Program-made: the position numbers and the translations under genes
Assembly: GCA_965285935.1 (NCBI GenBank)
Contig: OZ260663.1
Coordinates: forward strand, 16,244,001-16,308,000
Length of the DNA: 64,000 nt
DNA from: Ophelia neglecta
Lineage: Eukaryota
Direction of reading: 5' to 3'
In this document: positions 1 to 64,000 of the stretch, piece by piece
How the letters are laid out: each line of letters starts with the position of its first letter
Numbering within the stretch: position 1 is the stretch's first letter
Notes under the pieces: model-generated
Databases searched by the model: none
Told to the model about the DNA's origin: nothing
What the model saw: the letters and a program-made list of their open reading frames with translations, nothing else

Positions 1-2032
1 ATGAGTATAACTGTGAAAGTCGCAACCGTTGCCTTCCGCACCACCTGGTGGCGGTGCGTAACGTGGCTCGAGCACTGGCGCGCTTTGCCAGATTAGTTAG
101 AATCATGTTTGGATCAAAATGATATGCACTTTTTGTTTGGTGATCTTAATTCTGTTTTATTGTGATACCCACGCACGATGCGCGGCTATGCCTTCATCAT
201 ATTAAGAGAGCTCACTGTGCATCATCGGGAAATTACCGCACATTTGCAGCTAGTGAAAGTTCAATTCATTTCATGTTAGTATGGCTTCCGGTGGGATTAT
301 GAAAATACTTTGGGTGTACTGCCAATACAATCGTTCATCCCGGCCATAACTCGAAGAGGATAAGTCCATACGACAAACAGCTCCCCTGAGTGGCTAGTAA
401 AACGGTTATAAACATGAACAATAACCCTTCAGGGTCTGGTTCATCACGCTCCTATATATATCAAGCCCTGCAAACCTGTTTTAGACCATAAACAAGGTGG
501 AGTTGCCATTCGCCCGATGGCGTTTTGCTCTTTTGCTTATTACGTTTGACCATCAACCATACTGCACTGGGTATGTTCCGATAAAAACAATAATTCAACG
601 GTAATCCTCGGGCCGGAACTAAGGGGACGTCAGTGGCAGATAATAAATTTTTAACTTTTGGAAAGGCAACATTTCGAAGTGATAGAATGCAATTGATGGC
701 ATACAAAGTCCCAAGAACCCTGCCCTCGTTTTCTGTGTAAACTTTTAATTTATAATATTATCGATCTGTTTTGTAGAAGGTTGAAAACGGATTTTATTCT
801 TGGACAAAATGACATTTGAGATCGATGTATTTATTTATTTATTTACATTCCTTGCCTTAACAAGAGCACAATACAAGATAATTTAAATTAAAATAAATGT
901 AGATTATAATTCATGTGCTAGGATTGCACATGTCACAGTAGTAGAAAAAAAGTCACTATGGTGTGATATATGCATGCTTGTTCAAGACTAGCAGTTATAT
1001 TCTGTTTAACCCAGACCGATGATAGTATTTCTTCCAAGGAACGTCGCTATCAATTCAGAAATAGAATATTGACATAATATATAACAAAAAATGCGTTTTT
1101 TACTTCATTTAGCATTGAAACTTTTATGTAACTACTGCGTTCGGTATGCTACCCTTAAGATGCCACATTAGCAGTACAAAAAATAACGGCTTGGCATGGC
1201 GATGTATGAAAATAGAAAACGGTGGCTTACCTGAAAAATTTATTATATATTATATAAATGATATCAAGCAATCATAATATAATACAAGAACCAAATAAAA
1301 CATTTTCATTTAAAATGATAACGTTGAATCCGTTTCCCCGCACGCATTCAGTCTGTCAATAATTTGTCGATTTGCAAAATAATAATCCATATGGTTATAA
1401 TAAAACAACCTCTTTCACTTCTATGCTTCTATATTTAAAACATTTTGAAACGAACTCTGTTCTCCAATGCCATTTCTGTATTCGTTATGCAAAATTTAAG
1501 CATAAGACTGATCTTTTAGGTAGGTATACAAGTCATTTCCCTCCTTACTAGACATAACTAGGGTGTAATGAAATCACAGCGTTAAAATTCATGCCTTGCC
1601 CTTACTTTATATGGCATATAGAATCACTCCTATCAGACTATGGTGTCCGTTTCCAATATTAAGCTCTATTATTCAGTTAAGGCAGTGTACAGCTCTATTA
1701 TCGAACACCTGGATTCCGAATAGCTTTGATTAGGTTGTGGTAGCAATACATCATAAACATGGCAACATGTTATTTAATTGATGGAGACATCAGGGTACAG
1801 GAACAGGTTATTCAGTTAAAAGCAACACGCAATTCCAATTTTTACGTTTTAGAAATTAATCGACCATAACCAACTATGACATGTGCACGCCATCAATGGG
1901 TGTAGTTATTATAAGACCGTTGGTGAACTTCACCTTAAAGGACAAGGTATTTACTTGTTTAAAACGACTTGCTCCTTCATTACCTTGCAAAAACGAACGT
2001 TCAAATATTTCAAGTGACAAAATATAGATATG

Positions 2033-2696
2033 TTTATCACGTTTGTATAGGTGGCACTTTCAAACATGGTTGTTGGAATCCAAAATACAGACAGAGCACA
2101 TATCATACTGTTCAGCAAGTATATTTGATATCCAAATAGAGAAGATATTTGTATATTAAGGTACCTTCATCTACAATGTATGCCTGCTTTACAGATATGT
2201 TTGTTACTCGTATTATTGTCAGGCATGGATATCTTCCAACTGTGCTGGTTCTTCGGTCCTAAGATACCATAGGTAATCGTATAAGACCCATGTTGTGTAC
2301 GGCAAAGCTGGTATAATTTCAACACTTGATGTGTAGAGTTTTGTGGCTCAGGCCATTGAAACGTCCTACCTGATACGTTCTAAAACAGAATATTTCTTGT
2401 ATTTCGTTACTGACTTTGAAAGTCATATGTTATTCATAAGACATAGGCCATTCATATTTGTTATGGCACTGGCGCCATTTTTTCTGTTCGGATACATGAC
2501 CGCTGAGCTGGTACATTTTCAGTAAATCATTAGCTTCGTTTGCTGAGGTCATAGAGGAAAACTTCTCTCTATATTTATCACTTATGTATAGGTGGCACAT
2601 TCAATCATGGTTGTTGGAATCCAAAATACAGACAGAGCACATATCATGCTGTTCAGCAAGTGTTATTGATATCCAAGTCAATACTCGTATTGTTGT
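2033..2696. repeat. Dispersed direct repeat of ~100 bp (copies ~2033-2135 and ~2574-2676)
   Basis: TGTATAGGTGGCAC(T/A)TTCAA(A/T)CATGGTTGTTGGAATCCAAAATACAGACAGAGCACATATCAT(A/G)CTGTTCAGCAAGT occurs twice ~540 bp apart with few substitutions. Confidence 0.85.
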
Positions 2697-5600
2697 ACAA
2701 TGCTCAAGTTGACACAACACTTATTAATACGGGACAACATGTCATCGCCTTGTAGATTTATGTCATTCAAGCACGTCGGCCGGCCCCTGAAATTATAATG
2801 ACAAATTATTTATGTCTTCGCTATATATACGCCCTGCTATTTCGTTTAATATTATGTTGTATACTTCTGTAGCTAGTGTTTAGCAAGTATTTAAGTATGA
2901 TCCCAAGTGTCTAGAATGCTATGATTGCCTTTTACGAAGCAGCCACAGCAATTATGTATATATATAAAACATTAACGGTGCATGCATTGCTAAACAGTTA
3001 TGGGCTTATATGAAATATTAATGGCTTGCGTCTGTTGGCCCCGGCTCCACTATGCATTTGCTATACTCGTCGGTGGTACATTTAGGTAACACGGCAGGTT
3101 GAAGGTACATGTGTTCCATATATATGTACTCGTTTTAAATAATGAACCTTCATTCCTTGACACAGGCTTCGCCACACATCATTATAGCTCTGGTTTATTC
3201 TTTAATACGTCACTTTTTTATGGGTCTGAGTTAGTAAAATTATCACACCTAAGTGCACCCACTTACATGTAAACAGTTGTTGTGTGAAGTGATTGCACTG
3301 GTATTGTTCGTTACCTCTTTATGTCACTACTAGTGATTTATAAGCTACCAACAGTACACGCGCTGCTCTGGGGTCTATGCTACCTACATTAATTATCTTT
3401 AGTAAAATGTCCATGCAGGTATACTCGTTTATTTTACTATATATGCGAACATTATTAATATTAATTCTTGTTCCAAACAATGTATTTAATTGTGTCTCAT
3501 TAAATGAAGTGTTCTTTAGATCAAATATATTTATACGCCAGCACTTATCACACTTGGAACTGTGTTAATTAGCAGAATTGTAAGGATTGGACTTGGTACC
3601 TCTAGATTGGGTCATGGTCGCAAATTGATTCACTATATTACGATTTCAATCATAATGAAAGTTTAGAGGCAAGCCAATGCTATTACAGGAGTCAATCTTG
3701 CTGCCTGATGACTTGCTTTTAGTGTGTGAAATGGGACTTCGTAGATGAAAAAACTTCTGATGGTAGGTATTCCTATCTGGGTCGAAAAATGGAAATACTC
3801 TCATAGAACTGTTTGACTCTATATCTTCATACACAAAAATAAAAAAATAGTGACATTTCATGACTTTGATGGAACACTTTCTTTGCACGTGGTAAAGTGT
3901 ATATATAAGGCCCATGGGTATAATTTCTTTGTTCATGTTTTGACTGTTATTTGTCTTTATTTAGCTGCATACATAAATCATCCCACGGCGCATTTCAAGT
4001 AGCAGCTTTGTTTCTCATGAAGTGGTTTATGTTATGTCATATGAAGAGAAGGGCGATCCATCATTTATATCATAAGCGTGTATTAGACAAAGCTCAAGGC
4101 TTCAAAACGCAAAATATAAGCTGTATCAGAAGACTTATATTTGGTTATGGTCTGTCTATACTTTTCAATTTGCAACAGGCACCGAAGGCGATAAAGGGGC
4201 CGAAATTGATTAACAAAACGTAGACTTGTATTAATGCATATCAAATGCGGTCTAACATTTTATTCTTAAAATGACTTTAATCACAGGCCATGGTTTAATA
4301 CAAAACCAAAATATTGTTAAATGCACGATGCAAACATGCTTCATGACGCGTAATTCTATTGGCATACCTGCAAACGCTTTTGGGGATATTGGACCCATAA
4401 AAAGCTTCTTTTTACAAATATACAAGCATATTGTGTACATTATGTTAGGTTTGTTATAATTTCAGCCTCGTCAGTCCTGTCCTATGGAGAAAAAAACTCT
4501 TTTGGTAGTATTATGCAGATATTCATTATCTTCTTTTGGTTTGTGTTGCGAATTCCCGACTAAAATGACCGGAAATTAAAACTTCAAAGAAGAACACTTT
4601 TTCCTAATCAAAGCCCCCCTTGTTCAAGCCGATAGGAGAAAGATCTTCATTGGACCCTTTCAAGTTGTTAACGGGCGACCTTTAGTATCAAGTCGTTGTC
4701 CCTTTAACAGTATGCAAATTGTACTTGTCCTAAAGAGTGGCATTTGACTTGTCTAAGTATATAGATTCTAGGTTAGCAAACCGCGCACCTGCAGTACCGT
4801 TAACAGTGTGTTAAATGTACACAGTCGACAGAAAGTACACCTACATTCAATAGACACGATTTAGGCGAGGTGCGAAAATGGATTCTTGGCATGTGTTTCT
4901 TTTCAAGAGCAAAAATAATAGCTTCAGACATGTGCTTGGTTATTCACCTGTAAAATTGAAGAGGCAATACTCGAAATAAGTGCCAGTTTATTTCTGTATA
5001 AGCCAACATCTCGCCCTGTTGTGCATGGATCTTAAATGCTTTTTACATCTTGCCGGGGATCTATTACCTTTTAATTTTATTCTCTGATATTACCATGGCA
5101 TTAACGCTGCAGGACTTTGTGCCTTTCAAACGGTGTTCGATTAGGGCCAAGGAGCTCACTGCATGATGTTCAGTGTAAGCTATTCATTACATTCTGTGCC
5201 TCTTTTCAATTTACATATACAATAAGTGGTGTCATCTTTCACCAAAAAAAAGGCTTAAGCTTTGTGTGTACCTGTAACAAGGAAGACACTTGGCGCGAAA
5301 TTTGCCATTCTACATCAACACTTAAGATAGACTATATAATAAATGAGCATGCTATATGTTTTACCTTCTTTATGATGGTAGTATGATAATGATGTAAAAC
5401 CTTCAAAGCGAATGACAATCATCAGTTATCTTGACTTGTACTTTGCATACACGATAAAGTAAGGAATGAAAACCTTACCTCTCCATTATACATCCCTTTA
5501 TATCAATTCGTTTTTTCCTCTGGCATGCATGATTTACTCAATACCCTTTACTTTCACTATCCTTTTATAAAGTGCCATAGTTAGACCAGTATTTTCCAGC

Positions 5601-7988
5601 CACTTGATTCATATTTATTCACAGGTTACATTGCAGTTGCAAATACAATTTAACCTGTGACTGCTAAAAGCCACTACCATTCCCTAATCATATAGCTGCA
5701 CCTCAAGATGCCTTAAGTCTTATGATTCAAAAGCAGACTTTGCAGGGTCATGCAATGAACAAGTTCAGCCCCAGCATTAACAATAATTCGCAATCTTGTT
5801 GCCATATATTTGAGCACGTCTCCTTTTTTCCTCTACTTGCCATCTGTCAGATGTGATCTTGTCTGTATAATTGGCAAGCCGAAGGCTGTGGCAAATGTTA
5901 ATACATTACGATCTTACGCTATAAGTGTTAGAGAAGGAATGAGATTATGGCCATAAATGTGAATTAATTCCAAGAAAATAATACCAGTCGAGTACTCTAA
6001 GACACGCAGTGCTCAACATTAAGCATTGCTTACTACACCATCTTGGTAAAACACGATTTTTTTAAAGAGACTGTCCATTCATCTGTAAAACAGGCTTAAA
6101 TTTGGAACGTGTCTCAACATGGGCGACTTAGGGTATACCGATGAAGACCATTGCGCTTTTGTGTCTAAAGTAGGCTGTGAAAGAAGCTATTTAAAACCAG
6201 CCACATCATGTATATGTACAACTTGCTTGATAAGAAAAAATATCAACGGATTTTATTTGAAACACTACAGCGTATATCTTTTCACTTGCAGAATTAAACC
6301 AAAATCGTCCTACCAAGGTTTGAATTGACCATTATTCACCAAGAATGCATAAATCACATCAGACAGCATATACTCCAATAAAACCTATCCGATAAAAGCA
6401 ACTGACAATAAACTATCGTAGTAATATGCAAAAATTGGCTTATCAAAACGACTCCAAAACTGCAAGTGACTTATTCTCAATTTACATTGAAAAAAAATCT
6501 TCCATAGAATATCCTCTATCAGCCATGACACTGTCTGCGTCCACGCTGGTTCTATGGTCTGATGCTATAGATTATGGTACATGCAGGAAGAAGAAGATCA
6601 ATGGCCATGTCCCACCGATGTTGAATAGTAGGACGGGTTTATGATGACAAGAAATAATCTATGTGTCCTTTTGAGTATAAAATCACGTGTGTGTTGTGCA
6701 TATACTTTAAAGGCACCTAGTTCATCACATTGTAAATATAATCCGAATTTTTTGACATTTACAGTGGTACTATGTGTATGTTATTCCATGTGTTTAAACG
6801 AAATTAGCATAACATACACGAATACTTGCAATGCAGACTGGAACCAACAGGCTGTGTTGGTTGAAATAACCAGTAGTGATTGTTACTATTAATATACGAA
6901 AACACATTATCTTGCCTCAGTTATTTGAGGAATTTGTTTTTCCCTGATGCATAACCCATAGGATGATAGACAGAAACACAAGGAGGATGGGTAAATTAAT
7001 GTATATCATTTAGTATTTTGTAGACGGCCACGTCGCAAACCGCCACTAGAACGTTGCCGAAAGACATGTTCTGATTACTCTACAAGGGTGTCCCAGATCA
7101 CTCCTGAGTGCGAATTTTCAGAAGCGAACCCCAAAACCAACATGTTAAATTGAATCAACCACTGTGTATATTTGAACAAAAAGGAAGAGACTCCGTGCCA
7201 ATATGAATTGGATCCCACGGAAATTGGCCCTTAATTCGTCTCCTGTGTTTATAGAATAGGCTTGTTGACACTCGTGTGAAATAAAGTGAAAGTGGTAGCC
7301 TTTTTCAAATACCGCCCTACATAGATTTTGACATTTAAATGCTTAATATATCAGATCTGACGCGTGTCTTGTGCCTTGTGTTCATACAATGAAGTAAATT
7401 TCAATAACTAATGCTAAATCACGTGCACTGAAAATTGACTTCGAACAATGTGTATTGGCCAGTTTGCACAAGTTTTTCACATGAGAAAACTAAAAGCAAT
7501 GCTTTCAGAACAGTGTTACCACCAGTACTTCCCATTCAGTTGATTCAATTAACACTAAGAGTACTTATTGGAAGTGAGCAATTGGACGCTAGTTTTAAAC
7601 ACCATTCAGCCTAGTCGCAGGTCCAATGGATCCTCTTGATGAAATATGTAAGTTCTAGTCGCCTCAATAAGTTAGTTGCCTATATGTTAGATGTGTGAAT
7701 TTAGGAATGCGCCGATCTGGTCTATACTCAATGATCCCTTACTTTAAAGTGCATGATAATTATTATTGGCCATGGCTTTAATAGAGCCATTAACTAAATT
7801 GCATTTATAACATACCTGCGGACTTTCTTTCATCGTATCACCGTGTCATTTCGCATGTCATGTCGTATGTGATCTAGCCAAAGCAGATACAGCAATTAAA
7901 TTATATTTATAGCGGCAACTAAAAGCTGTGGGTCTTAGCGCTAACAAACATTAGCATGCACCTTCTGATTGACCATTACTCGTGTATA

Positions 7989-8165
7989 CAGTGAAACCTG
8001 TGCATTAAGACCACCCAAGGAACTGGAAATGGTTGTCTGATTTTGGAGGTGGTCGGTTTAGACTGGTTATTTCACATTAGAAGTAAACAGCATGGTCCTT
8101 ATTTTAGTGGTCTGAATTGACAGGTGGTCTGATAATAGAGGTTGTCTTTAAGACAGGTTCCACTG
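7989..8165 (+). mobile_element. Family A MITE (pogo/Tc1-mariner-like, ~178 bp)
   Basis: TA|CAGTGAAACCTG...CAGGTTCCACTG|TA; internal GACCACC/GGTGGTC repeats; same sequence recurs about 10 times in the window. Confidence 0.85.
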
Positions 8166-11100
8166 TATATGCTCTTTGCAACTCGGGTGGCCATGCACAT
8201 TCTGACAGCGTGTCTAGTGTGCGTCGGCGACCTGAGAAAATTAAAGGCATCAGAGAAATTATAGCCTTGCCGTCATCATTCATCATACATTTTAGTTTTA
8301 AATCAGTCTCTTTTCTCCCCAAGACAACAGTTAAGGGTCGATAACATTATCAATACATCAGCCGTAGAACTCTCCTATGAGCGAGGATTATATATAAGTA
8401 CGCTTTGGGATCGTTAAAAGTCAACCATTCTTTTTTTGTAATAGATTCTTGTAGTGAGACGCTTGGTCTCATTTAATAGCTTTGCTGTTGTACGAGGGGG
8501 GGAGGGGGAGGTGGGGGGTGGGGGGTCGGAGGGGGTCGGAGGGGGGGGGGACCCATGGCCCGGTTATTGGAAGAGGTCAAAAGTTTCATGATTAGTTTTG
8601 TCAATATGATTAGCTGGTAAACACATTTATCGGTCTATATTGGTCTAAGTTCGAGTCCAGCTTCCACAATGTCCACTTAGTAAGAGTGAAGAGTAAATAA
8701 GCAATTAATCCAGATTTAAAGGTTAAAAACACTTCTAAAAACCGGGAGCTGGAGATTACTAACCCTGAAGGTCATTCTGACAAAACGCAGGAGCGATAGC
8801 CCTTAAATGATTGACTACTTTAAGGAGTCATAGCCTGGCACTCAAAAGTGGAAGTTTATTTCTCCGGAGAATGTTATTTACGATCTAGGCGATCATCCCT
8901 GTCAAGGTTATGTATAACGAGTCCGTCGCTGGAGCTGTAAGCTGGAATATTTTTGATGGTGGCTGCAGGTCGTAGAAGCTGTTGTTCGGTTCTACTTATA
9001 CGCAAATCTAGGATATGAATAATGATCATCTTCGTCTTTCTGTTTATCCCGTTCATAAATCTAGCTTCTTTCTCAATTTTTCTTAATATTTTTATTAAAA
9101 ATGTTTTCGGCGAAGTTTTATGTATGCATATTGGTTGACTGTATCTTTTGGTAAGATGGGAAGGTCTTGTGGTGAGCGGTTCTTATCGAGAAGAAACAAA
9201 AAGGGAAAAATATGAATTGTTAAGCTCTATTGCTTTCAGTTCTGAGGACGCAAGAAAAATAGCAGCAAGTGTCTCCCATCCCCTGCCAAGTCAGTCAATG
9301 GCGAGTGACAAGCCGCATTTGTCACACGGTTGAATTTATTCTACTTAAACTTGTGGTTCTAGTCACCGAGTACATTTCACATTCTTGTGGAGGAGTTGGA
9401 AATAGCATATAAAATTACCTTGTCATTGATACCGTTCAACACCATCAGACTTCAGAAGCAGACTTCAAGTCTGTCAGTTAATATGAACAGTAGCGATATG
9501 GCTGATTCCTTTGTATTCACACTGACACTTTAAGCAATGAAACGGATGCAGGCCTCCTCCTGACCACTCTTCCTTTCTTTCACAAGCGTTTTTAAGAGTT
9601 CATTTTCTGATGGGAGCGTGTTGTTCTTGAAACCCGTCTGTTACTATTAGATCCGCGCCAACTGTGGCGTGTGCATAGTGAGCGCCAATTTTAGGGGCGA
9701 CTGACTGAAGTGCCGTGTGTGAACACAGTACACCAGTTACCACTTGGCTGCAGTGTGGCAAAGATATTGAAAGCAATCAGATCTGTCACTAAAATTGCCT
9801 ATAGGACTATGCGTGTTAACTCCTGTGATGAGAGGACTGCCTCGTTTCACATTTAAGGTACTTTATTTGTTTCTTATACCACCTTGCCTGCCGGGACAAA
9901 AGCTTCATTATATTTATTATCTGCATTTAAACATTTGATTATGTAGCCTTAACAGTGCCGGGAATATCTTACTACACGATGAATACTTTTATTGTTAAAA
10001 TCAATATACTTACTACTTGTACCAAGCTTTTGAACATTTGTGATTTTGCAGTGAGCGATAATGTAGACATATATTAGAATGTGTTCAATATGAATGTTAT
10101 GCCAATATGATTTTACATTGACAATTGACAATGACACGAATAATGGGAAACTCGGTGTAGTCAGTAATAGTTTGTGAGCGTGTGGTAGTGATTAGGCCTT
10201 CACAAGTTGGTCCCGGCCTCAGGCATGGCCGTTTTCTCCGCACTTTGTTCTCTTACATTCGGACGCTGGTAGAATCTTTGATGGAAAGTCACACAGGGTC
10301 ATGTTGTGTTTACCCGTGGCCAATTACCGACAAACTCACCCATTTATCGCTCGGGTGTTGGATACATGTTACACGTTAGGCCAAATGGGCAACATGCTGC
10401 CGAACAGTAGATTTAACTCGCTCAGCATTCATCTGCACAAACGAGAACAACACGTATCGACGGGTTGGTGCCACAATTCGATTTACACAACCGATCCCTG
10501 CCGTGAATACGCCTGCAGAGTAGATCTGGCCCATTTCAAACACACTAAAGCATCTATACCATGTGCGGTCAGTTAGGCTAAACATTTCTGGAATTTGCGA
10601 TGGTAATTCCGAACAAGAATAACATAGATATTGTTTATCCTCGCTGCAGACAAAACCGGCAAAGGCCAATGGCAATCTCGCGGAATCAATACGGCGTGAC
10701 TGTGAAATGGGAGAACCATGGATCAGTATACTGTGGAATAGTGAAATCAGGGGTGAAAAGATGAGTCACTGCACTTGTCTATCATTGGCAAAAACCAGGG
10801 CGGATCCCAACCGGTGAATTGGCGAATAATGGTGAGCTCATCCACAGTACTCGATAGTTAGAATCTCTCGTCGGTAGGGTTACCTTCACCTCGAAAAATT
10901 GTTTTTAACGAACCTGAATATTTCATTTTATAACCAAGTTGTCAGGCCATAAATGAGACTTATCTTATATGTTTAGTATTTATCAGACATGGAATGAGCT
11001 ATTATGCTAAACGAATGACGTTTGCCCAGTTTGTGTCACTGTTCAATGCAAGCCTAATCCCAGCATAAGTGACTCAAGCAGCTGATTGTGACCACGTTTC

Positions 11101-13524
11101 ACGTGCCCTTCCCAAACAGACGGCGGGACATTGACACCATACACAGTTCATTGCATGCACCATATCCGAAAAACCCTAGAGCCATTCGACATTAGTATAG
11201 AGTTTCAGATGGGATATATTCTCTTTATCAGCAGGTTAGTAGCCTGCCCACAACTTGTGCAGGGATATCGCCACCAAAAGCTACCTAGTACTTGTGTTTA
11301 AGGCATCGTATATCATGTCGATGAGGGTACTGGGAGGTCGGGTCGTGATATTACTAAACAAGGATTTACCAGCCAAGATCCAGTATATATTGAAGTGCTG
11401 TGTGTACGGACACCAAGTCAAAAGTATACATATTTCTGGTTACTTATTTTGCTGCGGCGCTTAGCACATGAAGGGATTAAGATCCATTAAATATTACTCA
11501 GGAGAAGTGGTGTGCATATACAACCTTATCTTTGTTTTTTTTATGTCGGTCAATTGTGCGGCTTTAAACATATTGTTTTGAGGTTTATAATGCTATCTCA
11601 TATCAATGCATAGTGGCATTTATATTAGTTCTGAGTGTGTACTGTTTACAAACTAGGATATTTGAAGTGTTCAACAAGCACTTTACTGTTATAGATTGCC
11701 AGGTTAAGTCCAACTTCCACATATTTCCTCCCTATGGTTCTTGACAAAAATCTGATCTTAATCAAACCATTGCGACCAACTTATTACGTGAAATGGTTAT
11801 AATTAGGCCCTGCTGAGGTCAGGCCTGTTGTTATTTCACTCTCCATTGACAGGTGTCAAAGGCCCCTTCTTTTATCAGCGTTGCTATGGAGCCACTATAG
11901 GGGCTTTTACAAACGCCACTTTATAGCATGTCACTTTTATATTAACGAGGTAAGGCAATTCACACAGCCCCTCTGACTGATTTGCATTGAATGCAAGGAC
12001 CCCTATAGTTCATTAAGAAATGATAGATAAGCGTGTTAATATAGAAAATGCAAGCTGTCTATCGGATGATGCTTGCTATAACAAGCTAACCTGTAGTTTG
12101 TTGTTGTAACTATACTCATGGTCAACACTCATTATACAGTATGCTCTGTCAAGGACCTGCAGTCAGAGCCAAGACCTTTTGATGGTAAGGAGCCCCATGA
12201 GAGGATTCCTTGTTGACAAATTTAACGGATTTCAACAAGTTGTTCACACTCTATTGATCTGTGCCAGCCAGAGTTGACAGTACAATCACACTGTTTACGT
12301 ACACCTAGATAAAACTTAATGGCCTAGTTTATTATGTTGTTTAGTTTAAATACTTGTATTTTACAATATATATATATGCAATTGAAACACATAGTCATGT
12401 TGTGTCGCGGCATAAATGATACTTTAAGTTATACATACGACATGCTTAGCAATTTGAAAGGAAGATGACGATAAACTTGATTTTTTATTACAGACGTCAT
12501 TTTTCGAAATTTTATGTCACACGTAACCATTCTTCGCTTTTGGAGAATTGACCTTTTTTTACAAATAATTTGGTAAAGTGCCATCTAAAGAACGAAGTCT
12601 ATTGTTGTTTTGTGTATAGCTAAAGAAATATGAATCGCATTGTCAACTGTCTGGTACAGTTCAAAGACACACCTTGGTATAACAAGCAGTTTTTAGCTGA
12701 TACCTGTGAACCGCATTGTAACAAAACAATGCTTGGGTCACGATGTTGACATAGATACTTGTGAGCAAATGTATTATTCTGCACATACCACACTGCATGG
12801 CAACTGCTACCGAAAAAAAAGTTGCTCACTGCATGGTAGAATGAATACAAAGCAAACGGTGCTTCGGGTGAAAATAGACCCAGTTTAGGACATGCGTTTT
12901 TATCTGCATTAATAAATCACAGCGCCAAAACAGCAAAATAGATCTATTGCGGTGTCAACATACTGGGCGATGTATAGCAAATGGCACAATTTAATTGAAA
13001 CCTCGCCGGTTAAGTTCGCCATTACTTGCTGGTTATATTCTCCGTGGGTACCCACAGACTAATACCGTATCGCTGGGCGGTTGAAGATTTTTTTATTGCG
13101 GTCATTAAAATGGCCTCGTGAATGCTCATCTCATTATTTAAGTTTATATAATCACACAGGATGAATAAGTCTTGGGTTTCTATGGTATCAATTATATCAG
13201 GCCGAATGGAAAGCGGATTTAAGAAATGAATTAGATATCAGTATTTACAGGAATTTTGAATTTTACGAGTTGTTGAGAGGATTTTGTGTGATTGCAAATT
13301 GCTTCACCCATTATCGCAGTATTCCAGCGGCTGTTTACTTAACACTACAGTATATATGCCGAGCATGCAGCACGAGTCTCGCTTCAGTGTTGCCGGACTA
13401 CCACGCGTATATAGCATGACAGTCCATAGCATGGGTGGTCCTTCTATACCTTAACATTGGTTGAATTCTTAAATATTGTTTAAATGGGCCAGTTATCAAG
13501 CACGCACAACAGTCCAATCTCGGT

Positions 13525-14110
13525 GAGGGGGGGGGGGGGGGGGGGGGCAGGGGCGGAGGGGAGGGGAGGAGTCCAGCTGGGGACCAATGCCATTTACAAT
13601 CTAAGTCTTTTCTCGTTTGACAGTTTGACAGCTGTTGCCCTCCCCCTACCTTTAGGTACAATCCTAAAAAAATCCGAAGATCCTCCGAAGTCCTTACCGC
13701 CACAGCCGATCGTCCACCCATTCCACCTCCTCCTCTATCTAGGCCCCACAACTTATTGTTCACTGACTAATCCATCGCGACTTAATATATTAGACCCCCC
13801 CCCCCACCCCCGTTCATTCCCGCGCCCTCCTTAACCGTCACTCTTCTCGCCCTCTCATTTCTACTCCATATCAACCCCCCCCCCCTCCCACCCCCCCCCC
13901 CTCCTTCAATCGCCTTCCAATCCAACGACTTATCGTTCACTGACCAATGCACAACTTCATTTCTACTCCATATCAACCCCCTCCCCCCCTTATCGTTTTC
14001 GCGCTCTCCTTAACCATCATCTCGCCCTCTCGTTTCTACCCCATGTCACCCCCCCCCCCTCCTCCCTCCTTCAGTCGCCTCCCAATCAAAATTGACCCTG
14101 CAAACCTACT
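13525..14110. repeat. G/C-homopolymer-rich low-complexity block with internal duplications
   Basis: Long poly-G and poly-C runs; TTTCTACTCCATATCAACCCC occurs at ~13858 and ~13960; TTAT(T/C)GTTCACTGAC(T/C)AAT at ~13752 and ~13929. Confidence 0.7.
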
Positions 14111-16100
14111 CTGTTCTCCTAGCCCACCCAGACTTGAGCTAACACTCACGCCTTTGATCTAAATTTATGACCAATCCGGTTGATATAAAATCAATGTGTA
14201 TATTACGTTTAATTAAATTGATTATTTTACAGTCCAGCCACTATACATTTGGCAATCTATCAACCCTATTCCAATTTCCGAACCCGTGATTGGGATGCGG
14301 CTGGAAAGGCCAAATTGATTAACCTTTGGCACATAGATGAGTCTTTCGGCCAACTATTAGAAAAACTATCATATATCAAAGTATAAGCAAATATATGCGT
14401 TGGTAATGGAACGCTTTGTTTGCGTATAACATTGCTTTACATATACGTGTAGCTTGAAACGCCCTCAGAACATACTAGATAATGACAGTAACAGTTCTGC
14501 ACTGAGCTGAAACTGGTCATTGTAACAGGCAGATACACCAGATTTCCTCAGAATCCGATTATATACATTCGCTTAAAATGAATAATCCGCATTGCTTATG
14601 GCACAATCACTACACAGCTTGTGGTACTTGTATTATTTTGAATACCATCTATGTGGCGGTTGCCACCTTTCATTTCTTGCCCTTAATAGAAGACTAGTAG
14701 AAAGCATATGTATATTTATAGGTTTATTTTATTCAACTATAAAGAAGACGAAAAAGTTGGTAAAAAGCTCTCTTTAGCACTCTGACATAAGCTTTTTATT
14801 TTCCCAACGTAGAAGTAAGATATTATTACTCATACCAGTTATTTAAAATTAGACAAAGACGACGAAAGGGAGCACATGCTTATCAGAGGAATATTAATAA
14901 CGTATCGAATGACGGATGATTTATTGGATATATAACTAAATTCACAGCACGTAAACTAATGTTATTAAATGACATTTAGCTGTTCGAATACAACCAGGTC
15001 ACACAAGTGCGTTTGAAGATATGCATGATTACACGTACATCGTGAGTTAAAAGTTAATAAGAGTACCAAAGAGCAGTAGTCAAACTAGTTCTGGCCACAC
15101 TATCCACAAATGGGGTTCTACAAATATGCGTCAAATTGTATGAAATAATAATTACCTGTATTGCAGGATTGTAAAGGCGTTTCTCTCTAGATAGTTTGTT
15201 CAGTGAGCGCGTGAATTGCTTAGTTAACTAAACAAAACTATGTTTACACTGCAACGAAGTCAAGTGATAAATACACCGGAATATACGAGTTTTTTTTGCT
15301 CGTGTTGTTTGCGCATTGGCATTTATTTTGGTCGTGTGAATCTATAGTTTACACAGCGCAGTCGATTTATTTATATATATATATATGAATGTAAATATAT
15401 GAAGATATATATATATATGAATAAATCTATGTGCCTGATACGATTCACATGAATCGAATACTAGCCTAGTGTGATAATGCATTAAGACACACTTAGGACT
15501 GCGCTTTAAGTGCCCATGAAATATGATACAATATACCTGTCAATCATCTTGGTAAGGTCGGCCAGTAACCACCGGTTTGCTCTTCAAACATTGCACCTGT
15601 TCGCCGAGGCAAGAGGATTTCATCCATATCCATAGTTATTATTGATTATACTCATGGTAAAGTGAGCTTAATTGTATATGTATATACAAATTTAAGGTTA
15701 GTCCGCCTTGCAGATTCGCCTTTGTAGAAAAGCTAAGACGGGCACAAGAATTAATTTAGGAAATTTTAATGAAACCATTTTGATTTTGCATAATATCCAG
15801 ATTAAATGTACAAAGTTTTTAAAACATTTAAGACGCAGATCCGATATAAGAGCATTAAGTGAGCAGCGATATTATAATCAAGTAATGCTGCCCTTTTATC
15901 CCTAAACAAAGAGTATATACAGCCAGTTGATCTTTTCACGGAAGGTAGCATATCAGTAAAGTGGTCTCAGCGCGCCAGTTTTAAGATAAAGCATGATTGG
16001 TTTACGCCATTACCCTTTCTTCCTTTCTGAAAACTTAAAATCAATTTTTATGTTGTTTTCGCAAGTCACATTGCTTCGTATTACCGTAAACGAAATCCAA

Positions 16101-16125
16101 GCTAACAGCACTTTCATTTCTTCAG
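16101..16125 (+). other. Probable 3' splice site opening the coding exon of the ShKT gene (5'UTR intron)
   Basis: Branch-like GCTAAC (16101-16106), pyrimidine tract CTTTCATTTCTT and CAG ending at 16125, 351 nt upstream of the start ATG. Confidence 0.55.
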
Positions 16126-16476
16126 ATGGACGTAGAAGCTAAGTGGTGAGGAAGCAAGAAGAAAACCGGATTATGGTTAAAAACGGCCAGTAGATGGTCG
16201 TTTAGTAGACGGGATTATCGGTGTAAATTACGTTTGGATACCTAGTGAAGTGCATGTGTACAACGTGAATAACAACAACGGGTAGATTTAGTGAATTATA
16301 CATATAAACAATCTGAGAAGGGATTCGTTACGGGTATTCCTGTGATATTATGGACACGATACGGATATGACCAGAAATAAAATTGTATATGATCTTTCAA
16401 GGTTGGATAAGATGACCGTGGATTGTGTGGTATATTTGTAAGAGAAGGTCAGCCGAAGGTTAGGCACGTTTCGGAT

Positions 16477-18489
16477 ATGGGGCGCCTTAAGTTTGTCTTG
16501 GTGTTTATCGCCAAGATGGCAATCCTTAGCCAAGCCTTCTCATGTGATTTCCCCCTATTTATGCAAACGAATGGAACCCAGCGCGATTGGCGCATGCGCA
16601 TCAGAGATCAATACACGGAGTTCAGTTTGCAAATATTTGTGGAGAAAAACCTTATGCGCACAGTGTCGTCTGACGTAAGCAGCACGTCACACACGCGCGT
16701 CTGTCTCCAAGGTTATGGAGAGAACAAGTTCCTAGTCGCACACGAGGAGTCCGGACAACAGCGAAATCGTTACACGTGTGTCCAGTTCTTGCAGCGCACC
16801 AAAAATGTTGTGCAGATAAAAGAGGCGCCAGTCAACCAAAAAATGGATAGATCTTTATGTGGTGATGACGCCCTGCAGCTTAACCATTGGCTGATGATTG
16901 ACAAGACACACATCGTCACCGACGAAGCCATATGCGCGCTACAGGGTGGATTCAGTATCAGAATATTTGACAAAGTGCGTCACAAAGGGATTTGCGATGG
17001 TTATAAAGGAGAAACCCGGATGGAAAGTGAGTGCGTCAAGGGGGACGGCTTATTGTTCTACTTCAGGCACCAAAATTGTGTTCCGGAGGATTTGTACATG
17101 TATAGTACGCAGCGGACCATATGTCTGGCCAATTGGAAAGAAGGCATTCACAACTTCATCCTCCTGCGTCACGACAGGTTTCATTATATGTGGATAGTGC
17201 GTTACCCCTCATCGCTTAGAGAGAGTTTCGTGGCTTATCTTTTTAAGGATCTGGTTGCAGACCCAAGCGACCAGATCGATGGAACCCGTAACTATCTTCG
17301 CCTGGACACTGTTCGCGACACGCCCCGGCCAGTTGGGTCACTTTGTGTGGACGATTACGAAGTGTGCAGCGTCTGGCGGGAGCCCTGCACATCGGGTCCA
17401 ACTATGGCCTTGACCTGTCCCCGTACGTGCGGTGTTTGCAATGCCTCGCGACCTTTGGTTTGCAGATTTGGGGATAAATTCCGTGGAACTTGGTTTGACG
17501 CGGCGCACGTAAACAATCTCGCTCTTACTGTTAATACCAGCACCATGGAAGTACGAGGTGAAGTCACAGAGCGATTTCATTGTATCCGATGGGATCAGAC
17601 TGACAAACCAAGTGTTAAGTTTGCCAAAGATGAGATGCTAGTCACTGAATTTTTTAACGGCTGCCGTCCAAGATATACATGTGTGCGATTTTTACAAAAA
17701 TCTAGTTCTGTAATGTTTATGAAACTGAGCCAGAGTTTGACCTGGCCCTTCACACAGACTGTACAGGAGCCTATCGACTGCTCCAAGTTCAACTTCGACC
17801 ACGAGGAAAACAGTGTGCTCCCAAACCGGTTTAGACACAGATATTTTAAATTATTATACAGTGCGAATTCAAACCACCCGGTGCATTGTGGTCTCCCCGA
17901 GGATTTGAAAAACTACGTGGTGACCTTCCGTGACGGCACTGATTGTCTGAGTACCGTAACAGAGACGTATAATAAACAAGAGATTGTGGTTAACCTCTCC
18001 AACTGTACTACTAACCCTCTGGGATCATCAACATTCACGTGTCTGGAATCCTCCAAACTTCTACCCGCCACTGACATGCTAGTAGTTACACGGACATCCC
18101 GACAGCCTTATCAAATATACTGTTGGGTGTTCCCAAAGAGGCCCAGGACTACTTTCTACATCCTGGCGGGTTCACAGTGCAATGAGGCTGCGCGAAGACG
18201 CATCCGCAAAGATAGACTAGTTCCCTTGGCGTTTTTCAGTAAACACCGGCGGAGCATTATACATGAAGAAGTGACGAAATACTTAACCACAACTCTCCCT
18301 AGCCAGCCTCATATTTCAGATAACGAGGCCGAGGTAGAGGTCACTCGAAATGCTAAAAATAGAACTGTTGTCATGGGCAACTTAACAGAAACTGCGAATG
18401 ATGAAATTAATCCTAGTCCCTTTGTTATCGTTGCAGCAGTAATATTTTTCGCCGTTTTTCAAATTCCTTGCATATGTAAATCTTCGTAA
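16477..18489 (+). CDS. Intronless 670-aa Cys-rich predicted type-I membrane protein with ShKT domain and DUF7042/7043/7044-like modules
   Basis: Longest ORF in the window. First in-frame ATG at 16477 gives signal peptide MGRLKFVLVFIAKMAILSQAFS|C. Modules start CDFPLFMQ..W, CALQGGFSI..CLANWKEG, CRFGDKFRGTW and CGLP. ShKT motif CVDDYEVC-x6-C-x9-CPRTCGVC at 17344-17439. A Ser/Thr/Glu stalk precedes the TM segment PFVIVAAVIFFAVFQIP and tail CICKSS*. The DUF assignment is by motif resemblance only. Confidence 0.9.
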   Translation: MGRLKFVLVFIAKMAILSQAFSCDFPLFMQTNGTQRDWRMRIRDQYTEFSLQIFVEKNLMRTVSSDVSSTSHTRVCLQGYGENKFLVAHEESGQQRNRYTCVQFLQRTKNVVQIKEAPVNQKMDRSLCGDDALQLNHWLMIDKTHIVTDEAICALQGGFSIRIFDKVRHKGICDGYKGETRMESECVKGDGLLFYFRHQNCVPEDLYMYSTQRTICLANWKEGIHNFILLRHDRFHYMWIVRYPSSLRESFVAYLFKDLVADPSDQIDGTRNYLRLDTVRDTPRPVGSLCVDDYEVCSVWREPCTSGPTMALTCPRTCGVCNASRPLVCRFGDKFRGTWFDAAHVNNLALTVNTSTMEVRGEVTERFHCIRWDQTDKPSVKFAKDEMLVTEFFNGCRPRYTCVRFLQKSSSVMFMKLSQSLTWPFTQTVQEPIDCSKFNFDHEENSVLPNRFRHRYFKLLYSANSNHPVHCGLPEDLKNYVVTFRDGTDCLSTVTETYNKQEIVVNLSNCTTNPLGSSTFTCLESSKLLPATDMLVVTRTSRQPYQIYCWVFPKRPRTTFYILAGSQCNEAARRRIRKDRLVPLAFFSKHRRSIIHEEVTKYLTTTLPSQPHISDNEAEVEVTRNAKNRTVVMGNLTETANDEINPSPFVIVAAVIFFAVFQIPCICKSS

Positions 18490-19833
18490 CATTTTTTCCT
18501 TCTCACAAACTGCAACCAATATATCATGTACCCACAATTCAAAACAGAAATAATGACGATCGCTGCCAATGATATTATGGGCAACTCTTAAACCTAGCTT
18601 TGTGCAGAAGGCAAGATAAAGCTTTTGTGATCTCTCAAGGAAAAAGGCGCGTTAACGTACGCTTAATTACTCGAATGACATGTATTGTGAAGTGCTTGGA
18701 TCTTCAGGGGCAAAGTTTTATATAACTGCTGCAATAGTATAATTTTATATATTGTCATACAAATATGTAAGACATAAATATATGCTTACTTGCAAGCAAG
18801 GGCGGCACTACAGTGTAGGAATGCATCAACATATTCATGGGAAGGATTGCTTAGTGCTAACGTTATCACCTATTAAAAATATATTATCACTAAGTTTGTT
18901 TCTATACAGAACATAACTTATTATGGTTTGCCACAATTGAAGACAATGCAATTATAATTGGTTGTTTTCCTTCTTAAACTCAACTATTAGAATATTCCAA
19001 AACGCATTACTACACTTTAGGTGATACCTCCAGTCTGAGTATGTGATCAATGCCTGAGAACTTCTATGCAATATATGGTTCTAAACCTCAATGTTGACTT
19101 TCCAAGTACAAAAGTCTGAGCTTTTCACTTAGTAGATGAACTGTTGGCTTATTCTATCTAGTTTAATAATCGTTCGCTTTCCTATACATTATAACTATAT
19201 TTCTTTTTTGGGAGGATGAGTCCGGCAATATTAATAATACGTTATTAATATGTGATAGTTAATGGACCCGTTCTCAGTCTGATTGCTAGACTATATTGCC
19301 AAATACAAAACCAACTTATTGTATGGTGCTCAAAATGATTTATACACAGTCGTTCAACTCGGACAAACCTGATTCAATCAATAATTGAACCCAAAACGTG
19401 CATATTGATTCACTTTTCCTTTTTTGTACAGTTTAATTATGATATTACCATTCAGCTTATTGTAGTATGTTGATTCGTGTGCGACACTGTTGAAGACAGA
19501 GCGTTGTGTGTTGTGTGTATCTCGGATGTACATTAAACATTTATACCAACAGCGCTTTCTATTTATTTTCTTTGTAGATACATTGCACAAGTATTGAGTC
19601 TGCATTGTCTATGTTGAAAGCACCTTCATATATAATAATTGTAAAATGCTCAGCTGCTGGTACCTATTAAGCAAATATCTCATTTGAGAAATAATTTTAA
19701 GCATAAAAGTCGCTTATCTATATTGTTTAGATAAAAAAAAAGTAACTTACAGTTCCTTATTGTAAATATAAGTGAACTGAAACAACACTGCATGTCATTA
19801 AATAAACAAGAATCCGACTACTAGAAACAATTA

Positions 19834-20016
19834 CAGTGAAACCTGTGAATTAAGGCCACCCAAGGGCCTGGAAAACACTGGTCTGATCTTGGAGGTTGTC
19901 TGTTTAGACAGGTTATTTGTTTAGCCATTGAAAGTATACAGCATGGTCCTCATATTAGTGGTCTGAATTGACAGGTGGTCTGATAATAGAGGTGGTCTTT
20001 AAGGCAGGTTTCACTG
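19834..20016 (+). mobile_element. Family A MITE
   Basis: TA|CAGTGAAACCTG...CAGGTTTCACTG|TA; perfect 12-bp TIR and TA TSD. Confidence 0.88.
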
Positions 20017-22118
20017 TATTAACCTTAAACATTGTTTTTCCCATATCGATGCCGTTCATTAGAAAGGTTCCTTAATTAAGACATGACTGGGTCCTAAATA
20101 TGTTGTATGGGGGTGGATGGCTTTAAAGTCTTTCTAAGACATGACGTCACGTTTAAGGAGGAGTGTGATTTCATATGGAAAGTAGTGATGCGTAGGGATC
20201 TCGCTTACAGGAAAATTTCGCAAAACTGGAAATTTTATGCGTTCATCGCAAGATATCTGATTTTACTGTATGCGAAACAAAATACGGAGAGGAAAAGTGT
20301 AGGCTGTGTAAATAATGATAGAATAAGCTCTCATAATCTATTGACTAAGCATGATATAGTCCCATTAAATCAGGACATTATAAGCATTCAAAGGTTCCCG
20401 TCAAATTGAAGAGAAAATGGCATTAAAATGTGCTCGATAGCGATGTGGGTGGTATTTCTAGACGTGGCCTATAATAAAATCTAAAAATGATACTTTTTAT
20501 TTGCATAATTATGTACCACTCTTCCACCGACTGCTTTATTCATACTAAAGACCATACACTTAAAAGTACTTTACTTTTTATGTCTCAAATAAAGTGGCTT
20601 TCACATACAGAGAACTGACGGCAAACAATAATGTTTATCTGGCTAAAATATGCTTGACACTACACCGTTTTAAATCCAATTTTCCCAAACCACAAGAGGG
20701 GATAGGGGAGGAGGTGGGATTGGGGTAGCCCCGGAAGGAAAATATGATGTTACAACCAATTCCGTTATTCAAAGTCACTAGCAAATATGCCTTTCCACCT
20801 GCACTTCAAATGTGTGGAGTTCTCTGGAGGAAAGTAACATTGTTACCATCAAGGATTGTTCTAGCGATTCGAATAAGCCCTGCGCATTGCGTTTATTACA
20901 CCAGAGGGAATTGTGCCATTATCAGGCTAACTCCAGGGCTGTTTCAGGAAATGCTATTAACTCCATAAACTCTTAATCGGTTTTTAATCAGGACTAAAAA
21001 GCTTGATCGATTTAATTGGCTAATCGGGGTTTCTGGACTTGGTCTTAAACCTACCCGTTTCAGTCTTAAACTTATTCCTATTCAATGAAAACAATGAAAA
21101 AAGTCTCTCAGAAGTATAGTTATTAATTAGGACTGACATTCTAGACCCAATAAGTATTTTCCTATAAATATGAACCATAATTTTCCGCCTATTCCTAATT
21201 TAGTATAAAAACATCAATCAATCAGTAAATAACAACTGAACAGGCTTAGTATGGCTTAGTAATTTAAAAAAAAAATTGACGGCATTCTTTTTTGTCGCGA
21301 CAAATTTAATGCGATTTCAGCTCATCGGAAATAGGTGACTCTAAATCCAAAAACCTAATACCGCTTATAGAAAACGGGCCCGGTAGATTGTCCGTTAAAG
21401 AGGATTGGGTGAGAAAAACGGGTTAAGCAAGTTGCAAAGCTATCGTTCCGCATTTACGCATCTGATCAAATAAATTCGGTTTATATGTTTGGCACAGTCA
21501 CCATATTTACACAACCAAATATTACGTGACATCAAGACAAATACATGTTACTCCACCAGAGTGGTTTGGGTGCTCATCCACTCTGTGAGATATTCGAGAT
21601 AGTTTAGTGTTAGTCTTTTATGTATTGTCATTTTACGCCTATAGCTAATCCTAGTGTCGATGCAATACAACTTGATATTAGGATAACATCGTCAGAAATA
21701 TATATATACTTCGAAATAACAGATCTAGCAAATTTGAGTACATTCAGTGAAATATTTGATCGCATTGATCTATTGCATATACAATGTATTGCAAATATAA
21801 TGTGTTTTGCAATTTGCTAACCTCAACACTCAAGGCATCTTAATTAATACAAGTAAGTGTTATGGATGTTTTAATGAATTACTATTCTCAGTTCAGATCA
21901 CAATAGGCTGATTTATCAGCAGACAGAAAACGAACGCAATACAACAAAGATGTTATTTTGATTCAATCGCACGTATTTATGCGGATATTACTTTACAACA
22001 ATGTCTTTAGCTAAGCCTTAGTTTTAATAAGAAGCCCCGAGCAACACGCCTTTTACAACCCATTGGTTTCCACGTAGTAAAGGTATGATCATCGAAATGT
22101 GCCCACCCACTGACCTAT

Positions 22119-22323
22119 CAGTGGCGGATTCAGAGGGGGGGGGGGGGCTAGGGGGCCCGCCCCTCCCCCTTTTGCCAAAAAGTGGGCCTGGACCAGGGCA
22201 TATTTCTGGATCCACGCAAGGTGCTTTCAGAGGGTTGATAACGGGGACAATGCAGACATTTGCCTTGTCAGCCTTGGAAAAATTTTGCCTCCCTTCCCTC
22301 CTGAAATCCTGGCCCCGCCACTG
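22119..22323 (+). mobile_element. Family B MITE (hAT-like, ~200 bp, 5-bp TSD)
   Basis: CAGTGGCGG...CCGCCACTG termini; flanks CCTAT/CCTAC (4/5); body matches copies at 26424, 38061, 45002 and 60421. Confidence 0.85.
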
Positions 22324-22736
22324 CCTACACTGACAGCAAGCCCCTGTGTACGATTGTTATGGTACAATGGCCACACGCAATCTTTTAAGCCTGAAGGGGT
22401 TGGACGGTGGGATGGACAAATACCATTTCCTTCTGGCACTATTATAAGTGGACATTATACCGTAATTTAGGATGAATGGGTAGCTGTGTGGCAGGTGACG
22501 ATGATGCAGCGATGTGACAACTGCTATCAAAATGTTCAAATATTTCAAAGCGATCTGTTAATTCTCTTTCAACTAGATTCATTGAATATGTCATGCCCTG
22601 CCTGTGTCCGAAGCACTATAGACAATACCCTCTGACCCGTGCCGGTACGAGGACCCGATTATAACACCACTTTGTTAGATGTGTCTCATACCAAGCAATG
22701 GGGATACTTGATTTGAAAAGTCATTTAAATAGTGTT

Positions 22737-22955
22737 TGGCAGGCTTTGCGTTAACAGCGAAAGCAGCTGGGCCTCTTAAAATGAGGCCAGTATGATCACA
22801 ATAATAACCCCACCCTTACCAACTTGTGGCAAGAACAATGCCGGGATGTTTGGGTAAGGGTTGGGTTATAAAATGACGGATATTATAGATTATTGCGCCA
22901 CCAATGCTGCTTTCGTCGCAGCTTTCGCTTTCGCTGTTAACACAAAGCCCAGCCA
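22737..22955. mobile_element. 219-bp foldback element with TG...CA ends, ~28-bp TIR and 6-bp TSD
   Basis: AGTGTT|TGGCAGGCTTTGCGTTAACAGCGAAAGC...GCTTTCGCTGTTAACACAAAGCCCAGCCA|AGTGTT; second internal inverted pair ATAACCCCACCCTTACC / GGTAAGGGTTGGGTTAT. Confidence 0.7.
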
Positions 22956-25900
22956 AGTGTTAATTGGGTAGGCAATCGACGGCTTACGTTCGTGCAAGGG
23001 CAGCCAGGAAAATTGAAACTTTCGGTTGTTTTAAATTGCTTTTGATATTGATAAAGCATACCCAAACAAGGCCGATGTGTTATTATATAGTTTACCCCTG
23101 TACCTCACTGGTGAAAACGTTACCTAGCGTGCCTTGGGCGATAATATAGCTAGTTGATGACAGGTGTTACTGTGGCCATTCATAGATCAAACGGCAAACA
23201 CTTCCTTTAACTTCACCCCTACCAGACACTTACCTAGTCTCCTCCATCCCATTCATCTCATTGTCCTTTCTACCACACTCCAACCAAACATTTTCATCCT
23301 TGTTCCCATTAACTGTTCCAGCTCGTGCATATAAAATTCGGAGCACCGATTGTTCAAATGTCCAAACAATCGATTTTTGCGTTCACCGTGGCTATTTTAT
23401 AGGCGACCCCTTAATTGGAAAGCCCCAGGCCGGCGCCTCTATTATTAACCCTTGGCACATAGATGATTCTGTTGTCACACTAATGCGTGAATCCCTGTTT
23501 TTTGAAAATCGAATACTATTGTGTATGTTTTTGCTAGGATACCAATTGATGAGAATGCCACGTAGTATGGTCTCAAATCATGCCAGTAGCAGCGTTGTAT
23601 TGAAAACTGTCCTGATCACCACAATGGTCAGGACACATTTCAATATACCGTATCAACGGAAGGTCCTAACGTGCATCCACGTGTTTTTAAAAAAAAGAAT
23701 GGCAACAAGTACCTACACAAAAACAATCTTAATGAGAGTAATCGATTGTGTATTTGCTTGTTTTCGAAGCATGGTGGAATATTCATAGGATTCCACAGTT
23801 TCATGTCATGAAAAAAAACGACCCTTGGTTTGTGGCAATTGTATGAGTTGCTTGGTTTTGTTGATTACTGAACTATGATATATATTTCAAGGCAGCTCAT
23901 ATCGGCAGCCAGTTATGGATATTAATTTTCGAGTCATGGAAATAACACCACCATTACCTAGTAGGTTAATAATCGACTCTACCCCTTCGATGTGTCATAA
24001 AATCACAGGAATATCATTTCCATGCCATGGCACCTTTGTTTTCAAAGGGCACACAAGTTTACGACAACCTCAAATTGCCGTTTTGCCTCGTAAAAAAGCA
24101 TCTGAGCCAAATGAAAGAATGGCCGCTCAGCAAACAAACACAGATTGAGGGAAAAATATCCCTTAAATATTAGCAAAAAGAATATTCTCTACAAGCCTTT
24201 TAAATAGAATATTAAATTGAAAGCTTGTATGTGTATCATATAATATAATTTGAAAAGAAAGAACCTCGGCGATTAAAAATAAACACTGTAAAACTATAGA
24301 GCGTCGTTTCTGGTCAGAAACTTTGTCACAATGCGATTATTCAATAATGACAAGATGCAGCAAAACAGCAAAGACAAAAGTGAGCATTATAGTTTTAATC
24401 AAGTAATAAATCAAGCGAGTCTTCCGAATTCGTGTTGTTTTGCGACCCAATCTATTTACACATCGGCTTTCATACTAGACACGTAATTCCCCAGGCCTCT
24501 GAATGCATGCCTCCACGGTTCTTGATATATTTATATAATGATAGCTTATGGGCCTATGAGAATAGATATATATACTCACTTTATATGATAATGGACTAGT
24601 AAACTGGAAAGCACTCTCGCATTTGGCCTCCGGAAAACAGATATATTCATAACTATGAGCAAGTCTTTCCCAACGGTGATTTCGGTAATTATTCACCAGT
24701 TTTCACTTCTATACCGATGGAGCATCTAGTGCTATATTTATGACAGCGATTCAGTTAATTATTATTTATTTGTAGTAATGTTTTAGTAAATGTTATGTGG
24801 ATGTGAAATAAGGGCATTTTCTTCAAATGTATACAATTTTGCGTGATATCCAAATTGTGGAATTTCGCTAAAATATATTTTAACCTACTGAGGCACTTTT
24901 ATATGAAGAAAAAATAACGGAAGTATTTGCTCGCAGCCTGCCCTTTAAGGAGTTTCCAATTTAAATGATATCTAATGTCTTAAACAGAACATTTAGTTAA
25001 TAAACAGTGAAATTTCTTGTGGTGCGACCGTACCACGGTGAAGGTACCGTGGTTATGGAAAGGCAAGTATAAGCAAGTATGGATTACACAGAATACACAT
25101 TGAATAACTTTTCTTTGCGAATAAGTCTTCTATTATTGGTGAATACCTTACCACCCATAGCCCGGGGGGTTAGGGGGGGGGGTTAATACCCCTGGTCATT
25201 GGTTGCCCCACCGAAGGACCAGATATGGGAACTAAAAACAGCAGAGCCTCTAGGGCAAAAACCACCAAAATAAAGCTTAAAATACGGTAACAAGGGCCTG
25301 ATTAATGAAGGAACAAAAAGAGCGATGTATTCAATAAAAAGGGTCCAGAGGGGCGTTTAATCTTCAAGAAGGGGGGGGGGGGGGAGCTTGCCCGAATGCC
25401 AATATAGGGCCTCAGCAAATCTTTACAAACCGGACATGTAAGCTCATGTCGCGACAATCGCCAAAACTGATCTGCTAGCCATACTCTCATATGCAATTAC
25501 TGGCATAACTCGGTTCGGGAAATTTGCCCACGCGCGAAAATATCTTGGTTTTCAGTACCTAGCCCTGACAGGTGTTAATGTCGCCAGTCATAGATCATCA
25601 GTCGGAACTGGTTAACGAGGGGTCGTTTGTATTGAATTTAATAGCAAGTTATTAAACTGTGTTCGCCTGAGGCGTGAGGACGAAATCGTCTCCTGTAAGT
25701 GTGTTTCCAAATTGTATTCAAATGAGCTTGGGCATAACTACAACCTTGATATGCAAACTTCATAAATGATAAGTTTCAATCCTTCAAATAATGGCCCCTC
25801 ACGTCTCAGATAGTTCACCCCGGATCAGGTTTTGTACAAGGACAAAATATAACCCTCGCACGGTGGTACGGGTTCTCGGTTATTGTTCTTGGAGGGTATT

Positions 25901-26423
25901 TACTTGCAGAGAACACCCTGGTAAATAAAACACCATTCTGTGTGTCTTTTACATTTAATATCCCTATCATAGCACGCGGTTTAGTGCATCGATGCGATAA
26001 AAGTCCGCCTGTCTGATTTGTAGGCTTATAATGTCTGTACTACCACATGGCCTGTGAGCATTTGCCGTCCGGCTTCCAAATCCCATAAAAATATGTATCT
26101 GATATAAAGTTACTATAGTATAACATTAAACCCATTCATTACCCTCGCACAGACTATAAAGCATAATAATTGAAAGTCATAAATAGTACCTTGATCTTTT
26201 TATTACATGCCATCATAGTGGGGGTCCTTTTATGCCAATAAATGGTGTTTACTTTGTAAATGTCTCCTTAAATGGGCTGGCTTTAATGTCTAGCCAATAC
26301 CGTCTCTCCGTATAATCTGTGTGATTGGTGCAAGGGTATATTTATTTGCAACAAGTGTGGATGTGGAATCAAAAATGGATTAATGTGTCTGGCATCTGTT
26401 ACTGAACTAACGGTTAACTTGAT

Positions 26424-26622
26424 CAATGGCGGATCCAGGATTTTAGGAAGGGTGGGGGGGGGGGGCAAATTTTCCAAAGTTGACAAGGCCAATGTCTGGA
26501 TTGTCCCCGGTACCAACCCTATGAAACCATCTTGCGTAGGTCCGGAAATAGGCCCTGCACCGGTCTCACTTTTTGGCAAAAGGGGGGGTCCGCTGGGTCC
26601 CCCCCCCCTAAATCCGCTACTG
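26424..26622 (-). mobile_element. Family B MITE
   Basis: TTGAT|CAATGGCGGATCC...AATCCGCTACTG|TTGAT; perfect 5-bp TSD. Confidence 0.85.
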
Positions 26623-27166
26623 TTGATTCACTACAATATCGTAGCAGCAGCAAGTTTTATGGTGAATCCAGAAAGTTCGAATGGCAAAGGGTACGTGGGG
26701 CGGGGTGATAGAAAAAGCAAGACAGTACTTGGACAATCGGTTTTAAAGTGGGGACCGACAGTATCGTACGCAAGGAAAATATTACTTGCACGTAAACAAA
26801 ACCGTTAACATTATTATAACCGATTAAATCCTCTCTATAGTGGGGCGTTGTATGTGTTCCCGCAACCAACTATGATAGGTGATATTTGAATGCACTTGAA
26901 TCTTCGAAATGACCCATCTATGGTCTAAGCTAGAGCTTTCCTACCACGGTCTGTCAGTGATATTCCTGCCCTCGGGCACTGGCCATTAAAGTCGACTTGC
27001 CATTAAGTACCAGCGGTTCTCATTGTCCATAAAAACCCCTTTAATAATTTGGCACACCCCTGTTGGACGTGTGTCCAGATATAAATAATCATTTGGCTCC
27101 CCGCCTGTTAAGTTCCCTAGACTAAAATCCTTAGTGTAGTTAAACCCCGGGGGCGAAATATGAGTA

Positions 27167-27344
27167 CAGTGAAACCTGCATTAAAGACCACCTCTATAAT
27201 CAGACCACCTGTCAATTTAGACCACTAATACGAGGACCGGGATGTATACTTTCAATGTTAAATAACCTGTCTAAACGGACCACCTCTGAAATCCAACCAG
27301 TCTTTTCCAGTCCATTGGGTGGTCTTAATTCACAGGTTTCGCTG
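27167..27344 (-). mobile_element. Family A MITE, apparently nested in an older repeat (~27129-27534)
   Basis: TA|CAGTGAAACCTG...CAGGTTTCGCTG|TA; flanks carry GACCGG..ATTCAC(C/T)AGAATTTC repeats and weak inverted ends. Confidence 0.82.
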
Positions 27345-29091
27345 TATTTTGGGACCGGAAGACGTATTCACCAGAATTTCGAGACCGGATCCCAAATTCA
27401 CTAGAATTTCTAGACCGCCAGACTTATAACACCAGGGTTAAGAATCGAGCGACTCCCTGGTTGGCTAGGGTTAGTAAATGAAGACCGGGGAGACTTTCCA
27501 CCGGAGGGACTCGACAAACTTTTACACTATAAGGCGTACCATAGAGAAAGTGAAGCTAACAGGGATTAATAACCTTAGTTCCATTTGGTAAACGAACGCC
27601 ACCTTGTGGCACGAATGGAATATAGCACACATCAGAAAAACAAACCTACAGTCGTACGGCACTCGCAAATCAAAGGGCTAAACCCTATACACACAAATCA
27701 AATTGCACATCATATTGAAAGTGGTTATTTAGTAGTGTGGCTACCAGCCTTGCTATTTTGAATAGCTATCTAATGGCCAAATCTGTAATGGGAAAGCGGG
27801 CGCCAGGCTCTTTTCCCTTTCATGATAATTTCACCACTTTAATCTGGATGAATGATTTTTACTTAAAACAGAGAAGTTCGCTTTGTATTTGGACATCATA
27901 TTATAGGCGGACCAGCCTCAAAGAATAAATATTCAGAACAAAGGGATCATTGTGTGGGAAATGGGTGCAGTAAAAGCGATAAGTAGCTATCTCATTTAGG
28001 GCTTGCTTCGAAATGTGGCTGGAAGTTAAGTATCGGGGAGGAATTTGCATCATTTTCAAGACATCAGTGCCGACGCGGAGTGGCTGTGGCTTTGACTATA
28101 GATCCCTAGAACATAAAAGATGCATCATTGAACCTTCAAAACTTTGCAAATTGCTCGATATTTACGGAATTTATGTGTATTGTACAGTTGTGTAATAAAA
28201 TAATAAAATATCCTGCTGCTGCTTGGGACTGAGGTCAAGAGACTTTTAAACCTGTTGAGCTTCACAATGATGAATCTTATCTTCACCGTGTTGAGATATA
28301 TAACAAATTAATAGTTATTATATGCAATGACTCATAATATTTAAAGATTTTAACAATAAGCTCCTTTTAATAGAAATCCTATTAAATATAGGCTTACAAT
28401 TTATCGATGTCTGAAGGTACATCTATGACAATATCCCGTTCAACATCAAAGTCAATTGACTCACCAACTATATTAAAGACCTTCCACACAGATTCAAATA
28501 TATGATTTTGTATATTACTAGTCTTATCAATCAACCAAAACGACTGCTTCGGGGTGTTTTGAATCTTCCTCTTTTTATAACATCATCTTCTCTCATAACC
28601 GCCAGGGATATGGGTTCATAGCTCTTCTTTTGTCGATACGATTAAATTGTGCCGAGTGCAAATATATATTATATGAGAATCCGGTAGATTTTTGCACATA
28701 AATCAACTACGTACTGTTAGTGAGAGGTAATAATTTTGACAACCCACTCACGTAGTTTACACTCGGGGGTTTTAATGTACGTATAATAGCTGCAATCGGA
28801 TAGACTTGATCTGCGAGGCAACATGGCACTGCTCTTTGTTCTATCCAGGGGCGCTATTATTATTGTTTAATGATTTTACGTCTAGAGGCTTGCAAATGCA
28901 GACCAGCCATTATGAATAATGGCCATACTGCAGTTAATATTAACGGAATCTGTTCATACTCAGAGAAGGCCCTGGAATTACGGCCGGAGACCAACTACAG
29001 TTGAGGGTCTATACACAAACTATATCGTGTAGTTTGAGGACGCAGCGTGGCTGCCCCCAGTTTAGAGACAAGTCATACATGTATATTAGTA

Positions 29092-29269
29092 CAGTGAAAC
29101 CTGCCTTAACGACCACCTCTACATTGAGACCACCTGTCAATTCAGACCACAAATCTGAAGACCATAGTATACATTTTCAATGTAAAATAACCTGTATAAA
29201 CAGACAACCTCCCAAATCAGACCAGTATTTGTCAGTCCCTTGGGTGGTCTTATTTTGCAGGTTTCACTT
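29092..29269 (-). mobile_element. Family A MITE, variant subfamily (shared with 46460)
   Basis: TA|CAGTGAAACCTGCCTTAACGACCACC...CAGGTTTCACT; diagnostic TCTGAAGACCATAGT interior. Confidence 0.82.
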
Positions 29270-29329
29270 TAATTACCTACCTGCCTGTCGAACCCCCTAC
29301 GAGACACACGTGTACAGTTTTTTCATGTA

Positions 29330-29507
29330 CAGTGAAACCTGCCTTAAAGACCACTTCTATAATCGGACCACCTGCCAATTCAGACCACTAATGGGAGGGC
29401 CATGATGTATAATTTCAATGTTAAATAACCTGTCTGAACAGACCACCTCTGAAATCAGACCAGCATTTTCCAGTCCCTTGGGTGGTCTTCAGTCACAGGT
29501 ATCCCTG
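29330..29507 (-). mobile_element. Family A MITE
   Basis: TA|CAGTGAAACCTG...CAGGTATCCCTG|TA, 60 bp after the previous copy. Confidence 0.82.
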
Positions 29508-30174
29508 TATATTAAAAAACCTGATTTAACAGTTAATACGAGACCAACACAATTAATCCAGTTTAAGGGCCAAAATTCCAAAGGAAATACTAAAAAATAG
29601 AAGAGATACATAATATTAAGAATATTATATGACCCCGGACGCCCCCTTGTGATATGATGCCTTAATTTGACTTCAAATGGGCATAATATTACGTACGAAT
29701 GCTAGGGTTCGCTGGCATTCTCGCTAGGAGGCGTCGCAAAATCATTCAATAGCTCGTGAATTCGCGCATTATCGCTCGAGTGAACACACCATGCGTTTCT
29801 ATCATTGTGAGACAATGCCAGCTATTTTAACGGCAATTTCTTACACAATGTGTGCAAGAACACAAATATTATCCCAAGAACATGCGTCTCCAACAAATTA
29901 GCTTCGCTTTTGAATTAAATTGTCGTTTTTAACCGCCCCGCTCTCGAGAGCAGACGATACAAGTAATCATTACTTGCCAGCCTGTTCCGCCTGCCCGATT
30001 CTTACTGTAACAAATCAAAATGATTTATCCTTAACACCTACCCCTAACTCACCGCGCCTTCAGTCTAGTGACAATAGAGCATTTTAATATGGATTACCAT
30101 AGGTAGCTCAATAGCTTATAACCAGCTGAACACATAATTTATTATGGCTTTTGAGAGCATTATTTGTGCGACAG

Positions 30175-30342
30175 CCATTTGGTCACCAGTATAATAAGGA
30201 CACCTGCCCGCTTAGGTCACTAAATTATACCTTGATCTCAATTTAGACCTGGGTAAACTGACCTGCCTATTAGGGTCACCTATGCATAATGTTGTCAGTT
30301 CTTTCCAGTCCCTTGACGGAACTGATTAGACAGGTTTTACTG
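30175..30342 (-). mobile_element. Diverged relative of family A MITE (one end eroded)
   Basis: Ends TTCCAGTCCCTTG...AGACAGGTTTTACTG|TA, with GGTCACC/GACACCTG internal motifs. Confidence 0.55.
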
Positions 30343-31647
30343 TACTAATATTATAAGACTGGAACTAGTATACAAAATAGAAGATAAGGGAGTAAAAATA
30401 TGTTATTAATTGACCGAATATGATTCCCTAATACACCCCTAATCGCATGTCACGATGTCAGATAATGAGATATAGACTGCACATCTAAAAAGAAGCCGCT
30501 ACCGGAAACATATAACACTCTGACTTCCGTTCTCCTAAAAAAGGAACTGTCCGAGCATTATAAAAAACAAACAAGATGAATTGAGGGGTTGAAACTACTC
30601 TGCTATAAATGCCTTTGCAATTTCTGTGTGTATTTTTGGTCTTGTAATGGATATCCAACATTTCCTAGTCTTCACGTTTGATTCTAGCTGTTCCATATTT
30701 GTCCGTTAGAGGACGCTAATGCCCAGAGATAGTGTTTGCGTAGCTGATATTCACCCTGTGTTAACGTGACCGTAGAAAACAGGTACCTGGCTTTATTTAT
30801 GGCAAATTATATACTGTTAATCAGAAAATATTGGTGAACAGGAAATCAAAAGCGCTCCAAATGGAAGAAGGAATTCTTTAAATGACATTTAAGATTCATT
30901 TCATCCACTATAATTTATCTACTACAATCAAACACCGCTGTCACCCGAAGGACGTTGAGAAACTCGAGGCTATCGGTAGCCCCACGCCCTCTATCGGCCC
31001 ATTCTAGGGTATTCTTTAACTGTCCAAAGATATGGTGTCATGCCTATCCGTAAGCACGGCTTTGAGAAGCGGATGTTGTCAGGGAAATTAAATCGTTCAA
31101 GACACTGTTTCTAGTGGACTTTTCGAAGCCAACCCATTTCGATTATTCCACTACTGATATGTGCCATTGGGATGCACACTACATTGATTAGGCCAAAGTA
31201 AGCAGAAGATTAGCAAAAAAGCTGGCTTTGGCAAGGAATAAGAAGGGGATATGTATTCCACGGGAGGCCAAATATACGAGACTAGGTGTGAACTATCGAC
31301 CTAACATCACACCACTGATTTTAACTCGCTGAGATTAATTGCTTTGCGGATACATGTTAGTTTTTCTCACTGTTCGCTGTATTCAATTTCCGCCTTGCGA
31401 GTTGCCGACAAGTCGCTTTCATGAATTGGACTCATGATTTAACCAAGCATTAGCACCTCATGAATCTCTACTGTTGCGCAATTTGTTTTACCGACTGCTG
31501 AAGAAATCCGTGGCTGTGGCACACTCGGAAAAGAGTAGGGCGCCAACGGACACTTGTAGTGAATGAATAACAGATGTGTATCACAATCTAATTTAATGAT
31601 ACATAACCGGACATATATATGAATTATGTGTATACATGTATATTGGT

Positions 31648-32000
31648 ACAGTAACAAACTTGAAATAGAACGGGGAAGATATAATAATGTGTTATTAGAA
31701 AATAGGATATGCAGATTATGTGAAACTATTGGTCACACTGTGATAGAAGATGAATATCGTTTTGTATTATGTTGTCCCTTATATGAAACTTTAAGAAATG
31801 ACCTATTGGAATTAGGAGTTGGGAGAAAGACTTTCCAAAGTTTTATTGATATTATGTCAACCCAGAATAATAATAACTGTTTAAATTGGCTAAATACATT
31901 GTAGAACCGTCTAAAATCAGGGAGGTAGCTTTGAGTCGTGAGATTGGTTAGAATGAACCATGGGCCGAAGGCCACAAAGTTCAATAAACTATTATTGTTA
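31648..32000 (+). mobile_element. 5'-truncated non-LTR retrotransposon (CR1/L2-group-like) 3' remnant
   Basis: Translates SNKLEIERGRYNNVLLENRICRLCE..IEDEYRFVLCCPLYETLR, matching the C-terminal Cys-rich motif of LINE ORF2 (the His of EDExH is replaced by Arg). Followed by a short 3'UTR, AATAAA and a (TAT)n-like tail. Confidence 0.8.
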
Positions 32001-32377
32001 CTAAAAACAAAAAAATGTATAATGATTGTTTGACTCACTTAGCATAGATATTAGTTAACAAGTAATATTGTTTAGGATTAGTTAATATAACAAATATGAC
32101 ATGGGATCTTTAAAGGTGGTGGTTTTTATTCAAATTGTGTTCTTGCATAAGACGAAACCATGGTTGGGTTTGTTTTGTTTCTTTATATCAAAATATATGC
32201 TGCCTCGTATTCGCAACTGTTGTAGGTTGTTGCAACTATACACTAATGTGAGCATGTATTAAAAAAGAATGTTAATCGGACTCGTATATGATCATATTTA
32301 TCGAACTATTTTAAGTGAAAACCCGCCAAATCTATCACTTGTGTGCCTTGGTTTCAAAACTAAAAATATGTTGGAAC

Positions 32378-32532
32378 TCTTTCTGTATCTGTCTCTCTCC
32401 ATCTATGTCTCTCTTGCCCGTTCGTCTCTCTGATTCTCTCTGCCTCGGTTTGCCTTTCTGTCTCTCCATCTGTCTGTCTGTCTGTGTCTGCCTGTCTGTG
32501 TCTGTCCGTCTCTGTCGCTTTCTCTGTCCCTC
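32378..32532. repeat. Degenerate (CT)/(CTGT)n microsatellite
   Basis: TCTGTCTGTCTGTCTGTGTC and CTCTCT runs. Confidence 0.85.
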
Positions 32533-35011
32533 CGAAAGTCTGTGGGTGATAGATTTTTATCAAAATGACTATCATTGTTAATATTTTCACCATAGTCGAA
32601 GTGTCTTATACAAGTAAACCAAGTCAGCCTTACGCTTTCAGGCATTCATCATTAGATGGCCCCAGCTTACTCAATCTGAGTGAGAAAGAGATCTAAGTGG
32701 TTCTGGCATTTGGACAAACATGGAACATGTCTCTTGTTCTGCATGTAAAATACATCCAAATTCCCAAAACGTCCATTAAAAATGAAAAATAGATGCACTT
32801 ACATGTAGTTTTAATTCACGATAAATGACCAAATCAATGGCAGACGACAAGCCCTCCCCGGTCCGACCTTAGAATAGATTTTTGACTCCTGTTTTTTCCG
32901 AAAAACATAGAATTTAGACCCCCATTTTTACGACAGACATAGACTTTTGACCCCCCCCCCCATTTTGAACCTTCCGGGGAGCCTACATACCTATTTTGGC
33001 CCCGAGTACCCCTCCCCCCCCCCCCCGGGCCTCCTGCCCACACACAATATGAGCGTATATAGCCATATTCACCAATTCCAACAATTAACCAAGAACGCGT
33101 GGACTACCCCCTTTTCCATCTACCCCGTACATGATTATAAATCTGCCTTGGCTATATTTTTGTCAGCTCCATAATTGAAAAACGGTTTGCAGCCGCCTTC
33201 TTGATTAAACTTTGGCACTTTAATGATTGCTCGAGATACAGTGTGTAGAAATGTGTTTTTACAACATCACCGTCGTCGGTATTTGTCAGTTACAACACGA
33301 TAATTGTCACCTCGATTAGACACAAACAGAGGAGTCATAAAAATAACACTTATTAATAAAAACACTATTTGTATAGGAAATTCGCAAGTATTTTACATAC
33401 TGTGAACCTGGAACATTCTGCCACGCGAATGTTATGCAAAATAACACACATATAAGGTATGGAATGACCGTGGTTGACCAGCGGCTTTTTATGTTGTGAC
33501 GTATGTATATTTCGAAAGCATATAGGCAGACGGCAGGTTGAGATGGCTTTTGTAGTCTTAGTAGTCGCATTTGACAATGAGGGAACACTGGTCAGAATCT
33601 ACTTATTTCAAATTCTATAAGAAGTTCCAGCCACTGCATACCGAATGGGGCGGGGGGAGGGGAGACTGGAGGGGGGAGGCAGAGAGATCTCTGTAATACG
33701 TGGTATCTGGCTGACCCCAAACCCACCCTGACAGGAAACATCCACCCTTCACCCCACCAGAAAAGCGCAGCTCAACGCTGAGTCTACTTCTCAAAACTAC
33801 ACACAAAGATTTACAAAATATAAATAGTGGTATTTAGTATTAATTACAGAAGCTACACTTCTTGCCTTCAGTTATTTGATTAAATAAAGACCGAGTGCCT
33901 GGAGTATAAGCGCGTATACAACCTGAGATCAGCGAGACGGAACAATGCTTATCAGGAAAAATCACCGATGTTCCCCAATGCCCTGAACGAAAAAGGTGAT
34001 TAGAAAACGACAATAAACAATATCCTCCTTAAGGCCAATATACACAGGCCCAAATTCCACATATGGAATTTGGAAACTTTGAACATGCACATTTAAATCC
34101 GGTCAGCTCAATACTTGAAAGCAACATGGCGTCACGTCCGGTCATTGGCGGCAAGATGGTGTCACATTTCGGCAATCATTCGGAGCATTTATTGATTCAA
34201 TACCATTCCGTTATTTGGAAAAGCCTGCTTTAATGGCAATATTTCCTTCGCCTTGGCAACCATGTCGTTGCCAACCAACCAAGTGACTTTAACTCAGCTG
34301 CCCTGTTCAGCCTAGGTGCGATTTAACAGGTTTTTGGCCTGTTCAATGTTTTAGTGATGGTTTCATAAAGATCCCAGTTGACCCATAAGGTATGTAATAT
34401 ACGTTTGACCGCTTAAGGTTAAGTCCCCAATGACTTAAACAAGCAGGCGTTTAAAGGGTTTTGGCTTTTCGACTTATATTTATTGCCTAAAGCTTTGAAC
34501 AGTTACAATAGCCTAACACTTAAGGATGAATAATAAGCATGGTAGTACCATCACGAACGGTCAAAAATCTTTCTTCCTGATGGATAACCTGCTGAAACAG
34601 TCACCTTAAAGGACAAAACAAAGCTTATGAATGTCATTATAATTGCTGGTTGTGTCTATAGAAAAGCCAGCGATGATTTCTACACACCTCTCGTGGAAAT
34701 TGTTCATGTGTTACGAGTACATGAAAAGGTATGGTATTGATAACAAATTTAAGCTTTGATCCTCTCAGGTCGATAGCGTGTTTTAAATAACATGAACTGT
34801 TTATGTACTTTATCATAGAATTTGTAGGCCGTATCGTCAAGTACGCATGCTTCAAAACTTTGTTTATTCTCGTCCACATATTGTTTAATCATTATGCTCC
34901 CATCCTTCTATAGTGAATGGGTTCACTATAAACAACATGACAAGGCTTGCGTTCATCAACAATCACTGGGGGATAGCGGGATAGAGAAACATTCAGCTAT
35001 CCTATAAACAT

Positions 35012-35278
35012 TAAAATCGCGTTAAACCCAAGACGTAAAAATAGGTACTGATAGGTCCCCTGCCAGGCGCCCGGTATTTCGGGGGTAGTATCAGGACTGG
35101 TCAACCCGGTGTCAGTATAATATGACTGGGTGGGGTTCCCTGTCTGGTGTCTACAGCAGGTACTCCAGTGAGGCAGCACTCTAAAGAGGGCATTGAGCCC
35201 ACTGTCACAAGTAGGCACCGTGGCCCTATGACCAGATAAGTGTTGAAAGCCACGTAAAATCCCAAGCAACAACAACAA
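35012..35278 (+). mobile_element. 5'-truncated SINE resembling mollusc Meta/MESC-core SINEs
   Basis: Core CCTGCCAGGCGCCCGG...GGACTGGTCAACCCGGTGTCAGTATAATATGACTGGGTG; (CAA)n tail; flanked by 9-bp direct repeat TATAAACAT (35003-35011 and 35279-35287). Family assignment is from recalled resemblance. Confidence 0.75.
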
Positions 35279-35625
35279 TATAAACATGTGTTAGCTGCAG
35301 TTACCGAATCTAGTGGTCTGAAAGTTTTCAACCGCTATCTGTCTTTTTTCCATCTAATTTTTACATGTAAACCGCTACAGGGTTCCCCGAATTTAGCATA
35401 GAGACCGCTGAAGTATAAAGTTCCTGTGAATGAGGGGTAAATATCAGACTAAGTGAATGAAATCCAGCAATAAAGTATAAATTCGTGTTTTAGCCATGTA
35501 GCTTTGTTGACTACCTTAAATGGCGACCTGCCAGGTGTCTGGAAGAAAACGCGAGACTAGTGCGTAATTATTATTATTAAGACATCGCGTGGTGTGCTTT
35601 GATGTCTGGTGAAGCGTTAAGACTT

Positions 35626-37467
35626 CACTGGTAGGACACGATCTGAGTAACGTTTTGTTACTCAGATCATAAAATGGCGGACGCCAAATTTACTCTTGTT
35701 GGTAATTTGGCTTTTATCAATTTTTATACAGCTTATATGATGGCAGTCGTTTGCTAATAGTTGTACAACAATGTCTAGATAATAGTGACACAATGTCAGA
35801 ATTTATAAGAATGCATTCGGGGAGTTTTCTGCGCATGAAGATTTGCTAGGTGATCTGAGTAACAAAAAAGGCATGATCTGAGTAACGACTTTTACTTAAA
35901 TATCACTGCTACATTTATCAAGGTTTAATTGTCAGTTAAACCTTGCACAATAGTAAAAAAAATGCAGTGTAAGTGAACAGAATTTTAGTTTATATTTTTA
36001 CACAAGTCCATCAAGGAACAAACTAACTAATTTCCACTAAACTGATATCCAGGAAATTACACAAAGGGTAAATATTCAGACCTGTACACAGTAAAAAAAA
36101 CCTGACCTAATAAATTTGTTTTTTAGTTGTATTTATAAATTTCAGATCATAATCAAGTATCATCTGACCATATTTTTTTTGCAAAACTCATGCATACCAA
36201 ACAAAGTCTGATTAATCCCCAACCTGGACAACCTTGTAATGGGAAATTCCCCTATTTTAGAATTGCTTGATTTTTCACCCTCTTCAATATTTCCCCTTTA
36301 CCCCAGGGTAAAATTTTCCCCTCATAATAGGGGAATTTCAGCATATGTCTAGAGGGGAAATTCGGTATATCAGGTAGGGAATTTCCCCTTTTATAGAAAT
36401 GTGAAATTCCATAATTTGTCACCTATGCTTTTCAATGGGGTAGTACCTTCTGCTGTTCTAATGTTTTAACTCACATTCACCCAACCATGTGAAAGCACAG
36501 ATTTGTTCTATATGGAACTGTTTGCCTATTTGTGCAAACCTTGAACACTATTGGGACATTGACTCCAATGTTAAATTATGTTTACAGGCAGTGAAAGAGC
36601 AGGAAGTTCAGAAAGGGACTTAAGTATGGTGATGGAGTATATTATCATTCATTCATGAATGTGTATACATGTTATCCTGTGGAAAATGAGTCTATGTTGG
36701 ATGTGCATGTTAGATGATCAGATGGGCTAGTGGGAGTAAACTATAAGGGTGCTGATACCAAATGTAAATATCATATTTTGTCAATACATTTAGACATTGA
36801 TGCCATGTACACTTGCAGGGTAGTGAGACACATTCTGAGTTTATGAGCAAGTTCCCCTGCGAAATATGTCACATTTATATTGATAAGGTTATATAGACTA
36901 TATTATTAAGCATGTTACCATTTGCAATTTTTTCAGGTCAAGTTCTGCCCCTCCCTGGCATGTTTTAATTACAAACCTTCACATTTTTATTAGACATGTT
37001 CTATCTTTGGAAGGTTCAATTGGCATCCCCATCCCCTGTCAGAGACCCTGCTGATTTTTGACCCCCCCCCCCATCCTCTCCACCAAGTTAAATTAGATAA
37101 TGGACTGCCTATTTTGACCCACAAACGCACATGCAATGCTTCCCATACACTGACTGCATGAGCTAATACTGTTTGATAAATGTAGCAGTGATATAATAAG
37201 AAAAGTCGTTACTCAGATCATGCCTTTTTGTTACTCAGATCACCTAGCAAATCTTCATGCGCAGAAAACTCCCCGAATGCATTCTTATAAATTCTGACAT
37301 TGTGTCACTATTATCTAGACATTGTTGTACAACTATTAGGAAACGACTGCCATCATATAAGCTGTATAAAAATTGATAAAAGCCTAATTACCAACAAGAG
37401 TAAATTTGGCGTCCGCCATTTAATGATCTGAGTAACAAAACGTTACTCAGATCGTGTCCTACCAGTG
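35626..37467. mobile_element. 1842-bp non-autonomous DNA transposon with ~295-bp TIRs, CACTGG ends and 6-bp TSD
   Basis: AGACTT|CACTGGTAGGACACGATCTGAGTAAC...GTTACTCAGATCGTGTCCTACCAGTG|AGACTT; TIRs 35626-35921 and 37173-37467 nearly identical; no long internal ORF. Confidence 0.92.
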
Positions 37468-37642
37468 AGACTTGCCCTGATAGAACCTGCGTGTTCCTGA
37501 CAAATTTACAACATTGTACAATTATACACACACAAAAATACATCATCGATGAATTCTGAATTGTGTATAAATGTATATGACCCATAAAATCATAAAAAAA
37601 ACATAAAACAAACGTTATTTAAAGTAGCAAGATTTACACCTA

Positions 37643-37820
37643 CAGTGAAACCTGTGAATTAAGGCCACCCAAGGGACTGGAAAATACTGGTCTGATATCA
37701 GAGGTGGTCTTTTTAGACAGGTTATTTAACGTTTTAAGTATACATCATGGTCCTCATATCAGTGGTCCGAATTTACAGGTGGTCTGATTATAAGGGTGGT
37801 ATTTAACGCAGGTTTCACTG
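37643..37820 (+). mobile_element. Family A MITE
   Basis: TA|CAGTGAAACCTG...CAGGTTTCACTG|TA. Confidence 0.88.
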
Positions 37821-38060
37821 TAGCATGGTATACCGAGTTGTTCAGTGGCCAGCCACCTGTGCGCCTTAAGCAATTAAAGTATGCCGTTGGGGGAAATTTC
37901 TCTGTAAGACAGGTGTCACTGTGTTACTGACTCATATATCAAACAGTAACAACTGGGCATTCTAATTTAATTAAAGACCAGTATAAACTGCGTTTGCTTG
38001 GGGGCATGGAGAACTGACCTGGATGTTAGCGACTTTCCAGTGCTATTATATACCCTGTGG

Positions 38061-38251
38061 CAGTGGCGGATTTAAGGGGGGTGGGGGGCCGCCCTCCCCC
38101 CTTTTGCCAAAAAGTGGGTCTGGACCAGGGCTTATTTCTGGACCGACGCAAGGTGCTTTCAGAGGGTTGGTAACGGGGACAACCCAGACATTTACCTTGT
38201 CAGGCTTAGAAATCCCCCCCTCCCCTTCCTGAAATCCTAGATCCGCCACTG
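38061..38251 (+). mobile_element. Family B MITE
   Basis: CAGTGGCGGAT...ATCCGCCACTG; flanks CTGTG(G)/CTGTG. Confidence 0.85.
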
Positions 38252-39025
38252 CTGTGTCAGTACGTTCACCTCACCCAACAGCTGAGGTAACCGTTGCTGT
38301 TCATGACAGGAACTTCCAAATCAGGTTCTCTGTGCCTAGGGAAAATACGCCGAGAAGGCTGAGGTAGCTGGCTAAACCATAGCACAACCTTAAACCCATA
38401 AAACATCACACCGGATACGGCTTGTAGTGTTATACCTCCTTATATTTAAATTTTAGAGCTTCAACGTTATAAAAGTCGACTTCCTTGATATTTTACAACG
38501 CTGTGAATATTACATGTGCAATTAATGTTTCGCTGTGGAATCGTTGGCCACAGAATTACGACTACCGAGAATAAAGTGTGTACTCATTTGATGGCATACA
38601 TTGTTAAAACGCCTAAACCCGGGACTATATCTAGCTCGAACAATATGGAAGTGTAGGTAAAACGGTGTGGGTAGAAACAAATCGCAGCTAACTAAAGTGT
38701 TTGACGTGTGTTTGATTAAAAAAACATTCATCAGAAAAAATAATAATGGCAACAATTACTATAACTACTTAATACTTTTTCTATATGGCCCAGCTAGTGA
38801 CCACCCCCCCCCCCCAACCCCACCCGCAGCGCCCTCTCTCCCACCCCAATCCAAACCACAACACGAGGAAAGCGGATGGTTCTTTTCAAACCCTTTTTAT
38901 ATAAACCAGTCAATTTAAATTAGAACTTACCAATATGAACTTATACACAATCATACAGAGACTCCCATAATCACAACAATAACAATATTCCGACATAACC
39001 CAAACCTAAGACCTGACCTGGCATT

Positions 39026-39382
39026 AAGTCTGGAGACTTTGAGCAAAAAGGTATAAAACCATAAGATGCTAGAAAACAGTGTGCACAAGCTACTGCTGAC
39101 GCACATATTGTCTATGTGTAATTGGTGTGTTTAAAAAAAGGCTGCCTCTAATTGGTTTGCTATGTATGACGTTTGACCTATTCACACCCGAAGGCAAGTG
39201 ACGCGTTTTGCCAGAGCACTGTGTCCCTGGGTGCCGCTGCCTTCTGGAGGTGACGTCATCGCCTAAAGCAAGCCAAGCGTCATTTGCTTACTGGGCCAAT
39301 TAGCGTTCAACATGCGGGCGTGTCAGACATGCATTGATTACAGATTCAAATTTTTTTTAAAGCACCACTAGTCTCCAGACTT
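39026..39382. mobile_element. Possible MITE bounded by 13-bp inverted repeat AAGTCTGGAGACT
   Basis: AAGTCTGGAGACT at 39026 and AGTCTCCAGACTT ending 39382; no clear TSD; single copy in window. Confidence 0.4.
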
Positions 39383-40204
39383 TATGTTGCTGGCATAATA
39401 TCGCATATATAATGTTGTGCCATCCGCCTGTTAACAAATATAAGGTTAGACATCTAGTGAAATCCGTGGTATCTTATCAAAAACCTACTCTAAAGCTGTT
39501 TCTAACAAAACCCCTTCTCTACCGCAGCCATTTTACCAAAACCCCTACGCTTCAGCTGTTTCTTACCCAAACCTCTGCGATACAATTATTATTAGACCAC
39601 GAAACCTGTTTCAGGCATTACTCACTTAACGAGAGAGTTCGACAAAATTGGGGTTAGGTGTGTTTACTGAAACCCGTGGACTGATCAATACAGAACTCAA
39701 GAGTAAGTCCGATTATCAATAGAGCCTAGCGTCTAGATGCATGTTAAGAGGAACTGGTATCCAAAATGCCAGAACCCGCAAGAGCAAATCATTATGTTAC
39801 AGAACCATATAAATTAGTATAGCATTTCGAGAGCTTAGCACTTTTAGACTTAGAAGAGAAGTTTTGTCTAGTTATGCCAAAGTCCTTCCTAGCAGGTACC
39901 TATTTAAAATATACTGGGCTATGTCGAGTGATGAGAGCGATCACAAGCCTGGTGCGAAGCGTACTTCTCCTCCTGAGTATTGACAGTATATGAAAATGGG
40001 CAGCAGTATTGAGTTTGGATTCCTCAACTAGCTTGTGTGACTTAGATTAATTGATATTGTTATATGAAGATGTATATGATTATGCTATGACTATATGTTT
40101 CAAAATAATAATTACATTCCGAATGAAATTGATTTGCGTTGAATCTTTCAAATATCTTTTAATAATATTCCCATTCTTTTGGAAAATATTTAGATTTCCA
40201 AAAG

Positions 40205-40566
40205 ACCAGGGTGACTCTTTTCCCAGTACTTAGAACTTATCCTTCTCTAAAGCATAGTATTTATAGATCAAGGAATCTTAATCTTAGTATTTATGTTCCG
40301 GCGGTCTATAAGTCCGTGTATGCTTAGTCCGAGGGTTTATATTTCCTAATATTTAAGTCCAAGGGACTCTATTTCGTAGAATTTTTGTACGAGGTAATCT
40401 ATTTCTCAGTATTTATATATAGCCCGAGGGATACTAAATCCTAGTACTTATCATCTGCGGTTCTTAATATTAGAATGTTCAGTCCAGTGTATTCTATTTC
40501 CTAGTATTTTTTTAGGCTGGGGAATTTCTATCCGGATCACGTGACACAGTATTTCTAGTCCAGGGG
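40205..40566. repeat. Decayed tandem repeat, period ~31-33 bp
   Basis: Recurrent CTATTTCCTAGTATTT..AGTCC(A/G)AGGG-like units, about 10 degenerate copies. Confidence 0.6.
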
Positions 40567-41326
40567 CACAATATTCTTTTAAACCGGTTCACAGAAGATA
40601 CGATAAATCGGGAAAAATAAAAAAAGCTCTCAATTTCGATGGGAACAAAAATGTTTACAGAAGAACAGAGAAAAGCAAAACAGCCATCAGGGAGAAAATT
40701 GTACAAAACGGTACCTTAGGAAATAAAATTCCCACCAAGCCACTATACGAATCAATGGTAGTCATACAATGCATGGAGCTATTATTTGCTTGCCCAAGGC
40801 CGTTATAATAGTGATGATTCTTATAAAGGGTCTAGTACTCTAAAACGAGGCAGGCTTCATCACCCTCCAATTCATTTAGAAATGGATTCATACAGCAAGG
40901 GTAGCGTTATGGGGCGGGTATGTTTGCGTAAACTAATAGCACGTTTTATAGCCACGACTTTTCCTACTCGTGCATATTACCCATGGGCTTTTACAGGAAT
41001 CCCAAGTCCCCAAGAATGTAGATTTATGGGTCCACAGTGGCAGGTATGTTTACTTATTGTGGGTGTATGAACCCGTAGGTCTAAAATGTAATAATCACAT
41101 TGGTATGTCACTCTGTGCTACTAAATTATAGATAAAACAAACTACACAGCCAAAAACGATGGGTTTGTCATCACCAGTACTTCGGCGCTAGGTTCTATCA
41201 GCATGATATAAATCTACGTGGTCCCTCTAGCTTTTTCAACCACTAAAGGCGTGGGAGTTAAATGTCAGTAATAAATAGCCATGACTCTCTTTACAGCAAG
41301 ATGCCTTACTATCACTGTCTGGTCAA

Positions 41327-42200
41327 ATGAACAAAGCTTTAACAGTACCTCAAAAATGCATTTAGTTATTTTCTGAAACACCTCTTAGTTAAAGATAAAC
41401 AGAGTATTATGTTTCACATTTTGGATGAATGTGTTGGTTGGCCGTGACTGTTGGATGAGTGGTGAGTTGTGTTAAATGTCACAAGATGGGGTTTGCATGA
41501 TTTTAGTGATGGTGATTGTAGTGAAGGTGATTGTAGTGATGGTGACTGTAGTGATGGTGATTGTAGTGATGGTGACTGTAGCGATGGTGATTGATTGTCT
41601 AGATGATTGAAGTAAATGTGTTCAATGTGTGGATGATTGCAGTGGTTGTGTATGAATGTGTTGCTGATTGAAATGAACAAAGGTTAAAGATTACCTCAAC
41701 AATGCATTTTGTTATTTTCTGAAACACCTCTTAGTTAAAGATAAACAGAGTATTATGTTTTACATTATGGATTAATGTGTTGGTTGGCCGTGACTGTTGG
41801 ATGAGTGGTGATTGTGTTAAATGTCACAAGATGGGGTTTGCATAATTTAAGTGATGGTGATTGTAGTGAAGGTGATTGTAGTGATGGTGATTGTAGTGAT
41901 GGTGATTGTAGTGATGGTGATTGTAGTGAAGGTGATTGTAGTGATGGTGATTTTAGTGATGGTGATTGTAATGATGGTGATTGTAACGATGGCGATTTTT
42001 GTGATGGTGATTGTACTGATGGTGATTGTAGTGATGGTGATTGTAGTGATGGTGATTGTTGCGATGGTGATTGTTGCGGTGGTGATTGTTTGTCAAGATG
42101 ATTGAAATAAATGTGTTAAATGTGTGAATGATTGAATAGATAGTGTATGAATGTCTGGATAATTGAAGTGAATGTGTTTAGTGTGTGGATGATTGCAGTG
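41327..42200. repeat. Tandem duplication of a ~345-bp unit containing a 15-bp minisatellite (AGTGATGGTGATTGT)n
   Basis: Units start ~41327 and ~41672 with near-identical ~175-bp heads; minisatellite ~6 copies in unit 1 (41505-41595) and ~16 in unit 2 (41850-42090). Confidence 0.9.
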
Positions 42201-43179
42201 GATGTGCTTGAATATCTTGCTGAGTAACAGTGAGTGGGTTTGATAGTCTTGACGATGGGACCATTGTGCTTTAATGTCTTGATAATTAATTCGATGGTAT
42301 ATGATTCTCTAGATATTTGAAGTGTTAGTCTTGGGATTGCTACCATCCGACCGGAGTAAATTACAATAAATGATCATATGTTGAATATTTTTTCAATCGA
42401 ATCATTATTTTGGTTTAAACATATTTTTTGTTAACGAAATTTGTATTTTACAGAAGCCAAGGGCTTAGAAAGGTAATTTGCAAATAAATCTTTGAGACAA
42501 TGAAAGTGATAAAACGTTATATTCTTGGTCATTGCGAATATAAATTTAGACGTTTTTAATGTATTTTTGTGTCCGTTATGTTAGGAACCTCTCAAAACGT
42601 CGCGTATTTCCTACTCAACCAATGGCTCTTCAAAAGCCAAAGCTGAGCTTCAAAGGCCCATGACTGTAGTTCCCTGGAAGTATCTTTCTCTCTTATGAAA
42701 TCTGGCAGCTGAACAAGATAAGTAGTGCCGGAAAGTTATGTAAGTCCCATGTCATCTCTTTCATTAAGCGTATATGATAAACATACAAATGGGCTGTTTA
42801 GTTTCTATTTAATCTGCCGCCTGTTTGTTTATTGTCCGGAATATCTCAGTGCTAGTCTTCATTGCTGTGATCCGCTTACTATAGAAAATATGCTTGCAGT
42901 GAAATTGTTTCCCTTTCCATGTATTAATATATCGCCTGATGTAAACTACTCATCCGTTCTTGTCACGTGGTGTTGAATATGAAGTTGGAATTAAACGAAT
43001 ATATAAATATTCCATATACAATGAATAATAATTCTGCTTTGTAATCTCCTTTAAATGAAACCACAATATTTAAAAGATGTTTTCGCCTCGGTCATTCAAT
43101 CTTGAGCTTCTTTTCGCTGTCAAACAATGTTGAGGGTTGTGAAGATTTGTCTCTAGTTTGCTGAAAATTTTTGTATACT

Positions 43180-43262
43180 TAATCTGTCTAAACAGACCAC
43201 CTCCAAATATCATACCTGCATTTTCCAGTCCCTTGGGTGGTCTTAATTCACAGGATTCACTG
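43180..43262 (-). mobile_element. Family A MITE, half copy
   Basis: CTGTCTAAACAGACCACCTCC...CAGTCCCTTGGGTGGTCTTAATTCACAGGATTCACTG|TA. Confidence 0.75.
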
Positions 43263-44087
43263 TATATGTTAATTACCACTTATTACATGAACAATTATTA
43301 TTGGTCAACAAATGATAAAGCCTTCCAGTCAGGGCACTCGGCTCATGACTTCAAACGGTTTCATATATAATGGGGGAGGAGTCATGTATGAGGGAGGAGT
43401 CATCAAATAAAGAGTATACTATTTAGAATACTAGCATATGCTTAAATATAAATAGTATGTTCTCCAGGACCATGTTGCGTAACATGATGTCATCTTAGGG
43501 GTATAATGTTTACGACTTTAAATGACGATAAATGACTAGTAGCCCCGGGCGAAAACAGCACCAGCACCGAGGACCATAGGACAAAAGCGTAGCGAAACCA
43601 ATTTCTACCGACTTGTCTGGCTTTCTTTCTTAGTACAACCTTTCTCTTCCCTATATATTTCATCAAAGTCTATCCATAATTTAAACCCAATAAAACTGAG
43701 CAGCTATTTATTGTCATTGATTATTTCGTAGTGCAAGCACAAGATAATTCTATTTATGAGGCTATTTGAAGGCCGAATCTAGGCGTGTAACGACGCTTGC
43801 TGGCGCCGTTTTCTGTAATTTTTGCCACATAGTTGACTGTTTAGACCTTCTGATAGGCCTATAGGACCAACTTAGTTTACTACGTGTATAGTGTAAGTTG
43901 GAATTTACAAATACATCGATGTACCTGTTTCATTAATCTGGATTATACTCACCTACAATACCTTTACTGTTTTGTCATGGCGAATGTGACCACCTGGTAT
44001 TTCAATAATTATACATGGAACATATAAAACGAGCCTGCATTGATGACGCGATGTGTAATCATACGCAGACGGAGCATCGATCACTAA

Positions 44088-44271
44088 GGGAGCGCTCATT
44101 ATTTTTGGCCGGGGTGGGGGCAAGGTTCAGCGAGTGGAATACCCCCCCCCCCCTAAGAATGGGTAAACCCCCTCCCTAAAAATAGAACAAAGTTTTCGCC
44201 CCCCCCCCCTAAGAATGGGTAAAAAAAATTGCCCCCCCCCCACCACCACCCCATAAATAATGACCGCTCCC
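44088..44271. mobile_element. PIF/Harbinger-like MITE (TAA TSD)
   Basis: TAA|GGGAGCGCTCATTATTT...AAATAATGACCGCTCCC|TAA; internal duplicated CCCCTAAGAATGGGTAAA. Confidence 0.75.
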
Positions 44272-45001
44272 TAAACGAGATTTGAAACATCAGGCAGATG
44301 GATTGACCACGACCAAATGTCCGTTAAAGTGAGTAGGCGTGTATTTTTCTTAATCAGCAATTAGTCTGGTGAACGAATTTATAACGCAAGAAATTCCACT
44401 TGACGTGCGGGACGCTTGGACCATTTGTATTCTCTGAAGCACACAGGTTCCGATTTAACCGAAACACATTGATTTTATGGCGGCCACTCAATAGTGAATG
44501 GTTCACAATTGATGCAATTACAGTAATATATAGGTTTGCCTGGGACCACGAATGGGCAGTGATGTGGTGGCTGCGTGCACAAGGGGTTCATTGTATGGCT
44601 TTGGTATAAATCATTATACAGCACTAGGTGGTCTTGTAGGAGACAGGACACTATGCTGGCCAGACTCAACTTCATCGAACTAATTTGCCGAAAAACAAAC
44701 TTTTTGCTAATCGCATTTCTACCTTAGTGCAAGTGTAAGTTTGTTGTATTATCGAATTATTTATTAATACTGTGCTATTAAATTTACAGCCAGCCCACAA
44801 ACAACCGCTTGTTGCTACATTATTCTTTTGAAGTTTTTGTTCATTTGGCGATCCATATTGCCAAAAAATAAATCGTCCACTCGTTGGTTTATACTTTTTT
44901 TAAACCTCAACTGGTTACCCGTGTAAATGCTATTACAATTTAAGCATCACATATGTTCCTTTTGTTTCATTACATATACCTATCACATTGCTGTATTAGC
45001 T

Positions 45002-45195
45002 CAGTGGCGGATCGAGGTTTGCAGGAAGGGGGGGGGGGGGCAAAATTGTCCAAGGCTGACAAGGCAAATGTGTGGATTGTCCCCGTTACCAACCCTCCGA
45101 AAGCACCTTGCGTGGGTCCAGAAATAGGCCCTGGTCCAGGCCCACTTTTTGGCAAGGGGGGGGGGGGGCTGCCCCCCCCCCTAAATCCGCCACTG
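45002..45195 (-). mobile_element. Family B MITE
   Basis: TAGCT|CAGTGGCGGATC...AATCCGCCACTG|TAGCT; perfect 5-bp TSD. A further orphan end (..TGAATCCGCCACTG) finishes at 45369. Confidence 0.88.
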
Positions 45196-46459
45196 TAGCT
45201 AGAATAAAATGACCGTTGTAAACATTTAAAGTGGGATGTACCAGCTTTACACTTTTTCATTCATCACCATCGTATTTGAATCAAGTTTAAATTAGTTCAT
45301 TGAGCGCGTGTTTCCTTGTGCGGGCAATGGATGAGGCCCCCTGCCCCCCCCCCCCTGAATCCGCCACTGGTAAGTAACAGCAAATGAAAGTAACAGGGGG
45401 GGGGGGGGACGCGGGCCTCTGATAGGAATCGTTCGAAAATATCGTTCGATGATACAAATTTGGAAGCTTTTGGCCTATTAAGCAGTAAATGTTACCAAAA
45501 GTACAATGAGAGTAGTACTATCATTTTGAAAATACGGACGCAATGACAAGTCTACAAACCTGTATAGTTATTCACAACTGTATACTACTGGAGATAACCA
45601 GTAGGCCACTTGTGGCCAGTGTTACGCGTGCTTTCATCCCCAAGGCGGTTAAATTCAGAGGGGTCATGCAGCTATGTGTTTGTTCTTGTTAATTGTTCTT
45701 GATGCCTTGGCTTCATGAATTGCAGAGCACGTCCACTCTTAATATTTTTAGTATCTACTAGTTGTCCATGTCTTTGGAAACACTGAACAGCGTTAGAATT
45801 GACTGTTATACCACATGGAACTTAGACCCGAACTCAATGCATCCAGTAGTGAAAGTTATGGTCTTTATTATGGCGTTTAAAATGTGAAAACAGCCTATAT
45901 TTTAATAAATAATATCCCCTATATAAGCCCACCTTTTATCACCGCCTGAGTTTTGATGCCAGCAAATGTTGGGGCCTATTTTACCGCATCCCCTGGAAAT
46001 AGGGAGCCCACCTCAGACTTAAAGGTACTCTTTCCAGCGAAGCCTACATTATTTTACACCCCAGTCACACAGAGCCATCGGTGATAGATCGCTAGTTTTC
46101 TTAGCTAGATTAGGGCGGGAACCGATGCAAACCTATTTACCACCGATATCACCTATTGGTCGCCTTTTTTCCACTTATCAAAGCTATTGGATAGAGATGA
46201 GTTTCGCCGCGGAAAAACTACCGATTGGGATTTTTAAAAGTGTATAAAATTCTCGATTGGTGAAAATATCTTACAAATAACCGACAACAACCTGCGATAA
46301 GAGATATGGAAGCTCTTTATCACCTATGGCACCGATCGGCCACTGATTACCACATATATCTCGCAGACCATTTCAGACGAAAAATGCTCCCAAACACCAA
46401 TCGATCGCCGACATATCCGATTTAACACCGACTTACAAGCGATGATAACCGGTCTCATA

Positions 46460-46638
46460 CAGTGAAACCTGCAAATTAAGACCACCCAAGGGACTGAAAA
46501 ATACTGGTCTGATTATTGGGATGGTCTGTTTATAAAGGTTATTTTACATTGAAAGTGTAAACTATGGTCTTCAGATTTGTGGTCTAAGTTGACAGGTGGT
46601 CTCAATATAGAAGGTGGTCGTTAAGGCAGGTTAAAATG
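46460..46638 (+). mobile_element. Family A MITE, variant subfamily
   Basis: TA|CAGTGAAACCTGC...GGTCGTTAAGGCAGGTTAAAATG|TA; reverse complement of the 29092 copy. Confidence 0.8.
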
Positions 46639-47039
46639 TACCATCAATGATTTTGACCGATTGACCAATTATTCACCACCGATACCCATTCACACTAAAA
46701 GCAAGAAATGAAATCACTTATGGCAACCGATCAAAACAGCGAGAAAATGAAATATCGTTAGGCAGATTAGGTGCCGATTTAAGCCCGACCGTCTGTGTGA
46801 CAGGGGTATTACCAAATTAGTTCCGTATGACATTGCCCCCCCCCCCCCCCCCCCGAGAATATTAGCAACTTTAAGTTTTCCAATCTTGGTTACATAAGGA
46901 AAATTGCCCCCCCCCCCCCCCTCGCCATCATCCGTCATTCCTCTACCTCCCAGTGTGTATACAGTCCAGTTAGGAGGCATTGCAGCAAGTTCCTAGCGGT
47001 CATATCATGAACTAACGTTAGATCTCGCTTGTGAACATG

Positions 47040-47196
47040 CCAGTCAGCCGGTCGAGCATATCGGTCCTGCCAGTGGTTACACGGTCACGTGACACACACG
47101 CGCCAGTGCTGGATGGTTACACCACGGGCTAACCTCCGGCCTGACCCGGAACGCAGCTCACCGCCTCAGTACAAAGCCGTCAGAGATAAGGTAAGC
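47040..47196 (+). promoter_or_regulatory. Candidate promoter and short non-coding first exon of the ankyrin-caspase gene
   Basis: CpG-rich patch; palindromic GTCACGTGAC (47084-47093); TGGTTACAC twice; CCGGAA; Inr-like TCAGT (47166-47170); strong donor AAG|GTAAGC at 47190/47191. A matching acceptor TTTCTGTATTACAG ends at 49808, just before the ATG. Confidence 0.5.
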
Positions 47197-48730
47197 CCAA
47201 TTATTCAATATTTCAGGGTCTTAGTCAGACAATAATATTTCAAATGATCATTAATAACTGTGTAGATTTATTGAAGACAGTCTGAATGCTACCTGCATGG
47301 TTGCTATGGCCGTATGTGTGCTGCCGTGGCTGGGAGATCAATAATATGCATTACTTCTAGAAGCTCCTGTAGGAAGGCATGTGTTAGTGTGTAGAGCGGA
47401 GTTGGGCGTAGGGGTAGTGAGGGGTGGGGGTGGGGTGGGGCTGGCAATGCCACCAGAGCACCCACCAGGACCTCGGCAATGCCCCACACACAGACCATAG
47501 ACTGTAATTACAAAGACAGCGACGAGTATTGGCGTAGTCTGTGGTAGCCTGTGTTGTGCATAAGGGAAGAAGTAGGTTATGGCGGATGTTTACCATAAAT
47601 ACACAGGACACCAAAACCTGCTGATTCCATAATGGCTGCCTATGATACAGACCCCCTTTACCCCATATAAGCTGGGATTGGGAGGGGGTGGGGGAGGGTG
47701 GGGGTGCGGGTTTGTGTGTTAGTCCCAGCGTCTTTAAAAGCGAGGTGCCTTGGAGGTTTTATGATTGTGAATGCCTGACCCACTCATATAAATAGTAGCC
47801 ATTAAACATGTACGCATTTATGAAAGAGGGTGCGGGGGGATTCGAGGGGGGGGGGGGCGCTGACCACAAACCTGAACGGGACTCTGCCACCAGAGGTGTC
47901 GAAACGCAACGCTTATTAAAAAACCTTTTAAGGGAATATAATTTCCCCAATTGGCATCATAGACTTGGAAACTGGAGGTCAAGGCTGTGTTGGACTCTTT
48001 TCACCAGGGGGCACTGTAAACACAAGCACGATTAATTCTAATTATTGGCTAAAAAACAAGCTTTTGGCAATTTCCTTTGCGTACAAATAGTCCAATTGTC
48101 CAAACATCAGGCATATTTACTAGTCAAATAACAAGATCCAAAAGCTCTGTTATTGAATAGAAAAATCTGGCTTGGCGTCTCACGGACAGCAATTTTCATG
48201 TGTGATAACTAACATTTGTACTTGTGTAGTTTTGCTGGTTCGCTTCAACGGGTCGCTACAAAAAGCAAAAAGTGAGACAGCTTGCGATTGGAGGCAAACC
48301 CGCCATCTTTTGCATGCGAAAAACTTTGTAATTGCACGCTAGGCAGACGACTGTCTTATCCACTCATCCATGACGGCCGGTGGTATACGTCTGGGTATAG
48401 TGAAGCCCGGGAGCGTGGTCACTAGCCTATTATTTAAAATGTTGATTTCTTACGATGAATTTTTTTGGCCAAGTAGGAAAAATAGATACATGTATTATAG
48501 AACATCACGTAACACAATGCGTATACTCCTCAGGGAATATGTATTTCTAGACTTAAATATAAGATATAAATAGTTTTGAAAGCAATATAGTTCGAATTAA
48601 GGGTCTGAAACATATATCTCCGAGGGCTCATTTTGTAATAAATAAGCCTAAATTTGCTGTTTACAATGAAATGAGGACTATTTTCTGAAATAAGTTTACA
48701 ATAAATTAACCAACTACTTGACATCCAATG

Positions 48731-48907
48731 CAGTGAAACCTGCCTTAAAGACCACCTCTATTATCAGACCACCTGCCAATTCAGACCACATATTTACGAC
48801 CATGCTGTATGCCTTCAATGTTAAATAACCTGTCTAAACAGACCACCTCGGAAATCAGACCAGTATTTTCCAGTCCCTTTGGTGGTCTTGATTCACAGGT
48901 TTCACTA
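48731..48907 (-). mobile_element. Family A MITE
   Basis: CAGTGAAACCTGCC...CAGGTTTCACTA; same interior as the other copies. Confidence 0.82.
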
Positions 48908-49827
48908 TATTATATTTATATATACCCTATAGAATATTATAATTTATTCGTAGAACTGTGAGAAATTTGGCACAATTCTATTTTAAAGTCCCTTTGGGTG
49001 GGCCCATCCCTTTTAAAGCAGCCAAAACATGACACGAAGAGCTGCTCCTATTCTACATGTTAGATCGGTAAAGATGCGTTAAAAGACGGTCCATCCTAAT
49101 ATAAACGGACTAACCTTGGTGAAAATTGGAATATATTTAATTACTATGTATAGCAATGCCTTAAAAGTAATCAGTTTTGCTTTTATCACCATTTTAGGCA
49201 AGTGTAAGCATTTGGGCCTAAATAAACTAACGGGGCGATTGGATTAGGCGAAAACTATTTTGGTCAAAATTTATTTTTTTCGATTTATTTGCCATTACTG
49301 CCAATTCAAAAATATTGTGACCAAACAAACAATAAAATTGGAGAGGAGAGGAAGGGAATTAAGATTGATTTTAAAGAGATTTTTTTGCTCTTCCCGCCAT
49401 TTCAGGTATTATCAACTCGTTAAGTTAAAAGAACTTAGCGGGCTGGTGGGTGGGATTCATATCTTATTGAAGGATCAGTAGATTGTTTGTGTGAGTGTGT
49501 GTGTGTGGGGGGGGGGGGATAATAATGGGAATTTTTTGGTGCAATGCATCAATATCACCAAAAGCTGCTATTTAAATATAGGCAGAGTTAATCTTTTTAA
49601 TTTTTACTTTTTCATGAATGTATTTTCCTTCATATATGTTTACTATACTTTTGAATCGGTGGAGTGCTTGCCTTTCTAAGCACCACATTTCTCAGTGCAC
49701 ATGTAGTGCTAGACATGCTTCTCCAATCACTGGTCAGCCCAGTTTAACTTGTGTCTATGTTTATGCCACTTAAACCAAATTACTCTATATTTACTTTCTG
49801 TATTACAGTACAATCTGAGACAATTCA

Positions 49828-51178
49828 ATGGAATTGGCCAAGTACTATTACAGCCGGGTGACTAAGGACACCCCGTCCAGAGAGCGCCTCGCCCTGTCTG
49901 AGGCTCTGGTGACTGACCTGACCGGGCAGTTAGACCGAGGTGTGGAGTACGACCGGGACGCCGTGGCGGAGATCGCTCGGGTCATGCTGAGTGTGAACCT
50001 CGACTCCCTGCACTCCACCCCCGAGCTCAGGGACTGGCTCCTGTCCCAGGAGGTCCGGGATCTGGTGTGGAGGCTCTCTGCCCAGGAGGGGACCGCCTCG
50101 GCCGTCCTCCAGGGCATGTTTGACGGCGTGGCTGAGAGGAGTGTGGGGTTCGATGATATGTGGACGTGGAGTACCGTGTTAGTCAGCTCCTGGTTTCTCG
50201 GGACAGACGGCTCCGTGGTGCCGACATCTCCCGGGTTTTTACTGCTACTTTTCGCATTCTGCTACCGATGTGGCTCAAGACAGGCAGATTACTGTGGACA
50301 ACGCCTTATGAATATTCCCTCCTCAGACGAGCGGATGCTCCCTCTGGTGACAAGGACTCTCCATACAGAGACCTGGGAGTCTCTGGTACAGGGGAACAGT
50401 GCGGGCGACACGGTTCTCCACATAGCCGCGTCCCTAACCCGCCTTCCTCGGGTCACCAGAACCCTGCTGTACCAGACAGACATAGATGTTAATGTGAGGG
50501 GTAACACTGGTAAGACTCCCCTCACACGTCTCATTGGGGGCTCGTCCGTGCTGTACAGTATACACCTCCCCCCAGCCGAGGTCCTACTAGAATACCCGGA
50601 GACCGACGTCAGTCTGTTAGACGACCGGGACAAGACCGTGTTACACTATTGTCTGGACCATCTCGGAGACTCCCCGGCGTCGGTCACAGTGGCTCTGGCA
50701 TTAATTACATTAATATGTCAACATTCCTCGGTCACCCCCGACATGATAAGCAGAGCGCTGGAGAGCCTGTTAGAGTGGGAGGTCTCCCCAGGACTGCGGG
50801 ACCAGTGTTATGGTGTTATAGTAAACCTCGCCACCAACAATAACTATGATATCAACCGTCCAGTGAGAGGCGGGATGACAGCATGCCACCTGGCGGCCAC
50901 ACAGGGGCATTACGCTATTGTGGAAAAGTTCATGGACATAACAGGGCTTGACCCGAACACGCCGGACAGTCTGGGTAACACTGTCCTCTACTACGCATGC
51001 GCCAATTTCCCACCAGAGTCCGTCATGTCTGTAATAGACCACCCAACGGCGACCTGGGACTTCACCCACAAAAACAAAGCAGACCAGACCATCCTGGACT
51101 ATTACAGCCGGTTTCCGGACAACAAGAAAGATCCCACATTATTAGGGTACATTGAGAAATGCTTGGAAGACACAAAAG
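49828..51178 (+). CDS. ANK-caspase coding exon 1: helical N-terminus plus ~6 ankyrin repeats (450 aa)
   Basis: Motifs GDTVLHIAA, DVNVRGNTGKTPL, DDRDKTVLHYCL, GGMTACHLAATQGHYAIVEKFM, DPNTPDSLGNTVLYYAC, KNKADQTILDY; acceptor at 49808; donor AAG|GTAAGG at 51178. Confidence 0.9.
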
Positions 51179-54100
51179 GTAAGGTTGATCAGTATTTTCA
51201 CTGACCAGGAGTAATGTTAAGACCAATATGTCAATGTTTATTACCAAAACCGGCTTCCAGAAATCCGGATTAGCAAGTTAAGGACAATTAAGCACTTGAT
51301 TCCTGATTTTAATCCGAGTCATGAGTTAATACCGCTTCTAGAAATCGGGCCCTGGGTGATGAAAGGCGAGGTAAAGCAAGCCTGGCAATGAGATGATTGT
51401 AATAGTATGAGCTGCAATTGGGTATGGTCGGATTGGGTAGCTTATTTAGTTCGTTGGGTAGACGGAGAGGCAGGTAGGGAATGGGGTCGTGAGAGGTGGT
51501 GTTTGGTGGGATGGGTTATGGTGGTATGGGCCCTAAGCTGGTAGTGACAGGTAGACGGGGAGGCCGATAGGGAATGGGATGGGATGTGGTGGCTTGGGCT
51601 CTAAATCATTGGACTCTAAGAGGTGGTATAAGTTGTCTCGGTTGTAGTGGAATTGCTGATATTAGGAAAATTGTCTTTGGACCTTTGCTGATATTAGCCG
51701 CCTGTCCTTCGCTATTTGAAACAGTTTTCTACTAGAAAAATAGTACAAAATAATATTATTCACCGTTGACTCTTTGCTTTTGTCGGATTCCAGGCGTACG
51801 ATGGGTTCCCTTCCGACCTAGTGATCACATTGATGTCAAATGTTCTACCGCTGAACACTATGCGGACAGAGCAGACGACTGGGTACGTGATACGACTCTT
51901 AAAGGTGTTTAATTCAGCTAACAGAGAATGCAATGTACATTGAGTAGGTCTGATAATACCGTTTGATATATATGAAAAACCAGTGGTGGATACCCGTCAG
52001 ACAAAGACATTGACCAAGAATAGTCCATAAAATAGTTACGAACTCTTCAAGAACCACCAGTCGCTGCACGAGACAAATACAGACGTATACAGGTCTGATA
52101 ACGATACATGATATGTACTATGACATATACAGGTTCAAGCCAAATTGGATTATTGGTTTAAATTGCAAATAAAGTAACCATAAAACAAAACCGTGCACTT
52201 AACACCTGTTCTTAAACAGATAGCACCTTGGAATAAGGGACACCAATCAATTGAGGACAAGTATTTCGGATCTCATCTTTTTAATGCTCGTGAAAACTAA
52301 AGAGTAGTAAAAAGGGCCACATAGGAAAGATGAGACCTACTCGCTCACTTGGCACTTCCAACTTACTGTAATAGCTTTTTATGCAGTTGAACCTGACATT
52401 TCAGAGACGAGTAGTTTCTATTCTTTATTGATGAAGCACAAGGGCATACCTTAGTTGTGATGGAGCGGTATTGATTCCAATTTTGCAGACATATGAGATG
52501 GGTCATGCGTACAAGGGTAAGGCTGGTATTATAGCGATCCACACCTTCTCCGGTAACATGAACAACCTACTTGGCTATAAGCAGGATACGGAGGACCTGG
52601 CGGCCTTGTGGGACGGCCTCGGGTTCCAGGTGGTCGTCCCTGAAAGACGGAACCCGGAAGGAGGCTGTCTTACCGCCGAGGTATGAGTAAAGAGATATAG
52701 GTTTTTGGGTAATACCTCCACAAATAATTCTCTTTTTATTATATGTTCAATATGTTTATTATATGTTCAAATTAACAAAATGTAGTGCATCAGAAATATG
52801 ACGCTTAGTTATTAAGCAGTGGTGGATCCAGGATTTCAGGAGGGGGGGGGGGGCAAATTTTCCAAGGTTGACAAGGTCAATGTCTTTTTGCCCCCCGCCC
52901 CCCTCCTAAATCCGCCACTGTTAATATAATAATGATAATGGGTAAAGTTATGAACTCGTTCCCTTATATGAGTTATCATTGGATCGCGCCTCTAGGAGAT
53001 ACAGTCAGCGGTAAAGCAATTCGCCAGAGAAATCCTCGAGCAAAGTGACCAGTGTGCCGTGCTCTGTATCCTGAGCCATGGAGGCGAGGGTTTTCTGTAC
53101 GGCAGTGATGGTCACACGGCAGACACAAACCAGCTACTCCAGGAACTGGACAATATCAATTGTATTCAGATGGCGGGAAAACCGAAGGTCGTCATCATTC
53201 AGGCGTGTCAGGGAGGTAAGTTTTCAGATGGCGAACAGTAGGAGAGGTATTTGTCATCCATTTGTGTTAAAGATAACCCGTGTTGCCCCGGAATTCAAGC
53301 TAATTAGATATACATTATGCCATCTTTTGGAATAGCCGTTTTTTCACAAAACTGGGCACTACTTTCCAAAAAATAATCATTGCACACTCAGCCGGTATCT
53401 ACTGACTACCGTTGCCAGGTAACCCCACTTTCGTAATACGACCTGGATTAATTCAAATTAAAGTCGCCTTCAACACTAAGTATATCAACTCGCAGCACAT
53501 GCATTTGAAAAGATAACTTTGGACTGTGTTATGAGAATAAGGACAGCCTGTCTAATGGACTACAGCATACTTTTAACACAGGCGATCATAAAAGGTTTAC
53601 TCAGCTCAAGTTTAGTAAAAAAAATACAAAACTTTAATTCGAATATTTGCAGCTTTACTTAATTTGCAAATCGTTTGAAGGCCTCTGCACTTTGCAACAT
53701 ATATGTACTGTACTATGTAAGCCAGTGAGTGCTCTATGTATCCCTTAGCTACCTGATTTGCCTTATAATACATACATTGGGTTCAATGTACGTGTGTATG
53801 TTTACTGGGCGGATTTCGTTCTGTGTCATATGTTCTATACGAGTAACCAAAATGTCAAAGCAAAAAGGCAGATACATCTTTTGTGAAATTAGCTTGTTGA
53901 TTTTTACTTTCAACGAGGAACAGCGCACGTACACTGTTAAAAATAATGGAACAAGCACCATAGGATAATCAGAAATTACCAACTTATTACCTTCATGCTG
54001 GAAACATTATTTGATTGAATTACTCCATAAGACTAGCTGCTGGCTACCTGCTACCCTGGAGCTAGCGTACTACCACCTAGGTTTTAGCTCAACTTTTCCT

Positions 54101-55396
54101 AGCCCCTACCGTGGTGCTACATACCTAACGCCTAGCTGCTGCTTAACCACCACCTAGCTGCTACAAACCGGCTATCTAGAAAAAACGGAAGTGGATACCC
54201 GGCAGATAACACCAGATCATAAAATCTATAATAGGCCATTGATCGGTCTGAAATAATCTGAAACTCACAGTTCGGTAATACTGGTTCTGTAATACCTAAC
54301 TAGCTGTTACCTAGGAGCTATCAGTGTCGTCTGGTAACAAGGCAGCTGTTGTGATTTGGAATATTTCGACTGAGAAAGTAGCTCCCTGACTGTTTTCAAT
54401 GGCCAATGGCGACACATTGATATATTTACCATTTCAGACTGGGCCGATCACGGTGTCCACTTGCGTGCAGGCAGTAACCCTCTCCCCCAGGCCGCGGCTG
54501 GAGGCTATTCAGAAACACATCTACCGTCCGTCTCAGACACTATCGTCTGTACTCCTTCAAGTAGAGGTAAATAATCATTTATTAAAAGAAGGAAGTGTTA
54601 TGAAAGAGTGACATAAATAACATCATGTTATAAAAAGCGAAAGAATACCATGCGGAAAAAAGCAAGTAGTTTTGTTACGAATAATTATCAAACATTTTCC
54701 CCCGGACGGTTACCCTTGTGAACCTTAGCTGTTAAAATATTGGTCATTTTTAACATTCTTTTTTACGGTTAACCATTTTTAGGTTATGTGTCGTTTGTAA
54801 GCGATAGGAGCTTTTACATTAGAACACTTGTAAAGATTTTCGCTCAATTCGCTTGTACAGAAGATGTGTACAGATTGCTTACAATGGTAAGATAGTTTGG
54901 TTTTACTTCTATTCATGTTCTTCTACCGTGTAAAAAAAGCAGAGTCTATCCGGCAGACATGCCTAATCACGAATAACCCATCAGTTTGGTCCGAACTTGT
55001 ATAGAAACCTCCAGCTGCAGGTTGCCAATATCAGTCCCCAGTACCTTAGCTTTAAATAAGCTTGCAAAGGGACAACTTAGGAATTCTTATTATAAATGTT
55101 TCAGTTTGAATGTTAATAAGAGGCTCTAGAAGTAAATAGTGTTTTACTCAAAATTTTTCCTGGAATAAAAATAATTTTCATGCAATGTTATTTCGGCTAC
55201 ACAAATATTTGATAATTTGTGGACATTTTCGCAGGTAAATCGAGAGGTCAGTAAAGATACAGTGCGTGCAATTACACCTGGGTCTACGATTCCAACGGAC
55301 CACAAACAGATGCCACACTTCGGCAGCACATTGAGGAACACGCTGTACTTCTTCCCGTGTCCTGGAGGTAAGGACGGAACCGACTGGCAAACATGA
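49828..55396 (+). CDS. Ankyrin-repeat/caspase (peptidase C14A) fusion gene, ~748 aa (756 aa with the alternative last exon)
   Basis: join(49828..51178,51794..51882,52489..52680,52996..53215,54438..54566,54783..54886,55235..55396). All introns are GT-AG with compatible phases (1,0,0,1,1,0) and no internal stop. Contains ANK repeats, then YEM..KG..F..D..L..LGFQV, ILSHG, GKPKVVIIQACQG, LPSVSD..GYVSF, VNREV and KQMP..STLRNTLYFFP. Confidence 0.85.
51794..51882 (+). CDS. ANK-caspase coding exon 2 (linker GVRWVPFRPSDHIDVKCSTAEHYADRADDW)
   Basis: Acceptor TTTGCTTTTGTCGGATTCCAG, donor TGG|GTACGT; 89 nt converts phase 1 to phase 0, exactly as needed to join the flanking exons. Confidence 0.75.
52489..52680 (+). 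CDS. ANK-caspase coding exon 3 (start of large subunit)
   Basis: TTTTGCAG|ACA...GAG|GTATGA; TYEMGHAYKGKAGIIAIHTFSGNMNNLLGYKQDTEDLAALWDGLGFQVVVP...LTAE. Confidence 0.88.
52817..52920 (-). mobile_element. Family B MITE, internally deleted, in a caspase intron
   Basis: TTAAG|CAGTGGTGGATCC...AATCCGCCACTG|TTAAT; 104 bp. Confidence 0.8.
52996..53215 (+). CDS. ANK-caspase coding exon 4 (catalytic His and Cys)
   Basis: CTCTAG|GAG...GGAG|GTAAGT; EIQSAVKQFARE..CAVLCILSHGGEGFLYGSDG..NCIQMAGKPKVVIIQACQG; His codon 53077-53079, Cys codon 53206-53208. Confidence 0.92.
54438..54566 (+). CDS. ANK-caspase coding exon 5 (intersubunit linker, start of small subunit)
   Basis: ATTTCAG|AC...AGAG|GTAAAT; DWADHGVHLRAGSNPLPQAAAGGYSETHLPSVSDTIVCTPSSRG. 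Confidence 0.85.
54783..54886 (+). CDS. ANK-caspase coding exon 6
   Basis: CATTTTTAG|GT...ATG|GTAAGA; GYVSFVSDRSFYIRTLVKIFAQFACTEDVYRLLTM. Confidence 0.88.
55235..55396 (+). CDS. ANK-caspase coding exon 7 (stop at 55394-55396, or donor after 55367)
   Basis: TTTTCGCAG|GTA; VNREVSKDTVRAITPGSTIPTDHKQMPHFGSTLRNTLYFFPCPG(GKDGTDWQT*); internal GAG|GTAAGG donor at 55367/55368. Confidence 0.85.
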   Translation, partial: VNREVSKDTVRAITPGSTIPTDHKQMPHFGSTLRNTLYFFPCPGGKDGTDWQT

Positions 55397-56690
55397 CCGA
55401 GTTAAATTGCGTCTCGGATAGCGGTGGTGACTGCCCTAATATAAATCATTCCACCGAGCATGGGTCATGGTACGAGATCAACTTTGATGAACAATATTCG
55501 ATAGTTTTTTCCATGAGAGTGATCGTAATGAGGTTATACAAACAACAAAATACTAAATATTGTGTTCAAGTTAGTTGTGTATGGTTGTCCTTGTCAACCA
55601 GAGACACATTGTTGTAACATGTCAATGCATTTCTTTCTTAATTATTATACCTCGCTTCTCAAATAATTATTTAGTTATTATGATATATATTTCATATGTA
55701 GTGATCAAAAAAAACTCACGGGATCCCCACTTAAGTGGGTATATTTCATTCTGCTATATTGAAACAAGCAATTATATGTCATACATATATGGCATAGCAT
55801 GATATAACAATATTCATCCATACATTAAAGCTAATACATATTGAACAAAATGAGATGACATATAAACATGTGCATATAAGCTCCTGATGCATTTAAATCT
55901 TTCGATATAGCTATTCAAGGGTATTGTGTAATATGTTTTGAAATATGTTTCTAAGTCAAGGCACATTGGGAAACGTCAACTACTGCCGAATGTTGATAGA
56001 CGATTTAAGGTGAAATAGCTATGAAGCGGAGGATATAGATTTTTATAACTGTTTACGTGGAGTATACGAAGCTTTAGCTTGTACTTTATTAATGACATAT
56101 TATATATGAGCTACTGAAGTTTACATTTGAACAGCAATGTTATCATATTTTCAAGACGGAAAATAAAAGCGCTCCTCTGAGAACCAGTAGCAAAACTCTG
56201 ATTAGTCTGGTAATTGCATTTACTAACTATGCTTCAAATTCAGGGCGGCAACAAACACCACTAGTTAAATTCTTGTTGATTCGATCTTTTCAATACCCGC
56301 TTTTCAAATGTCTTTTTGTAATAAGATGCTAGTCTTGAACTTTGCAATATAAAGTACTGGTTTTTCCTCCTATAAAAATAACAAAATTAAACACCATTTC
56401 TCAATTATTATCGATACTGCATACTATTAAGGGTATGTGTTGTTGTCAGGGAATGTGAATGTACGGACAAAATTATTATAGAATTCTTATAGAGTCCTAA
56501 AATAATTATTATATAGTCCTTAAAAATTTCTTGGAAAAATGAACATGTATTGTCATACAGGATTATTGCAATGATTATTGTTAAAACTATATAGAATCGT
56601 CATATTTAATGTTTAAACACTTAAATGTGGCTCATCGTTGCAGGGTGCGTAGTACATACAATGATCTTTATACCTTGTTCCGCGTTTCAG

Positions 56691-56743
56691 AATTTCAAAT
56701 AAGCTTGAAATTGTGCTCACGTGAGCTAGCAGTTTGGATTTGA
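56691..56743 (+). CDS. Candidate terminal coding exon of ANK-caspase (EFQISLKLCSRELAVWI*)
   Basis: Acceptor CCTTGTTCCGCGTTTCAG ending 56690; open when read from the phase-1 donor at 55367; AATAAA at 56827-56832. Confidence 0.45.
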
Positions 56744-58199
56744 TTTAAGAGCCCATGATTGGCCGACACGGCTGTCTCCACGACTAAAAAATGTATAATG
56801 ACGTTCTTGACCTAGAAATCACTCAAAATAAAACTTTTTATACAAATACAGCGTTTCAGTTTGTACCGAATTTATTCCGTACTGCTCCTGTCCCTTATTG
56901 GGAATATGAACTCGTACTTAACACAATTGAAATGGAAATAATACTCTAAGGAACAAACAAAACTACAACTCCCTTTAACAAACCTGAACGGATGTTTCAA
57001 TGGAATCATTGTGATGTGCATTGTGAGATTGGTCCCAGATGATGGCCTGTCTTTAACCAATTTTACCCAAAGAAAAAACTGCTACTTAAGCGGACTAGCC
57101 ATTTGAGAGTCTAATAAAGCTGTATTTTCCGCAGGCTATAAATAATTTTCTATACTTCCTCCTTTAGCCCTTACAAATTCCATATATGGTCATAATATTG
57201 GTATACTTTTCGCTACCTAGTCATACCGAAATTTGTAAATGGTTATAATGACCTCCAATGAAAACTGTTATTGATCACTTCATTTGGTAATGCACAAATG
57301 TGGCTGTCTCGGCAAAATGTTGACAAACTTTTTGATCACATTCGACAAATGCTTGACTACAAAACAGAAGCCGATTTACCAAAGAAACGTAGTTGTACCG
57401 GGACATGTGTTTGGGGTGGACTTTGCATAATGCCTGGTTTTTTTTCAATGCTTTAATACACTGTTCAGCCTTGACATAGGTTCTTAAGCAATGTTTTACG
57501 TACATCTCGGCTGTTTCACATTTGTAGTGGTTTCATGTTGTCACCACACATGCTATGACTAGTCTGTATATACCTCCTGAATTGAACGACTTTAAGTAAC
57601 GTTAGAACGCCTTTTGGCTAGCACGGGCAAAACTAGAATATGAACATTTGGCATGGATGCTACTTTATGGCAGGACACGTAAAGACCACTAGATATGAAT
57701 TTGCATGCTTCTATCAGCTGAATTTGCAAGCTTCCTTCAGCTGTCAAATAACATATATTTTGTTGGTTTTTTTCGTATGCTTTTCATACTTCTCTGGGTA
57801 TCAGAATACTCCTCCTGGATGGGGGGGGGGGGGGGAGGGGTTGTCCTATATTTCAGGTCGTCGATGCTTCATACGGGGTTGAAAAAAAAGGACGCTTGAA
57901 AGACAATAAGCAAAAGTATTCAGTTATTTTTATATATGCACTATTAACGGATTTTGAGAATTATCACAGATTGTCTTATGGTGTCGTTTATGCTTCGTCT
58001 ACGATACTTTTGGACGACAATACATGTTTGACGGCAGATTTATAAGATACTCCCTTATGGCTAATAGCGTTCTGTCTGTTCCTTGGAATTTTCCGAGCCT
58101 GTTGACTGGGTCAATAGACAATTTCTTTCATAAGTTAATCAACTCTGGGGAACACAGGCAAGAATTTAATTCGACAATCTTAATGCGATTTTTACAATG

Positions 58200-58528
58200 A
58201 TAGAAATTAAATTCTTGAGCGATCTTCTGAAGAATCTGATTTGAAACCGTGTCTTATACTTTGTTCCAATAGCCGCCACTCGATTAGCATACACATTTAT
58301 ACAATGACAATCGTATTCAAGATTATGTTGGACAGATCAAGTTTTCTTGAATGTGATAGCGTCTTTGTAAGACTTAATGAGTGTCTCCCTGGCCTACTAT
58401 TTTTTTTTTCTCTTATCAATATTCATTTATGTTTTCCCATTGCCTATATCTTTGTTATTGGTTTTCATAATTTTCATATGTAAAAATGTGCTGGTCGAAT
58501 AAAATGTTCTGAGTCTGAGTCTGAGTCA
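58200..58528 (+). mobile_element. Probable LINE 3' remnant
   Basis: AATAAA followed by a (TCTGAG)3 tail at ~58498-58528, typical of CR1/L2-group 3' ends; 5' boundary uncertain. Confidence 0.4.
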
Positions 58529-59823
58529 TACATTGGGAGGTATAACTGTACCATAATATAGCTCGTTCCTTGTGCGTAGCGGCAAGTTTATGCACAAAAA
58601 TACACCATTTCCAAACGTTTGTAAAACGGAACGCACACAAATAAGTTACTACTATGTTTGATTTCGGATTGTTGCTTATTTTCGGTAGGCTATCAATGGG
58701 GAATTACAAAAATGTTCCTTTAATGAATAAGTATCTCTTCGGGGACCCCTAGGGTGGCGAGTATGGTATCTATATGTGATAGGAAAACGCACGAGAAACC
58801 TGCAACTACCTTATAACACCGTTTTTTGTCATAATTTCTTATATTATCAAACGCGAGGATTGTATAGCGGATATTTTACTATTAAAAGAAAAAACATAAT
58901 ATATAGAATAATAGCAGTGGCAATATTAAAAACCACCCTTGTAGCCTCTACTAAATACAGCTTAGTCGGGCGTTTATATTGCAACAATGCACTCGGAATT
59001 ATAGTTATAATAACACATAATTCAACCAAGAGCAATATTGATTTTCTTGATCCTATACCATACTCTTTGTGCTAACATCCTTTAACACCGTGCGAAGGTC
59101 TCGATGATGACATAATTTTATGGCATGTTCCATTTTCTGACATAAGTCATTGATTGCGGAGCATAACGGTTAATTGTGAATCAAACGGCCATGAGGCAAT
59201 TGGGTCACAACAGAATGCTGTTCTATACTGTTGTCACTCGTCCTGACAGTTAATTTTTTCTATTGGAAATGATTTAAGTGTACAAAAATGGTTAACAGTT
59301 AACACCAAGTTGTGTCGTGGAATTGAGGAGCCTGGTATAAAATCCGACCATTTTAGTACAATGGGAATTCATCATTCTTCACCTTATTTTCTCCCTGTTT
59401 GAATAATAATTTTTTTTAAATATTGGTTACTTGCACTTTTTACTATAAGAATCCAAACAAATCATTTATTTAGCTCGTTTCGTATTTTTTCTCCTTATTC
59501 GGGGGTTTAAACAGTTGTGGGTACAGCAGAAAAACACCACCAGCAGCAGGCACAAGAAAGTGATAGGTATTGCGGCAGCATCAGGGAAAACACAAACAAA
59601 AGACCACCCGAAATTCCTTACACTTGCCATTTTATTATTCTGGTTGATCTTTTTTCCATTGTTGTAGCAATATATTTCAAGTATGTTAACTATTTGCATA
59701 ATATACATAAACAAAACTAAAGGCTACTTTAAAAAAAAATGCTTTGGGTAGCTATTTCTATCCAGACTTTACGAAAATATCATCTTCAATTCTCAATGGT
59801 CCAACAGATAAAGCCATGGACTT

Positions 59824-63685
<3,862 letters not shown>

Positions 63686-64000
63686 CTTAAAAAGTGAGTA
63701 GCGATTAAACTCTGTACTTTGTAAGCTTAGTGAGTAGATACAACATAAAAGGAAAGCACAGAAATTCATTCCCTAGCGATCCCCCCCCCCACCCTGGTTA
63801 GTTTGATATGCTCCTTCCATGATGAAAAAGAGTCAACCAAGACACCAAGAAATTGTGTCTCTCCGACCTGGAGACTTATTCATTTTTAATAATTACACCA
63901 CTTTTCCAAAAACCATAAAGTTTGTCTTCTTTACATTGAGGGTTAGCTTCTTTATTTCAAGCCAACGAATTTCGGAATTAAGTTGAGAAACAATATCATT

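Follow-up and report, generated by a model that had tools for sequence, protein, structure and literature searches.

An expanded family of predicted ankyrin-caspase genes in Ophelia neglecta with a protease that has lost both aspartate-binding arginines

The segment 49828-55396 on the plus strand of the window, by which we mean the whole stretch of 64,000 nucleotides analysed here, very probably represents one intact gene encoding a 748-aa ankyrin-caspase protein, as judged from its sequence. Our main reading, to which we assign a probability of roughly 0.7, is that this intact gene belongs to an expanded family in which an ankyrin arm holds the position and role of a CARD or DED, that the attached protease is not aspartate-specific, and that the family fits an immune or conflict-related function. 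The ANK-caspase architecture itself is already published, and new here are the size of the family and the loss of both S1 arginines.

The gene model consists of seven plus-strand exons with GT..AG borders and 748 codons without internal stops, and the summed exon length of 2247 nt corresponds to 748 aa plus the TGA. Exon 1 (49828..51178) contains the start codon and the entire 450-aa prodomain. It ends at the donor AAAAG/GTAAGG (51178/51179), 26 nt ahead of the TGA (51202-51204) that closes a 458-aa ORF, exactly where a strong donor had been anticipated. Intron 1 (51179..51793) begins with the unconserved tail of this ORF. The frame is regained via exon 2 (51794..51882; acceptor TTCCAG/GCG at 51794, donor TGG/GTACGT at 51882/51883), an 89-nt bridge that encodes the 30-aa linker between prodomain and protease, is consistent with the phase arithmetic (1351 + 89 = 1440 nt) and has homologous 28-aa stretches in the relatives L033, L034 and L053. 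Exon 3 (52489..52680; acceptor TTTGCAG/ACA at 52489, donor GAG/GTATGA at 52680/52681) starts the large subunit and corresponds to positions 1-43 of the Peptidase_C14 profile, and exon 4 (52996..53215; acceptor CTCTAG/GAG at 52996) harbours the catalytic core with the motifs SHG and QACQG. The intersubunit linker and the start of the small subunit are located on exon 5 (54438..54566), which aligns to the linker region of caspase-8 and is collinear with residues 326-379 of an intronless copy. The small subunit continues on exon 6 (54783..54886), aligned to caspase-8, and exon 7 (55235..55396), aligned to the caspase-8 C-terminus, provides the C-terminal strand KQMPHFGSTLRNTLYFFP, the tail CPGGKDGTDW and the TGA at 55394-55396. 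This tail is family-specific and kept in paralogues and in another assembly. The original prediction of an in-frame bridge from the ankyrin ORF to five caspase exons, giving an ORF of about 750 aa, thus holds, and its junctions 51178-51794, 51882-52489 and 52680-52996 proved exact, with GT..AG sites read at each of them. An in-frame TGA is present at 49816-49818, 12 nt upstream of the ATG, and the start Met is shared by 16 of 16 aligned full-length paralogues, so that no CARD or DED can lie N-terminal to the ankyrin exon.

Alternatively, the segment could hold two neighbouring genes whose in-frame join is coincidental or chimeric: one with ankyrin repeats only, which stops at the TGA 51202-51204, and a short-prodomain caspase transcribed from a separate promoter. 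The 458-aa ORF indeed ends in its own stop, translation of a short caspase could begin at a Met in exon 3 if an internal promoter were used, and the authors of a survey of caspases have cautioned that unusual prodomains can be chimeras of gene prediction (PMC11463336). However, this reading appears very improbable in view of two intronless, 5'-truncated and disabled copies of a close paralogue, L033 (G000 C1:20.93 Mb) and L034 (C1:20.78 Mb), on a different contig. Their open frames of 451 aa and 476 aa begin in the last ankyrin repeats, cross the bridge and take in the entire caspase. By tblastn, the intronless frame is collinear with the seven exons of the window, its joins 186/187 and 249/250 correspond to 51882/52489 and 52680/52996, and the junctions of the intronless copies all match the predicted splice sites, so that these copies act as fossil cDNAs. 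They are read as retrocopies because they lack introns, are truncated at the 5' end and carry disabling mutations; no obvious poly(A) or TSD hallmarks were found beside the stop codon. The parent paralogue of the fossil cDNAs shares only 44-48% identity with the window's gene over the ankyrin part, rising to about 70-80% over the caspase exons, and we infer splicing of the latter gene from its exon-structure homology to the paralogues. Splice joints were sought in three sequencing runs of one sample and none was found; these runs represent genomic contigs covering introns.

The two-gene alternative is further contradicted by linkage. Among 40 ankyrin-exon homologues in this genome, 34 are followed within less than 15 kb, on the same strand, by a caspase exon-4 homologue, although the linked paralogues have diverged to 38-52% identity. 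The same exon order is found in L045, L053 and contig L055 of the assembly ERZ25069296; the Logan contigs L036 and L037 (ERR14113986) contain only ankyrin-exon relatives. Moreover, the similarity between paralogues ends at aa 444-445, i.e. at the donor and not at the stop codon of the ORF, intron 1 contains neither AATAAA nor ATTAAA, and three allelic variants in the 26-nt ORF tail compared to 18 in the 1351-nt exon 1 indicate a higher variant density in the tail. The frame, the intronless copies, the linkage here and in another assembly and the purifying selection described below all speak for the predicted ankyrin prodomain in place of a CARD or DED within a single gene.

The domains proposed for this gene are both recovered by Pfam, with Ank_4, Ank_2, Ank_5 and Ank (E 6.5e-14 to 6.6e-9) in exon 1, which lacks a DED match, and Peptidase_C14 in exons 3 and 4. 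Exon 1 comprises an N-terminal helical cap (approximately aa 1-85) followed by an ankyrin-repeat solenoid (approximately aa 87-450), and the prodomain arm consists of roughly ten ankyrin repeats. An AlphaFold2 model derived from 17 paralogous exons is entirely helical, with a pLDDT of 94.2 and a pTM of 0.88. The top match of this model in VIA-align is the ANK domain of MIB1 (Z 17.8 over 287 residues, model positions 87-450), and nearly all of the top 50 structural matches are ankyrin-repeat domains with Z values of 12-18; Z values below approximately 13 are common among helical repeats, and the top rows are higher and cover positions 87-450. Foldseek returned DARPins and ankyrins with a probability of 1.0. 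We are therefore confident that exon 1, as modelled, forms a single ankyrin solenoid of stacked helix-turn-helix repeats. Hypervariable single sites are distributed in this arm from aa 110 to 280.

The protease part is recognized by Peptidase_C14 with 54.4 bits (E 1.9e-14) for exon 4 alone and 17.7 bits for exon 3 at a cut-off of 21.4, and the intronless paralogue reaches 118 bits over profile positions 2-233. Residues 181-439 of this paralogue align to residues 4-260 of caspase-8, and exons 3-7 of the window are collinear with it, which reflects the subunit layout of caspases. The catalytic dyad is formed by the His of SHG (53077-53079) and the Cys of QACQG (53206-53208; motif at 53200-53214). 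Alignment A3 shows no variation at His, Gln and Cys, and the catalytic His and Cys as well as the oxyanion/S1 Gln are retained in every paralogue read. The pentapeptide QACQG had been taken as a mark of caspase-8/10, but it is not diagnostic here, as paralogues carry QACAG, QACSG or QTCQG; a reduced tree places the family beside CARD caspases and does not reject a sister position to DED caspases.

Both S1 arginines are present in 29 of 29 comparator caspases, whereas in the window's gene the first position (Arg179 in caspase-1 numbering) is a Leu encoded by 52567-52569 and the second (Arg341) a Val encoded by 54797-54799. Alignment A2 reads MNN-L-LGY at the first site, in comparison to MNN-R-SGT in caspases, and at the second the HMMER alignment shows vsfv where caspase-8 has VSYR, in agreement with A2 and A3. 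The 341 loop is two residues shorter, the GSW motif is absent from exon 6, and Arg at the first site was observed in none of 11 paralogue exon-3 matches. From the basic S1 pocket composed of Arg179, Arg341 and Gln283, only the Gln is left. By sequence, the protein thus belongs to the caspases in fold and family, yet it does not count as aspartate-specific, and as its S1 pocket has lost its basic character, the P1 residue at which it cleaves is probably other than Asp.

The same replacements would also suit an expressed protein that is not a sensor, either a FLIP-like regulatory pseudo-caspase or decoy pairing with canonical caspases, or a protease that is merely localised by its ankyrin arm. 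The loss of both Asp-binding arginines could leave the protein with little enzymatic activity; the 341 loop is also shortened, GSW is lost and the intersubunit linker is devoid of a caspase-type xExD site. Known decoys such as cFLIP, however, lose catalytic residues, while all paralogues read here keep theirs and the protease exons are under strong purifying selection, which makes a decoy or simply localised protease unlikely.

The linkage data show at least 34 ankyrin-caspase genes in this genome. The family is lineage-specific and includes tandem arrays, among them one at C5 4.3-5.3 Mb, and the window's gene is a solitary, old member of it. Allelic variants in this gene amount to 16 synonymous and 13 non-synonymous changes over 528 and 1716 sites, respectively (binomial p 2e-4), corresponding to a pN/pS of approximately 0.25, and its caspase exons have a dN/dS of 0.18-0.22 to the nearest paralogues at a dS of 0.5-0.9. 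One could assume that the fusion is real and that this copy is a silent or decaying relic, since dead copies do arise in the family, as documented by a TGA in L033, a frameshift in L034 and stops in several ankyrin fragments. Against this stand the 748 open codons and six canonical introns, both selection estimates and the conserved His, Cys and Gln, and we regard a relic as quite improbable.

Evolutionary rates differ between the two parts of the family. Young ankyrin exons have a dN/dS of 0.6-1.2, compared to 0.18-0.33 for their partner caspase exons; between genes A and C the dS is 0.056 in the ankyrin exon and 1.19 in the caspase exons, and near-identical ankyrin exons are joined to three old caspase types. 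Substitution patterns thus show the protease part of the family under purifying selection, and the ankyrin exon as fast-evolving and exchanged between genes. Values close to 1 for the young ankyrin exons may also indicate relaxed constraint.

Recruitment of initiator caspases is normally determined by death-fold domains. We hypothesize that the ankyrin arm takes over this role of the CARD or DED and may bind a partner, self or foreign, and that the clustering brought about by this binding would pair two protease domains and lead to activation as in other initiator caspases; the protease would then cut after a non-Asp residue. The confidently predicted solenoid, its fast evolution and its hypervariable sites make the originally proposed sensor arm plausible, and we advance recruitment or sensing by the ankyrin repeats tentatively. 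The release of autoinhibition, proposed at the same time, fares worse: near-identical ankyrin exons on three caspase types argue against a tight co-evolved docking surface and hence against autoinhibition, and this shuffling of modules also speaks against a fixed interface within the molecule. Family size, tandem arrays and the diversifying arm would fit a recognition-effector role in immunity or conflict. A more far-reaching and rather doubtful possibility is an array of dozens of genes, each with an exchangeable ankyrin "reader" for its own pathogen or self ligand and a protease for a non-acidic P1, which would give an adaptor-free death or immune signal independent of apoptosome, DISC or inflammasome. 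If true, the family would represent a single-chain counterpart of NLR-caspase systems.

Phylogenetic placement was assessed by a maximum likelihood tree and AU tests on a reduced set of 33 rows (LG+G4). The family is located beside the CARD caspases (95/95), with sisterhood to the DED caspases not rejected (AU p 0.083) and a long stem branch of 1.58 in this set. CARD, DED and ANK caspases including the family are grouped against short caspases at 95/97, and this placement shows the family, at the level of its sequences, among the long-prodomain, initiator-type caspases. A mixture-model tree of 81 rows places it in an open polytomy. The family and three other ANK+C14 proteins do not form a single clade in the free tree, but such a clade is not rejected (AU p 0.066). 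Word-indexed protein searches retrieved one Haliotis protein with 24% identity for the ankyrin exon and one caecilian caspase-8 for the intronless copy. An exhaustive HMMER search for a full-length close relative yielded only exon-sized fragments and distant caspases, and none of ten long-prodomain matches combined Ank with C14, all being CARD, DED or tandem-C14 proteins.

The locus and its intronless relatives suggest that ankyrin and caspase parts are genuinely fused in the mRNA of a second lineage. There the fusion has expanded to dozens of genes in which recognition arm and protease evolve as separable modules, and the protease appears to have abandoned the recognition of aspartate with its catalytic residues intact. 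The family therefore offers a testable system for the origin of new caspase activation platforms and for the question of whether animal caspases can evolve a non-Asp specificity.

Whether the architecture had been described before was left open by the original prediction, and it has been: ANK caspases are known from parasitic flatworms and, as a single case, from the annelid Alitta virens (PMC11463336, Genome Biol Evol 2024). Their first sighting is credited to Schistosoma, independent (convergent) origins have been proposed, and this survey treats ankyrin prodomains as peculiar to flatworms, apart from a single doubtful, possibly artefactual annelid case (PMC11463336). Like these ANK caspases, which are regarded as initiator-like (PMC11463336), the window's protein has an ankyrin prodomain in the place of CARD or DED, N-terminal to p20/p10 in one polypeptide, as indicated by the frame, the fold of exon 1 and the intronless paralogues. 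In contrast to one or few copies per species in the published cases, at least 34 occur here in tandem arrays, and in a comparison by description the prodomain on one 1.35-kb exon and the loss of both S1 arginines are further differences. The compact ANK-C14 protein P0148 keeps both arginines and does not group with the window's family in the free tree, although one clade is not rejected (AU p 0.066).

Among solved structures, the catalytic domain of human caspase-8 (e.g. PDB 6px9, 3h11, 4jj7) comes closest in sequence (E 6e-26, approximately 31% identity over 259 residues) and shares with the family QACQG and the C-terminal KQMP...LRKKL..F motif. Caspase-8 differs by tandem DEDs and by Arg260 and Arg413, for which the window's protein has an ankyrin solenoid and Leu and Val. 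Lophotrochozoan CARD caspases (caspase-2-like, such as P0009 of Potamilus streckersoni) are the top-scoring full-length matches with approximately 36% identity, are sister to the family in the reduced tree and have an FFPG-type C-terminal tail in common with it, but they possess a CARD prodomain and both S1 arginines. NLR-like caspase-STAND-ankyrin proteins of gastropods (P0004 of Haliotis rufescens, P0034 of Batillaria attramentaria) likewise unite Peptidase_C14 and ankyrin repeats in one protein and presumably combine recognition with an effector. With 1900-2000 aa, an nSTAND3 NTPase, approximately 27 canonical repeats and another domain order, they are distinct from the window's protein, which has no NTPase. 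Finally, cFLIP, other pseudo-caspases and the paracaspase MALT1 have a caspase fold with altered or absent Asp specificity and act in signalling rather than classical apoptosis. While cFLIP is devoid of the catalytic Cys and His, both are retained in the window's protein, and where MALT1 has acquired acidic S1 residues for Arg, the S1 replacements here are hydrophobic.

The gene at 49828-55396 (+) is real. The DNA of the window is of animal composition (G+C about 38%), and seven exons on the plus strand were found at 49828-51178 (1351 nt), 51794-51882 (89 nt), 52489-52680 (192 nt), 52996-53215 (220 nt), 54438-54566 (129 nt), 54783-54886 (104 nt) and 55235-55396 (162 nt), which sum to 2247 nt and have GT..AG at every intron border. 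G+C is 0.51-0.57 in six of the seven exons and 0.37 in exon 6, and ranges from 0.30 to 0.44 in the introns. The three exon junctions of the original prediction were exact, the 89-nt exon that it had placed between the ankyrin ORF and the caspase exons is required for the frame, and the ORF of about 750 aa expected across the ankyrin and five caspase exons amounts to 748 aa with no internal stop. The 458-aa ankyrin ORF itself spans 49828-51204, and the GTAAGG donor that follows 51178 lies 26 nt 5' of its stop. Given that an in-frame TGA lies 12 nt 5' of the ATG and that the start Met is common to every full-length paralogue, nothing coding, and hence no CARD or DED, precedes the ankyrin exon.

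Intron 3 contains a short palindromic element (52818-52925) with CAGTGG.GGATCCAGGA terminal inverted repeats and cores consisting of a G-run and a C-run. Its summed contig depth of 7,000-11,000, compared to 20-30 on either side, and the many loose ends there mark it as a very high-copy MITE-like repeat. Elsewhere in the window, a single-exon gene (16423-18489, +) encodes a protein, secreted or membrane-bound, that contains DUF7043, DUF7044 and ShK domains. Its best named relatives are from the annelids Capitella teleta (50%) and Lamellibrachia satsuma, which suggests a lophotrochozoan and probably annelid host; look-alikes in the Protein Atlas tend towards molluscs. Tandem arrays of 15 nt at 41498-41593 (6.4 copies) and 41850-42089 (16 copies), with 90% matches and GDCSD-type repeats on one strand, are adjoined by 30- and 61-nt arrays, and the ORF at 63482-63769 (-) is presumably the exon of a cathepsin-L-like cysteine protease that spans the propeptide-to-mature junction.

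The three sequencing runs that cover the locus are DNA contigs spanning the introns. Within the 762-Mb assembly, two intronless copies of a close ankyrin-caspase paralogue are present on contig C1, namely L033:3037-5136 (-) at 20.93 Mb and L034:2611-4709 (-) at 20.78 Mb. Each contains an open frame, of 451 and 476 aa respectively, that extends unbroken from the last ankyrin repeats, across the homologue of the 89-nt exon and the entire caspase, to the family C-terminal tail. Aligned to the window, the intronless frame splits into seven collinear segments bounded by the predicted splice sites. Both copies are 5'-truncated at approximately aa 34 and carry a disabling lesion, a TGA in one and a frameshift in the other, as would be expected of processed pseudogenes; neither a poly(A) tract nor a target-site duplication was evident at them. 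They lie about 150 kb from each other, share 97-98% identity over the caspase part and resemble one processed pseudogene that was duplicated afterwards. A reverse-transcriptase-like ORF is located nearby (L033:1212-2009, -).

Of the 40 ankyrin-exon homologues that the genome contains (38-52% identity, 23-27% for some), 34 are followed on the same strand by a caspase exon-4 homologue 0.3-11 kb downstream, and paralogues L045 and L053 have the exon order of the window gene. On L055, a contig of the ENA assembly ERZ25069296, the ankyrin ORF is followed by homologues of exons 3-7 within 0.7 kb; a TRAF-type MATH-domain gene (L055:14721-15067, +) lies about 8 kb further downstream there. Similarity between paralogues stops at the exon 1 donor and not at the stop of the 458-aa ORF, 3 allelic variants fall in the 26-nt tail of that ORF versus 18 in the 1351 nt of exon 1, and intron 1 (51179-51793) contains no AATAAA or ATTAAA. 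The allelic variants listed in exons comprise 16 synonymous (528 sites) and 13 non-synonymous ones (1716 sites; p 2e-4), and dN/dS of the caspase exons against the nearest paralogues is 0.18-0.22. Taken together, the fossil cDNAs, the linkage, the other assembly, the end of similarity at the donor and the signature of selection argue, with a probability of roughly 0.9, that the ankyrin and caspase exons constitute a single gene, as had been proposed.

Domains were searched exon by exon, with the natural intronless paralogue as a contiguous stand-in. Pfam assigned ankyrin repeats to exon 1 and Peptidase_C14 to exons 3 and 4, but on its own detected just two or three repeats, far below the roughly ten of the modelled solenoid. 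The AlphaFold check suggested earlier, based here on 17 aligned paralogous exons, yielded a confident solenoid, in which all 450 residues form one helical domain (pLDDT 94.2, pTM 0.88). Exhaustive structural comparison of this predicted arm returned nearly exclusively ankyrin-repeat domains covering residues ~87-450, the best being the MIB1 ANK domain (Z 17.8 over 287 residues), and Foldseek agreed with this assignment. On the model and these matches, the prodomain is predicted to be a solenoid built of about ten repeats and capped by a helical segment of 85 residues.

The protease part retains the SHG His, the QACQG Cys and the Gln, and its closest solved structure by sequence is human caspase-8. 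In both HMMER and MAFFT alignments, the two S1 arginines that bind the substrate P1 Asp and are present in 29/29 comparator caspases are replaced, the first by Leu (codon 52567-52569) and the second by Val (codon 54797-54799). The loop adjoining the second site is shortened by two residues, and the GSW motif has been lost. None of 11 paralogue exon-3 matches has Arg at the first site, and the relatives in ERZ25069296 lack both arginines. Asp residues directly follow QACQG in the intersubunit linker, and no caspase-type cleavage site was found in the linker of the window gene. The C-terminal tail FFPCP-G-DG-DW that follows the last strand (55340-55393) is family-specific. It recurs at the corresponding ends of L033, L039-L053 and L054, is conserved among paralogues with as little as 38% identity and is also present in another assembly.

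Tandem arrays of the family occur on C5, the contig of the window (16,244,001-16,308,000), at 4.3-5.3 Mb and 12.15-12.40 Mb, and on C1 at 127.9, 139.8-139.9 and 142.9-143.0 Mb. With dS of at least 1 between its ankyrin exon and all others of the family, the window gene is a solitary, old member; its caspase exons are of the QACQG type common to L042, L045 and L053. In the array at C5:4.3-5.3 Mb (L003-L012, L039-L046), near-identical ankyrin exons (dS 0.05-0.1) are joined to anciently diverged caspase exons (dS >1; QACAG, QACSG and QACQG types), a pattern indicative of gene conversion or shuffling at the level of exons via intron 1. Between genes A and C, dS is 0.056 for the ankyrin exon and 1.19 for the caspase exons; such discordant histories imply that the arm was exchanged or converted between genes with three old caspase types (QACAG, QACSG and QACQG). 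Gene pairs with young ankyrin exons exhibit a dN/dS of 0.6-1.2 in these exons and of 0.18-0.33 in their caspase exons, and variation among nine close paralogues is concentrated in single hypervariable columns at residues 110-280. At L035:3082-5202 (-; C5:4.898 Mb), a paralogous ankyrin exon is followed by an N stretch and a proline-rich low-complexity frame.

The genes of this diversifying, modular multigene family join an ankyrin solenoid to a protease that is maintained by selection, keeps its catalytic dyad and has a non-basic S1 pocket. It is less likely that the arm docks on the protease in a fixed autoinhibitory manner, because near-identical arms serve three divergent protease types. 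A decoy role has a low probability. We hypothesize that the arm is a recruitment or recognition module, that binding of a partner would cluster the protease domains and trigger their proximity-driven activation, like that of other long-prodomain caspases, and that the P1 residue of the substrate is one other than Asp.

The original prediction left open whether this architecture had been described; as a kind it has been published and is not categorically new. "ANK caspases" were defined as a monophyletic group in parasitic flatworms, first seen in Schistosoma, with a single annelid case, Alitta virens, judged convergent and possibly a prediction artefact, and were reported in 0/23 molluscs (PMC11463336, Genome Biol Evol 2024). 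The concept was found in no further paper of the literature searched. In a 33-row ML tree, the family groups with long-prodomain caspases (95/97), beside CARD caspases (95/95) and on a long branch; in AU tests, neither a sister relationship to DED caspases (p 0.083) nor a common clade with three further ANK+C14 proteins (p 0.066) was rejected. An unrelated and unusual caspase architecture was noted in P0103 (770 aa), a 'GT4-conflict' glycosyltransferase with a C-terminal Peptidase_C14. One jellyfish protein and two gastropod NLR-like giants combine ANK and C14, as does the library protein P0148 (677 aa), which, unlike the family described here, keeps both S1 arginines. What is new is the occurrence, in a second lineage, of a large, modular and fast-evolving ankyrin-caspase family whose S1 pocket is altered.

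Follow-up and report, generated by a model that had tools for sequence, protein, structure and literature searches.

An ankyrin-armed, caspase-8-like gene of Ophelia neglecta with leucine and valine at the two arginine positions of the S1 pocket

Caspases and their relatives in clan CD

Cleavage after aspartate is the property that defines caspases, and it depends on two arginines of the S1 pocket. The known pseudo-caspases have lost the catalytic cysteine and/or histidine. Elsewhere in clan CD, the C80 domains are bacterial, monomeric and activated by inositol hexakisphosphate. These domains of the MARTX and large clostridial toxins cut after leucine, with an S1 pocket lined by small hydrophobic residues from the same structural regions, and no other clan-CD family is reported to have a hydrophobic P1 (PMC4357240). 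The pockets of paracaspases and metacaspases (C14B) are acidic and select arginine or lysine (PMC4357240).

The closest described architecture is the ANK caspase of lophotrochozoans, already published from parasitic flatworms and from a single annelid gene (Alitta virens), and presumed to initiate apoptosis (Genome Biol Evol 2024, PMC11463336). In these proteins an ankyrin prodomain replaces the CARD or DED on a C14A domain, and they are placed beside the DED (caspase-8-type) caspases; the annelid case is called probably convergent (PMC11463336). The gene described here shares both the prodomain and the placement. It differs, as far as the paper's text allows a comparison, in belonging to a family of about 48 copies and in lacking both S1 arginines. 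That text makes no mention of arginine, pocket, active site or cysteine, and among the literature on ANK caspases we found no paper noting the loss of the S1 arginines. The architecture is known already, and the arginine loss, as read from the sequence, appears to be the new part.

The gene and its S1 pocket

The window is the whole stretch of 64,000 nucleotides that was analysed. The gene of interest, hereafter the window gene, occupies 49828-55396 on the plus strand and has seven exons and 747 codons. It is open throughout, with no in-frame stops within the coding exons, and each of its six introns has GT-AG ends and joins exons in matching phase. Its parts are as follows:

Exon 1, 49828..51178, plus strand: start codon, helical region and ankyrin repeats, forming the prodomain; ends in phase 1
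Exon 2, 51794..51882, plus strand: short linker exon joining the ankyrin arm to the caspase domain
Exon 3 (exon A), 52489..52680, plus strand: start of the large subunit; carries the Leu codon 52567-52569
Exon 4 (exon B), 52996..53215, plus strand: His 53077-53079 (SHGG), Gln 53200-53202 and Cys 53206-53208 (QACQG)
Exon 5 (exon C), 54438..54568, plus strand: intersubunit linker, then start of the small subunit; 70% identity to the paralog L005
Exon 6 (exon D), 54783..54887, plus strand: L3 loop; carries the Val codon 54797-54799
Exon 7 (exon E), 55235..55396, plus strand: C-terminal strand of the small subunit (dimer interface); TGA stop at 55394-55396

Searches with the window gene were run exon by exon. 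Exon 1 rests on an open frame of 458 amino acids that ends at the donor AAAAG/GTAAGG; it matches the Pfam families Ank_4 (7.3e-14) and Ank_2 (1.3e-12), and shares 46-48% identity with the N-terminal portions of intronless paralogs. Exon 2 was placed by a tblastn match to L005/L006, between the acceptor CCAG and the donor TGG/GTACGT. Exon A is 77-90% identical to its paralogs and exon E is 68% identical to L005. Membership in Peptidase_C14 (MEROPS C14A) comes from exon B (1.9e-14, 54.4 bits, with a cut-off of 21.4) and from the full domain of L005 (120.5 bits, profile positions 1-233); exon A on its own gives a weak match that falls below the cut-off (17.7 bits, profile positions 1-43). The ankyrin-then-caspase order recurs in the single open frame of the intronless copies and in contigs of a second organism. 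On these matches the window gene codes for an arm of ankyrin repeats joined to a C14A protease domain that resembles caspase-8. We call it an ANK caspase by its domain order, that is, an ankyrin prodomain N-terminal to a caspase domain in one gene.

The first-pass annotation had placed Leu and Val at the two Asp-selecting arginine positions, and the codons and alignment columns agree with it. Codon 52567-52569 is cta (Leu) within the motif NMNN-L-LGYKQD, and codon 54797-54799 is gta (Val) within GYVSF-V-SDRSFYI. MAFFT was used to align the window gene, one canonical paralog from its own genome and eight caspases of the CARD or DED type. The Leu falls in the R-x-G-[TS]-x-x-D column and the Val in the S-[YWF]-R column, and every canonical caspase aligned, the own-genome paralog L045 included, carries Arg at both. 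These are the sites of Arg179 and Arg341 in caspase-1 numbering; in caspase-8 we take the replaced residues to be Arg260 and Arg413. The Arg179 site is placed from the multiple alignment, as the pairwise HMMER alignment of paralog and caspase-8 runs ungapped through exon A and misregisters it. The basic pocket Arg179/Gln283/Arg341 thus reads Leu/Gln/Val, with the Gln alone retained.

The remainder of the active site is much as it had been described. Sequence and alignment both bear out the retention of SHG, QAC and the pocket Gln, and an L3 loop that is short by two residues relative to canonical caspases. The catalytic His (SHG) and Cys (QACxG) are both present, as is the oxyanion Gly, and the loss that marks pseudo-caspases of the c-FLIP type is not seen. 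The window gene resembles c-FLIP and other pseudo-caspases in its caspase-8-like fold and in altered active-site surroundings. It differs from them in its Cys and His, which are invariant across its clade, whereas one or both are lost there.

A clade without the S1 arginines

Is the pair of substitutions peculiar to this gene? Exon B has about 48 copies at 49% identity or more in the same genome, and 70 exon-level matches overall. Our census read 22 of these roughly 48 copies together with six related loci from the second organism. In the own genome the 179 site is Leu in all 21 readable loci and the 341 site is Val in all 19, whereas L045, the canonical caspase of the same genome that serves as a control, is Arg/Arg. 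The recurrence of Leu and Val in 21/21 and 19/19 paralogs, against Arg in canonical caspases, rejects chance. In the second organism the 179 site is Leu in four of five readable loci and Pro in the fifth, the 341 site reads V, V, V, T and S, and Arg stands at neither readable site across the six loci. We also looked for Arg at these codons among the reads. The public runs containing the window stretch are three DNA contig runs from one sample, which carry no spliced joints; their contigs cover both codons, and none of the listed differences falls there. Private decay or sequencing error as the source of the two residues is rejected on the conservation across paralogs and on the read contigs.

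Across 28 family copies, whose divergence reaches about 50% identity, the catalytic His, the Cys and the Gly after the His do not vary, and all 22 own-genome copies retain the pocket Gln; L3 varies in length across the family. In our tree a branch with support 89/95 separates all 28 non-Arg loci from the canonical caspases, and the second-organism loci are interleaved among the own-genome subclades. The neighbours of the clade are the DED caspases and a canonical caspase of the own genome, in what is a weak tree of 69 columns. Judged from the census and tree, Leu/Val is the ancestral state of an ankyrin-caspase clade of about 48 copies, common to the second organism. This removes one argument made earlier, which had counted two concordant changes in a single open reading frame in favour of re-programming. 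They are clade-wide, and hence one old inheritance, neither private events of the window gene nor independent support.

The window gene is a lone copy, apart from the tandem clusters of the family. Dead members also exist, namely two intronless copies broken in the ankyrin part and fragmentary exon arrays. Beyond these genomes, a search of representative sequences with exon B gave exon-sized fragments of at most 68% identity and ordinary CARD/DED caspases, with no full-length ortholog among them. A word-index search using the 476-aa frame of a paralog returned two DED caspases at E <=1e-10.

Conservation and dN/dS had been proposed as a check, and both came out in favour of constraint: Leu and Val are kept in the paralogs, and dN/dS of the caspase exons against the closest paralogs, summed from per-exon counts, is 0.15-0.20 at dS 0.8-1.1. 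By this measure purifying selection acts on the protease exons. That said, dS values of about 1 approach saturation and a pairwise ratio is an average over two lineages, so constraint on the window copy may have been lost recently. The earlier preference for re-programming over decay holds up on the intact gene, the His and Cys invariant in 28 copies and these ratios, and decay of the window gene appears unlikely.

Structural models, rival readings and a proposed mechanism

Fold and dimer models were made from the intronless paralog L005, which is 70-81% identical to the window gene. The AlphaFold2 model of L005 (pLDDT 79.9, pTM 0.82) shows the caspase/hemoglobinase fold, divided into p20 and p10 parts, the linker (exon C region) being a low-confidence stretch. 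Its best structural matches are caspase-8, -9, -6, -3 and -7 (TM 0.69-0.73 per query), and the closest solved relative by sequence, searched with the paralog, is caspase-8 (1.6e-26). Searched singly against solved structures, exon A had no match and exon D matched caspase-9 only, with E of about 1. The homodimer model of L005 scores 0.77, with 0.29 for the best control; among proteins of solved structure, 21 of 30 pairs of one chain and none of 23 single chains reach this mark, although the pass may stem from the model's memory of solved caspase dimers. Dimer runs had at least 38% of contacts in common and a partner pLDDT of at least 73. The predicted interface is the symmetric last strand, and its residues map to the exon E part.

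Caspase-8 is thus the nearest solved relative in sequence and among the nearest in fold, with the SHG and QAC motifs and the modelled last-strand dimer in common. The window gene differs from it in having no death effector domains, in the shorter L3, in a seven-residue insert after the second strand (by alignment) and in a linker body without Asp. A search of the linker for motifs hinting at a P1 preference gave only the D-x-G-V turn that is common to canonical caspases.

We favour, with moderate confidence, the reading that the window gene is an intact member of an ANK-caspase clade whose S1 pocket has been re-lined by Leu and Val, and that it encodes an active protease no longer selective for Asp. 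Could the protein instead be a catalytically silent scaffold or decoy? A dismantled S1 would then be unable to bind substrate while the fold and dimer interface are kept, and the protein would regulate canonical caspases or assemble complexes, as c-FLIP does. Both charged S1 residues are gone, L3 is shortened and variable in length, and the modelled dimer interface is caspase-like, all of which would suit a scaffold. However, the known pseudo-caspases lose catalytic residues, whereas here His, Cys and the Gly after the His do not vary across the 28 copies, nor does the Gln across the 22 own-genome copies, and a decoy would have no need of a dyad held at dN/dS 0.15-0.2. We consider a scaffold unlikely. 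Less likely again is a pocket that still selects an acidic P1, with the Arg of SDRSF, or in other copies an Arg directly after the Val, swinging into S1 and restoring recognition of Asp or Glu. In the window gene the Val is indeed followed by an Arg three positions on, and many paralogs likewise have one at a distance of one to three (VSDR, VSER, VRNN, VRDG and VRRR); in several subclades it follows the Val directly, and a basic pocket may have re-formed in some members. This Arg is not conserved, however: the next-closest paralogs have VSNT (SNTSF), others VYTT or VYKT, and the second organism reads VDHQ, VNNN and VTNS. In addition, the Leu at the 179 site is found throughout, with no substitute for Arg179, and to judge from caspase structures the residue after 341 in a beta-type L3 probably points away from S1.

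Whatever the role of the family, the window copy itself might be silent or dying, an unexpressed pseudogene-to-be. There is no RNA run among the public runs that hold the stretch, the locus sits alone off the tandem clusters, and the family is known to yield broken ankyrin copies and fragmentary exon arrays. Against this, seven of seven exons are open, the splice sites are canonical with matching phases, and dN/dS is 0.15-0.20; we give this reading as slim a chance as that of a restored acidic pocket.

For the preferred reading, an active protease with a re-lined S1, the following mechanism can be proposed. An uncharged and more hydrophobic S1 would no longer select Asp, and cleavage would follow a neutral or hydrophobic residue, much as the C80 toxin domains cleave after Leu. 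These domains, also clan-CD His/Cys proteases, are the nearest model of how the enzyme might work, though for mechanism only: C80 is a separate family with no detectable sequence relation, Pfam gives only Peptidase_C14 and ankyrin families, and caspases account for all the best PDB matches. Paracaspases and metacaspases are also caspase-fold enzymes that abandoned Asp specificity through the same S1 positions; the window pocket, unlike theirs, has uncharged residues at these, and its domain is a true C14A caspase by sequence. Activation may resemble that of initiator caspases, with ankyrin arms brought together leading to dimerisation through the last beta-strand, and the enzyme may be switched on without cleavage after Asp in the linker. 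Catalytic activity, a non-Asp P1 and a hydrophobic P1 are each putative properties of the window protein.

A caspase clade that has been conserved, enlarged and kept under selection while lacking the two arginines would demonstrate that the scaffold of animal caspases can be directed to other cleavage sites. It would also caution against annotating such genes as apoptotic and "caspase-8-like", and against inferring DEVD/IETD-type activity for them. For the question of which residues set P1 choice in clan CD, the family supplies convenient test cases, two of which are intronless.

More tentatively, a true C14A lineage descended from initiators of the caspase-8 type may have shifted its P1 preference away from Asp, towards a neutral or hydrophobic residue, and afterwards multiplied to about 48 genes with ankyrin arms, forming a protease system coupled to recognition. 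If so, they would be the first animal caspases other than aspartases, and clan CD would have in them only its second group with a hydrophobic P1. The ankyrin exon evolves faster than the caspase exons, with dN/dS of 0.37-0.45 against the closest paralogs. Speculatively, this and the high copy number would fit a recognition-plus-effector role, e.g. in immunity.

Exon structure and S1 pocket of the window gene

The gene under study joins an ankyrin arm to a caspase-8-like domain. Its exons were mapped by reading the splice sites and by comparison with L005 and L006, two paralogs of the same genome that lack introns (C1:20.78 and 20.93 Mb), and all searches used the exons one at a time. The gene has 747 codons with no stop in frame, and all six introns are GT-AG with matching phases.

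Exons of the window gene
49828-51178, +, exon 1, ankyrin repeats (Ank_4, 7.3e-14)
51794-51882, +, exon 2
52489-52680, +, exon 3, carries the Leu codon 52567-52569
52996-53215, +, exon 4, Peptidase_C14 (1.9e-14), with His 53077-53079, Gln 53200-53202 and Cys 53206-53208
54438-54568, +, exon 5
54783-54887, +, exon 6, carries the Val codon 54797-54799
55235-55396, +, exon 7

In exon 5 (54438-54538) two Asp lie at most six residues after QACQG, within a D-x-G-V turn common to canonical caspases; the linker beyond this turn holds no Asp. The intron between exons 3 and 4 hosts a short element built as an inverted repeat, with runs of G and of C (52811-52923, arms 52831-52857 and 52887-52913). Its summed contig depth in three public runs is 6,000-22,000, compared with about 10-50 in the surroundings, so this is a very high-copy MITE-like repeat.

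The first-pass annotation placed a Leu and a Val at the two S1 arginines (positions 179 and 341 of caspase-1), with the L3 loop two residues shorter. The codons are indeed cta (NMNN-L-LGYKQD) and gta (GYVSF-V-SDRSFYI). An HMMER alignment of L005 with caspase-8 is ungapped through the first site and misregistered there, therefore a multiple alignment was made of L005, L006 and eight CARD or DED caspases, with the window exons added as fragments. This bears out the placement: the Leu aligns with the Arg of R-x-G-[TS]-x-x-D and the Val with that of S-[YWF]-R, and L3 is shorter by two residues. Single window exons are too short for a search of the PDB; the best solved relative of the L005 domain is caspase-8 (1.6e-26), where the Val lies opposite the Arg of VSY-R-NP. 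As an internal control, L045 (C2:37.18 Mb) from the same genome reads P-R-KGTDID, GYLSW-R-NTKKGS and QACRG, a canonical caspase. The S1 pocket of the window gene keeps its Gln and has Leu and Val at the two arginine sites.

Both codons are covered by contigs of the three runs, and none of the listed differences lies on them; the runs are DNA from one sample, so they lend the two codons little independent support. Over the ankyrin exon (49863-51201) the same runs carry about 20 single-base differences, both from the window and among themselves, hence the locus is polymorphic or heterozygous. The Arg in SDRSF varies, the next-closest paralogs having SNTSF. Several subclades have an Arg directly after the Val, therefore a compensating basic residue is possible for some members.

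Re-lining of the pocket across the clade

The genome (762 Mb in 223 contigs) holds many relatives of this gene. Exon 4 gives 70 exon-level matches, about 48 of them at 49% identity or more, and the Peptidase_C14 Pfam model gives 96. We read 22 copies in this genome. Position 179 is Leu wherever that exon was found (21/21) and position 341 is Val in 19/19. The His and the Cys never vary, and all 22 copies retain the pocket Gln. The clade is further marked by L-x-G-Y, with a Tyr three residues past the Leu, and by SHG being followed by a second Gly.

An assembly of another organism (ENA ERZ25069296) has six contigs with related genes, whose best match in our genome is a window exon at 66% identity; two of the six have an ankyrin frame upstream. 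At position 179 these loci have L, L, L, P and L, and at position 341 they have T, V, V, V and S; none has an Arg. The Pro belongs to L055. In L014 and L057 of this assembly the pocket Gln and the Ala preceding the Cys are altered too, giving NTC and HTC in place of QAC.

A tree built on exon 4 has a branch (support 89/95) that separates the 28 non-Arg loci, without exception, from the canonical caspases; with only 69 columns, its inner forks are weak. The ERZ25069296 loci are interleaved with subclades of our genome, which implies that the arginine loss is older than their split. The Leu/Val replacement is a trait of the clade and is not private to the window gene.

Could the changes simply reflect decay? 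Against its six closest paralogs, the caspase exons of the window gene have a dN/dS of 0.15-0.20 (dS 0.8-1.1) and the ankyrin exon 0.37-0.45, by Nei-Gojobori counts per exon that were then summed, with dS near saturation and each pairwise value averaging both lineages. The product has an intact, constrained C14A domain with full catalytic machinery. The first-pass annotation argued for re-programming over decay; that the pocket was re-lined and did not decay is well supported, and this applies to the clade as a whole. Its further proposal, an active enzyme cutting at a predicted non-Asp P1, we retain only as the best inference.

Fold, proposed mechanism and known systems

For the L005 domain, AlphaFold2, given family exons aligned with canonical caspases, yields a model with a pLDDT of 79.9 and a pTM of 0.82, in which disorder is confined to the linker and the eight N-terminal residues. 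Its top Foldseek matches are all caspases (caspase-8, -9, -6, -3 and -7, and CED-3; TM 0.69-0.73 per query). A two-copy model reaches 0.77 against 0.29 for the best control. Among proteins whose solved structure is a pair of one chain, 21 of 30 attained that mark, against 0 of 23 with a single chain in the solved structure. Between runs at least 38% of contacts are common, the partner pLDDT is at least 73, and the modelled interface is a symmetric last strand, like that of caspase dimers. Since caspase dimers are solved, the model may be reproducing known structures, and what it shows is likeness of the interface, not binding.

We propose that the S1 pocket would be uncharged and larger, hence it would cease to select Asp, and P1 is likely to be neutral or hydrophobic. 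Activation may proceed by induced dimerisation, as in initiator caspases; the family linkers have no conserved cleavage motif except the D-x-G-V turn, which canonical caspases also have. A recognition-plus-effector role is a speculation prompted by the number of copies and by the faster evolution of the ankyrin arm.

In clan CD the sole reported precedent for a hydrophobic P1 is family C80. Its members cleave after Leu, and small hydrophobic residues of the same structural regions line their pocket (PMC4357240). 'ANK caspases' with an ankyrin prodomain have been published from parasitic flatworms and, as one gene, from the annelid Alitta virens, and were placed beside DED caspases (PMC11463336). 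Nowhere does the text of that paper speak of arginine, a pocket, an active site or cysteine. Full-text searches of the open-access literature for caspases without these arginines returned nothing relevant. The window gene encodes a caspase of the C14A or ANK kind whose S1 is not basic.

Intronless copies and local duplications

L005 and L006 each encode a complete caspase domain in one open frame, 68-81% identical to the window exons. The ankyrin part is broken in both, by a frame change near 2541-2559 in L005 and by an in-frame stop at 2467-2469 in L006. A third intronless copy has an open frame of 734 aa (G000:C9:56596906-56597592).

The closest paralog (L015, G000:C5:4.67 Mb) carries a minisatellite of 57-58-bp units at 1800-7049, in the intron after exon B (exon 4 of the window gene). 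This is also found in L043 (44-640); the units number about 84 plus about 12. In the younger ones, the end of exon B with the active site (PKVVIIQACQGGKY) is still encoded along with its splice donor, and older units have decayed. Beside intact exons, L043, L044 and L050 (G000:C5:4.666 and 5.010 Mb) have extra partial pieces resembling exons D and E (I-CKRIH.IRT), signs of local exon duplication or of dead copies within the clusters.

Follow-up and report, generated by a model that had tools for sequence, protein, structure and literature searches.

Cleavage after aspartate is the defining property of animal caspases, as stated in PMC11121540, and in these C14A enzymes the Asp pocket is formed by Arg179, Gln283 and Arg341, as described in PMC2064784. 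Their Arg-directed relatives are described as carrying Leu179 together with acidic residues at positions 185, 283 and 341 (PMC2064784; PMC4357240). In metacaspase helix 1, Cys92 and Asp95 line S1 (PMC4357240), and these two residues would correspond to positions 182 and 185, judging from their spacing and from PMC2064784. Caspase-12 and caspase-14 offer precedents for an altered Arg341 and for linker processing at a non-Asp site (PMC11121540, PMC12292325). A gasdermin protease of the bacterium Runella, described in the preprint bioRxiv 10.1101/2021.06.07.447441, has the clan CD dyad, accepts an apolar P1 (Leu|Gly) and is fused to sensor repeats. ANK caspases, in which an ankyrin prodomain is joined to a caspase domain, occur in parasitic flatworms and in the annelid Alitta virens and were placed near DED caspases (PMC11463336), and the ankyrin-caspase fusion by itself is already described. 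In the open-access literature we found no described animal caspase family in which both arginines are replaced and an alanine motif occupies the linker.

The window analysed here is a stretch of 64,000 nucleotides from contig OZ260663.1 of Ophelia neglecta, and all positions below are counted within it. The linker under study belongs to a plus-strand gene at 49828-55396. Its seven exons, separated by GT-AG introns, join into 748 codons without interruption and encode an intact ankyrin-repeat caspase of 748 amino acids. Its parts are as follows.

49828..51178, plus strand: exon 1, start codon and a helical/ankyrin-repeat prodomain of 450 amino acids
51794..51882, plus strand: exon 2, linker from prodomain to protease, recognised by GT-AG ends, frame continuity and colinearity with the intronless retrocopies
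52489..52680, plus strand: exon 3, start of the caspase domain, PF00656 positions 1-43, aligned to a caspase-8
52567-52569, plus strand: Leu507 at the Arg179 position, exon 3
52576-52578, plus strand: Tyr510 at position 182, exon 3
Exon 3, plus strand: Asp513 at position 185
52996..53215, plus strand: exon 4, PF00656 E 1.9e-14, carrying the catalytic dyad
53077-53079, plus strand: catalytic His572, exon 4
53206-53208, plus strand: catalytic Cys615, exon 4
Exon 4, plus strand: Gln613 at position 283
54438..54566, plus strand: exon 5, encoding the intersubunit linker, with no Asp in the residues that separate D621 from D651; junction the same in the retrocopies
54467..54469, plus strand: Ala628, near-invariant linker Ala and putative P1 residue for maturation (V/L-x-A|G/S)
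54512..54514, plus strand: Glu643, distal acidic residue, possible secondary site for another caspase
54783..54886, plus strand: exon 6, 341 loop of the small subunit
54797-54799, plus strand: Val666 at the Arg341 position, exon 6
Exon 6, plus strand: Ser670 at position 347
55235..55396, plus strand: exon 7, last helix, dimer strand and stop codon, colinear with the retrocopies

The product of exon 1 matches Pfam Ank_2, Ank_4 and Ank_5, all above cut-off, and its model (pLDDT 93.6) finds ankyrin solenoids as its best structural matches (top Z 17.9, rmsd 5.5 over 287 residues). Three further observations were made in the window. Intron 3 contains, at 52826-52920, a short inverted-end repeat of very high copy number, where read depth rises about thousandfold. 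A second version of exon 4 occurs in contigs of public DNA runs (53011-53088) with nine differences in 78 bases, five of them protein-changing (V550I, I557V, Q560R, S561I and E575D), and represents either an allele that has diverged or conversion by a paralog. Downstream of the caspase gene, tail to tail with it, exons of a papain-family (cathepsin L-like) protease lie on the minus strand at 59824-63772.

The gene is one of many. A genome search with exon 4 gave 70 matches, and the 60 loci fetched comprised 50 spliced models, two retrocopies and eight loci dropped for want of a usable model (L049, L071, L077, L079, L084 and L088-L090), so that with the window included there are 51 spliced models and two retrocopies; five of the kept models lack an exon, and the incomplete L031 and L032 were omitted from the 42-row tree and the change counts. 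The models split in two, nine canonical caspases and 44 members of the window gene's family. A search of the genome with the ankyrin prodomain gave 45 matches, mostly adjoining family members and including the earliest branch, L063; the prodomain was not found upstream of L050, L075 and L078 in the stretches fetched. Prodomain frames are longer and apparently duplicated in L118 and L121 (789 and 923 residues). Both retrocopies, L005 and L006 (G000 C1:20.78 and 20.93 Mb), derive from an L031-like parent and are intronless; the ankyrin part of each is broken once (frameshift, stop) while the caspase domain is open, and the frames flanking them resemble retroelement pieces. The intron after QACxG is in phase 1 in the window subclade, L063 and the canonical genes and in phase 0 in the other paralogs, a difference that is a one-base shift of the splice site. 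In the L031 intron past exon 4 (L002:860-1490) there are about 11 tandem copies of the exon 4 end with its donor site, and L003, L004 and L007 have a similar short repeat directly behind their exon 4. A separate gene, L104 (G000 C9:40.16 Mb), combines a canonical ankyrin frame of 744 residues with caspase-like exons without the catalytic His and Cys and is probably an ankyrin pseudocaspase.

An initial annotation of this DNA had claimed that the stretch from the D-x-G Asp to the small-subunit Asp contains no further Asp, and the codon positions in exon 5 bear this out. Exon 4 ends in phase 1 after QACQG, and its splicing to exon 5 gives QACQG-DWADHG-VHLRAGS. The Asp codons of the linker region lie at the exon 4/5 junction, at 54446-54448 (D621) and at 54536-54538 (D651), and the 29 residues between D621 and D651 contain zero Asp and one Glu, Glu643, whose position is occupied by Asp in three close paralogs. 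The same annotation had raised the possibility of an Asp-bearing exon between 53215 and 54438, and our analysis rejects it. A cassette scan of this window intron returned one weak in-frame candidate, which has no Asp, and blastn of the intron against 41 paralog introns gave no match. At the linker junction, a 60-base stretch of the retrocopies is identical to the splice predicted for paralog L031; they also run colinear with the window gene and contain no added exon there. Moreover, many paralog introns at the exon 4/5 place measure 160-200 bp, and 10 of 42 only 160-182 bp. Nor is an assembly error supported, as the contigs of three public DNA runs, all from one sample that is possibly the assembly's own source, carry an identical linker with one synonymous variant at 54466. 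We therefore consider the linker observation almost certainly real.

How unusual such a linker is can be seen from caspases outside this genome. At least one linker Asp occurs in 125/125 outside caspases with both S1 arginines and a full linker, and Asp makes up 9.3% of their linker residues; it falls within the first ten residues in 102/125 of them versus 3/44 family members. Within seven residues past the D-x-G glycine, Asp is found in all nine canonical caspases of the same genome and in none of the 44 family members. Since every such outside caspase has a linker Asp and 26 of the 44 family members have none whatsoever (versus 0/125), the absence is beyond chance. As a family trait, however, the loss holds for the proximal Asp only, because 18/44 linkers retain a distal Asp and 36/44 have a distal Asp or Glu.

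The substrate pocket has changed as well. In the canonical caspases of this genome, Arg179 and Arg341 are each present in 8/8 where the exon was found. Among the family members, position 179 is Leu in 40/43, Ile in two and Gln in one; position 341 is Val in 40/43, Ile in two and Thr in one, with Arg341 in 0/43; position 182 is Tyr in 40/43 and deleted in three; position 283 is Gln in 41/44, Glu in two and Ser in one; and Asp185 is invariant (43/43). The catalytic His and Cys are both present in 44/44. Outside caspases have Thr, Ser, Ala, Gly or Asn at position 182 in 124/125, and Leu179 together with Val341 is absent among the 138 outside domain rows (one caspase-8 counted twice), of which 127 have both arginines and the remaining 11 are truncated or misaligned at one site. 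The window gene, with Leu, Gln and Val at positions 179, 283 and 341, thus lacks the basic S1 pocket, and it also lacks the acidic C14B-type pocket, of which only Asp185 is present. The family S1 is neither type, with apolar residues at 179 and 341, Gln283 and Tyr182. A shallow apolar S1 of this kind would fit a small P1, although the loss of Arg179 with Asp185 kept makes a basic P1 possible, as in metacaspases. Specificity within the family may be variable, as a short deletion removes Gly181-Tyr182 in L066, L068 and L069, and Glu stands at 283 in L070 and L072. The earliest branch, L063 (G000 C1:45.55 Mb), has an Arg one place before 179, Ser283 and Thr341 but also Tyr182 and the linker Ala, and is a possible intermediate.

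In its overall build the family remains a caspase of the C14A type, with the fold, the His-Gly/QACxG dyad, Gln283, Ser347, the D-x-G loop and a long prodomain, and the window domain itself shows the SHG and QACxG motifs and the D-x-G loop after its long prodomain. It differs from C14A caspases by Leu for Arg179, Val for Arg341, Tyr182, the missing proximal linker Asp and an ankyrin instead of a CARD or DED prodomain. A model of a retrocopy gives a full caspase fold (pLDDT 89.7; Foldseek probability 1.0, best E 2e-23). MALT1 and metacaspases share with the family Leu179, an Asp six residues on and possible activity without processing; however, C14B enzymes need Asp283 and Asp or Glu at 341, according to PMC2064784, whereas the family has Gln and Val and is C14A by sequence and tree. 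MALT1 also has Ig and death domains, unlike the ankyrin prodomain here, and the genome holds a separate MALT1-like gene (L091:1941-4142), which lies in a single frame and encodes Ig domains as well as a C14 domain. Caspase-12 and caspase-14 are single genes with one conservative change or an intact Asp specificity, whereas this family has lost both arginines to apolar residues. The Runella protease is bacterial and distant, and the change in the family would be secondary, from an Asp-specific animal caspase. The ankyrin fusion in the window gene, compared with the flatworm and Alitta ANK caspases by description only, is probably independent of theirs.

Phylogenetic analysis places the family as one clade, with SH-aLRT 99 in a large, quick tree and 99/95 in a more careful tree of 45 rows from which the linker and S1 columns were removed. 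With these columns removed, its sister is an Asp-type caspase of the same genome, L078 (96/94), itself a long branch (0.97), and the family and L078 lie within a group holding the bivalve caspase-2-like proteins (96/92), so that the family descends from animal caspases, nested among caspase-2-like proteins. An Asp-type sister inside this group indicates that the Asp-directed state was ancestral and was lost once. This bears directly on the earlier proposal that loss of the linker Asp co-varies with loss of the S1 arginines and thereby gives independent support for changed specificity. The co-variation itself stands across the 44 paralogs, the canonical caspases keeping both features, but we reject it as independent evidence, because the tree needs a single state change, on the family stem. 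Changed specificity is still the best reading, and the weight rests on maintenance since the single loss event, not on the co-variation. His and Cys are kept in 44/44 across a tree that spans about 10.7 changes per site. Of 14 pairs compared, 12 have a dN/dS of 0.13-0.27, one recent pair has 0.67 and one was too saturated to yield a value, which shows purifying selection on the family. Asp specificity has very probably been lost, and the family members are likely to be active proteases.

What replaces the Asp in the linker is an alanine. It stands at DxG+5 in 12/12 long-type linkers and at DxG+3 in 28/30 short-type linkers, the remaining two short-type linkers (L056 and L057) having Ala at +2; the resulting count of 42/42 rests on registers assigned by clade and anchored on the D-x-G glycine, with a third register for L056 and L057. 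Short-type linkers represent a two-residue deletion, through which the Ala can be tracked with V-x-A-G/S kept. The Ala column changes not once in the 12 long linkers and once in the 30 short ones, versus 2-4 and 4-12 changes, respectively, at other positions from +2 onward. The Ala is encoded by GCA in 32, GCC in five and GCT in five, and when eight long linkers were shuffled, a column made up of Ala only arose in 1 of 20000 trials. Against this stands the overall Ala content of the family linkers, which is 18%. The pattern around it is Val (38/44), a variable residue, Ala, a small residue (Gly, Ser or Ala in 41/44) and then Pro in 23/44. The residue past Ala is Gly in 21, Ser in 18, Ala in two, Arg in two (L056 and L057) and Pro in one (L050), and Gly, Ser and Ala are also the commonest residues after the linker Asp in outside caspases. 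A strict residue followed by a small one has, at the level of sequence, the look of a caspase site.

Which residue of the linker corresponds to the old Asp depends on the register. The initial annotation had set Arg627 on the caspase-3 Asp (VHLR|AG) by counting from the catalytic Cys, with a caspase-3 motif of its own; this is one of three possible registers, and such counting is unreliable because the distance from D-x-G to the linker Asp site ranges between 1 and 14 residues among outside caspases. In the sister caspase L078, the linker Asp is at DxG+5, followed by Ser, and is colinear with the Ala, which is also at +5 in early-branching members. Alignments to caspase-8 and to paralog L075 place the Asp on the Gly/Ser past Ala, and in that register the Ala would be a retained P2 residue. 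Among outside caspase sites, P2 is Thr or Ala in 39/86, and the site is at DxG+5 in only 1/86. Pro is disfavoured at P1', and its presence two places past Ala in 23/44 linkers argues against a cut one residue later. The annotation had also suggested maturation by self-cleavage at Leu or by an Arg-directed protease. Leu at that place is present in the window gene only, and Arg precedes the Ala in just 7/44, while the Ala itself is near-invariant, so neither cut explains the family and both are rejected as its rule.

Our preferred explanation, to which we give a little less than an even chance, is that these genes encode lineage-expanded ankyrin caspases with a rebuilt shallow pocket, which would be alanine-directed and would cleave themselves after Ala628 (HLRA|GS). 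In this scheme, a trigger bound by the ankyrin prodomain would cause the protease to dimerise, much as happens with initiator caspases. S1 would be shallow and apolar owing to Leu179, Val341 and the newly gained Tyr182, and the active dimer would go on to cut V/L-x-A|G/S sites both in its own linker and in other substrates, largely outside the Asp-based apoptotic cascade.

Other explanations have to be weighed against this one. Paracaspases and type I metacaspases are described as needing no processing (PMC4357240) and initiator caspases as being activated by dimerisation (PMC11121540), and the caspase-8 register aligns the old Asp with Gly/Ser, which Pro often follows; the family members could accordingly be active non-Asp proteases that work as dimer-activated single chains, like MALT1, with the Ala kept for packing of the loop behind the catalytic Cys. 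We regard this as unlikely, because an Ala that shifts with a two-residue deletion, V-x-A-G/S being preserved, behaves more like part of a recognised motif than like a residue fixed in place for packing, and because the confidence of the retrocopy model falls from about 87 to 59 at the linker Ala, as for a flexible loop. Even if the linker is cut, another enzyme might do it, whether an elastase-like protease after Ala, an Arg-directed paracaspase after Arg627 or a canonical caspase at the distal Asp or Glu. For caspase-14, other proteases carry out the processing, at a non-Asp site (PMC12292325), the genome has its MALT1-like gene, and distal acidic residues are common in these linkers; yet they occupy no single conserved place, Arg before Ala is infrequent, and the conserved new S1 residues would be left unexplained, which makes a foreign protease decidedly unlikely.

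The possibility that these are weak or dead caspases, decoys or scaffolds comparable to caspase-12 or cFLIP, in which arginine loss crippled the pocket and an uncut Asp then decayed, is one to which we give little credence. Mouse caspase-12, with Arg341 changed to Lys, is predicted to be non-functional (PMC11121540), and rapid expansion with ankyrin prodomains would suit decoys, but the intact dyad of all 44 members, the conservation of the replacement residues and the linker Ala and a dN/dS of about 0.2 do not. The pseudo-domains of cFLIP and coral caspase-X lose the dyad, unlike this family. Self-cleavage with a different P1 we consider very improbable. In this case the cut would follow Gly/Ser, in keeping with the caspase-8 and L075 registers, or Arg/Leu in the window subfamily by way of Asp185 or the apolar wall, Leu179 and Asp185 resembling half of a metacaspase pocket (PMC2064784); but the residue past Ala varies and is followed by Pro in about half of the linkers, and positions 283 and 341 are Gln and Val rather than Asp and Asp/Glu.

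Searches beyond this genome suggest that the family is not confined to it. The nearest named relatives are the bivalve CARD 'caspase-2-like' proteins XP_033764175.1 and XP_062603141.1, caspase-8 is the nearest solved structure by sequence, and a word-index search with a retrocopy found four distant caspases. Among 1.84 billion representatives there was no full-length relative above about 38% identity, and the best full-length outside matches were only about 35% identical. All 13 short fragments from that search score higher against the family than against canonical caspases, with 52-69% identity, and two more fragments from other collections carry the Leu-x-Gly-Tyr-x-x-Asp signature with 47-56% identity to the nearest paralog here. 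The family likely exists in other species. For prodomain residues 1-240, a search of limited reach gave no relative at E 0.001 (0/2167 candidates), and all ESM Atlas matches to residues 1-190 were under 0.9 and were set aside.

Taken together, these genes may record a switch of specificity from Asp to Ala with a matching self-cleavage site, in an undescribed branch of animal caspases that expanded to about 50 ankyrin-sensor proteases and would serve private proteolytic signalling in more than one species, a reading that we hold tentatively and put clearly short of an even chance. Automatic annotation would label these genes ordinary caspases. If the reading is true, they would provide a natural test of how P1 specificity changes in clan CD, in which pocket and self-cleavage site have both shifted and an Asp-type sister persists in the same genome, and they would supply caspase-fold enzymes that cut at a new site.
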